A stretch of 32,000 bases of DNA, taken from contig NZ_CP074694.1 of NCBI RefSeq assembly GCF_018398935.1, positions 5,220,001 through 5,252,000 of the forward strand, given 5' to 3'. Positions 1 through 32,000 of this stretch are shown here, in pieces. This stretch comes from Telmatocola sphagniphila. Lineage in GTDB: Bacteria; Planctomycetota; Planctomycetia; Gemmatales; Gemmataceae. Below the pieces are notes generated by a model. The model was given only the letters and a program-made list of their open reading frames with translations. It did not search any database and had not been told where the DNA came from. The number at the start of each line of letters is the position of its first letter. The stretch's first letter is position 1. Position numbers and translations under genes: made by a program.

Positions 1-459
1 CGGCCGGAAGATCTCGAAGATGCCGTGCAGGAGATCTTTCTCCATTTGTGGACCAACGCCCATCGTTTTAATCCCTCCCTCTCCTCCGAGATGACTTTTG
101 TTACCATGCTGGCCCGGCGACGGTTGATTGATCGGCGGCGGCGAGAAGACCGGACGCCGGTCCTGGACCAATTTCCCGCCGACGTATGTGCTCCAGCCGT
201 CGAATTATCGACAGTGTTGGAGCATGGGGAGGAAGTGAGTCGGGCCAGAGAGGCTCTCCAGTTTTTGTCGATGGATCAGAGAGAGACTTTGCAGATGGCG
301 ATATTTCAGGGGATGACTCACGAGGAAATCGCACGAAAAACCAATTCTCCCCTGGGAACGGTGAAGACGCACTTGCGTCGCGGATTGATCCGACTGCGCG
401 AAGTATTGGATGAAGCAGCGACCGGTCGGCGAGTGATTGCAGAAGGAGGTGCCTCATGA
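1..459 (+). CDS. ECF-type RNA polymerase sigma factor (sigma-70 family), 5' end cut by window edge
   Basis: Frame 1 is open from base 1 (RPEDLEDAVQEIFLHLWTNAHRF...), which matches a sigma region 2 motif. A region 4 HTH follows (LSMDQRETLQMAIFQGMTHEEIARKTNSPLGTVKTHLRRGLIRLRE). Stop TGA 457-459 overlaps the next gene's ATG (ATGA), suggesting translational coupling. Confidence 0.85.
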   Translation, partial: RPEDLEDAVQEIFLHLWTNAHRFNPSLSSEMTFVTMLARRRLIDRRRREDRTPVLDQFPADVCAPAVELSTVLEHGEEVSRAREALQFLSMDQRETLQMAIFQGMTHEEIARKTNSPLGTVKTHLRRGLIRLREVLDEAATGRRVIAEGGAS

Positions 460-1259
460 GCACAGCCGATGAAATGCGTTTGATGGATCTGCTGGCCGAC
501 CGGGCCGTGGGAGAATTGAGTGTCGCCGAACAGGCTGAGTTAGCCGAATTACTGGCCCGGCATCCGGAATTCGATGAAAACTCCCTGGATCAGGCGGCGG
601 CTCTATTTGCGAGTATTGCTATGCCGGAAACTCACGAGAGCATGCCAGAGGATCTGCGACGCCGGATTGAGGCGCAGGCTAACCGGATTGTACCTGCGAA
701 TCGTGCGAAAAATTCCCTGGCCTTCCCAAGCTCCGCCGCGCGCGAAACAACTCGATCGCTCTTGGGTCGTTCTCTTTCTTGGGGTGGCTGGATTCTGGCA
801 GCCGGGTTGTTGATTGGCATTAGCTTCCTGGGCCGCGAAAAAGGAAAGGGAACTTCGGAGAGTGCCGCTCGCAAACTGGAACAATTTCTGGCAACCGAGA
901 AAGCGTATGTGCGAGCCGATGGGACAGCCCCGGATCTCAAGATTGCCGCCGGAGCCACCGGCTCGATTTATTGGAGCGGCGGTCAACGGCAGGAAGGCTA
1001 CATGAAGTTGAAGGGCGTGCCGGTGAACGATCCTGCGAGTAAGCAATACCAGCTTTGGATTTTCGACAAGGAACGAGATGAACGGTATCCGGTCGATGGC
1101 GGACTCTTCAACGTCGATTCCTCGGGAGAAGTGATCATTCCGATCACCCCGAAAATTCCCGTGAAGGAAGCCACGATGTTTGTGATTACGCGCGAGCCTC
1201 CGGGCGGTGTCGTGGTGTCCGATAGAAAGGAGATTGTTTTGGTGGCTTCGTTGAAGTAG
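456..1259 (+). CDS. Membrane-spanning anti-sigma factor with RskA-like C-terminal domain
   Basis: Overlaps the upstream ECF sigma gene by 4 bp. It has an acidic helical N-terminus and a single TM segment (WGGWILAAGLLIGISFLG). The C-terminus (YQLWIFDKERDERYPVDGGLFNV...MFVITREPPGGVVVSDRKEIVLVA) resembles the anti-sigma-K RskA extracytoplasmic domain. Family recognised by eye only. Confidence 0.7.
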   Translation: MSTADEMRLMDLLADRAVGELSVAEQAELAELLARHPEFDENSLDQAAALFASIAMPETHESMPEDLRRRIEAQANRIVPANRAKNSLAFPSSAARETTRSLLGRSLSWGGWILAAGLLIGISFLGREKGKGTSESAARKLEQFLATEKAYVRADGTAPDLKIAAGATGSIYWSGGQRQEGYMKLKGVPVNDPASKQYQLWIFDKERDERYPVDGGLFNVDSSGEVIIPITPKIPVKEATMFVITREPPGGVVVSDRKEIVLVASLK

Positions 1260-1482
1260 CATTTCGATTGACGGGCCTTGCAGATGTTAAAGAGGGCCTG
1301 GATTTTCAATGAAAGTTCGAGCGAGCCGAGGGTGATGAACAACGCGACTTAGTGGGAATCCCCTTCGGAGAACTCGTTCGTCCATTCTTAGTCCGAAGTT
1401 ATCAGAGTTCATAACGAATTCATTGCCTTCCCTTCAATATTTCCATTTCGCTTGATCGGCCATCGGGTAAACTAGTTTCGCG

Positions 1483-2715
1483 ATGGAATTGCCCGCAAAT
1501 ATTTTCGGAATCAGAACCATGCGTTGGATATTCGCCGATCGAAAAGACTCCGAGGAAGCTCGCGAAATTGCAATGCTCGAATCCAAAATAGCGGACTGGT
1601 GGGAAGCCTTCACCAATAAGGCCCCCGAATTCGCGGAGGTATTTCAAGGGAAAGCGAATTGGGATCTTCCGGAGTGGATGATCAAGAATTTGAATCCGAT
1701 CCACGAAGAACTGATGTGGGAATTCGGAGCGGCTGTAAATGGCCCCGGCGATCGCCTGGTCATCACTCCCGAATCCCGCAAAGAGCTTCGACCCTTGGTT
1801 GAGAGCATTATTTCCGAAGCACCCGAGTTGCCCGGCTGGGAATTTTACACCTACCGTCTCGCGGAAGATCTGGCGATGACTGCTGAAACGGTCCGGTCTC
1901 GCGTGGGAACTTCAATCGAAGGCGTGGAAGTGGCCGTGGAGCGAGAAGAAGGCAATCGCATCGCTTTGAAATACGTTTCCGATAAATTTCGCGGGTCGGA
2001 GGATAACGAAGCTTTAAACATCGCTTTCGTGGCTACCGAAACGCTACTCGGCGAAAAAATCCTCGATCATTGGATCGGAGAGATCAGCGTCGCGAAGAAG
2101 AAAAAGGGCTTTCTGGGTTTGGGAAAGTCTCAAATTAATACGATTCCTCTCGCTGCTTTGAAAGACACCGTCGAACGAGAAATAAAGGCTATCGAACAGA
2201 GCCTTCCGGAGGAGCCCTGTTACGAGCGGTTCGATAAATTCTCCTGGTCGCTCGTGCAATTAAAACCCACCGAGCAGGAAGATTATCCAGAACGGTCCGA
2301 TATGTTGGTGCATACAACCACCGATTTCGAACTGCTATCGGCCGCACTGAAACCAGGCTTTGCCTCCGAACGCTATAGCAGGCACGGCGAAACTTTTTGC
2401 TATCTGAAAATCGATGGGGCCGAGGGATTGGAAGATTCTTCTTTTGCTGATCGCGGCGAGATCGAGGAGGCGATCAATGCGGTTTTGATTCCTGCGAAAT
2501 CGGGTTGCACGATCGGGGGTGGTACCGGCCTGCGCTACTCTTATATCGATTTGGCCTTGTTGGATTTTGTGAAAACGAGTTGGAAAATCCTGGAGATCCT
2601 GCGGGCGGGTCGATTACCGAATCGAACCTGGCTCTTATTTTCCGATGCGGATTACTGCGGGGAATGGATCGGTTTGTACGACGACACTCCCGAACCACCG
2701 CGAGAAGCTAACTGA
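1483..2715 (+). CDS. Hypothetical protein (no recognisable family)
   Basis: A 410-codon ORF with coding-like acidic composition and no competing ORF. There is no signal peptide or TM segment. The start is uncertain; an alternative ATG lies 12 codons in (MRWIFADRKD). Confidence 0.6.
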   Translation: MELPANIFGIRTMRWIFADRKDSEEAREIAMLESKIADWWEAFTNKAPEFAEVFQGKANWDLPEWMIKNLNPIHEELMWEFGAAVNGPGDRLVITPESRKELRPLVESIISEAPELPGWEFYTYRLAEDLAMTAETVRSRVGTSIEGVEVAVEREEGNRIALKYVSDKFRGSEDNEALNIAFVATETLLGEKILDHWIGEISVAKKKKGFLGLGKSQINTIPLAALKDTVEREIKAIEQSLPEEPCYERFDKFSWSLVQLKPTEQEDYPERSDMLVHTTTDFELLSAALKPGFASERYSRHGETFCYLKIDGAEGLEDSSFADRGEIEEAINAVLIPAKSGCTIGGGTGLRYSYIDLALLDFVKTSWKILEILRAGRLPNRTWLLFSDADYCGEWIGLYDDTPEPPREAN

Positions 2716-2815
2716 CTTTTGATAACTCTCGACTTTTTTTCATTTTTCCTGCGCCGCTTCACGAGATCTTGTCTCTAATAAAAGTCGATTCGGTACTCGA
2801 TCAGAGTTGTGCTTT

Positions 2816-4666
2816 ATGTCTTCGGAAACCTCGAGCCGTTTGCAGCAGTTTATTCGTAGACTCCGCGAGGAAGCGGTGCCGCCGGAGGATATGTGTTTGT
2901 GGAATCGTTACGTTCAGTCGGGCGATCAGGCTGCGTTCGAGATTTTGGTGTATCGTCATGGTCCGATGGTGTTGGCCTGTGCGCATCGTTTGCTTTCGAA
3001 TCGTACGGATAGCGAGGATGTGTTTCAGGCGACGTTTTTGAGTTTGGCCCGTTCAAAGCATCGGATTCGAGACTCCAAAGCTCTCTCTTCGTGGCTGTAC
3101 AAAACGACCTTCCGTTGCGCGCTCAGACTTCGAGCGCAGCGGAAGCAGGCCGTGCCTTTATACGATGAGACTCTTTCGAGCAATCCAACAGAAAGTGACC
3201 CGGCCTGGCGTGAGGTGAAAGGGGCTTTGGACGAGGAACTTTCGAAGTTGCCAGAGCGTCTTCGAATGCCGCTTGTGTTGTGTTATCTGAACGGTCTGTC
3301 TCGGGATGAGGCAGCGAAGCAGTTAGGCTGGTCGTTTACTTTATTGAAGCGACGTTTGGAAGAAGGGCGACGAGTATTGCGCGTTCGGTTGGAACGGCGG
3401 GGAATCTCGGCAGCGGGCTTGGCCTTAGCCGTGCTCTCACCTCAAGCGTTGCAGGCGATGGTGAGTCCGACTCTGGTAAATAGCTGTTTGGCCTTAATTT
3501 TTTGCAAAGAAACAAGTTTACCGGCCGGTATAGCCGCCTTGGTAATGAGTACATCCGCGATCACGAAAGGATTAGTCATGAAATCAATAGCGATGGCTGT
3601 ATTGTGTAGTGGTCTGGGCATCTGGACCTATACGAGCATGGGGCAAGGACTGGCTCCTCAGGAGAAGCCGGTTGTGAAGGCTGGTCCAGGGACGATAGGA
3701 GATACTTCGCGTGGGGAAATCAAATCGGAAGAGAGAACGGCGAGTTATACTCAGCAATTACGCAGCCTGGACAATCTCAAAAAAATTCTCTTGGCCGTGC
3801 ACGAGTATATGGATTTTACCAAGATCAATATGTTGCCCGCGGACTTCGAGGATGAAAACGGAAAACCGCTTCTGAGTTGGAGAGTCGAATTACTTCCCTT
3901 TTTGGGAGAAAAGGAACTTTATAAACAGTTTCATCACAACGAGCCTTGGGATAGCGAACAAAATTTAAAACTCATGGCCAAGATGCCGGAGGTGTATCGT
4001 GTCGGCTTCGAATCTAAGGATTCGACCCATACTCACTATCAAGTATTTGCGGGGCCCGGGACTCCGTTGCATCCGGTTCATGTGAATCAAGCGAAAGGTG
4101 GTCCAGGTGGCTCTTCTAAGAATCCCCGAAATTTAATCACCGTCTTTGATGTAACCGATGGAATGTCGAATACTCTGGGGGTCATCGAAGCGGGTCCCGC
4201 CGTTCCCTGGACTAAACCGGCCGATATTCCTTTCGATCCGACCAAGCCACTGACGAAAATTCAGGCTCTCTTTTCCAATAGTCTGCATTTGGCAATGATG
4301 GATGGAAGTACGCACGCAATACGTCCTGGCAGTGTCGAGGAAAAGACCATGAAAGCATTCATTGGCATGAATGAGGGCGAGATAGTCCCGGAGATGAGTT
4401 CCTTTCGTGCTCGGATAATCCCGATCTCTGCTGCGGAAAAGGAGGATTTCCAGCAACGAACGGCAAATAAAAAATCGTTGCTTGAAAAGATCATTGCCTT
4501 GCAGACCGAGCAGAAAGAATTACTGAAGAAATTCGAGCAACCAAATTCGGATCTGTCAGTTAATCAGGAGATGATTCAAAAACTGGAAAGCAAACTCGAA
4601 AAAATGCAGTGGGAAGTTGCCTGGATGAAACGAATTCTGGAAGAGGTCGAGAAAAAAGAGAAGTAA
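2816..4666 (+). CDS. Fusion protein: ECF sigma factor - TM helix - DUF1559-like domain - C-terminal coiled coil (paralog 1)
   Basis: The N-terminus has sigma region 2 (DSEDVFQATFLSLARS...WLYKTTFRCAL) and region 4 (LPERLRMPLVLCYLNGLSRDEAAKQLGWSFTLLKRRLEEGRRVLRVRL). Hydrophobic segments follow (GISAAGLALAVL..., VMKSIAMAVLCSGLGIWTYT). Next come DUF1559 signatures (LDNLKKILLAVHEY, LLSWRVELLPFLGEKELYKQF..PWDSEQN, DGMSNTLGVIEAGPAVPWTKPADIPFD, HLAMMDGSTHAI). The tail is a heptad-rich K/E segment. I place the start at ATG 2816 rather than the TTG at 2807 in the ORF track, because MSSETSSRLQQFIRRLREEAVPPED is conserved from that ATG in the paralog. Confidence 0.85.
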   Translation: MSSETSSRLQQFIRRLREEAVPPEDMCLWNRYVQSGDQAAFEILVYRHGPMVLACAHRLLSNRTDSEDVFQATFLSLARSKHRIRDSKALSSWLYKTTFRCALRLRAQRKQAVPLYDETLSSNPTESDPAWREVKGALDEELSKLPERLRMPLVLCYLNGLSRDEAAKQLGWSFTLLKRRLEEGRRVLRVRLERRGISAAGLALAVLSPQALQAMVSPTLVNSCLALIFCKETSLPAGIAALVMSTSAITKGLVMKSIAMAVLCSGLGIWTYTSMGQGLAPQEKPVVKAGPGTIGDTSRGEIKSEERTASYTQQLRSLDNLKKILLAVHEYMDFTKINMLPADFEDENGKPLLSWRVELLPFLGEKELYKQFHHNEPWDSEQNLKLMAKMPEVYRVGFESKDSTHTHYQVFAGPGTPLHPVHVNQAKGGPGGSSKNPRNLITVFDVTDGMSNTLGVIEAGPAVPWTKPADIPFDPTKPLTKIQALFSNSLHLAMMDGSTHAIRPGSVEEKTMKAFIGMNEGEIVPEMSSFRARIIPISAAEKEDFQQRTANKKSLLEKIIALQTEQKELLKKFEQPNSDLSVNQEMIQKLESKLEKMQWEVAWMKRILEEVEKKEK

Positions 4667-4806
4667 TTTTTTCGGCTTTCCTTGCTGAGAGCCAGCACGT
4701 TAGAGTTGATAAGCCAATTTCGTTTTTTTCATTTTCCTTGCGCCACCGAGAGAGTTCCCGGCTCTAATTATTGTCGGGAATGATTTGAGCCAGAGTGGCC
4801 TCTGTT

Positions 4807-6780
4807 ATGTCTTCGGAAACATCGAGCCGTTTGCAGCAGTTTATTCGTCGACTTCGCGAGGAAGCGGTGCCTCCGGAGGATGGGTGTTTATGGGATCGTT
4901 ACGTCCAGACGGGAGATCAGCATGCGTTTGAGATTTTGGTGTATCGTCATGGGCCGATGGTTTTAGCCTGTGCGTATCGGATGCTCTCGAATCGTACCGA
5001 CAGCGAAGATGTCTTTCAGGCCACGTTTTTGAGTTTGGCTCGTTCCAAGCATCGGATAAGAGACTCGAAAGCTCTTTCGTCCTGGCTGTACAAAACGACC
5101 TTCCGTAGTGCTCTTAAACTCCGCAACCGGACCAGACCAACTGAACAGTTACTTGAAGAAACACTTTCCTCTGACGGTAACGAAACAGATCTCGCCTGGC
5201 GTGAGGTGAAGGGGGCATTGGACGAGGAGTTGCAGAAGTTGCCGGAGCGACTTCGATTGCCGTTGTTGTTGTGTTATTTGCAGGGTTTATCTCGGGATGA
5301 AGCGGCGAAGCAGTTAGGCTGGTCGTTTACTTTATTGAAGCGACGTTTGGAAGAAGGTCGACGAGTATTGCGCGTTCGGTTGGAACGGCGGGGAATCTCG
5401 GCAGCGGGCTTGGCCTTAGCCGTGCTCTTACCTCAAGCATTGCAGGCGATGGTGAGTCCGACTCTGGTAAATAGCTGTCTGGCTTTGATCTTTTGCAAAG
5501 AGACTACAGTGCCCGCCGCGATAGCGGCGTTGACACTTACAACCTCTGCGATCACGAAAGGATTGGTAATGAAAGCGATAGCGACAACGGTGTTGTGTGC
5601 CGGTCTGGGAATCTGGTCTTATACGACTATGGGACAGGGAATAGGATTAATTCCTCCAGAGAAGGGAATTAATAAAGGGGTACCGGGAACGCTCGGCGAT
5701 TCTTCACAAGCAGAAAACGCTCCTCAGGAAAGAACGGCGAGTAATACGCAGCAATTACGCAGTCTAAATAATCTTAAGCAGATCGCTATCGCGATATTGA
5801 ACTATGAAGCCGCCTATGGTTATCTACCTGCGGACACAGTGGATCAAGATGGAAAAGCTCTTTTGAGTTGGCGAATTGAATTGCTACCCTACTTGGGCCG
5901 TGCGGATCTATACAACCAATTCAAGCGCGATCAAGCCTGGGACAGCGAGCACAATTTAAAACTTTTGGCCAAGATGCCGGATGTATATCGCGTTGGCTTT
6001 GAAGCGAAGGACTCGACGCATACTTACTATCAGGTTTTTGCAGGCCCCAATACTCCTCTGCATCCGATGCTTCGAGAGAAAGAGAAAGAGAAAGGGAAAG
6101 GCCCCCCGGGTGCTCTTGGCCTTGCTGGTAACAAGGCTGGTGCCGAAGTAGCCGGTCCAGGTGCAACGGGTCCAGTAGGCAGCTCTGGTCCGGGTGCGGG
6201 AATGGCCATGGGACCTGGCGCGGGAATGGGCCCTATGGATCCTCGCATTCGCATTCGCATTGCGGATATTTTCGATGGCACTTCAAATACCATTGGAGTC
6301 GTGGAAGCCGGTCCAGCAGTACCCTGGACCAAACCCGCCGATATTCCTTTCGATCCGACGAAGCCGCTACCAAAAAATTCAACACCCTTTACGAACAGTT
6401 TCCATCTGACCATGATCGACGGCACTACGCATGCCATACGTCCCAACATCGACCCGAAAATACTGAAGGATTTCATCGGCATGAACGATGGGGCAGTACT
6501 TCCAAGAATGAGTTCCTTTCATGCCGAAATCACGCCTCCCACGCCTACCGAGAAGGCGGAATTACAAAAGCGAATTGAACAGAATGGTACATTGTTGGAG
6601 AAAATGGCAGCCTTGCAGTCCGAGCAGCGAGAACTTCTCGGCAAGATCAATCATGGGAGCCTGGACATCATAGCGCACCGCGAAGTCGCCGATTTATTCG
6701 AAAAAACATTGAAGCAGATTCAGGCAGAAAACCAGCAGTTGAAAGCGATTATTCAAGAGATCGAGAAACAGGGGAAGTAA
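4807..6780 (+). CDS. Fusion protein: ECF sigma factor - TM helix - DUF1559-like domain - C-terminal coiled coil (paralog 2, with Gly/Pro-rich insertion)
   Basis: Same architecture as 2816-4666 and collinear over the full length. DUF1559 signatures are present (LNNLKQIAIAILNYEAAYGYLP, LLSWRIELLPYLGRADLYNQF..AWDSEHN, DGTSNTIGVVEAGPAVPWTKPADIPFD, HLTMIDGTTHAI). An extra low-complexity block is encoded at about 6061-6264. Start taken at ATG 4807 (the track begins at GTG 4795). Confidence 0.85.
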   Translation: MSSETSSRLQQFIRRLREEAVPPEDGCLWDRYVQTGDQHAFEILVYRHGPMVLACAYRMLSNRTDSEDVFQATFLSLARSKHRIRDSKALSSWLYKTTFRSALKLRNRTRPTEQLLEETLSSDGNETDLAWREVKGALDEELQKLPERLRLPLLLCYLQGLSRDEAAKQLGWSFTLLKRRLEEGRRVLRVRLERRGISAAGLALAVLLPQALQAMVSPTLVNSCLALIFCKETTVPAAIAALTLTTSAITKGLVMKAIATTVLCAGLGIWSYTTMGQGIGLIPPEKGINKGVPGTLGDSSQAENAPQERTASNTQQLRSLNNLKQIAIAILNYEAAYGYLPADTVDQDGKALLSWRIELLPYLGRADLYNQFKRDQAWDSEHNLKLLAKMPDVYRVGFEAKDSTHTYYQVFAGPNTPLHPMLREKEKEKGKGPPGALGLAGNKAGAEVAGPGATGPVGSSGPGAGMAMGPGAGMGPMDPRIRIRIADIFDGTSNTIGVVEAGPAVPWTKPADIPFDPTKPLPKNSTPFTNSFHLTMIDGTTHAIRPNIDPKILKDFIGMNDGAVLPRMSSFHAEITPPTPTEKAELQKRIEQNGTLLEKMAALQSEQRELLGKINHGSLDIIAHREVADLFEKTLKQIQAENQQLKAIIQEIEKQGK

Positions 6781-6784
6781 TTTG

Positions 6785-6824
6785 CTGAGGCTCTTATTTA
6801 AAACCTTGCCTCAGATCAATTTTT
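6785..6824 (+). terminator. Candidate intrinsic terminator after paralog 2
   Basis: Stem CTGAGGC (6785-6791) pairs with GCCTCAG (6808-6814) around a 16-nt AT-rich loop. T5 at 6820-6824 lies a few nt after the stem. It starts 5 nt after the stop at 6780. Confidence 0.4.
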
Positions 6825-6830
6825 CAGCGG

Positions 6831-6870
6831 TCGCTGATCGCTGATCGCTGATCGCTGATCGCTGATCGCT
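6831..6870. repeat. Heptanucleotide tandem repeat (TCGCTGA)x5 plus a partial unit
   Basis: Direct reading gives tcgctga tcgctga tcgctga tcgctga tcgctga tcgct. Each unit contains GATC. The repeat lies in the convergent intergenic gap and ends exactly at the stop codon (CTA 6871-6873 = TAG) of the minus-strand gene. Confidence 0.95.
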
Positions 6871-8304
6871 CTATTCTTCCTTCCCCCTAAACTCCAAAAA
6901 GCTCCAAGATTCCGGCAGCGCCTTCCGGCGCATGTCGGGATTCCAGAGTCGAAAGCCGAGAATCTCGGGGACTTGCGTTTTTCCCACACTGCTAATGGCC
7001 AGGCCATCCTTGGGAAATCGCATCAGCAAATTTTGACCCGAGTAAGGATCTTTCGGCAGCTCCGAAATATATTTGGGAACCAGTTCCAGCACCGATTTCG
7101 GCCAGCGCTGATTTTCCAAGCGAAAGCGTTCCGTAGCCAGGGCCAGGATCGCACATCTCAAACAGGCTCGATCCGCATGAACGGCCGAAGCAATTTTCGA
7201 GAGCGAATCATCCAGGTGGGGTATGCCGCTGATGAAGCGTTTGATCTGGAACCCGTCCCGTTCGAGTTTCTGTTGTCGTTCTCTTTGAATCTCCTCGAAA
7301 CTCGGCAATATCTCCATCTCGGGGCCCTTCGCCGCATCGATATATTTCGTGACTTCTTCCAGAAATTCGGCCAGGTCATGCTCCACCCAGGGCTGGTAGC
7401 GGAAACGCAGCGTCGCATTCCCCAGCAGACTAAAATCCGCACGAATGTCGACTTCATACATCGAAAGGATCGTTTCGATTTTTTCGTAATCCAGATGATC
7501 GACCATGCGGCGCAAGAAAAATTCGTAATTCCAGGCCCGACTGGATCGCAGGCAGTTGGCCAGCAGTGGAGTGCGATTTTCCTCCTCTAAAGAATGCTGT
7601 AACTTTGCCAACTTCTCAACGGAGGCCGAGCCACGCGATAAAACTTCCTGAAGAGTAAAGACCAGAAAGCGGATGTTATCCGAACGCACATGCATGGATG
7701 TGAGAATTTCATCTTCGGGTAAATATCGCGAAAGATTCAATAAAGCGTGAATGTCGCGCAGGCCGTCATCAATCCGGCTCAGTTGTCCGTTCGCCCGGGA
7801 ATTCCAGCGTATTAAACTGGCTACCTGTTGAACTTCGTTGATCCAGACCAGGTTTTGGGAACCATCAATCGACTGCGGCACTCTTCCTTTCGGAAAGTCG
7901 GCTATACGCACGGCCAGCTGCACCTGCTTCTGGCGTTGCCCCAGCATATCGCCGAGCCAGTCACCGATTTCGAAAGGAATAGGATCGGGAAAGTGGTACT
8001 TGCCAAAGATGTTGGCGGTATTAGTTCGCGTTGGCAGAATGTTGCCGATAGCGTTGATCTCACGGATCAGTCTGTAACCGTTTTCTTCCTCTGAAACCGG
8101 AGTCCGGGCTTCGACAATTCGTTGCCATTCCCAGCCTGGATCTTCCCGCTCAAGTCGGGCCAGGATCCGTTCCAAACTGGCATGGGAAACCGATTGAATG
8201 TAGGCGCGATAGCCCAGGGTCGCGCCGCAAATCAGAAGTAAAGTGAATCCCAAAAGCAGCAGAGCCCGACGGGTCCGCTTATCCGGCAGCCGAAAGAATT
8301 TCAT
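6871..8304 (-). CDS. Hypothetical membrane-anchored protein
   Basis: A 477-codon ORF. The N-terminus has a basic stretch plus a hydrophobic anchor (MKFFRLPDKRTRRALLLLGFTLLLICGATLG). The C-terminal motif (WPKSVLELVPKYISELPKDPYSGQNLLMRFPKDGLAISSVG) recalls the DP(W/F/Y)-G-x-P...S-x-G tail of GspG-type pseudopilins and many uncharacterised Planctomycete proteins. No confident family assignment. Confidence 0.65.
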   Translation of the reverse strand: MKFFRLPDKRTRRALLLLGFTLLLICGATLGYRAYIQSVSHASLERILARLEREDPGWEWQRIVEARTPVSEEENGYRLIREINAIGNILPTRTNTANIFGKYHFPDPIPFEIGDWLGDMLGQRQKQVQLAVRIADFPKGRVPQSIDGSQNLVWINEVQQVASLIRWNSRANGQLSRIDDGLRDIHALLNLSRYLPEDEILTSMHVRSDNIRFLVFTLQEVLSRGSASVEKLAKLQHSLEEENRTPLLANCLRSSRAWNYEFFLRRMVDHLDYEKIETILSMYEVDIRADFSLLGNATLRFRYQPWVEHDLAEFLEEVTKYIDAAKGPEMEILPSFEEIQRERQQKLERDGFQIKRFISGIPHLDDSLSKIASAVHADRACLRCAILALATERFRLENQRWPKSVLELVPKYISELPKDPYSGQNLLMRFPKDGLAISSVGKTQVPEILGFRLWNPDMRRKALPESWSFLEFRGKEE

Positions 8305-8399
8305 AAGTCTCGATCTTGACCGGAGAGAGGTTGATCAAATGCACTTAATGAACATCTTAGGATGTCAGGCGTTCGAGGGACCATCGAAAGACCGAGATT

Positions 8400-10373
8400 T
8401 TAACGTGCCAATTTGGCCGCGCCGGGAGCCGGTGTGATTCCCACAGTACCCAGAGCAATTGTCAGAAAATCGGTAGCGATTTTCTGAATCAACTCGTCGA
8501 TGACCCGACAACTGGCGTCCCAGGCTTCCGCCGGTTGAGTGGTTTTCCAAGGTTCGCCGCTGACTTCCAGATAAGCCTTGGCTTTGGGTTCGGTGCCACT
8601 GGGGCGAAGAACTACTTTGGCTTTATCGCCGAGCCGGAAGATCAGGAAGTTCCGCGAGGCGAAATCGGTTGCTCCTTTGATGGCTCCCATGCGGCCATGC
8701 GTGTCGCGCATATCTTCCACGGCGGTAACGGCCATTCCGCCAATGGTTTTAGGCGGGTCTTTTCGCAGGGCGTCCATCATCTTGGTCATGTTGCTCTTGC
8801 CTTCAATGCCACTCATGACGATGTTGATCAGATCGTTGCGATGGTAGCCGAACTGCTTGTTCAATTGATCCAGGTATTCCGGAACGGTACTGCCTTTGCG
8901 CTTTTGCTCCAGAGCCATCTCCGCCATGAGGACGGCTGCCCCGCCTGCGTCTTTGTCGCGAACCTCAGCTGTGGTTTGCAGGCCGTGGCTCTCTTCGCAG
9001 CCGAGAATGACATCGGCCACACCACCGGTGACATCTTCGTACTGTCCGGTCGATTCGAGTTGCCAGATCACTTCGTTGATGTATTTGAAACCGACCAACA
9101 GATTTTCCACGATTTGAGCATTGAACTTGCGAGCGATCTTTCCGACCAAGCTGGTGGTGACTTCGGTGCAGATGACAATCGGGGAGGAAGGCATGATCCC
9201 TTGCTTGGCCATTTGCGAAAGCTTGAAGTGGGTGGCCAGGGCACAGATTTCCTGACCGGTGATAAAGCGATAAGGAGCTCCGCCATCTTTTTTGGTGCTG
9301 GCCAGGCCGCCGATGCGGTCGGCATCAGGATCGGTAGCCAGCACCAGGTGGGCCTCATTCTTTTTGGCTTCTTCCTCGGCGCGATCCAGACTTTCAGGTA
9401 CTTCGGGATTGGGAGATTTGGTCACGTTGGGAAACTGCCCATCGGGCTTCATCTGCGATTCCACCGGAATGGGTCGGAAGCCGACGGCCTGCAGGGCTTC
9501 CATGGCCGTCATCGATCCCACGCCATGCAGCGGGGTATAAACCAGCCGGAATTCATCGAAATTCGGCGGCGTGATCAGCGATTGCTTTTTGCAGAGTTCG
9601 ATATACTTGCGATGCGGTTCATCATTGAGCCAGTGAATCTTGTTGCTCTTGGCCGCATCGGTCCAGGAGATCGTTTTAATTTCCGTAACCTGTTCGACGT
9701 AATCGCTCATGATCTGATCGTCGGGTGGCACCGGCTGCCCTCCGCGTTCGTCGTAGAATTTGCCGCCGTTGTCATCGGGAGGATTGTGGGAAGCGGAGAT
9801 GTTCAAGCCGCCCTGCGCCTGAAGTAGTCGGATGTAAAACGACAGTTCGGGTGTGGCCAGATAGCGTTTGCTGTCCGCGGGCAGAATGTGCGCATGGATT
9901 CCGTTGGCTATGTAGATGCAAGCGGCGAACTCGGCGAAGTTCCGACTCGACAGGTGCAGCACCGGATTGGGCAGAGCCGGGTTATATACCTTACGCTTGT
10001 CTTCAAATTGCCGGACGTCGAAGGCCAGCACGACGGCAATCGGTTTGCCGAGAGAGGGAAAGCGAGCTTTGAGATATTCGCAGTGTCCCTGCACGCTGGC
10101 ACCGGAGGTCCAGAGATTCATGCGATTGGGGCCGATGCCGACGGCACCGCGGCGCCCGCCCGTACCAAAGGGGAGAACCTGGTAGAACTGATCCAGCACA
10201 TCGGCGAATTTGCCATTTTGAATCTGCCACTCTATCTGCGGCTTGTAGGAAGCATAATCGGAGTGGGTGAGCCAGGTTTGCAGATATTCGAGGGCTTTCA
10301 CTTTGTAAGCAGGGTCCGCTTCGATCTTGGCGAAACCTTCTTTGGCAATGGCTAGCAGGTCCATATGGTTCAT
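8400..10373 (-). CDS. Alpha-D-phosphohexomutase family protein (phosphoglucomutase/phosphomannomutase-like)
   Basis: Contains the catalytic phosphoserine loop ISASHNPPDDNGGKFY, a metal-binding type loop (LATDPDADRIG) and GCEESHG. The 657-aa length fits the long PGM-like forms. Substrate specificity cannot be read from the sequence. Confidence 0.85.
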   Translation of the reverse strand: MNHMDLLAIAKEGFAKIEADPAYKVKALEYLQTWLTHSDYASYKPQIEWQIQNGKFADVLDQFYQVLPFGTGGRRGAVGIGPNRMNLWTSGASVQGHCEYLKARFPSLGKPIAVVLAFDVRQFEDKRKVYNPALPNPVLHLSSRNFAEFAACIYIANGIHAHILPADSKRYLATPELSFYIRLLQAQGGLNISASHNPPDDNGGKFYDERGGQPVPPDDQIMSDYVEQVTEIKTISWTDAAKSNKIHWLNDEPHRKYIELCKKQSLITPPNFDEFRLVYTPLHGVGSMTAMEALQAVGFRPIPVESQMKPDGQFPNVTKSPNPEVPESLDRAEEEAKKNEAHLVLATDPDADRIGGLASTKKDGGAPYRFITGQEICALATHFKLSQMAKQGIMPSSPIVICTEVTTSLVGKIARKFNAQIVENLLVGFKYINEVIWQLESTGQYEDVTGGVADVILGCEESHGLQTTAEVRDKDAGGAAVLMAEMALEQKRKGSTVPEYLDQLNKQFGYHRNDLINIVMSGIEGKSNMTKMMDALRKDPPKTIGGMAVTAVEDMRDTHGRMGAIKGATDFASRNFLIFRLGDKAKVVLRPSGTEPKAKAYLEVSGEPWKTTQPAEAWDASCRVIDELIQKIATDFLTIALGTVGITPAPGAAKLAR

Positions 10374-10471
10374 ATCCCGAGAGATTTTGGAATCGACTAC
10401 GAGTTGGTACTGTAATCCCTAAGAGGGGAGTGGGCAAGCAATTGAGGCGAAGCGCGTGCTGAAATATCGGT

Positions 10472-11671
10472 TCAAGCCGCCATCGGAGAACTCGATCGGC
10501 CGGACAGGAAAGCAAAGACTTCTTCGAGTTGCTCGTAGCCCTGCTGGAGCAAAAAAGTTCGATCCGAACTGGCGGACTTGCAGCCGAGTACGAAAAAATT
10601 CGGCTCCGGCTGACGAAAATCGGAGGAGGGAATCTGAACGTGCAATTCACTGAAAAGTGAAGTGTTGGGCCGATATCCCACGTTGGCGATGACTCGGTCG
10701 ACTTCCCAGACCTGCTCCTGTCCGGCGCATTTGCCCACGACGCGAAACCCCTTGTCGGGGCCGTGGCAGGTGATTTCTTCAATCCAGGTTTGCGGATGAT
10801 ATTCGAGGTTGCCTTCGCCGCGGGCCGCCAGGCTATTGGCTTTAGCGGCTAGCCGATCCCGTTCGCGGAAAGTGTCGTTGGCGATGCGGGGTATCGGCGA
10901 CCCTTTGGCCGCCTGCGATAACCAGAAGACCCAGGTGGCCGAGTGTTCTTCGGCGAGCGTGGCCAGGTTGCAGACCGTCGTGGCCGCGCTGTAGCCGCCA
11001 CCGATGACAATGATGCTCTTTCCCGCGTAGTAAGCTCGGCGCGTGCCGAGGATGTCTTCCAGGCCGTAAGCGATCTGATTTTCCGAAGATCGCTCATTTA
11101 ATGCCGATATGCCGCCATGCCCGGCCCAGCGATGCTGGGAGTAAGTGCCCGTGCAGTCGAAAACCAGATCGAATTCCACAAAGCTTTCTGTTTTTTTGTC
11201 GTCCCGGATATGAAGTCGAAACGGCGCATTTGCCCGGCGCGGATCTTCGGCCGCCGTGCTATGAAAAAGACCGGTACGAGCGATCGCCAGCACTTCCGTT
11301 TTCATTTTCAGAATCGGATCGAGTGAACTGGTCATGCTCAGAGGAATCAAATAACTGTCGCGAAACTGGGTGCCGGTCACGAATTCATTCGGCTGAGGTA
11401 GGGTGTGATCCTTGTGATCGCGCAGGATCGCTTCGATGCCCATTTCCGTGGTATTCAACCCGAAGGGGCTGAAGAGTTTGACGTGTCCCCACTGGCGGAT
11501 ATGATCGGCCAATTCCCCTTTATCGTAGACGGTGACCTGGTAACCTTCACGCACCGCCTGAAGAGCGGCTTGCAGGCCGATCGGCCCGGCGCCCAGAATC
11601 GCCAATCTCTGACTGGCCGGTTTGAACTTCGGTTTCGCCGGTGCGGAAAATAGCTTCCCTGCCCATAGCAT
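10472..11671 (-). CDS. FAD/NAD(P)-binding oxidoreductase (two-dinucleotide-fold flavoprotein)
   Basis: N-terminal Rossmann motif LAILGAGPIGLQAALQAVREGYQVTVYDKGE. A second GxGxxA motif is KSIIVIGGGYSAATTV. Specific function unknown. Confidence 0.7.
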   Translation of the reverse strand: MLWAGKLFSAPAKPKFKPASQRLAILGAGPIGLQAALQAVREGYQVTVYDKGELADHIRQWGHVKLFSPFGLNTTEMGIEAILRDHKDHTLPQPNEFVTGTQFRDSYLIPLSMTSSLDPILKMKTEVLAIARTGLFHSTAAEDPRRANAPFRLHIRDDKKTESFVEFDLVFDCTGTYSQHRWAGHGGISALNERSSENQIAYGLEDILGTRRAYYAGKSIIVIGGGYSAATTVCNLATLAEEHSATWVFWLSQAAKGSPIPRIANDTFRERDRLAAKANSLAARGEGNLEYHPQTWIEEITCHGPDKGFRVVGKCAGQEQVWEVDRVIANVGYRPNTSLFSELHVQIPSSDFRQPEPNFFVLGCKSASSDRTFLLQQGYEQLEEVFAFLSGRSSSPMAA

Positions 11672-11730
11672 ATCGGAGAGTCGATACCTTCTAATAATTG
11701 AATCTGCCCGACCGATGGTTTTGCGATCTT

Positions 11731-12540
11731 TTATATTCGGACAAGGATCTCACCTTTGCCCGCTGAAACCCGGTCTCCTACGTATCGGATATATCGGCTT
11801 TCCGGGGTCAATTTCGGAAGTGGGAAATCCTTCGACTTGAGAAACTTGGTGTAAATACCCAGGAAATTCGGCTGATATTCGCCGCTCGCTGTGAAGCCGG
11901 GACTAACGTTGGACATTTTTCCCAGCGCAATGAGAGAGCCGCGCTTCATGCCGGCGCCAGGCGATTTCCCCAAATCCCCACCGACCAGAATTGTGCCGGC
12001 GATCATGGAAATACCGACGAAATCTCCACAATTGCCCGCAACGGCTATGGTGCCGCGCCGCATATGTGCCCCCACCTCATCGCCGGCGTGCCCATCTATC
12101 AAAATTGTGCCTCCTGCCATACCCCGACTTTCGCCTCGATAGGCCGCCCCAACTAGGTCACCCGCATGACTGCGAACTCGAATGGTTCCCCCTTGCATTC
12201 CCGCACCTAGCCAGTCTTCCGCTCCGCCGTAGACATCGATCAATCCACCCTGCATTCCGGCTCCCAAATGCATTCCCGCGGAACCTCGAATGATCAGAGT
12301 GCCGGTGGACATCCGCTCTCCCAATCGTTTAATATTAGAACAATCTCCTAATAATTCGATTGTTCCATCAGTTGGATCACCATCTAGGTCAAAGAAGTCT
12401 TCAATGAGGCCACAATTTCGACCTTGCCAGATAGGTAATTTCCTGATGTCCATTAAAGAAAGCGTCTGTAAGACGTTAGGACGGATGGAATCGGCTTCGA
12501 GTGGAATTGGCCCGTTGGATTTGAGAATGAGTCGAAGCAT
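11731..12540 (-). CDS. FwdC/FhcC-like protein (formylmethanofuran dehydrogenase subunit C family, GXGXG beta-helix domain)
   Basis: Repeated G-x-G-M-x-G-G turns (GSAGMHLGAGMQGGLIDVYGGAEDWLGAGMQGGTIRVRSHAGDLVGAAY...MAGGTILIDGHAGDEVGAHMRRGTIAVAGNCGDFVGISMIAGTILVGGDLGKSPGAGMKRGSLIALG) are typical of FwdC/FhcC and the glutamate synthase C-terminal domain. The start is set at ATG 12540 (MLRLILKSNGPIPLEADSIRP...), which fits the family N-terminus. The ORF stays open up to 12642. Confidence 0.75.
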   Translation of the reverse strand: MLRLILKSNGPIPLEADSIRPNVLQTLSLMDIRKLPIWQGRNCGLIEDFFDLDGDPTDGTIELLGDCSNIKRLGERMSTGTLIIRGSAGMHLGAGMQGGLIDVYGGAEDWLGAGMQGGTIRVRSHAGDLVGAAYRGESRGMAGGTILIDGHAGDEVGAHMRRGTIAVAGNCGDFVGISMIAGTILVGGDLGKSPGAGMKRGSLIALGKMSNVSPGFTASGEYQPNFLGIYTKFLKSKDFPLPKLTPESRYIRYVGDRVSAGKGEILVRI

Positions 12541-13198
12541 AAGCGGTATGATAACGCGCGGTGAATGAAGAGTCCTCAAATAATCGGCACGCCAATTGCC
12601 AATTATGAATTTCCACGAGCAAACATCACCTAAAGTATCCAATTTGCCCGTTTTGTAGGCGATTTATGCTCGGATTGTCGGCTGACGATGAAGGGTCGGA
12701 GTTTTTGTATGAGTAATCGAATCCTCTATGCGTTCTATGCTACGTTTGCTTTGCTGGTTCTGGGTATTGGCTTGGTCTGTGCGGCCAAACCATAATAAGT
12801 TTGTTCCAAGTGCCGGCTAATTACCGGTTCTTGAAGCATACGTATGGCCTGAGATTCCTCAATGTGGGGCGCACCCTAGACAATTAATCTTATAAACTTT
12901 AGAACGTGCAAATTTTATTGTTAAGTCGAAAATAACTTCATTTTTTGCCTTAAGATTCCAATATTTTGTCAGCAAATAGACCGACTAGCAGTTTTCTTCT
13001 TTTCTGGATCTGCAGGATTATGTCTCTGATCCATTGTGAAAAACGGAGTACTTAGGCTGGCAGAGGATAAATTTTTTGTCCCACCTAAAACTATTTCAAA
13101 ATTCACGGCATAGTCGTCATTTCTCGGCCGCTCAACATTTCCACTTATTCTAATTATTCCAGTAGCTAGTTCTCGGCTGGAAATCCCCAGCGCGAGAT

Positions 13199-16084
13199 AT
13201 GTGCGGCCATTTTGTAGGGAATTATATGCCGGGAATTCTCTCAGCGACGATTAAGTCCCCAGTTCGTCTTCAGTCCAATGGATCGACCATCGATGCCCAT
13301 ATTTCTGAAGAAAGTCGAGTGGTAACCCGTGTTGTCTCGCGATGGCAGGCTGAACAGGGTTCAGAGGAATTGAATTCCAAATCCGGCAACTCGGCGGACT
13401 TTATGAGTTTCGCCAGCATTCGAAATAATTCCATGCTCCAACGGGAATCGTTCCCCGCGGTAGGCGACATCTTCATGGGGTTCAAACTGGTATCGATTCT
13501 GGGTACTGGTGGCTTTGCCCGAGTTTATCTGGCTCAGCAGGAAAATCTGGCGGATCGCCCCGTTGCTTTGAAGGTGACTTCGCTTCCCAACAGGGAACCG
13601 CAACGGCTGGCGCGTCTGCAGCATCAGAACATCATGCCGATTCACTCGGTGCATTATGCAAATCCTTTTCAAGCGGTTTGCATGCCCTATCTGGGTACGG
13701 TAACACTCCACGATGTCATTCGCCTGGCCTTCAAAGATCGCAAAGCTCCCAGCAGCGGGGGCACTATCTTCGAAACCGAACGGGCTATGCGGACGACATT
13801 GATCGAAACGTATCCCGATGCGGTGCCGCAGATGGAACCGAGCATAGAGGGCTGCGAAAAATCCTTCCGATTCAAGAATGAACTTCTCCAGTTAGGTTAT
13901 GTGGAAGCCATTCTGACCATTGTTTCTCGAATCTGCGACGGTTTAGAGCACGCGCACAATGTGGGTGTGATTCATCGCGATCTTAAACCCGCGAATATCC
14001 TCCTGTCGACCGATGGTCAGCCTTTGCTTCTGGATTTCAACCTGGCGGTCGATGTTCGATCGAACGATCAGATTGAGGCGGGCGGAACTATTCCTTACAT
14101 GGCTCCCGAGCAACTTCGGGCGTTGATGAAACAGCGCGAGGAAGCGATTACCCCCAGTTGCGACTTGTATGCTCTGGGTATCATCGCTTACGAGCTACTG
14201 ACGGGAAGCGCGCCCTTTCCAGCACTGACGCGCGAGAACAGCAAATACCAGTTCGATATGTCGGCAACGGAAAATGCCCGCAAATCCGAACCCGATGCCG
14301 CCTCTAAACACAATCCGGAAGTGCCCGTTTCCGTCGATATTATTTTGCGGAAGCTACTGGCTTATCACGAAAAGGATCGCTACGAATCGGCCGCGCAATT
14401 GAAGGAAGACATTGATCGCCAGTTAAAAAATCTGTCCCTGCGATATGCCCGGGATCCGATTACCGTTCGCATTGAGAAATTGCATCGTCGAAATCGCAAG
14501 GTTTTACCCAGCTTGGCCGTGACGGGAGCTTTGATTCTCATGGGATCTATTGCAATCGCCAACGACCGATTGCAATTCATCGAAAATAAATCTCAAGCAG
14601 ACAAAAAATTCCTGGAGTCTATCAGTCAGCTCGATCTGGCTCGGGTCGAATCCAGTGAATCTTTATTACCCGGAGTCCGCGATCAGGGATTAAATCGAAT
14701 GACCCGGGTCATGGATAACTACCTGTTACTGGGTGATAGAAACTCGAATTCTAATACTCCCTTCGAATATCTTTCCGTCGAACAGCAGGGTCAGTTGCGG
14801 GAACGATTTGGAGAATCTCTACTCATTCTGGCCGATCAGGAAAAAAGAAAAAATGATCTAAATTCCTGGCATAACGCGTTGGATTTAAACAAACGCGCCG
14901 AGAAGCTCTTCGGCAGTGACAAAATGCCGGAGTATGGCTGGCAACAGCAAAAAGAACTGGCGGAGAAGCTCGAAGACAAAAAAATTCAAGAGCGGGCCGG
15001 CTACTTGCAGCATCTGCCCGAATCGAACACTTCCACGAATTCTCTCTTGAAAATGAACGATTTTATCAGACGAAACCAGTTTGAAGATGCAATTGCCGAG
15101 TTGAAAATTTACATCGAGAACAATCCGACCAGAGCGGACGGTCATATACTTCTCGCAAACTGCTATAGGATGACTCAGCAGTCAATAAAAGCATTGGAAA
15201 GACTAAATGTTGCCATATCGCTCGATCCGAAAAATTGCTTGGCTTTATATAAACGGGCCGAGATCCAGATGGATCTTTCAGATTATGATGCAGCTTTAAA
15301 GGATATAAATAATGCTTTGGCAATGGATTCTCTGGGAGGTCTCGGATATTGGGTGAAAGCAAAATATTATAGCCGCATAACTCCTGTAAATTTTAAAGAA
15401 GGCTTGAAAGCTTTATACGAAGCCGAAAAAGAGAATTACGAATTATTTCCGATCTATGCATTACGAATTCGATTTTTGTTAGTAAATAATTTCGAAGAAG
15501 CAAAGACAATAATTGATTACTTGAATCAAATTCCTGCCAGAGGTATACAAGATTACAGCCACCGCGCCTGGGCCAATATTCAGGTAAAACAATACGAAAT
15601 AGCTCGTCAGGATTACGAAGCTGCGCTCAGTTTTGATCCAAACAACACATCGCTTCTTCTGGGATTGTCGACGGCTCTTGCATTTAAAAATGATTACAGT
15701 AGTGCTGCGGAAGTCTGTAAGCGTGTACTTGAAATATCTCCCAGATCGCACCTGGCTCAAAGTTCTTTAGCAATTTATCTGGCTCGTCTGGGGGAACATG
15801 AAAAAGCTCGAAAGCTAGCGGATGAATCGGTTGTTAATTGCGAAGATCCCGAATTTTATTATAAAGCGGCCTGCGTTTACTCTCTGGGCAGTCAAAATTA
15901 CCCGGAATACGGTCCACTCGCCACAAGATATCTGGTCAAAGCGGCCACGAAAAAATTTGAATACTTCAATAAAATGGAAGCTGACAAGGATATTGACCCG
16001 ATCCGAAAAATTCCCGAATACAAGGCCTTGGTCAAAGCTAAAGATACTCTGCAGAACCTATTTAACCTCAGCTTGAATAAGTGA
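13199..16084 (+). CDS. Ser/Thr protein kinase with TM helix and C-terminal TPR repeat region
   Basis: Has the glycine loop and VAIK-like motif (LGTGGFARVYLA...VALKV), catalytic loop HRDLKPANILL, DFN in place of DFG, and PYMAPEQ. A TM segment (VLPSLAVTGALILMGSIAIA) follows. About 400 aa of TPR-like repeats come next (AIAELKIYIENNPTRADGHILLANCY..., ALYKRAEIQMDLSDYDAALKDINNALAMD...). Alternative starts exist at 13226 and 13403. Confidence 0.85.
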   Translation: MCGHFVGNYMPGILSATIKSPVRLQSNGSTIDAHISEESRVVTRVVSRWQAEQGSEELNSKSGNSADFMSFASIRNNSMLQRESFPAVGDIFMGFKLVSILGTGGFARVYLAQQENLADRPVALKVTSLPNREPQRLARLQHQNIMPIHSVHYANPFQAVCMPYLGTVTLHDVIRLAFKDRKAPSSGGTIFETERAMRTTLIETYPDAVPQMEPSIEGCEKSFRFKNELLQLGYVEAILTIVSRICDGLEHAHNVGVIHRDLKPANILLSTDGQPLLLDFNLAVDVRSNDQIEAGGTIPYMAPEQLRALMKQREEAITPSCDLYALGIIAYELLTGSAPFPALTRENSKYQFDMSATENARKSEPDAASKHNPEVPVSVDIILRKLLAYHEKDRYESAAQLKEDIDRQLKNLSLRYARDPITVRIEKLHRRNRKVLPSLAVTGALILMGSIAIANDRLQFIENKSQADKKFLESISQLDLARVESSESLLPGVRDQGLNRMTRVMDNYLLLGDRNSNSNTPFEYLSVEQQGQLRERFGESLLILADQEKRKNDLNSWHNALDLNKRAEKLFGSDKMPEYGWQQQKELAEKLEDKKIQERAGYLQHLPESNTSTNSLLKMNDFIRRNQFEDAIAELKIYIENNPTRADGHILLANCYRMTQQSIKALERLNVAISLDPKNCLALYKRAEIQMDLSDYDAALKDINNALAMDSLGGLGYWVKAKYYSRITPVNFKEGLKALYEAEKENYELFPIYALRIRFLLVNNFEEAKTIIDYLNQIPARGIQDYSHRAWANIQVKQYEIARQDYEAALSFDPNNTSLLLGLSTALAFKNDYSSAAEVCKRVLEISPRSHLAQSSLAIYLARLGEHEKARKLADESVVNCEDPEFYYKAACVYSLGSQNYPEYGPLATRYLVKAATKKFEYFNKMEADKDIDPIRKIPEYKALVKAKDTLQNLFNLSLNK

Positions 16085-16132
16085 AAAATTCCCGAACGTA
16101 AGCCGTATCGGATTGATTCTCCACCTCCACTA

Positions 16133-16154
16133 CTCTCCACCCGCGGGTGGAGAG
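16133..16154 (+). terminator. GC-rich palindromic hairpin downstream of the kinase-TPR gene (possible terminator)
   Basis: CTCTCCACCC (16133-42) and GGGTGGAGAG (16145-54) are perfect reverse complements, giving an effective 8-bp stem with loop CCGCGG. Two more CTCCAC copies precede it. The nearest T5 run is about 16 nt downstream, so this is not a canonical terminator. Confidence 0.35.
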
Positions 16155-16228
16155 GCCTACTGACGCCTAATTTTTGATCGGCAGTTTCTCCTTCTTTTCG
16201 TTACTATGACTCTGAAGGAGTTCGAAAA

Positions 16229-16843
16229 GTGCCGACATCCACCAATCCCGAACGTCTGCTGCAGGATTTACGTGGCGGTTCCAGCGAGTTGCTGGGTCCC
16301 CTGCTTGAGCAATATCGAAATTACCTCAAACTGCTGGCCCGCTGGGAAATTGGCCATCGGTTGCAGGGCAAACTCGATGCTTCCGATCTCGTCCAGGAAA
16401 CCTTTCTGGACGCTCACAAGTACTTCCCGAATTTTCGCGGCCACAGTGAAGGCGAATTCATCCAGTGGATCAAGAAGATCATGGCCGGGAAGCTGGCCAA
16501 TCATATTCGCCATTATTTCGGCACCCAGGCCCGGGACGCCAGCCGCGAACGCGCTATTGAACTCGATTTGGACCAATCCTCCCGGCTATTCGATCGCGGG
16601 CTAATGGCTCTTCAAAGCAGCCCGAGTGAAAAAGCCAGTCAGCGCGAACAGTCCGTTCTTTTGGCGGAAGCTCTGGAAGGTCTGTCCCCCGATTACCGGG
16701 AAGTTCTGATACTGCGCCATCTGGAGGAACTGACGTTTCCGCAGATTTCCGAGCGTATGGGCCGAACTTTGGACAGCGTACAAAAACTCTGGATCCGGGC
16801 TTTGGCCCAACTACGCACCCGTTTCGATAATTCCCATGAGTAA
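16229..16843 (+). CDS. ECF-type RNA polymerase sigma factor (Planctomycete ECF group genomically paired with Ser/Thr kinases)
   Basis: Region 2 is present (DASDLVQETFLDAHKYFPNFRGHSEGEFIQWIKKIMAGKLANHIRHY), as is region 4 (LSPDYREVLILRHLEELTFPQISERMGRTLDSVQKLWIRALAQLR). GTG start. The gene overlaps the downstream kinase gene by 8 bp (ATGAGTAA). Confidence 0.85.
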   Translation: MPTSTNPERLLQDLRGGSSELLGPLLEQYRNYLKLLARWEIGHRLQGKLDASDLVQETFLDAHKYFPNFRGHSEGEFIQWIKKIMAGKLANHIRHYFGTQARDASRERAIELDLDQSSRLFDRGLMALQSSPSEKASQREQSVLLAEALEGLSPDYREVLILRHLEELTFPQISERMGRTLDSVQKLWIRALAQLRTRFDNSHE

Positions 16844-19226
16844 TTCCTTCCGAAAATCTTCTCTGGGCGATTCTTCGACGCCTGATCGCTGGCAGGATCC
16901 GGATCCCTCCATGGATCCCCGCCTGTTCCAGGCCGTTCAGGATTACATGAAAGAGCTTGAGAGCGGTCGGAGGCCAAATCGCAAGATATTCCTTGCGAAG
17001 TATTCCGAACTGGGTGAAGAGCTGGCGCGTTGCATCGACGGCCTGGAAATGCTGCACGGCGCATTTTCCTCTTCGTCCAACGCCTCCAAGACGGCTGCGG
17101 AACCGAGCGCGATCCCGGGGGATCCGCTGGGCGATTTTCAAATTATTCGCGAAATTGGTCGCGGCGGCATGGGCATTGTTTATGAAGCCAAACAATTATC
17201 TCTCGGTAGAAAAGTCGCCTTGAAGGTTCTCCCATTTGCAGCCGCTCTCGATGCCAATCAGCTGCAGCGGTTCAAAAACGAGGCTCAGGCGGCGGCTCAA
17301 CTCCACCACTCCAATATCGTGCCTATCTACGGAGTGGGAAGTGAACGAGGTGTCCACTATTACGCCATGCAGCTGATCGAAGGGCAATCCCTCGACCTGA
17401 TCCTCGATCAGATGCGTCAGAAGTATGGGATTAATCGACTGCAGGACAATGGAACGACCGCCTCTTTGCATGCCGTTTCTCGGTCGCCGATCGACCTGGC
17501 GAAAGTGAGCGAAGTCCCGGCCTCGATCCCCTCGTCTCTGGCGACGAAGACCACCCAACAAACAGTATTCTCCCAAACGCTGACCACGCAGCGCGAAACT
17601 TCGGTTCGCGAGTTTCATAGAACCGCCGCCCGATTGATGATGCAGGCCGCCGAGGCCCTCGAACACGCGCATTCGTATGGCATTATTCATCGCGATATCA
17701 AACCCGCCAATCTCATTGTGGATGCCCGCGGGAATCTCTGGGTTACGGACTTCGGCTTGGCGCATATCCAAACCGAAGCCAATCTCACCCGTACGGGCGA
17801 CATCATCGGCACCTTCCGTTACATGAGTCCGGAACAGGCCAGCGGGGATCGCGTTCTGCTCGATCATCGCTGCGATATTTATTCGTTAGGCGCTTCGTTC
17901 TACGAATGGCTGACGCTACAGCCGGTCTATCCCGGTAAGAATCGGGCCAAGCTGCTCGATCAAATTTTGAATCAGGATCCCAAGTCTCCCCGTTCCATTA
18001 ATAAATCCGTACCCGTGGAACTGGAAACGATTGTAATGAAAGCCTTGGCGAAGAGCCCGGGGGATCGCTATTCGAGTGCCGGGGAGCTAGCCGCCGATTT
18101 GCAGCGATTTTTGGACGATAAACCGATTCTGGCTCGCCCGCCGAGTATAGTCGACCTCACCCGCAAATGGTGTAAGCGGCATCCGTCGACGCTAGTGGCC
18201 GCATTCGTTGTGCTGCTGCTTTCCGTGATTGGTCTGACTGTAAACAATTATTTGATAAAGATCGAAAAGGATAAAACCAAAGCGGCTAGCCAACAGGTCG
18301 AAAATGCTCGAATTCAGGAGAAAGCGCGGGCCGAGGAAGCCGAGAAAAGATTCCGCAAATCGCGGGGTATCGTCGATACGATGATTCGTATTGGGGAAGA
18401 GGAACTCCCCGAACAGCAGATGTTCCAACCAATTCGTAGGCGCCTGCTGGAGGCGGCCTTACAGTACTACACGGAATTTGTCGAAGAGCGCAGCGACGAT
18501 CCCAAGATGCAAGCGGAATTGTTGCAGGTCGAGGAGCGGGTCAATCAAATTCTGACGGAACTCTCGCAGTTGCAGGGTGCGGACCAGATCACGCTCGTTG
18601 AAACTCGAGGCGTTCATCGCGATTTAAACGTTACGGAAGAACAGAAATCTCAGCTCTTTAAAGCCAGTAACGACTGGAAATCCCGCCGCGCCCAAATCAT
18701 CAAGGCAAGTAAAAATATCGAAACCCGTCGCAAAGAACTGGTAGTTCTGACTCTGGAAGTAAACTCGACAATCTCAAAAATTCTTACACCCGATCAGGCC
18801 CATAGACTACGGCAAATTTCCCTTCAGATGAAAGGTCCTATGGCTTTTCGGGATGAAGAAGTTGCCCGAAAACTCGATTTGACGAACGAGCAAAGAATCC
18901 GCATTCGGGAAATCGATAACGAAGCGATATCGATATTGTTTCAAAACGATGGTCCGCGTGGGCCGGGAGGACCTGGTGGTCCCGGTGGCCCGGGAGGAGG
19001 TGGGCCCCCTGAAGGCCCCAACTCCGACGGACGAGGCGATCGAGGTTCCAAATTCGGGAGAGGATTCGGAGGTGGCCCCAAGGAGGGCTTCCAGGACCCG
19101 ATGGACGAAAAATTAAAGCTTGTCATCAAAGACATGCTGAATCTCCTGACGGAGGAACAGAAAAAACGCTGGAAAGAAATGATTGGAGAACCTTATCAAA
19201 AAGGACCACCTCCCAAGAAGCCGTAG
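16836..19226 (+). CDS. Ser/Thr protein kinase with TM helix, coiled coil, LTXXQ-type repeats and Gly/Pro-rich tract
   Basis: Kinase motifs are present (IGRGGMGIVYEA...VALKV, HRDIKPANLIV, DFGLA, YMSPEQ). The TM segment is STLVAAFVVLLLSVIGLTVNNYLI. The extracytoplasmic part has a coiled coil and four L(x)TxEQ/LTPDQ motifs (LNVTEEQKSQL, LTPDQAHRL, LTNEQRIRI, LTEEQKKRW). A GPRGPGGPGGPGGPGGGGPPEGP tract is also present. Confidence 0.85.
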   Translation: MSNSFRKSSLGDSSTPDRWQDPDPSMDPRLFQAVQDYMKELESGRRPNRKIFLAKYSELGEELARCIDGLEMLHGAFSSSSNASKTAAEPSAIPGDPLGDFQIIREIGRGGMGIVYEAKQLSLGRKVALKVLPFAAALDANQLQRFKNEAQAAAQLHHSNIVPIYGVGSERGVHYYAMQLIEGQSLDLILDQMRQKYGINRLQDNGTTASLHAVSRSPIDLAKVSEVPASIPSSLATKTTQQTVFSQTLTTQRETSVREFHRTAARLMMQAAEALEHAHSYGIIHRDIKPANLIVDARGNLWVTDFGLAHIQTEANLTRTGDIIGTFRYMSPEQASGDRVLLDHRCDIYSLGASFYEWLTLQPVYPGKNRAKLLDQILNQDPKSPRSINKSVPVELETIVMKALAKSPGDRYSSAGELAADLQRFLDDKPILARPPSIVDLTRKWCKRHPSTLVAAFVVLLLSVIGLTVNNYLIKIEKDKTKAASQQVENARIQEKARAEEAEKRFRKSRGIVDTMIRIGEEELPEQQMFQPIRRRLLEAALQYYTEFVEERSDDPKMQAELLQVEERVNQILTELSQLQGADQITLVETRGVHRDLNVTEEQKSQLFKASNDWKSRRAQIIKASKNIETRRKELVVLTLEVNSTISKILTPDQAHRLRQISLQMKGPMAFRDEEVARKLDLTNEQRIRIREIDNEAISILFQNDGPRGPGGPGGPGGPGGGGPPEGPNSDGRGDRGSKFGRGFGGGPKEGFQDPMDEKLKLVIKDMLNLLTEEQKKRWKEMIGEPYQKGPPPKKP

Positions 19227-19380
19227 ATCCTATCCGCGACATCCTCAACGCTAGACAAAACCACAAAGGGAGCTTCAGAAGCTTCTCATAACTCTACACC
19301 AATATTTCATTGGAAATCTCAGTGAGTTTTACCTTAAATTGCGGCTGGACACGATCCTACCCGCGATTAAGGTTCTGGAA

Positions 19381-20718
19381 ATGAAGCGAATTCTGTTTAT
19401 GCTCCTGGCCGTCGGCGGACTGACGGCTCTCGCACTTTCGACCGCGAATCAGCCAACCAACTCCACCGACAACTCAAACGCCAAATTTGTCGTCGATACC
19501 GACAAAAAGAATCCCTGGACCTCCCTCACTCCCAACGTGGCGGCCGATCAGTTTCAGTTCGCCATCGTTTCGGACCGTACCGGCGGGCATCGCAAAGGTG
19601 TCTTCAGCAAAGCGGTGCATCAGGTCAATCTTTTGCAACCCGCGTTTGTCATGTCGGTGGGCGATTTGATTGAAGGGGCTCGCCAGGAAGAAATGAATCG
19701 CACGCAATGGGATGAGTTCGATAAATATGCCCGACAGTTTGCCATGCCTTTCTTCTACTGTGCGGGTAATCACGATGGGGACAATAAAGTCAAAGCCGAG
19801 GTCTGGAAAGAGCGGCTGGGTAAGGCATATTACCATTTTCTTTATGGGGACTGTCTGTTTCTCGTCCTCAACAGCAACGATCTGGGGATCAATGCACCCG
19901 TGCCGGCCGCGGCGGGTGTCCGCGGTCCGCGGATCGGATTCGGTAAAGAACAACTGCAGTACGTTGAAAAAACGTTGAAAGATAATGCCAAGGTGCGCTG
20001 GACTTTCGTCTTCATGCATCACCCCGTCTGGGCCGCTCGCGATCTGACGGAAAATGGCTGGCTGGAATTCGAAAAACTCTTTGCCAATCGGCAGTATTCC
20101 ACGTTCTGTGGCCATGAGCATACGTTCCGCAAATTCATTCGCAACGAACGAAGTTACTATCAACTGGCCACCACCGGCGGGGTCAGTTCGATGCGGGGTA
20201 TCGAATACGGGGAGTTCGATCAGATCGCCTGGGTCACCATGAAGAAAGATGGACCCGTGATTGCTCAAGTTGCCCTCGAAGGTATTTTGAAAGATGACCT
20301 GACGAAAATCGAACCTTCGGAAGAGAATGGTTCGAAGCCGCTTTCAACGGAAGGCTTGAACGAGGTTGTCGGCAGCGTGACCATGAATGGAAAGCCAGTA
20401 ACCGGGCTGCAAGCTCAATTTATTCCCCTGGATGAACCGGCTCCCCGAGCAAACGCACCGGAATACTCGCTCCCCGGTGGCATGGGACTCCTTCAACTCG
20501 ATGGTTCTTTCACCGTCTATCAGCATCGGGGCCCGGCCGGTCTTAAGGCCGGTCGTTATGCCGTGACCTTCGCTCCCACCACCTCGTTGATTATCGACAG
20601 CACCAAAAAAGATAACCCGGTTCCTGAGAAGTATCGGGCCGCCAACACGACCCCTTATCGGGTGGAAGTGAAAGTGGACGTTCGCAATCGCTTTGAGTTT
20701 AAGCTCGATAAAGAATGA
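19381..20718 (+). CDS. Secreted calcineurin-like metallophosphoesterase with C-terminal beta-sandwich (carboxypeptidase-regulatory-like) domain
   Basis: Signal peptide from ATG 19381 (MKRILFMLLAVGGLTALALSTA). Metallophosphoesterase motifs are present (IVSDRTGG, VGDLIEG, AGNHD, FMHHP, GHEH). The C-terminus (VVGSVTMNGKPVTGLQAQFIPLD...GRYAVTF...YRVEVKV) resembles a CarboxypepD_reg-like fold. The ORF track starts at an upstream TTG (19339). Confidence 0.8.
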   Translation: MKRILFMLLAVGGLTALALSTANQPTNSTDNSNAKFVVDTDKKNPWTSLTPNVAADQFQFAIVSDRTGGHRKGVFSKAVHQVNLLQPAFVMSVGDLIEGARQEEMNRTQWDEFDKYARQFAMPFFYCAGNHDGDNKVKAEVWKERLGKAYYHFLYGDCLFLVLNSNDLGINAPVPAAAGVRGPRIGFGKEQLQYVEKTLKDNAKVRWTFVFMHHPVWAARDLTENGWLEFEKLFANRQYSTFCGHEHTFRKFIRNERSYYQLATTGGVSSMRGIEYGEFDQIAWVTMKKDGPVIAQVALEGILKDDLTKIEPSEENGSKPLSTEGLNEVVGSVTMNGKPVTGLQAQFIPLDEPAPRANAPEYSLPGGMGLLQLDGSFTVYQHRGPAGLKAGRYAVTFAPTTSLIIDSTKKDNPVPEKYRAANTTPYRVEVKVDVRNRFEFKLDKE

Positions 20719-20736
20719 GATAAGAATTACTTTGCG

Positions 20737-20768
20737 GTGCATCGAACTCGCGTGATGTTTCGATGCAC
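20737..20768. terminator. Perfect 10-bp hairpin between convergent genes (possible bidirectional terminator, no U-tract)
   Basis: GTGCATCGAA (20737-46) pairs with TTCGATGCAC (20759-68) around a 12-nt loop. It sits between the stop at 20718 (+) and the stop at 20775 (-). Neither side has a T/A run, so the function is uncertain. Confidence 0.35.
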
Positions 20769-20774
20769 TCCAAA

Positions 20775-21401
20775 TTATACCACCGGCTCCCTATCCAAAT
20801 CGGAATAGGGATAATGGCCGTTCTGTTTCAGCAGTTCGATCAACACGCTTCCCCCCTTTTCGCGTGCGAACTCCATTTCAGACCGGAAGACCTCAATAAT
20901 CGCTAGTAAACCAAAATTTTCCACCGTCTCATCCGTGTGGGACGCATAGACATCGAACACCAGACACTTGCCCGCAATATCTTCGAAATCTTCCGGGAAT
21001 TCGCAGGTCTCATTTGCGTTTAGCTCGGCCTGCTCGGCATAGCGGGCCATCGGATTCAATATTGCGTTGATATTCTGATTGGCTTTTCCAAATGGGGAAT
21101 CTTCGCCCCCATCCAGATCTATCGCATGCCGGGTAAACATGACCAGTTCATAACATCCAAGAACTTTATTGGACGGGCCTTCGTTCGGCGCTTCGCAGAG
21201 TTCCTTGGTGGCGACTGCCGTGCCGGGAATTCCGTTGGGAAAATAGTAGAGATCGAGTCCGCCACCGACACTGTACGGAATCATGGAATGCAGCACCATG
21301 TCATGTTCGCGGCCCAGGCTGGCCTCCATCAACCGGCTTTTCTGGTCGTACCATTCATGCCATTCCGATTCGGTTTGCTCCTTGTTTTCTTCAGCTGCCA
21401 T
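20775..21401 (-). CDS. Suppressor-of-fused (SUFU)-like domain protein
   Basis: The pattern HSMIPYSVGGGLDLYYFPNGIPGTAVATKEL....GCYELVMFTRH matches my recollection of bacterial SUFU N-terminal-like domain proteins. It is acidic, cytoplasmic and about 200 aa. Not HMM-verified. Confidence 0.55.
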   Translation of the reverse strand: MAAEENKEQTESEWHEWYDQKSRLMEASLGREHDMVLHSMIPYSVGGGLDLYYFPNGIPGTAVATKELCEAPNEGPSNKVLGCYELVMFTRHAIDLDGGEDSPFGKANQNINAILNPMARYAEQAELNANETCEFPEDFEDIAGKCLVFDVYASHTDETVENFGLLAIIEVFRSEMEFAREKGGSVLIELLKQNGHYPYSDLDREPVV

Positions 21402-21582
21402 GATGCTCCCCCGGATCGTTGGTCAAACGATGCTGAAATGAGTGTTGTTTAGAAATCCCCATCTCAAAATAGGGATAGGGAAAGAAGATTCTGAGATGAT
21501 TTGTCCGGAGGATGACAAAAATTCGACGGATTCACTTCGATACAAAGTGAATTTTGGGCTCGTTAAATAAGGGGGTGCTAAG

Positions 21583-22020
21583 TTATTTCTTCTCTCGCTT
21601 GTATTCCGCTAAAAATAGCAAGGTATTGGGTTCGGATTTGAATTCCGTGGGATATTTGGCACCTGAAAGATCGTAACAGACTCGGAGGTTATCTCCTTTG
21701 AATTCATAGATCGCTTTAAAAGTTTTGTCTTTATTGGGGCCTTCGGTTCCTTTGATCTCCAAAGTTTTAATTTTCGCCTTCTTGTCCAGTGTATAGGTGC
21801 CCTTGTCGATTTTCCCTCCGACATCGACAGTATAGTTAGTCTCGGTCAGAGTCATTTTGATCGATTTGGTGACTTCTTCGGGAAACTCTTTGCCACCGAT
21901 GACGGCTGAGACGGGAACCCAGGTTCCGACAACCGATTTCTCATCCTCCCGTGCGGCGGAGGGATACAAAAAGATCATTGTGAGCGCCAGAGCCGTCAGG
22001 CTTCGAAGTAAAAATTTCAT
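21583..22020 (-). CDS. Secreted TIGR03067-like (lipocalin-like) Planctomycete domain protein
   Basis: Signal peptide MKFLLRSLTALALTMIFLYPSAA. The body (VVGTWVPVSAVIGGKEFPEE...MTLTETNYTV...KGTYTLDKKAKIKTLEIKGTEGPNKDKTFKAIYEFKGDNLRVCY) follows the GxW...G...Y..D....P..ID......GIY...GD.L..C pattern of the TIGR03067 family as I recall it. Confidence 0.6.
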   Translation of the reverse strand: MKFLLRSLTALALTMIFLYPSAAREDEKSVVGTWVPVSAVIGGKEFPEEVTKSIKMTLTETNYTVDVGGKIDKGTYTLDKKAKIKTLEIKGTEGPNKDKTFKAIYEFKGDNLRVCYDLSGAKYPTEFKSEPNTLLFLAEYKREKK

Positions 22021-22089
22021 TTTCCACTCCTCGATTGTTAATTGGTTAATGAAGCTTTAATTATCGTATTTAAATTTTGCCGATTCCGT

Positions 22090-23013
22090 TTAAACTCGGT
22101 CTAGAACCAGCATCTGCCCTTCGCTGCGCAACCACCACTCGGAGTCGGCTCTTTCCCGAATGCGGAATCGCAATCCTGGGCCGAGCTCGACCGTTTCGTT
22201 AGGGCTGAATTCGACATTCTCTTCCCGAGCGTACATTAACACATTGGTAAACAAATCGAAGCATTCGTTGCCGAGTGCGTGACTATCGGCATGGGTCGCC
22301 AGATTCGGCAACCCCATGAGGTGATTTCCAAAAGTTCGCATCCAGACGCCCGGTCTCTCTTCCACTTCGACTTTTACGAAACCACCATAGAGCAGCGGTA
22401 TCGGCAAACTTCGCAGCGATTCGACAAGCGACACATTATCTTCCGCCGCCAGCAGCGCTTCGGCGGGGAAAGCGGCTCGAGCTTCCTCATTCAGAATCAG
22501 AATGGCATCCAGCCGGGCCAGGGCGGCGGCCACAGTCGCTAATGCAGCGTATTGTTCCAGCGGATCGCTATCCTCGCCCGCATAATACAACAGCGCGTGC
22601 GATTTGTGCTCGGCGGCATCGTTCTTCAACTGCTGCATGAAATGCGCCGGCTGAACGCAGGCTTCGAAGATATTCGAGGGAATCGGCATTTCGAAGTAAA
22701 CGATCTTGATGATGTGCGGTCCCCAGCCGGCCAGACCGATCAGATTGCCGACGTTATCCGGCTGCTTGCTATCATCGATCAGAGTCGTCTCGGCGCGGGC
22801 TTTCTCCAGGACCGGATCGAGCGAACGCAGAGCCTGTCCGATCGCGATGCCATCGAAATCAAAAACGCTGGGAAATAGAACCTGAAGACTCAGCGGCTTT
22901 TCGATGGCCGGATTGGCGACCAGATCGGTCATAAGCCCGTTCGGCTGAGGAATTCCCATGAAACGTTCGATCAGACTCATTCGTGACTCCGCCAATTGCC
23001 CCTGCTTAATCAT
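22090..23013 (-). CDS. Hypothetical protein (possibly DUF4261-like C-terminal domain)
   Basis: A 307-codon ORF with no TM or signal peptide. The C-terminal motif VWMRTFGNHLMGLPNLATH resembles the hT-x-G-h-x-x-h-G-h-P-x-L motif I associate with DUF4261/SUFU-like folds. The assignment is weak. An alternative start lies at M12 (22980). Confidence 0.5.
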   Translation of the reverse strand: MIKQGQLAESRMSLIERFMGIPQPNGLMTDLVANPAIEKPLSLQVLFPSVFDFDGIAIGQALRSLDPVLEKARAETTLIDDSKQPDNVGNLIGLAGWGPHIIKIVYFEMPIPSNIFEACVQPAHFMQQLKNDAAEHKSHALLYYAGEDSDPLEQYAALATVAAALARLDAILILNEEARAAFPAEALLAAEDNVSLVESLRSLPIPLLYGGFVKVEVEERPGVWMRTFGNHLMGLPNLATHADSHALGNECFDLFTNVLMYAREENVEFSPNETVELGPGLRFRIRERADSEWWLRSEGQMLVLDRV

Positions 23014-23082
23014 GCTACGCCTCGATTGTCGGTCTGCCAGCGAAAAGCGATAGTGCTACAATCACAAAACCCACTGCTAAGG

Positions 23083-24453
23083 ATGCTTGCAATGCCAACT
23101 CTGACCGAACGTTACGTCGCCGAGTTTCCCATATCCCGCGAGCACTTCCAACAGGCTCGAGAGGTATTTCCCAACGGCGTCACGCACGACGCTCGCGGCA
23201 TGGATCCCTTTCCGCCATTTATTGATCGGCAACTGGGAGCTCATAAGTGGGACATCGACGGCCATGAGTTCGTCGATTATTGGTCGGGCCACGGTTCGCT
23301 GATTCTCGGTCATTCCCATCCCGATGTGGTGAAAGCCGTGCAACGGCAGATGGAACGCTCGACCCACGCCGGTGGCAACCACGATCTGGAAATCGAATGG
23401 GCGAAGTGGGTTTTGAAGCTGATTCCCTGCGCGGAAAAAATCCGCTTCACCGGCAGCGGCACCGAAGCCACCCTGATGGCCCTGCGGCTATCGCGGATGT
23501 ACACCGGAAAATCCAAGATTCTGAAATTTTGCGGCCACTTTCATGGCTGGCACGACGCCGTTTCGATTGCTTCCGATCCACCCTACGATTCCTTCTCCGT
23601 GCCCGGCGTTCCCGAGGGAGTCGCCCAAAACACGATTGCCATTCCTCCGAATAATATCGATCTTCTGGAAGCGACTCTGAAGAGCGATGACCAGATCGCC
23701 GCCGTGATTCTCGAGCCCACAGGTGGACATTGGGGAGCTGTACCGATTCGGGGAGCGTTCCTGAAGGCTTTACGGGAATTGACGACTCGCTACGGCGTGC
23801 TCTTGATCTTCGACGAAGTGATTACCGGTTTTCGCGTCTCACCCGGCGGCGCCCAGAAGTTCTACGAGGTGACCCCCGATCTAACGACGCTGGCGAAAAT
23901 CCTGGCCGGGGGACTTCCGGGGGGCTGCCTGGTCGGCCGGGCCGAGATTTTGAACCAGATCGAAAATCGTCCGGGTAAGCCGCGCATGCGTCACCCGGGA
24001 ACGTATAACGGCAATCCGTTATCGGCCTCGGCCGGGATCGCCTGCCTTTCCAAAATCGCCGATGGCAAAGCCTGCCAGCAAGCCAACGATATGGCCCGGA
24101 TGCTGCGTAATGAATGCAATACTCTCTTTGCCCGGAAAAAATATCGCTGGATCACCTGGATCGATTTTTCCATGTTCAAGTTTCTTCCCAATTACGATGG
24201 TCCGCCCGCACCTCTCGCGGTCACCGATAATACGGGAATGATTCCTTATGAAGGGGATCTCAACAAGCTCGATGGCGTCAAAGATCCGAAGCTGATTTCA
24301 CTCTTCCGGCAGGGAATGCTACTGAATGGCGTGGATCTATCGGGGATGGGCGGCTGGTTGACGGCGGCCCACACCCCGCATGATATTGCTAGAACTGTGA
24401 AGGCCGTGGAAGCGACGATTGAGGCTCTGAAAACCGAAGGCTATAGTGCTTGA
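23083..24453 (+). CDS. Class-III (PLP-dependent) aminotransferase, glutamate-1-semialdehyde aminomutase-like
   Basis: FDEVITGFRVSPGGAQKFYEVTPDLTTLAKILAGGLPGG parallels the HemL block FDEVMTGFRV..GGAQ...V.PDLT.LGKIIGGGLP, including the PLP lysine. GSGTEATLMALRLSR is also present. Start taken at ATG 23083 (or 23092), which avoids overlap with the divergent gene ending at 23013. The track starts at 22996. True substrate unknown. Confidence 0.8.
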   Translation: MLAMPTLTERYVAEFPISREHFQQAREVFPNGVTHDARGMDPFPPFIDRQLGAHKWDIDGHEFVDYWSGHGSLILGHSHPDVVKAVQRQMERSTHAGGNHDLEIEWAKWVLKLIPCAEKIRFTGSGTEATLMALRLSRMYTGKSKILKFCGHFHGWHDAVSIASDPPYDSFSVPGVPEGVAQNTIAIPPNNIDLLEATLKSDDQIAAVILEPTGGHWGAVPIRGAFLKALRELTTRYGVLLIFDEVITGFRVSPGGAQKFYEVTPDLTTLAKILAGGLPGGCLVGRAEILNQIENRPGKPRMRHPGTYNGNPLSASAGIACLSKIADGKACQQANDMARMLRNECNTLFARKKYRWITWIDFSMFKFLPNYDGPPAPLAVTDNTGMIPYEGDLNKLDGVKDPKLISLFRQGMLLNGVDLSGMGGWLTAAHTPHDIARTVKAVEATIEALKTEGYSA

Positions 24454-24462
24454 ACTGGAAGA

Positions 24463-25692
24463 CTAAAAGCGGGCGACGCTGAAGGGTTTCAAGTCGATGT
24501 GCGGCTTTCGATTGCTCAGCGCCTCGGCAATCAGTTTCCCAGTTACCGGGGCCATGCTCAAACCGAGCATGTTGTGCCCGGCCGCAATCCAGACATTCGA
24601 ATATTTCGGACTGCGGTCGATGATCGGTTTCGAATCGTAGGTCATCGGCCGCCAGCCGTACCATTCCTCTTCGATCGGATCGTTGGCCGGATCCAGATAG
24701 TGCTTGGCCGCTTCTTGCAGATAATTCAACCGCGTTCTGTTGATGCTCGTGTCATAACCGGCGAATTCCATGGTGGAGCCGATGCGGTAGCCGCTGTGCA
24801 TCGGCGTCACGGCCACCCGATGTTCTTCGAAAATCAACGGAATACTGGGGCACTTGATCGGGCGCGGCATGGTAATCGAATAGCCCTTGCCCGGTTGAAT
24901 CGGGATTTTGCAACCCAGTTCCCGATTCAGAAAAGGCGTCATCGCACCGGTGGCCACCACGAAGTAATCGGCGGTCATCTCTCCCTGGGATGTGGCAATC
25001 GCGGAACCATTGCCAACGAAGCCATCGACGGAGCAATTTTCCACGATGGTCGCGCCGCGCTCGGTCAGAATTTTACGGAAAGCCGACATCAGTTTGTCAG
25101 GCCGGAGATGCGCATCCCCTTCGTAGAGCCAGCCGCCCGCCAGACCCGGCTTCAGTGCCGGTTCCAGTTTCAGAAGTTCTTCTCCCGCAAATGGCTTGGC
25201 CGGCATGGCAAAAGTATCTTTGAGCAGATGATCGGTTTCTTCGTAGTGATGAAACGCCTTATCCGTCTGGAAAACGAAGAGCAATCCCTTCTTTTCCCAT
25301 TCGCAATCGATCGGCTCCTGGGCCAGCAATTCGTCGTAGAGATGTCGCGAAGAATTTAAAAGAGCTTGAATCTCATGCCCGGCCTGCAGCATGTCGCGAT
25401 TGTTGCAGCGGCGGGCAAAGTGCAACAGCCAGGACCAGAGTTTCCAATCGAGGCGAGGCTTGATATAAAACGGGGCCGATTTTTTAAACATGGAGCCGAG
25501 GGCGGTTTTGATCGCTCCCGGCGTGGTCAGTGGTAGCACATGGGAAGGACATACGAAACCGCAATTGCCGCGCGAACAGGCCTGCCCGAAACCGGCGCGA
25601 TCCAGGATCGTCAGCGAATGCCCTTCTTTTTGCAGGTAATAGGCACATGCCGCGCCGACCACTCCGCCCCCGATAACGACGATCTTCGCCAT
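24463..25692 (-). CDS. FAD-dependent oxidoreductase, DadA-like; candidate D-hydroxyproline dehydrogenase
   Basis: N-terminal FAD fold MAKIVVIGGGVVGAACAYYLQKEGHSLTILDR with DadA-like length and layout. The gene lies 12 bp downstream of the hydroxyproline-epimerase-like gene in the same orientation. Confidence 0.7.
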   Translation of the reverse strand: MAKIVVIGGGVVGAACAYYLQKEGHSLTILDRAGFGQACSRGNCGFVCPSHVLPLTTPGAIKTALGSMFKKSAPFYIKPRLDWKLWSWLLHFARRCNNRDMLQAGHEIQALLNSSRHLYDELLAQEPIDCEWEKKGLLFVFQTDKAFHHYEETDHLLKDTFAMPAKPFAGEELLKLEPALKPGLAGGWLYEGDAHLRPDKLMSAFRKILTERGATIVENCSVDGFVGNGSAIATSQGEMTADYFVVATGAMTPFLNRELGCKIPIQPGKGYSITMPRPIKCPSIPLIFEEHRVAVTPMHSGYRIGSTMEFAGYDTSINRTRLNYLQEAAKHYLDPANDPIEEEWYGWRPMTYDSKPIIDRSPKYSNVWIAAGHNMLGLSMAPVTGKLIAEALSNRKPHIDLKPFSVARF

Positions 25693-25704
25693 GTCGCTTT
25701 CCTG

Positions 25705-26640
25705 CTAACTAATTCCATTTCGAAAGGGATCGGCCGGGTCCACCAACAAAGTGTTATCCCCGGTGATGTAGGCTTCGCCGCGAATGGTGGGATAAAGCAC
25801 GCCGTCGCGTACCTGCACCCAGCCTTCGAAGACGCTGCCGATGATACTCTCCTGTCGCCAGATCTGCCCCGGTTGGAGTTTCCCGGCCGCGTGGAGACAA
25901 GCCAGCTTGGCGGATGTTCCGGTTCCACAGGGAGAGCGGTCGTATGCCGCCCCTGGGCAAAGCACAAAATTCCGACCCTGATTAGTAGTCTCCGCGGCGG
26001 GTCCGATCAATTCGATGTGATCGATTTCGCCACCCGCTTCGCCGGTGATGCGATTGGCTTCCAGCGACTGCCGAATCTTGTTTGAACAATCGAGCAGCCG
26101 ATTCAAATGCTTCAAAGAAAGCGGAATACCGTGATCTTCACAGAGAAAAAACCAGTTGCCGCCCCAGGCGATGTCGCCCGAGAGCATGCCATAGCCCTCG
26201 ACAGGTATCCGCACCTGGGTTGAGTAACGGTAGCTGGGCACGTTATCGAGTGTCACCCGGTTTTTACCGTCGTATTCGAAAGGAACAATGCCGACTGTGG
26301 TTTCCAGCAAGTGCCGGCCGGGAGTGATTTTGCCCAGGTGGCCGAGCGTTACCCCGACACCGATGGTGCCATGGCCGCACATGTTCAGATAGCCAACGTT
26401 ATTGAAGAAGATCACCCCGGCCACGCAGCGCGGATCGGTGGGGGGAACCAGCAGGGCACCCACCAGTACATCATGGCCGCGCGGTTCCAGAATCACCGTT
26501 TTTCGAAAATCGTCGAAGCGGTCGCGAAAAATGGTTTTGCGTTCGGACAGTGGCCCGACACCGAGATCGGGGCCGCCTTCCACTATCACACGAGTCGGCT
26601 CGCCGCCCGTGTGGGAATCGATTACGCGAATCTTCTTCAT
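25705..26640 (-). CDS. Proline racemase family protein, two-cysteine type; candidate 4-hydroxyproline 2-epimerase
   Basis: Both catalytic cysteine motifs are intact (NMCGHGTIG and DRSPCGTGTSAKLA). This indicates a racemase/epimerase rather than the Cys-to-Thr/Ser dehydratase type. Flanking DadA-like and DHDPS-family genes favour hydroxyproline as substrate. Confidence 0.8.
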   Translation of the reverse strand: MKKIRVIDSHTGGEPTRVIVEGGPDLGVGPLSERKTIFRDRFDDFRKTVILEPRGHDVLVGALLVPPTDPRCVAGVIFFNNVGYLNMCGHGTIGVGVTLGHLGKITPGRHLLETTVGIVPFEYDGKNRVTLDNVPSYRYSTQVRIPVEGYGMLSGDIAWGGNWFFLCEDHGIPLSLKHLNRLLDCSNKIRQSLEANRITGEAGGEIDHIELIGPAAETTNQGRNFVLCPGAAYDRSPCGTGTSAKLACLHAAGKLQPGQIWRQESIIGSVFEGWVQVRDGVLYPTIRGEAYITGDNTLLVDPADPFRNGIS

Positions 26641-26662
26641 TCGAGTGGCACCCGAAAAGGAA

Positions 26663-27562
26663 TTAGCCGATTTTAGGACGGTTGGCTATCGCGGTGCGGA
26701 TGATTTTCAGAATTGCTTCCCGCTCGGCCCCGACGATAGGCAGACGCGGCGCCCGCACCATTTCGCTGCCCATGCCGACCTCGGCCATGGCCAATTTGAT
26801 GTACTGCACCAGTTTCATGTGGGTATCCAGGTGCAATAACGGGGTGTACCAGCGGTAGACTTTCACAGCCTCGGCATAGTTATTCGCCATGGCCAGGTCC
26901 CAAAGCAAACGGTTTTCGGCCGGGAAGGCATTCACCAGTCCCGATACCCAACCGACGGCCCCGAGCATCACGCTTTCCAGAGCCAGATCGTCCACGCCGC
27001 AGAGCAACGTGTAGCGATCGCCGCAGACATTCTTCAAATCCGTGATCCGGCGAACGTTTTCCGACGATTCCTTGATGGCAACGAACTTCGGTTCGTCCGC
27101 CATGCTCAGGAACATCTCGGGAGTGATGTCGACTCCGTAAGCGACCGGATTGTTATAAACCATGATCGGCAGATCGCTGGCCTTGGCCACGGTTCGGAAG
27201 TGGACGATCGTTTCACGCGGGTCGCTCTTGTAGACCATGCCGGGCAGGACCATTAAGCCGTGAATACCCGCTTTCTGGCAATCGGCGGAATAGCGACAGG
27301 CCAAATTTGTGGTCGTCTCGGCCACACCGCTGAGCACTGGCACCCGACCCTTAGCCGCTTCCAGAGCGCACTTGAGGACCTGGAACTTCTCAGCGTACTC
27401 CAGCGAGCAATTCTCCCCGACGGTGCCGAGCATGATCAGCCCGTGCACCCCGGCCGCGATCAACTTCTCGATATGCAGGGCCGTTCCTTCGAAATCGATG
27501 GATTGATCGGCGTGGAACTGTGTGGTTACCGCAGGGTAGACACCTTGCCAGGTCACTTTCAT
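26663..27562 (-). CDS. DHDPS/N-acetylneuraminate lyase family protein; candidate 1-pyrroline-4-hydroxy-2-carboxylate deaminase
   Basis: A class I aldolase family pattern is present (GLIMLGTVGE, GVAETTT, Schiff-base lysine context FVAIKESS). It is the first gene of a tightly spaced 3-gene minus-strand cluster with the epimerase and FAD dehydrogenase. Confidence 0.7.
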   Translation of the reverse strand: MKVTWQGVYPAVTTQFHADQSIDFEGTALHIEKLIAAGVHGLIMLGTVGENCSLEYAEKFQVLKCALEAAKGRVPVLSGVAETTTNLACRYSADCQKAGIHGLMVLPGMVYKSDPRETIVHFRTVAKASDLPIMVYNNPVAYGVDITPEMFLSMADEPKFVAIKESSENVRRITDLKNVCGDRYTLLCGVDDLALESVMLGAVGWVSGLVNAFPAENRLLWDLAMANNYAEAVKVYRWYTPLLHLDTHMKLVQYIKLAMAEVGMGSEMVRAPRLPIVGAEREAILKIIRTAIANRPKIG

Positions 27563-28031
27563 GGATATTTCCTATCGGGAAGAAGACAAAACTTATTATT
27601 GCATCCAAAAGCAAATTTGGCAATGGTTGTTCCGGTTCTTGTTCGGAAAGCTTCTCGCAGTACTTGATCCGAAACGGACTGGAAAACAATCGAAATTCGC
27701 TCCTGCATTCTCTTTATCAGGAGGTAATCAGGTCATCATTTTATGTGAGAAGCCAACGAAAGATTGATGAGTTTTAAAGAGAAAGCCTTATTTTGAGACA
27801 GATTGCGAAACTCATGCTGCCAATCTCGCAATTTGAGGACGTTGCTTTACCCGGTTACAAAGTTGCCACCGCAAATTGATTCAGTCCCTGTAGCAAAATG
27901 GCTCAGAGTTCATTTTTACAAATTCCAAAAAGGCTTTACGATCTGGAAGATGGGCCGAATTTGCGTTTATTTTAGGCTCAAACTCCCCCTTTTGGGCTCT
28001 TTCGGGCTCTGTTTGAAACTATTTGCTCTTT

Positions 28032-28049
28032 TGGCACGGTCATTGCATT
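28032..28049 (+). promoter_or_regulatory. Sigma-54 (RpoN) -24/-12 promoter element
   Basis: TTGGCACGGTCATTGCAT reads as TGGCACG-N4-TTGCA, a base-perfect match to the canonical YTGGCACG-N4-TTGCW consensus. GG is at 28033-34 and GC at 28045-46. The predicted transcription start is near 28058, 3 nt before the first hairpin of the downstream structured region. Confidence 0.6.
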
Positions 28050-28057
28050 TAAATATT

Positions 28058-28268
28058 TTCGTGCGGTAGCGAGTCCCGCACACGGGTCGGGAATGCGAGT
28101 CCCCGATCCACTTTCTCATCAGTTCTCTCTTCAAGGGTGGACACGAGAGCCAAAAACTGGAGTGCGAGTTCCAGTTCAAAACTCTCGTGTCCTCACCTCG
28201 TTTCATCGAGAACGAAATAATTAAAGCCACCCGATTCAGATAGCTCTGAGTCGGGTGGCTTCTTTTAT
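28058..28268 (+). ncRNA. Candidate sigma-54-dependent structured small RNA (about 210 nt) with three GCGAGU-loop hairpins
   Basis: H1 pairs 28061-66 with 28076-81. H2 pairs 28084-91 with 28102-09 and includes one G.U. A CU-rich linker spans 28111-34. H3 has an 11-bp outer stem (28139-49/28182-92) and a 7-bp inner stem (28155-61/28170-76). A 16-bp terminator stem follows. The apical loops read UAGCGAGUC, AAUGCGAGUC and GUGCGAGU. The two wobble pairs are G.U only on the + strand. I recognise no matching RNA family. Confidence 0.55.
28225..28268 (+). terminator. Strong intrinsic terminator (usable in both directions)
   Basis: AGCCACCCGATTCAGA (28225-40) pairs with TCTGAGTCGGGTGGCT (28245-60): 16 bp including one U.G, with tetraloop TAGC. 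It is followed by TCTTTTAT on the + strand. On the - strand it is followed by TTTAATTATTT and lies about 33 nt past the desaturase stop (28293). Confidence 0.8.
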
Positions 28269-28292
28269 GGGCGAACGCTACTTTTTTGGTTG

Positions 28293-29159
28293 TCAGTTGG
28301 TCGTGGGAATCATCTTCTTGGCAGGCGGCTTGCGCAGATCCCAAACCAATCCGAAGACGTTCATCACTTTGAGTGTGTAATAGCTGATGTCGATTTCCCA
28401 CCAGTAGAAGCCTTGATTGGCCGAGCTCATGTAGTGGTGGTGATTGTTGTGCCAGCCTTCGCCCAGGGTGACGATTGCCACCAGAGCGTTGTTGCGGCTC
28501 TGGTCGGTCGTGGCGAAGCGTCGGCTACCCCAGACGTGGCAGAGAGAATTCACCAGGAACGTACCGTGGTAAAGCACAACGGTGCTGATTACGAATCCCC
28601 AGACGAAGGCCGACCAGCCTGAACCCGAGGTGAAGTAACCGTAGAGATAACAGGCCACACCAAGCAAAAATGCCGGGATATAGTGGAATTTTTCGAGCAG
28701 CAGGATCTCGGGGTACTTCAGAAAATCCTTGACGCCGTGCAGGTCGACGTTGTCCTCGTTGCTGTCGAGAACCCAGCCCACATGCGACCACCAGAGGCCG
28801 TGTCGAATGGGAGAATGCGGATCGTTTTCCTGATCGGAATATTTGTGGTGATCGCGGTGATTGGCGGCCCACCAGAGCGGCCCTTTCTGCAGGGCGCTGG
28901 CGCCGATCCAGCCCATCATGAAGCCGACGAATCGATTCGTTTTATAAGCGCGGTGGCTGAAATACCGATGGTAACCAGCGGTGATCCCAAACATCCGAAG
29001 CACATACAAGCCGACGCAAAGTGCTACTACGTCCCAGGTGACAGGAACAAAGAAAACAGCAACAACGGCCAGGTGAAGAAGGATAAAGGGAACTTTGTTG
29101 ATATTGCGGGCGAAAAAACCGGAAGGAAGGGTGGATTGAACGGCCATATTGTTGGCCAT
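28293..29159 (-). CDS. Acyl-CoA (delta-9 type) fatty acid desaturase
   Basis: All three histidine boxes are present (HRYFSHRAY, HRDHHKYSD, HNNHHHY), and the hydrophobic segments are arranged as in the membrane desaturase family. Start set at ATG 29159 (MANNMAVQS...). The ORF is open up to 29219. Confidence 0.85.
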   Translation of the reverse strand: MANNMAVQSTLPSGFFARNINKVPFILLHLAVVAVFFVPVTWDVVALCVGLYVLRMFGITAGYHRYFSHRAYKTNRFVGFMMGWIGASALQKGPLWWAANHRDHHKYSDQENDPHSPIRHGLWWSHVGWVLDSNEDNVDLHGVKDFLKYPEILLLEKFHYIPAFLLGVACYLYGYFTSGSGWSAFVWGFVISTVVLYHGTFLVNSLCHVWGSRRFATTDQSRNNALVAIVTLGEGWHNNHHHYMSSANQGFYWWEIDISYYTLKVMNVFGLVWDLRKPPAKKMIPTTN

Positions 29160-29260
29160 TCTTCCTAGTGTCGGTACGTTCAAACGTGGAACCTCGAAAA
29201 AATCGGCCTGCGGTAGCAACCAGCAGAAGCCTCAAACCTGAGCGAACTAAAATCAGCGCG

Positions 29261-29458
29261 TTAGACGGGGCCCCGAGTGCCTTTTTGAATATTGCGAAGT
29301 TTCCGCAATTCGGCGCGCCGACGGACTTCGCAAGGCTTTTCGTAATGCTCGTGCTTTCGAAGTTCCTTTTTCAAGCCACTCCGCTCAATCAATTTCTTGA
29401 ACCGACGCAAAGCAGCCCCAATTGGCTCTCGATCATGAACGCGCATCCGAATCGACAT
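29261..29458 (-). CDS. rpsU: 30S ribosomal protein S21
   Basis: A 65-aa basic protein. [56 protein letters not shown] follows the S21 pattern (ALRRFK...G...E.R....YEKP...R.R). GAGG lies 5-8 nt upstream of the ATG. Confidence 0.9.
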
Positions 29459-29686
29459 AGTGCCTCACAAACGCAAAGTTCCCTCATCCCCATGAGGAGG
29501 GAAGTAAAAAACTAAGATACGGGTTAGATAGTATAGCACGCAAAATTCAAGCGTCTACAGCGCATTCCAACGCGCTAACGAATTTTTTTGTTTTTAACCC
29601 GTAACCTTATCCATCGGCATCCGAAAGGCACTCGGTTTACCCAAAAATCATAGGACACTTCCGAAAGGATCTCTCGCGGAATCTGA

Positions 29687-30061
29687 TCAAATCATCCGAC
29701 TTTGTTGCTCGAAGTAATAACGCAGAAATAGCACTAAAACACCACTAAAATACCAGAAGGAGCCGCCCAGCCAGAGCAGAAACGGCCGAAAAGTATCGTC
29801 CCAGTAGCGGATCGAGAAAACGGCACCCATTGCCAGCGGTATCAGCATGCCGATCAGGCCGACGATCAGACGAAGAATTCCGTCCTCAATTAGAAACATG
29901 GCTCCAAATAGGGCCAGGGCCACACCGAAAAGAGCCCGCCACATCAGGCTTTCACGGAATGCCAACAGACAAATCTGCGACATGCCGAGCACCAGAGGAA
30001 TCGCCCCAATGGCAAAGAGCATCAGAGCAATAGCCAGCATTGCTGTCGGATGACTGGACAT
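29687..30061 (-). CDS. Small integral membrane protein (about 4 TM helices), function unknown
   Basis: A 124-aa ORF that is almost entirely hydrophobic, with four helix-length segments (AMLAIALMLFAIGAIPLVLG, ALFGVALALFGAMFLI, LIVGLIGMLIPLAMGAVF, FLLWLGGSFWYFSGVLVLFL). Confidence 0.6.
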   Translation of the reverse strand: MSSHPTAMLAIALMLFAIGAIPLVLGMSQICLLAFRESLMWRALFGVALALFGAMFLIEDGILRLIVGLIGMLIPLAMGAVFSIRYWDDTFRPFLLWLGGSFWYFSGVLVLFLRYYFEQQSRMI

Positions 30062-30412
30062 ACTGAATTAACGTGTACCCCCGAGTTCTACTCCCACTCG
30101 TCCTTCGAAACCCCCAAATTTCGGGATACCTACCATTCTACAGTTCGAAATAACTCTCCGCCCGTGCAATACAGAGAGCTTCGATTCTTTTGGAAATTTT
30201 AGGTCGGATTCTGAGGGCTAGGCGATGTGGTCTCCCCGGGGTACTACTTCTCGGCGATTCCGGGGCTCGTATCGGAAGTCAAGTTGGTTCAGGACAATTC
30301 CGTACTGTCGTATCGGGTTGTCTTGAAGGTACGAAGGAGGACTTAAGTGTGGATCGCACCGTGAGCCATTAAGCGGAAGCAAATTAAGGATTTGGATATC
30401 TCAAAAAATATC

Positions 30413-30440
30413 TTGACATAAATTATGTACAAGTTAATAT
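30413..30440 (+). promoter_or_regulatory. Near-consensus sigma-70-type promoter (TTGACA-N16-TAATAT)
   Basis: TTGACA is at 30413-18 and TAATAT at 30435-40, in an AT-rich tract about 125 nt upstream of the lipoprotein ATG (30565). This is a sequence match only. Planctomycete housekeeping promoter rules are poorly defined. Confidence 0.4.
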
Positions 30441-30564
30441 CACCAAATCTTCATCTTCGTAAAAAAAGAGCTCGGCAAAATTCTACTAAATGTAGTTGTG
30501 ATTTTGCAGAAATTAGATTTTGTTTTAACTGTAATTTTTTCCGGGCACGGATTCAAGAAAGTAT

Positions 30565-31017
30565 ATGTCCCAAATACCCTTTCCTGTTTCGAAATACCGT
30601 CACTTAGTTATTATAATTTTGCTGGGTTCTCTTACCGGATGCAGCGCTCCGGATGATGGTCGAGTGGAAATCAAAGGGACCGTCCAGTTAAAAGGTAAGC
30701 CGATAGCCGATGGAGCGATGATTCAGTTCTTTCCGCAGGAAAATCAAAGTACTGAAGGTTTGGTTGCTACCAAAAATGGCGCCTTCACTCTGCCGAAATC
30801 GAATGGGCTCAAGCCCGGCAAATATAAAGTGACCGTGAGTCTGGGGGACGGAAAGACGGCTGTCAATCCTGTCGAAGGAGGGTCGCCGCCGGGTCCGGGT
30901 GGCGGAACGAACATTATTTCCAAAGAGCTCGTTCCTTCCGATTGGAACAAAAAATCCAAACAGACTGTAACGGTGACCAAGGAAGGCCCGAATAAATTCG
31001 ACTTCGATATTCCCTGA
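30565..31017 (+). CDS. Lipoprotein with carboxypeptidase-regulatory-like beta-sandwich domain
   Basis: Signal peptide with lipobox ([14 protein letters not shown]|SAP). The body is [27 protein letters not shown]...GKYKVTVSL, plus a [10 protein letters not shown] linker. It sits immediately upstream of a DUF1559 gene, a recurrent pairing in Planctomycetes. Confidence 0.75.
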
Positions 31018-31085
31018 TGATTCCATTCAGGGCTTTTCGCACTCAAATTCTAGTTCTTTACTCGCACGAATCGAAGGAGATGAGT

Positions 31086-32000
31086 ATGCGGTCTCACAAT
31101 CGAAAAGGCTTTACATTAATTGAGCTATTGGTGGTTATTGCCATCATTGCCATCCTTATCGGCCTTCTGTTGCCCGCCGTGCAGAAAGTGCGCGAAGCCG
31201 CCGCACGTATGAAGTGCAGCAACAATATGAAGCAGATTGGTCTGGCGAATATGAATTACGAAAGCGCCTATGGTGCTTTTCTGCCGGGGATCAGCCGAAG
31301 TGGTTGTTGCTGGGGCACTTGGATGATACCCATTCTCCCCTACATGGAACAAACTAATCTCTTCAACATTTACGTCGGCTTTGGCGGTCAGGGTTATGCC
31401 ACACTCGGCGCTTCGCCCCGTTATGCCAGTTCCCCGAACGATCAGGTCAGCACCCAAAGACTGAGCACCTTTACCTGTCCGAGCGACACCCCGCAGACCT
31501 GGGCCGGCGGCACACTTACCATGCATAACTACGCACTGAATGCCGGTAATACGAATCTCTACCAGACCAGCATGCCCTTTGGATGCTCGGGAGGCTCGAC
31601 TGTCGGCGCTAATGGTTGTGTAACTTTCGGAGGCTCCCCCTTCGGATGGTACGAAGACCCGGCTGCATTGGCTTCCGGAGGTGATTCCTCCCCCTCCGAT
31701 TACAACAATGGTAATCCCGCTAGCGGAGTCATGGGTAAACCGCGTGCGATCACATCCATCACGGATGGGACCAGCAATACCCTTTGCGTCAGCGAAATTA
31801 TTCAAGGGCCCAGCAGTGGTGATATCCGCGGTTTTACCTGGTGGGGAGGGGCCGCCGGGGTCACCACTTACCAGACACCGAACAACGATAGCGCCCCGGA
31901 CGTTATGACCGGTGGCGGTTGCGGCGGGGCCTCGATCACTGGATATGCAACTTCTCCCAAGATGCCCTGTACCACGACATCAACCTCCAGCTTGGCGCGG
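31086..32000 (+). CDS. DUF1559 domain protein with prepilin-type N-terminal cleavage/methylation motif (3' end beyond window)
   Basis: Absent from the ORF track because no stop codon is reached. Translation from ATG 31086 gives [68 protein letters not shown]...[12 protein letters not shown]...TCPSD...[19 protein letters not shown] lies 6 nt upstream. The frame stays open to base 32000. Confidence 0.9.

Follow-up and report, generated by a model that had tools for sequence, protein, structure and literature searches.

Two adjacent genes of the planctomycete Telmatocola sphagniphila are annotated by NCBI as sigma factors and nothing more, yet each also encodes a DUF1559 domain. How are these parts joined, is the fusion genuine, and what might such a protein do? 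We addressed these questions for a window of 32,000 nucleotides (the whole stretch of DNA analyzed), in which a first-pass annotation had proposed a pair of self-contained, membrane-tethered sigma factors with DUF1559 as sensory module. Those points of the proposal that computation can address were borne out.

Architecture of the two proteins

Both reading frames are open on the plus strand with neither stop codon nor frameshift, and their boundaries are exactly those of NCBI QVL31291.1 and QVL31292.1. One polypeptide runs from the sigma domain through apolar helices, a transmembrane (TM) helix and a linker into DUF1559 and a coiled-coil tail. The features are as follows.

2738..2787, plus strand: conserved upstream blocks TTTCATTTTTCCTGCGCC and TCTCTAATAAAAGTCG, 16 nt apart, before ORF1; candidate promoter/operator
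2816..4666, plus strand: ORF1, 616 amino acids (NCBI QVL31291.1; Pfam, NCBIfam, AlphaFold2)
2816..3403, plus strand: ORF1 ECF sigma domain, residues 1-196 (Pfam, NCBIfam, Foldseek, cysteine conservation)
3404..3574, plus strand: ORF1 conserved apolar helical segment between sigma4 and TM helix, residues 197-253 (about 55 residues)
3575..3640, plus strand: ORF1 single TM helix, about residues 254-275
3641..3730, plus strand: ORF1 linker, disordered and rich in Pro, Gly and Ala, about residues 276-305
3731..4405, plus strand: ORF1 DUF1559 (SBP_bac_10) domain, LSWR subfamily, residues 306-530 (Pfam, domain model)
4421..4666, plus strand: ORF1 C-terminal heptad helical hairpin, residues 536-616, and stop codon
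4727..4776, plus strand: both upstream blocks before ORF2, 16-nt spacing kept
4807..6780, plus strand: ORF2, 657 amino acids, a paralogue built like ORF1 (NCBI QVL31292.1, identical to P0001)
4807..5631, plus strand: ORF2 sigma, apolar segment and TM module, residues 1-275 (80-86% amino acid identity to ORF1)
5728..6519, plus strand: ORF2 DUF1559 domain, about residues 308-571 (Pfam)
6535..6780, plus strand: ORF2 C-terminal heptad helical hairpin, residues 577-657, and stop codon

The HMM check recovered sigma regions 2 and 4 and DUF1559 in both ORFs, all above the Pfam cut-offs. For ORF1 and ORF2, respectively, Sigma70_r2 scored 38.4 and 40.1 bits (gathering cut-off 24), Sigma70_r4_2 38.5 and 35.2 bits (25.7), SBP_bac_10, which is DUF1559, 54.8 and 93.5 bits (23.3), and the sigma70-ECF model TIGR02937 66.4 and 73.6 bits (cut-off 42.9). 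The ECF sigma part is complete from sigma2 (residues 44-109 of ORF1) to sigma4 (residues 137-186), and Foldseek aligns the ORF1 sigma model with known ECF sigma structures at E values of 1e-5 to 1e-4. Both regions carry a cysteine, Cys55 and Cys156 in ORF1, of which Cys156 is invariant across the family and the sigma2 cysteine is found in 78% of members.

The apolar segment of about 55 residues has no Pfam match and is almost free of charged residues throughout the family. Its profile (HYD) also matches relatives without DUF1559 and is common to WD40-type ECFs. No anti-sigma domain was detected by Pfam inside either ORF, and the apolar segment may be a cis-inhibitory module. A weak hint in this direction comes from AlphaFold2, which models the helices at residues 218-246 with pLDDT 78-93, compared with about 45 for the isolated TM helix. 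A second weak hint is the modeled placement of sigma2 and sigma4, which resembles anti-sigma-bound ECFs (rmsd 9-12 A) more than RNA polymerase-bound ones (22-29 A).

Hydrophobic segments had been reported between the sigma and DUF1559 parts. They are present, but only one of them, at about residues 254-273, is a conserved TM helix. It is the sole TM-like segment, in 78% of 80 family members, whereas segments 197-208 (just 12 residues) and 218-244 (with charged insertions) are TM-like in fewer than 20%. With a Kyte-Doolittle value of about 1.6, the helix has only moderate hydrophobicity, and AlphaFold2 models it with low confidence; it is free of charges, and the preceding loop has 1.9 K/R and zero acidic residues. 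Judged from these sequence features, there is one conserved membrane crossing between the two parts. The first-pass annotation had put the sigma factor plus TM helix in the position that the prepilin helix takes in canonical DUF1559 proteins. The helix does precede DUF1559, but unlike in a pilin it does not continue directly into the DUF1559 helix: a disordered linker of about 32 residues intervenes (AlphaFold2 pLDDT below 50, length and composition varying within the family). Its homologue is the TM helix of WD40-type ECFs and not the prepilin helix.

The ORF1 DUF1559 domain is modeled as well folded (pLDDT 92.8, pTM 0.90), without a match among solved folds. Every DUF1559 sequence block quoted in the first-pass annotation is present, and the invariant residues of the domain include W355, R356, W378, D379, N383 and W465. 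The fused domains form a distinct LSWR / VPWTKPxD subfamily that has H-X4-DG and lacks a prepilin leader; they do not match TIGR04294 (H-X9-DG). In ORF2 the domain is enlarged by some 45 residues rich in Gly, Pro and Ala, inserted at nt about 6094-6240. In the tail, the predicted heptads are borne out by a 3.5-residue hydrophobic periodicity and by an AlphaFold2 helical hairpin (pLDDT above 90) whose PDB matches are exclusively coiled coils; the tail is missing in Isosphaeraceae members.

Among 45 complete stand-alone proteins of the LSWR subfamily, 39 begin with a hydrophobic segment and none has a prepilin motif. Several of these segments, judged without a signal-peptide predictor, resemble Sec signal peptides. 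Because of the flanking charges of the single crossing and these N-terminal segments, we place DUF1559 outside the cell, with the sigma domain in the cytoplasm, as had been proposed; by analogy, this is the most likely topology.

Two copies with a shared upstream region

Between ORF1 and ORF2, codons 1-272 give a dS of 0.53-0.73 and the later codons one above 2, with a break at the TM/linker boundary. By this measure, the 5' module (dS about 0.6) is much younger than the sensor part, and the two halves thus have different histories, which fits a module-duplication model (PMC7671368). dN/dS is 0.12-0.27 in every region, indicating purifying selection on both halves of the fusion. The two upstream blocks are absent from the rest of the window and have no resemblance to a known ECF promoter.

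No gene with a Pfam-detectable anti-sigma domain lies adjacent to ORF1 and ORF2, in agreement with the first-pass annotation; the RskA gene at 456-1259 is paired with its own sigma gene at 25-459. The neighborhoods of fusion genes yielded neither a protease gene nor a conserved neighbor gene.

A widespread family

Sigma-DUF1559 fusions make up 117 of the 120 best database matches. Every profiled module (SIG-HYD-DUF-TAIL) occurs in 100 of these 117, the profiles detecting four parts of the five-part layout, all except the linker. At least about 106 fusions are found among the best 150 representatives at 50% identity, taken down to E = 1e-147. They are widespread in Gemmataceae and Isosphaeraceae, including isolates of Zavarzinella, Fimbriiglobus, Singulisphaera and Paludisphaera. 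At a few metagenome-assembled loci (L008, L010, L062, L063), the sigma and DUF1559 copies are split. The fusions are a large conserved family, already in databases and unremarked. Planctomycetal ECFs carrying TM and WD40 extensions had been cited in the first-pass annotation as a known type; WD40 propellers are present in 17 of the 40 closest sigma-plus-TM relatives, which puts ORF1 and ORF2, on sequence grounds, among the planctomycetal ECFs already known to bear C-terminal extensions anchored in the membrane. The sigma modules of DUF1559 fusions mostly group together, with 6 inferred switches in 120 sequences.

Proposed mechanism and alternatives

We propose that ORF1 and ORF2 are each, quite probably, a one-component, single-pass membrane-tethered ECF sigma factor released by signal-triggered proteolysis. 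In an N-in/C-out orientation, with DUF1559 facing the periplasm, this domain would serve as input by binding a ligand or partner protein, while membrane tethering would hold the sigma domain inactive and the apolar segment might add inhibition by folding back onto sigma2/sigma4. A signal at DUF1559 would cause the linker to be cut first and the Gly/Ala-rich TM helix next, and such regulated intramembrane proteolysis, for which IutY provides a precedent and which is by analogy the most likely mode of activation, would set an active sigma factor free. A sigma domain freed by a cut within the TM helix would retain about 60-75 apolar residues, which counts against this mechanism. Since the sigma modules are nearly identical and the sensors have diverged, the two proteins would probably couple two inputs to the same or very similar promoters, which probably include their own duplicated upstream regions.

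The intact protein might instead act at the membrane in the manner of ToxR or CadC, recruiting RNA polymerase without cleavage when a DUF1559 ligand and/or tail dimerization alters the cytoplasmic part and lifts cis-inhibition. The conserved hairpin could drive oligomerization, the conserved apolar segment that follows sigma4 is modeled with confidence, no protease gene is linked to the locus, and both cysteines of the two-cysteine conformational change suggested for ECF57 (PMC8999054) are present. We nevertheless think this unlikely: one TM helix plus a disordered linker is a poor conformational transmitter, Isosphaeraceae members do without the tail, and a membrane-bound active sigma factor is undocumented in the literature surveyed. 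It is also conceivable, if quite improbable, that DUF1559 has no regulatory role and is the by-product of a duplicated sigma-plus-TM module landing before a secreted-DUF1559 gene, leaving a constitutively inactive protein or merely a membrane anchor for DUF1559. Pinto and da Fonseca's model proposes such an origin for planctomycetal C-terminal extensions, and the dS break, the secreted stand-alone relatives and the unconserved gene neighborhoods are in keeping with it. However, the layout is of long standing and stable, with at least 100 clusters (50% identity) in two families; its sigma modules switch partners rarely, both halves are under purifying selection, and LSWR-type DUF1559 recurs in the sensor position of other proteins.

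A cytoplasmic extension contacting sigma directly, as in ECF41 and ECF42, would require an even number of passes or zero. The apolar stretch at residues 197-244 might supply extra passes, and the TM helix is modeled with low confidence; yet these segments are rarely TM-like, even three passes would leave DUF1559 outside, stand-alone relatives have signal-peptide-like N-terminal segments, and DUF1559 lies on the non-catalytic side of the TM helix in kinase and BlaR1-type fusions. We regard such an arrangement as very improbable. An artifact of sequencing, assembly or gene calling that merges separate sigma and DUF1559 genes, to which the split metagenome-assembled copies might point, has a negligible probability. 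The two copies had been taken to argue against it, and the artifact reading is now effectively refuted by intact copies in a complete genome with identical NCBI calls, more than 100 independent homologous fusions from many sources, and low dN/dS along the full length.

Comparison with known systems

ECF57 (former ECF01-Gob) groups ECF sigma factors of planctomycetes whose long C-terminal extensions abound in WD40-like repeats, at 5.3 copies per planctomycetal genome (PMC7826278); its hallmark is a conserved cysteine in each of sigma2 and sigma4 (PMC8999054). ORF1 and ORF2 share with ECF57 the planctomycetal origin, many paralogues per genome, frequent tandem arrays, the lack of an adjacent anti-sigma gene, and a sigma module with both hallmark cysteines, an apolar segment and a TM helix. 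They differ in that the extension is DUF1559 plus a coiled-coil hairpin, not a beta-propeller. We therefore place them in an ECF57-like clade, by shared modules and cysteines. The literature searched holds no mention of a DUF1559-carrying ECF57-like variant or of any link between DUF1559 or SBP_bac_10 and ECF extensions, consistent with the first-pass annotation's view that this role is undescribed.

IutY of Pseudomonas putida (ECF243) and SCO4117 of Streptomyces coelicolor (ECF52) are proteolytically activated sigma/anti-sigma fusions that likewise combine a cytoplasmic ECF sigma, a membrane span and an extracytoplasmic sensing domain in one polypeptide. IutY is released through processing by Prc and RseP (PMC8999054), and this type of fusion is the best mechanistic analogue of ORF1 and ORF2. 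By contrast, both fusions have a recognizable anti-sigma domain (FecR-like or zinc-finger) before the membrane where ORF1 and ORF2 have the apolar segment only, their sensor domains are unrelated to DUF1559, and IutY needs a TonB-dependent receptor.

The fused form has a globular domain homologous to that of canonical prepilin-type DUF1559 proteins (PF07596, 'PulG-like') and matches the Pfam model from about position 13; the NLKQI helix occurs in both, as does the DG(T)SNT...E block. The gene at 31086-32000 had been cited as canonical, correctly so, since its product has N_methyl (residues 4-29) followed by SBP_bac_10 (residues 33-272). Unlike the canonical proteins, the fused form lacks an N-methylation motif, and the LSWR...PWDSxxN and VPWTKPxD motifs are specific to its subfamily. 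A flexible linker connects LSWR-subfamily DUF1559 with what precedes it, either a TM helix or a signal-peptide-like N-terminal segment, and assembly into a pilus-like fiber is therefore unlikely.

LSWR-subfamily DUF1559 also occupies the extracytoplasmic sensor position in planctomycetal PknB-type receptor Ser/Thr kinases (P0057, L032, L045) and in a planctomycetal BlaR1/MecR1-type M56 sensor-protease (P0052), following the TM helix in each. Their output is a kinase or metalloprotease, and they often carry 2-4 DUF1559 repeats. These relatives strengthen the proposal of a sensory role, although sensing itself is inferred, and the sigma fusion hints that DUF1559 can serve as a signal-input domain.

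Results

Each gene of the tandem pair, from Telmatocola sphagniphila (Gemmataceae, Planctomycetota), encodes a protein annotated by NCBI merely as 'sigma-70 family RNA polymerase sigma factor'.

2816-4666, plus strand: ORF1, 616 aa without interruption (QVL31291.1)
4807-6780, plus strand: ORF2, 657 aa without interruption (QVL31292.1, identical to database protein P0001)

The overall identity of the two proteins is 65%. Both scored above the Pfam gathering cut-offs for Sigma70_r2 (38.4 bits in ORF1, 40.1 in ORF2) and Sigma70_r4_2 (38.5 and 35.2 bits), and above the cut-off of 42.9 bits for the sigma70-ECF profile TIGR02937 (66.4 and 73.6 bits). No match to sigma domains r1 or r3 was obtained for either protein in the Pfam/NCBIfam profile search. 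ORF1 and ORF2 are ECF (group 4) sigma-70 factors. Both also matched SBP_bac_10/DUF1559 (54.8 and 93.5 bits; gathering cut-off 23.3), the best stretch of the alignment covering model positions 13-178 of 268. These scores bear out the first-pass annotation, which had read from the DNA alone that a sigma factor and DUF1559 are fused in two uninterrupted reading frames.

Based on a homologue search in a collection of 5.8 billion proteins, 117 of the best 120 matches are sigma-DUF1559 fusions. Profiles were made for four modules, namely the sigma domain, the apolar segment together with the TM helix, DUF1559 and the tail; all four are present in 100 of these fusions, and five among the best 120 matches contain 2-3 DUF1559 repeats. 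When representatives at 50% identity were listed, fusions made up about 106 or more of the best 150, with E = 1e-147 for the weakest listed. The fusion is present in Zavarzinella formosa, Fimbriiglobus ruber, Urbifossiella and many Gemmataceae MAGs; in the Isosphaeraceae, Singulisphaera and Paludisphaera have a form that lacks the tail. A family this large and widely spread across several genera rules out a sequencing or frameshift artefact, as had been argued earlier from the presence of two copies. Split copies at four MAG loci (L008, L010, L062, L063) look like assembly errors or pseudogenes. In a neighbor-joining tree of 120 sigma domains, DUF1559-fused sigmas largely grouped together with six inferred switches; the fusion is therefore stable rather than sporadic. 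The N-terminal 275 residues used as a query returned mostly short fragments and contributed little further information. Three to seven tandem copies of the same DUF1559 branch, here termed the LSWR branch, were also seen in very large proteins of 900-2235 aa (P0362 with 2235 aa, P0369, P0106, P0390 and others).

The fused domain shares the NLKQI helix and the DG(T)SNT...E block with DUF1559 at large, and carries the invariant branch-specific motifs LSWRvxxLP, PWDSxxN and VPWTKPxD. For comparison, the window contains a DUF1559 gene of the other kind.

30565-31017, plus strand: carboxypeptidase-regulatory-like small ORF, directly upstream of the following gene
31086-32000, plus strand: prepilin-type DUF1559 gene

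The latter had been cited as a canonical prepilin-type DUF1559 gene, and we agree: an N-methylation motif is followed directly by DUF1559. The prepilin cleavage/methylation motif (PF07963, TIGR02532) is present there and absent from ORF1 and ORF2, and it was found in none of 45 stand-alone LSWR-branch members. The C-terminal halves of ORF1 and ORF2 had no NCBIfam match at E up to 1, including TIGR04294 (H-X9-DG); an H-X4-DG (LHLAMMDGS) stands where prepilin-type proteins have H-X9-DG. Fused domain and prepilin-type protein can be aligned at the motif level only. The Pfam match begins near residue 306, so the fused domain retains the entire globular part of DUF1559 and lacks the hydrophobic pilin helix alone. 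The position of that helix is taken by a linker rich in Pro, Ala and Gly, about 32 residues long, which leads to the TM helix. This TM helix is homologous to that of other planctomycetal ECFs and not to the pilin helix.

Across an 80-member alignment, segment 254-273 (ORF1 numbering) was the only one to behave as a TM helix: it is about 20 residues long and uncharged, and in 78% of members its best 19-residue hydropathy reaches 1.6 or more. In front of it is a loop with 1.9 K/R and zero acidic residues. By the same hydropathy test, the apolar stretches at 197-208 and at 218-244 are TM-like in under 20% of members, one being too short and the other having charged insertions. With one crossing and the positive flank inside, the sigma domain is cytoplasmic and DUF1559 lies outside. 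Three crossings would also put DUF1559 outside; that topology was rejected because neither of the two apolar stretches is conserved as a TM helix. An N-terminal hydrophobic segment is present in 39 of the 45 complete stand-alone LSWR-branch proteins, several of these segments resembling Sec signal peptides; they lend independent support to DUF1559 being outside.

Seven residues ahead of the TM helix, 90% of the family have a conserved Met; the window copies have Ser there (ORF1 Ser247 in alignment A1). Several 'stand-alone' DUF1559 database proteins begin exactly at that Met (MTVTKxxW...; P0124, P0128, P0132, P0137, P0139). Such short proteins could be truncated gene calls, or an internal start could possibly give a sigma-less TM-DUF1559 product. 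With Ser in both window copies, such a start was discarded for these two.

An AlphaFold2 model of ORF1 (80 homologues as input, mean pLDDT 83.8) is confident for the sigma domain (residues 1-195), followed by short confident helices at 200-246 (pLDDT 78-93), a helix of low confidence at 248-265, disorder at 266-299, a globular domain of very high confidence at 311-530 and a confident helical hairpin formed by 539-573 and 580-615. The sigma part matched solved ECF sigma factors, such as SigW, sigma-E and AlgU, in Foldseek (E 1e-5 to 1e-4, probability 1.00). The tail has a hydrophobic periodicity of 3.5 residues, and its PDB matches were coiled coils only. Modeled by itself from 83 sequences, the DUF1559 domain reached a pLDDT of 92.8 and a pTM of 0.90, with an N-terminal helix of 24 residues and then five strands. 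The name SBP_bac_10 implies a two-lobed periplasmic-binding-protein fold, which we reject: the model is a single small alpha/beta domain, and there were no solute-binding proteins among its Foldseek PDB matches. In ORF2, a DUF1559 loop is extended by a low-complexity insert rich in Gly, Pro and Ala, about 45 residues long (residues ~430-478, nucleotides ~6094-6240); at this position ORF1 has a short loop, the sole low-confidence part of its domain model.

Between ORF1 and ORF2, dS was 0.53-0.73 over codons 1-272 and saturated (>2) from codon 273 on, the break falling exactly at the TM/linker boundary, and dN/dS was 0.12-0.27 throughout. The sigma-plus-TM modules therefore share a younger ancestor than the sensor halves, through what may have been either gene conversion or partial duplication. 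Chassis and sensor of the tandem pair thus have separate histories, a pattern that matches the description of planctomycetal ECFs by Pinto and da Fonseca (PMC7671368). Residues 161-200 of sigma4 are 100% identical in ORF1 and ORF2, so that the same promoters are probably recognized; the two proteins would probably serve these promoters and sense different inputs. About 90 bp of upstream DNA before each gene is also duplicated and includes two conserved blocks.

2738-2787: before ORF1, TTTCATTTTyCyTGCGCC, 16 nt, kCTCTAATwAwwGTCG
4727-4776: before ORF2, the same blocks and spacing

The block pair with identical 16-nt spacing was found in front of these two genes only and is a candidate shared promoter or operator. 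No sigma-70-type promoter was predicted upstream of either gene, and the blocks matched no known ECF promoter motif.

Exchange of the sensor is also seen among relatives. Of the 40 nearest genomic sigma-plus-TM relatives without DUF1559, 17 carry WD40 beta-propellers, and many of these DUF1559-less relatives retain the apolar/TM module; ORF1 and ORF2 have no Pfam match to WD40. Conversely, LSWR-branch DUF1559 lies behind the membrane helix of Ser/Thr kinases (P0057 and those of loci L032, with additional 3-keto-disaccharide hydrolase domains, and L045, with additional Poly_export and SecDF-P1 domains) and of a BlaR1-type M56 protease (P0052), a place that is the sensor position of the kinase and BlaR1-type proteins. 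The family is a clean natural case of sensor swapping on a constant sigma-plus-TM chassis.

Tandem arrays of long-extension ECF genes are common. Same-strand arrays of two to four such genes were observed in MAGs of Gemmataceae and Isosphaeraceae, reaching as many as four consecutive genes at loci L017 and L072 (others at L013, L019, L020, L040, L041 and L076). Tandem duplication is therefore general in this ECF clade and not peculiar to the window.

Signaling genes are dense in the window, which contains the following further features.

25-459, plus strand: canonical SigK-like ECF sigma gene, 5' end cut by the window edge
456-1259, plus strand: RskA-type anti-sigma gene, 4-nt overlap with the sigma gene at 25-459
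6871-8304, minus strand: 477-aa protein with N-terminal TM helix and no Pfam match, convergent to ORF2
13199-16084, plus strand: second kinase, fused to TPR repeats, preceding the ECF-kinase pair
16229-16843, plus strand: ECF sigma gene, overlapping the next gene
16836-19226, plus strand: Ser/Thr kinase gene
24463-27562, minus strand: FAD-dependent oxidoreductase (DAO), proline-racemase-family and DHDPS-family genes in a row

The first two genes form a conventional sigma/anti-sigma pair of their own, located a short way upstream of the fusions. ECF-kinase gene pairs are thought to be regulated by phosphorylation. The genes at 24463-27562 look like a hydroxyproline-catabolism cluster. Among the 80 loci compared there were no conserved neighbors apart from a single distant homologue of the 6871-8304 product, at locus L042 (9380-10855, minus strand; 23% identity, E = 3e-29), also convergent and following a sigma-TM gene with a long C-terminal extension. 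This could mean that the 6871-8304 product is a partner, or it could be coincidence.

Discussion

DUF1559 is the largest paralogous family of Planctomycetes. The ECF sigma genes of a planctomycetal genome number in the dozens, and its DUF1559 genes range from dozens to about a hundred. To our knowledge, there is no demonstrated function for extension-bearing ECFs or for DUF1559. ECFs with C-terminal extensions, including membrane-anchored planctomycetal ones, were already known (PMC7826278, PMC7671368, PMC8999054). DUF1559 is described as a huge family of unknown function, of which Planctopirus limnophila has 68 paralogues, including two that are essential (PMC10632474), and is otherwise described as comprising prepilin-type proteins (PMC8567305). 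None of the papers searched ties DUF1559 or SBP_bac_10 to ECF extensions. Here we identify an abundant, conserved fusion that would place DUF1559 outside the membrane, in the sensor slot of three signaling architectures. This gives one DUF1559 branch a concrete, testable role as an input domain. We consider the finding moderately interesting, mainly because of this functional handle on one DUF1559 branch. It is also a tractable entry point: RNA-seq can report the sigma output and so allow candidate DUF1559 ligands or stimuli to be screened.

Two wider readings, taken jointly, seem rather unlikely to us: that DUF1559, in the non-prepilin LSWR branch at least, might be a general extracytoplasmic signal-input domain, wired independently to ECF sigmas, Ser/Thr kinases and BlaR1-type proteases, and, more boldly, that the pilin-derived DUF1559 head might report the state of the cell's own DUF1559 pilin/pseudopilin machinery or its substrates. 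If true, the bolder version would couple envelope-fiber or secretion status to transcription, and the coupling sigma factor itself would be a direct substrate of intramembrane proteolysis.

The domain order, the conservation in the family and the topology indicators are direct results; for the remaining mechanism we reason by analogy. DUF1559 would sense something outside the membrane, cleavage would occur in the disordered linker and the Gly/Ala-rich TM helix, and the sigma domain would be set free. The apolar segment (residues 197-250) may in addition keep sigma2 and sigma4 closed. In the ORF1 AlphaFold2 model its pLDDT is high relative to that of the TM helix, and the modeled sigma2/sigma4 arrangement has an rmsd of 9-12 Å to anti-sigma-bound ECFs and 22-29 Å to RNAP-bound ones; both are weak hints of cis-inhibition. 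The main rival to proteolytic release is that the sigma factor acts while membrane-bound, without proteolysis. We favor release because of the precedent of IutY and the presence of ECF57-type cysteines in the family.

The P. putida sigma/anti-sigma fusion IutY becomes active through proteolysis by Prc and RseP, and the same proteolytic activation is predicted for actinobacterial ECF48, ECF52 and ECF53 (PMC8999054). Unlike the IutY type, ORF1 and ORF2 have only a conserved apolar helical segment, instead of a recognizable anti-sigma domain, before the membrane span; a search for anti-sigma domains (zf-HC2, FecR, RskA and others) gave no match at E up to 0.1. Cys224/Cys230 as a zinc-binding anti-sigma motif was rejected because neither cysteine is conserved in the family. 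ECF57 proteins have WD40-like extensions, which are prevalent and not universal, and two conserved cysteines linking sigma2 and sigma4 (PMC8999054). The extension of ORF1 and ORF2 differs from this description in being without WD40-like repeats. Like ECF57, compared here by its published description, the family has a cysteine in sigma2 and one in sigma4: all 80 members have Cys156 (sigma4), and 78% have the sigma2 cysteine at column 56 (69/80 for columns 55 and 56 combined), the window copies having Cys55 and Cys156, with the sigma2 cysteine shifted by one residue.

Follow-up and report, generated by a model that had tools for sequence, protein, structure and literature searches.

Organization of the locus

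In the 32-kb stretch of DNA analyzed here (the window), a gap of 730 nt separates a hydroxyproline cluster on one side from a convergently oriented desaturase gene on the other. Positions 28058-28267 of the plus strand within this gap span a predicted RNA gene of about 210 nt, and the elements along this strand follow in the order sigma-54 promoter, three hairpins with GCGAGU in their loops, G-poor linker, CACCUC tail and strong terminator. Judged by its sequence, the product is a non-coding RNA that combines a sigma-54 promoter with hairpins sharing one loop sequence, and its assignment as a free-standing gene for a regulatory small RNA (sRNA) of a conserved Planctomycetota family is well supported by the comparisons described below. 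The whole RNA folds with a minimum free energy of -96.4 kcal/mol (z = -8.8). A close strain differs from the window by 6 substitutions across the 730-nt gap, all of which are located upstream of the predicted start and none in the RNA. An earlier reading of this DNA made from the letters alone (the sequence-only reading) had seen no credible ORF in the gap; mechanical ORFs of 88, 144, 43 and 68 aa do cross it, none of them with a match in Pfam.

Promoter and upstream region

The sigma-54 (-24/-12) promoter TGGCACGgtcaTTGCA at 28032-28047 (+) is the sole exact consensus match in the window (one match to TGGCACG-N4-TTGCW, with a chance expectation of 0.01), and allowing one mismatch revealed no additional site in the window. 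The sequence-only reading had described a consensus-perfect promoter at 28032-28049; the exact match holds, but that span was two bases too long. The transcription start predicted from the promoter, near 28058, is the same as in that reading and lies a few nucleotides before the first hairpin. In each of the 34 distinct members of the first collection (33 relatives and the window copy), the GG-N10-GC core was retained and its spacing to the first hairpin was the same; 31 of these members came from metagenomes with a search pattern that did not contain the promoter.

Conservation of 8-mers pointed to a candidate enhancer region for a bacterial enhancer-binding protein (bEBP) at 27871-27906 (+), composed of a distal unit GCAAATTGATTCAG (27871-27884) and a proximal unit TGTAGCAAAATGGCTCAG (27889-27906), the latter located 143 bp upstream of the -24 element and containing a TGTWGCRA motif at 27889. 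Of 32 family upstream regions, 12 contained the motif TGT[AT]GC[AG]A, without exception at -131 to -147 and in one and the same orientation. This corresponds to a 41-fold enrichment over the background of about 1.2 Mb of other loci, and related tandem or degenerate TGTWGCRA units were visible in most family members. Binding of an activator to these units would be consistent with their position and conservation. A Sigma54_activat protein is encoded at one Gemmataceae locus, and this lineage has the machinery for such regulation, while rpoN is not located within the 32-kb window and no bEBP gene was found in the window or adjoining any relative. Several other candidate signals were discarded. 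TTGCG/CGCAA was dropped as an enhancer half-site because it had no consistent position, and TGTWGCRA took its place. The likeness between UUGCGA of the loop and TGTTGCGA of the enhancer was treated as coincidence since the two do not covary. Mimicry of the sigma-54 promoter by the RNA itself (GGCACG in the H3 stem and UUGC in the loop) was given very low weight: the window and the type C members carry GGACACG, the spacing is wrong, and the H3 stem sequence was partly set by the search pattern.

Hairpins, linker, tail and terminator

Folding of the plus strand reproduced the hairpins H1, H2 and H3 of the sequence-only reading with GCGAGU in all three loops. H1 (28061-28081) has a 6-bp stem formed by 28061-28066 and 28076-28081 with the loop UAGCGAGUC, and H2 (28084-28109) an 8-bp stem with one G.U pair, formed by 28084-28091 and 28102-28109, with the loop AAUGCGAGUC. 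The single-stranded linker ACUUUCUCAUCAGUUCUCUCUUCAAGGGU at 28110-28138 is pyrimidine-rich and mostly unpaired in the fold, as had been described, and it is also G-poor. The nested hairpin H3 (28139-28192; -29.9 kcal/mol, z = -6.4) consists of an 11-bp outer stem GGACACGAGAG/CUCUCGUGUCC (28139-28149 with 28182-28192) that encloses an inner stem AACUGGA/UCCAGUU of 7-8 bp (28155-28161 with 28170-28176) with the loop GUGCGAGU. It is followed by the conserved, anti-Shine-Dalgarno-like tail UCACCUCGUUU at 28193-28203, which contains CACCUC. This tail after H3 had no place in the earlier description. An intrinsic terminator at 28224-28268 (stem-loop 28224-28261) has the tetraloop UAGC followed by CUUUUAU and a fold of -31.3 kcal/mol (z = -9.0); its stem, tetraloop and U-tract agree with the sequence-only reading, but we count 17 pairs rather than 16. 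Its distance from the stop codon of the convergent desaturase gene is 31 nt, and it may serve the desaturase transcript as well as the sRNA.

Which strand is transcribed could not be read from folding energy, a test that proved uninformative: both strands fold well, the minus strand equally so overall (z = -9.4), with H1 and H3 folding slightly better on the minus strand and H2 and the terminator better on the plus strand. The two G.U pairs that had been used to argue for the plus strand (28086:28107 and 28235:28250) are real, but weak evidence when taken alone. What decides for the plus strand is the promoter, together with the U-tract and the family model; the latter scored truncated family members at 45-113 bits in the forward and 18-22 bits in the reverse direction.

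GCGAGT as such is not enriched in the window (15 copies versus 15.4 expected), while the three copies in the RNA are confined to a span of 100 nt, each of them in the loop of a hairpin; a second cluster of at least two hairpin-displayed GCGAGT copies was not found outside family members in about 1.5 Mb of unrelated and control loci, counting both strands. The hexamer proved too short a description of the motif, which in the family alignment extends to N(U/A)GCGAGUC. Among the unpaired parts of the RNA, conservation is highest in the loops, and in the 5' hairpin GCGAGUC is invariant in 30/30 sequences of alignment A4, 27 of which are metagenome members retrieved with a pattern that left out this hairpin. 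A resemblance to the tRNA T-loop (GGUUGCGAGUCC compared with GGUUCGAGUCC) was rejected, by reasoning only, because a loop of 9 rather than 7 nt breaks the T-loop geometry.

Conservation among relatives

Scans of public genomes and metagenomes and retrieval anchored on a neighboring protein yielded about 35 distinct relatives, which share the -24/-12 promoter, the enhancer-like site about 140 bp upstream, two loop hairpins, the G-poor linker and the tail NCACCUCUUU. The arrangement seen in the window, promoter included, is conserved in these relatives as a 5' hairpin and a nested 3' hairpin that display the same loop N(U/A)GCGAGUC, and the window copy shows the loops of H2 and H3, a 3' hairpin nested in a long outer stem and NCACCUC directly behind it. 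The display of three loops holds for the window, but only two modules are family-wide: the family model aligns its own 5' hairpin to H2, its counterpart in the window, and leaves H1 outside the match, and by this alignment H1 is an additional loop module specific to its lineage. Linkers of the relatives are G-poor and C/U/A-rich, measure 10-36 nt and often contain CCUCC, CUCC or CACCUC, their conservation being one of composition only and not of sequence. In most relatives a separate terminator is absent and the element ends at H3 and CACCUCUUUU; L082 has a separate one.

Flanking proteins place the relatives in Gemmataceae-like Planctomycetota. Across lineages these proteins are only 72-87% identical, while loops and tail are invariant, an invariance that in part reflects the metagenome pattern, which imposed the H3 loop TGCGAGT, CGTGNCC and CACCTC, and that was independently confirmed in only five loci. 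Loci L135-L138, which were reached through an ABC ATPase and hence free of the pattern, carry the whole element. Likewise, NCACCUC(U/G)UU after H3 is independent of the search pattern in the window, in L009 and L051 (retrieved with a pattern lacking the tail) and in L135 and L138 (retrieved through the neighboring protein), whereas in the remaining members CACCUC was part of the pattern. Family members were found in soil and freshwater planctomycetes.

The stems covary strongly among the relatives. Paired cells of the family alignment amounted to 93%, compared with 29-49% when the partners were slid, the covariation score was 0.496 versus at most 0.14, and cells changed on both sides numbered 164 versus 55 in shuffles. 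Compensatory changes were present at 18 of the 30 predicted pairs, including 6/7 pairs of the family 5' hairpin, and in H3 changes on both sides affected 5/12 pairs of the outer and 6/6 of the inner stem. A covariance model (R1) built from 30 sequences with the window excluded matched the window at 28075-28204 (+) with 56.6 bits (E ~1e-11), and had no other match at E<=10 on either strand of the 32-kb window. The family model likewise found no match in 72 unrelated genome loci, in the viral matches or in loci anchored on DHDPS or ftsY.

The element occurs as a single copy per locus, with no further copy in the window, and its flanking genes differ by lineage: pyrD and a hydrolase, ftsY and an ABC-2 operon, upp, or the hydroxyproline cluster and desaturase gene of the window. 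Since the neighbors vary in this way, the sRNA gene is free-standing. The RNA was absent beside the closest relatives (77-80% identity) of the DHDPS-like protein of the window, where the neighbors were others, and at ftsY in three Gemmataceae/Gemmatales genomes, where the context was nusB-ftsY or other. L040, a Planctomycetota locus with the promoter and two GCGAGU copies, was excluded as a member because the family model fails to match it. L009 and L051 come from MAGs labelled Alcaligenaceae, but the flanking FtsY and ABC proteins are Gemmataceae-like, one such protein sitting on the very contig of L051, and the label is regarded as doubtful. Eight pattern matches on viral contigs were all due to chance and located in coding-like sequence, and BLASTN of two family representatives against the plasmid collection gave no match.

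Relation to known RNAs

The sequence-only reading had recognized no described RNA family here, and our searches of the window and of relatives agree with it. Rfam 15 (4227 models) gave no match to the whole window at gathering thresholds; at the same thresholds the L009 and L051 copies were also without a match, the only one being a tRNA in L040. In E-value mode, 27560-28300 returned chance-level microRNA and snoRNA matches only, with at most 21 bits against thresholds of 55-100. Literature on the loop sequence and on sigma-54 sRNAs in Planctomycetes or Gemmata yielded no description. The family matches no Rfam family and was not found described in the literature searched.

The closest resemblance is to NrsZ, a nitrogen-regulated, RpoN-dependent sRNA of Pseudomonas aeruginosa that presents identical loops on three stem-loops, which form kissing interactions with the rhlA 5' UTR (PMC4253122). 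Both are free-standing genes of about 200 nt with several stem-loops displaying one identical loop motif and an RpoN promoter that needs an enhancer-binding protein, a promoter that for the planctomycete RNA is known from sequence. In contrast, the NrsZ motif is ACAGGCAG rather than GCGAGUC, the two RNAs come from different phyla and share no sequence or model similarity, and NrsZ consists of three near-identical repeats with spacers, whereas the planctomycete family has one simple and one nested module as well as a conserved CACCUC tail and a G-poor linker without counterpart in NrsZ. Three ACAGGCAG stem-loops next to ntrC, as in NrsZ, are not found here, and from these sequence comparisons the two RNAs are alike in design but not related by descent.

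Several other sRNAs share parts of this design. The Qrr RNAs of Vibrio are multi-hairpin RNAs with a terminator that are transcribed from sigma-54 promoters with the NtrC-type response regulator LuxO bound at upstream sites, act through a long conserved single-stranded or loop seed together with Hfq and are usually encoded by several paralogous genes. The planctomycete RNA resembles them in its sigma-54 promoter, putative upstream activator sites, multi-hairpin architecture and terminator, but Qrr has no repeated identical loop and the planctomycete RNA has no Rfam match. The sigma-54-type promoter of the Myxococcus xanthus sRNA Pxr is likewise a predicted one, GlmY is known to titrate the protein RapZ, and CrcZ, a titrating sRNA, is sigma-54-dependent through CbrB. 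Pxr is described with three predicted stem-loops, and stem-loops one and two are shared throughout a clade (PMC5684412); it is set apart by its other phylum and by the lack of sequence similarity and of a repeated loop motif. GlmY/GlmZ of the Enterobacteriaceae, which share sigma-54 dependence, upstream activator sites (for GlrR) and a multi-hairpin form with three stem-loops (PMC3045617), differ in lacking a repeated loop motif and Rfam-model similarity, in being confined to enterobacteria and in their functional tie to glmS, no such link being visible for the planctomycete RNA. CsrB/RsmZ and CrcZ also repeat one short motif in unpaired or loop positions, but in 5-22 copies compared with 2-3 here, and the planctomycete motif is neither the GGA of CsrA/RsmA nor the A-rich CA motif of Hfq/Crc.

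Proposed mode of action and alternatives

As the likeliest reading, we propose a sigma-54-driven, free-standing sRNA that would pair with mRNAs through its repeated loops and perhaps its tail, a reading that, as a whole, we consider about evenly balanced between right and wrong. Sigma-54 RNA polymerase would transcribe the gene with the help of an enhancer-binding protein, probably bound to two tandem sites about 120-160 bp upstream, and because such a protein is required, the RNA would be made only when the signal of this activator is present. The loop N(U/A)GCGAGUC would be exposed on two hairpins, with a duplicated 5' module giving three in this genome, and the loops may act in trans as repeated seeds that form kissing pairs with ACUCGC sites in target mRNAs in the manner of NrsZ. 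The G-poor linker and the CACCUCU tail could pair with GGAGGUG-type ribosome-binding sites, and this pairing may add to that of the loops or directly block translation. Transcription, its dependence on sigma-54 and an activator, action in trans and pairing by loops and tail are all inferred from the arrangement of these elements.

The invariance of loop and tail could reflect a conserved partner, either protein or RNA, just as well as seeds for mRNAs. The main rival reading, possible though on the whole rather unlikely, is that the RNA is a protein-titrating decoy following the logic of CsrB/RsmZ or CrcZ, whose two or three identical loops would bind a dimeric or multimeric RNA-binding protein that is sequestered when the activator is on. 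The 9-nt loop and its closing G-C pairs are invariant while the stems beneath change freely, as is typical of protein recognition, the motif occurs in two or three copies with an additional unpaired copy in L009, L051 and L086, and it is kept across lineages whose mRNA targets one would expect to have drifted; yet only two sites are family-wide, far below CsrB or CrcZ, and none of the lineages has a gene for a candidate partner protein linked to the RNA. The multiple GGA motifs that characterize CsrA sponges were not found in the loops, GGA being absent from UAGCGAGUC, AAUGCGAGUC and GUGCGAGU and from the family consensus loop, and CsrA itself is therefore an unlikely partner. The tail brings to mind the 3' end of 16S rRNA, which reads CACCUCCUUA: a stable hairpin followed by CACCUCUUU-3' could imitate helix 45 with the anti-Shine-Dalgarno sequence and so be a competitor at Shine-Dalgarno sites or for a protein or other factor bound by the 16S end. 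In this improbable form, a sigma-54-signalled RNA with a free CACCUCUUU-3' tail and GCGAGUC loops anchoring a conserved partner would be a global, signal-dependent brake on translation initiation and not a gene-specific regulator. The position of NCACCUC(U/G)UU directly after H3 in every member, including the five retrieved independently of it, the apparent end of the RNA at this point in most members, where the tail would then be a free 3' end, and a second CACCUCC in several linkers are consistent with such mimicry. However, the match is limited to 6 nt plus U's, a similarity to be expected of any C/U-rich seed in an sRNA, the H3 loop is unlike the GGAA loop of helix 45, and the window tail is internal, with another 65 nt and the terminator after it.

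The arrangement of neighboring genes bears on two further readings. A cis-acting leader or attenuator of the downstream gene, in place of a trans-acting RNA, could account for the co-oriented genes that closely follow the RNA in several lineages, namely an alpha/beta hydrolase in type A (at about 25 nt), an ABC-2 operon in type B (at about 180 nt) and upp in L009. We regard this as very improbable, as the downstream genes are functionally unrelated, the window, L079 and L113 each have a convergent gene next to the RNA on this side, and the window copy ends in a strong terminator with no conserved alternative antiterminator pairing. That there is no RNA gene at all, but a chance promoter beside REP-like or terminator hairpins of the neighbors or a short coding ORF, is hardly credible and already contradicted by the comparative data. 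It could draw on the equally good folding of the minus strand, on the last hairpin as a possible terminator of the desaturase gene and on the 43-aa ORF at 28093-28224, but the full set of elements from the promoter onward is conserved in differing genomic contexts, shows compensatory changes and is present once per locus, indels in stem length would break any reading frame, and the ORFs match nothing in Pfam.

Significance for the Planctomycetota

Planctomycetota are abundant in soil and water and have an unusual cell biology and very large sets of regulatory genes, while to our knowledge, and in the literature searched, almost no riboregulation has been characterized in this phylum. The family described here offers an entry point, with its promoter class defined, an enhancer-like site through which the activator, and with it the signal, could be found, and a loop and tail whose invariance could make them baits for the partner. 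It would represent a second, independent sigma-54 sRNA that repeats one loop motif after NrsZ, and this design may therefore be a recurring solution.

A sigma-54 promoter and hairpin array in the window

The gene of the predicted RNA lies in a gap of 730 nt. On one side is a DHDPS-family gene (26663-27562, minus strand) that heads a cluster also containing proline racemase-like and FAD oxidoreductase genes; on the other is a minus-strand gene for a fatty-acid desaturase (28293-29219). The exact sigma-54 consensus TGGCACG-N4-TTGCW is present as TGGCACGgtcaTTGCA (28032-28047, plus strand), a single match in 32 kb against a chance expectation of 0.01, and a search of the window allowing one mismatch revealed no extra site. 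With a distance of 12 nt between the -12 GC and the start, transcription is predicted to begin at about 28058. This is followed on the plus strand by hairpins H1 (28061-28081, loop UAGCGAGUC) and H2 (28084-28109, loop AAUGCGAGUC), a pyrimidine-rich, G-poor linker (28110-28138), the nested hairpin H3 (28139-28192, loop GUGCGAGU), the tail UCACCUCGUUU directly after it (28193-28203) and a terminator consisting of a 17-bp stem and a U-tract (28224-28268). The description in the sequence-only reading, which did not mention the tail, is thus accurate, subject to three qualifications.

The whole RNA folds with -96.4 kcal/mol (z = -8.8). The minus strand reaches z = -9.4, with H1 and H3 folding slightly better there, and folding energy cannot tell the strands apart; the earlier preference for a plus-strand RNA holds through the promoter, the U-tract and the family model, its G.U argument alone being weak. 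The statement that the gap has no credible ORF held insofar as none of the ORFs had a Pfam match, but mechanically called ORFs do cross the gap. One way to draw the H3 loop of the window is as a GCGA tetraloop closed by G.U and U.G pairs, an observation only, and the same reading of the family consensus loop leaves one bulged C.

The terminator hairpin (28224-28261) lies 31 nt past the stop codon (28293) of the convergent desaturase gene, which it could also serve. With UAAUUAUUU after it on the minus strand, the hairpin may be a bidirectional terminator that ends both transcripts. The stretch from the hydroxyproline cluster to the RNA gene contains an inverted repeat resembling ATTGCGAAACTC...GAGATTGCGAAT (TTGCGA-N17-TCGCAA, 27800-27832), noticed in the window genome only, that could serve the divergent catabolic operon as an operator.

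Identification of relatives

The Rfam check proposed in the sequence-only reading found no Rfam 15 family in the gap region, either with gathering thresholds or with an E-value limit of 10. A scan of one genome per species for the promoter plus two GCGAGT motifs yielded 75 loci, compared to about 65 estimated by chance. Two of these (L009 and L051) had the whole architecture in common with the window, including the tail CACCUCUUUU, while the outer H3 stem differed compensatorily in this comparison (GGGCACGGGG/CCCCGUGCCC versus GGACACGAGAG/CUCUCGUGUCC); neither this stem nor the tail was part of the search pattern. Four Caulobacter loci (L004, L010, L012 and L065) carry a conserved TGGCACGCTGTTTGCC sigma-54-type promoter before a gene whose product starts MANSA...GEFGLSD. 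They were a chance catch of the promoter pattern and are unrelated to the family.

Metagenomes were then scanned for the 3' module only, with no promoter or 5' hairpin in the pattern (TGCGAGT, gap 8-38, CGTGNCC-N-CACCTC-N-TT). Family members accounted for 41 of the 46 loci, and together with L009, L051 and the window gave 34 distinct sequences. Every member with enough upstream sequence had a -24/-12 element with GG-N10-GC, located 20-30 nt 5' of a hairpin with the loop (U/A)UGCGAGUC. Since the pattern itself dictated the H3 loop, the tail and some of the outer stem, their invariance in this set is no evidence, whereas the promoter, 5' hairpin loop and 5' strand of H3 were not imposed and their conservation counts. 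The imposed parts were independently confirmed by a third retrieval, which used no RNA pattern but the ABC ATPase encoded next to L051: relatives of this protein at 79% identity (L135-L137 and L138) are accompanied by the complete element, with the H3 loop UAGCGAGUC and the tail CGUGCCCGCACCUCUUU, which shows that U or A is allowed at loop position 2, as in H1 of the window. The element was absent from two loci of more distant ATPase relatives with different synteny (L139 and L140).

One member, L083, is matched by the family model from end to end (768-900, 53 bits). The 200 nt upstream of its H3 loop motif, searched with the promoter pattern, gave no recognisable -24/-12 element and have a coding-like look; the locus could be a decayed copy, or its contig chimeric.

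Covariation, specificity and conserved elements

Stem covariation in relatives, a further check named in the sequence-only reading, was clear. RNAalifold predicted the 5' hairpin and both H3 stems from an alignment of 30 family sequences, with compensatory double changes in 18 of the 30 predicted pairs. Paired cells amounted to 93%, compared to 29-49% when partners were slid by 1-3 columns, the covariation score was 0.496 versus at most 0.14, and 164 cells were doubly changed versus 55 ± 7 in shuffles.

A covariance model built from 30 relatives (alignment A6, window excluded) matched the window at 28075-28204 on the plus strand (56.6 bits, rough E 1e-11) and nowhere else on either strand at E<=10. 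It places its 5' hairpin on H2, which makes H1 an extra copy of the loop module that is specific to the lineage. Among 99 further loci, including 72 unrelated genome matches, the locus L040, viral matches and protein-anchored loci without the RNA, the model matched five truncated members and nothing else; these scored 45-113 bits on the forward and 18-22 bits on the reverse strand. In a scan of about 1.5 Mb, counting both strands, at least two hairpin-displayed GCGAGT within 200 nt occurred in family members only. The corresponding gap of a close strain (L123, JGI metagenome, 1356-2085) differs from window positions 27563-28292 at six positions, all of them 5' of the predicted start, including one within the promoter's unspecified spacer, and none in the 210-nt RNA, a pattern consistent with constraint that by itself is not significant.

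Two unpaired elements are invariant: the loop N(U/A)GCGAGUC, present twice family-wide and three times in the window, and the tail CACCUC. What is conserved of the linker is its G-poor, C/U/A-rich composition alone, with frequent CCUCC or CACCUCC. L009, L051 and L086 carry an extra, apparently unpaired GCGAGU between the two conserved hairpins (AAUGCGAGUAUCC, CAUGCGAGUAGAA and CACGCGAGUCGAA, respectively), and motif copy number thus varies among lineages, like the extra hairpin of the window.

Conservation extends to the promoter and an enhancer-like site. Upstream of the sigma-54 promoter most members have two tandem units resembling TGTTGC-N8-GCAACA (27871-27906 in the window; -110 to -190 in L009, L078-L119, L135 and L138). 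Of 32 upstream regions, 12 contain the strict 8-mer TGT[AT]GC[AG]A (TGTWGCRA), a frequency 41 times that of the background, with every copy in one orientation and at -131 to -147 (27889 in the window, -143). An enhancer-binding protein acting on a sigma-54 promoter would be expected to bind at such a position and arrangement, and the tandem units probably represent its binding site. No gene for such a protein lay near the RNA in the neighbourhoods examined of any lineage. A Gemmataceae genome (GCA_037025025.1) encodes a Sigma54_activat/HTH_8 protein and a response regulator directly downstream of ftsY (L134, 3943-5328), so the lineage has sigma-54 activator machinery; this ftsY locus lacks an RNA of the family.

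Distribution and gene contexts

As far as can be seen from the sequences retrieved, the family appears confined to Planctomycetota, with no occurrence in the plasmid collection or in viral contigs. The window content is planctomycetal (DUF1559 proteins, many ECF sigma factors, Ser/Thr kinases), and its DHDPS protein has relatives named Planctomycetaceae or Gemmataceae. Beside type B RNAs, FtsY and the ABC ATPase are 72-87% identical to Gemmataceae- or Gemmatales-named proteins, one of them encoded on the contig of L051 itself, which makes the label 'uncultured Alcaligenaceae bacterium' of the MAGs containing L009 (CAZNSL010000521.1) and L051 (CAZESP010000020.1) doubtful; both are likely mis-binned or mislabelled. 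The ABC-2/DUF4340 operon of L051 and the FtsY from another part of its contig (97,917 bp) are about 80% identical to Gemmataceae proteins, and L009 bears the same planctomycete-type RNA.

The RNA lies between pyrD and an alpha/beta hydrolase gene in type A, between ftsY with a HEAT-repeat gene and the ABC-2/DUF4340 operon in type B, before upp in L009, and between the hydroxyproline cluster and the desaturase gene in the window. Contexts that differ by subtype argue for a free-standing RNA gene.

Elsewhere in the window, two adjacent proteins of about 620-660 aa (2807-4666 and 4795-6780, plus strand) combine N-terminal ECF sigma-70 regions 2 and 4 with a DUF1559 (SBP_bac_10) domain, an unusual fusion; the pair adjoins an anti-sigma RskA-like gene (456-1259).

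Possible modes of action

Among described RNAs, NrsZ of Pseudomonas aeruginosa is closest in design: this RpoN/NtrC-dependent sRNA (about 226 nt) displays an identical loop motif on three stem-loops, and the motif kisses the rhlA 5' UTR (PMC4253122). By analogy, we favour a reading in which the repeated loops would act as seeds pairing with ACUCGC-containing mRNA sites, while the tail and linker, able to pair with GGAGG(UG), may help or occlude ribosome-binding sites. The main rival is that the loops could bind a protein which the RNA sequesters, and a loop that stays invariant while the stems vary agrees with this no less than with mRNA pairing; CsrA is ruled out as the partner because the loops lack GGA. 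More radically, the RNA could mimic the 3' end of 16S rRNA through a hairpin and a free CACCUCUUU-3' end. The comparative data contradict three poorly supported readings: a cis effect on the downstream gene, a peptide-coding role (the ORFs again lacking Pfam matches) and a chance arrangement.

Sigma-54-dependent sRNAs are known as a kind, and one of them repeats a loop motif. The GCGAGUC-loop family itself had neither an Rfam match nor a description in the literature searched, which also contained no characterised riboregulation in Planctomycetota; to our knowledge there is almost none. The family, whose RNA is predicted from sequence, is of solid interest to RNA biologists and planctomycete researchers.
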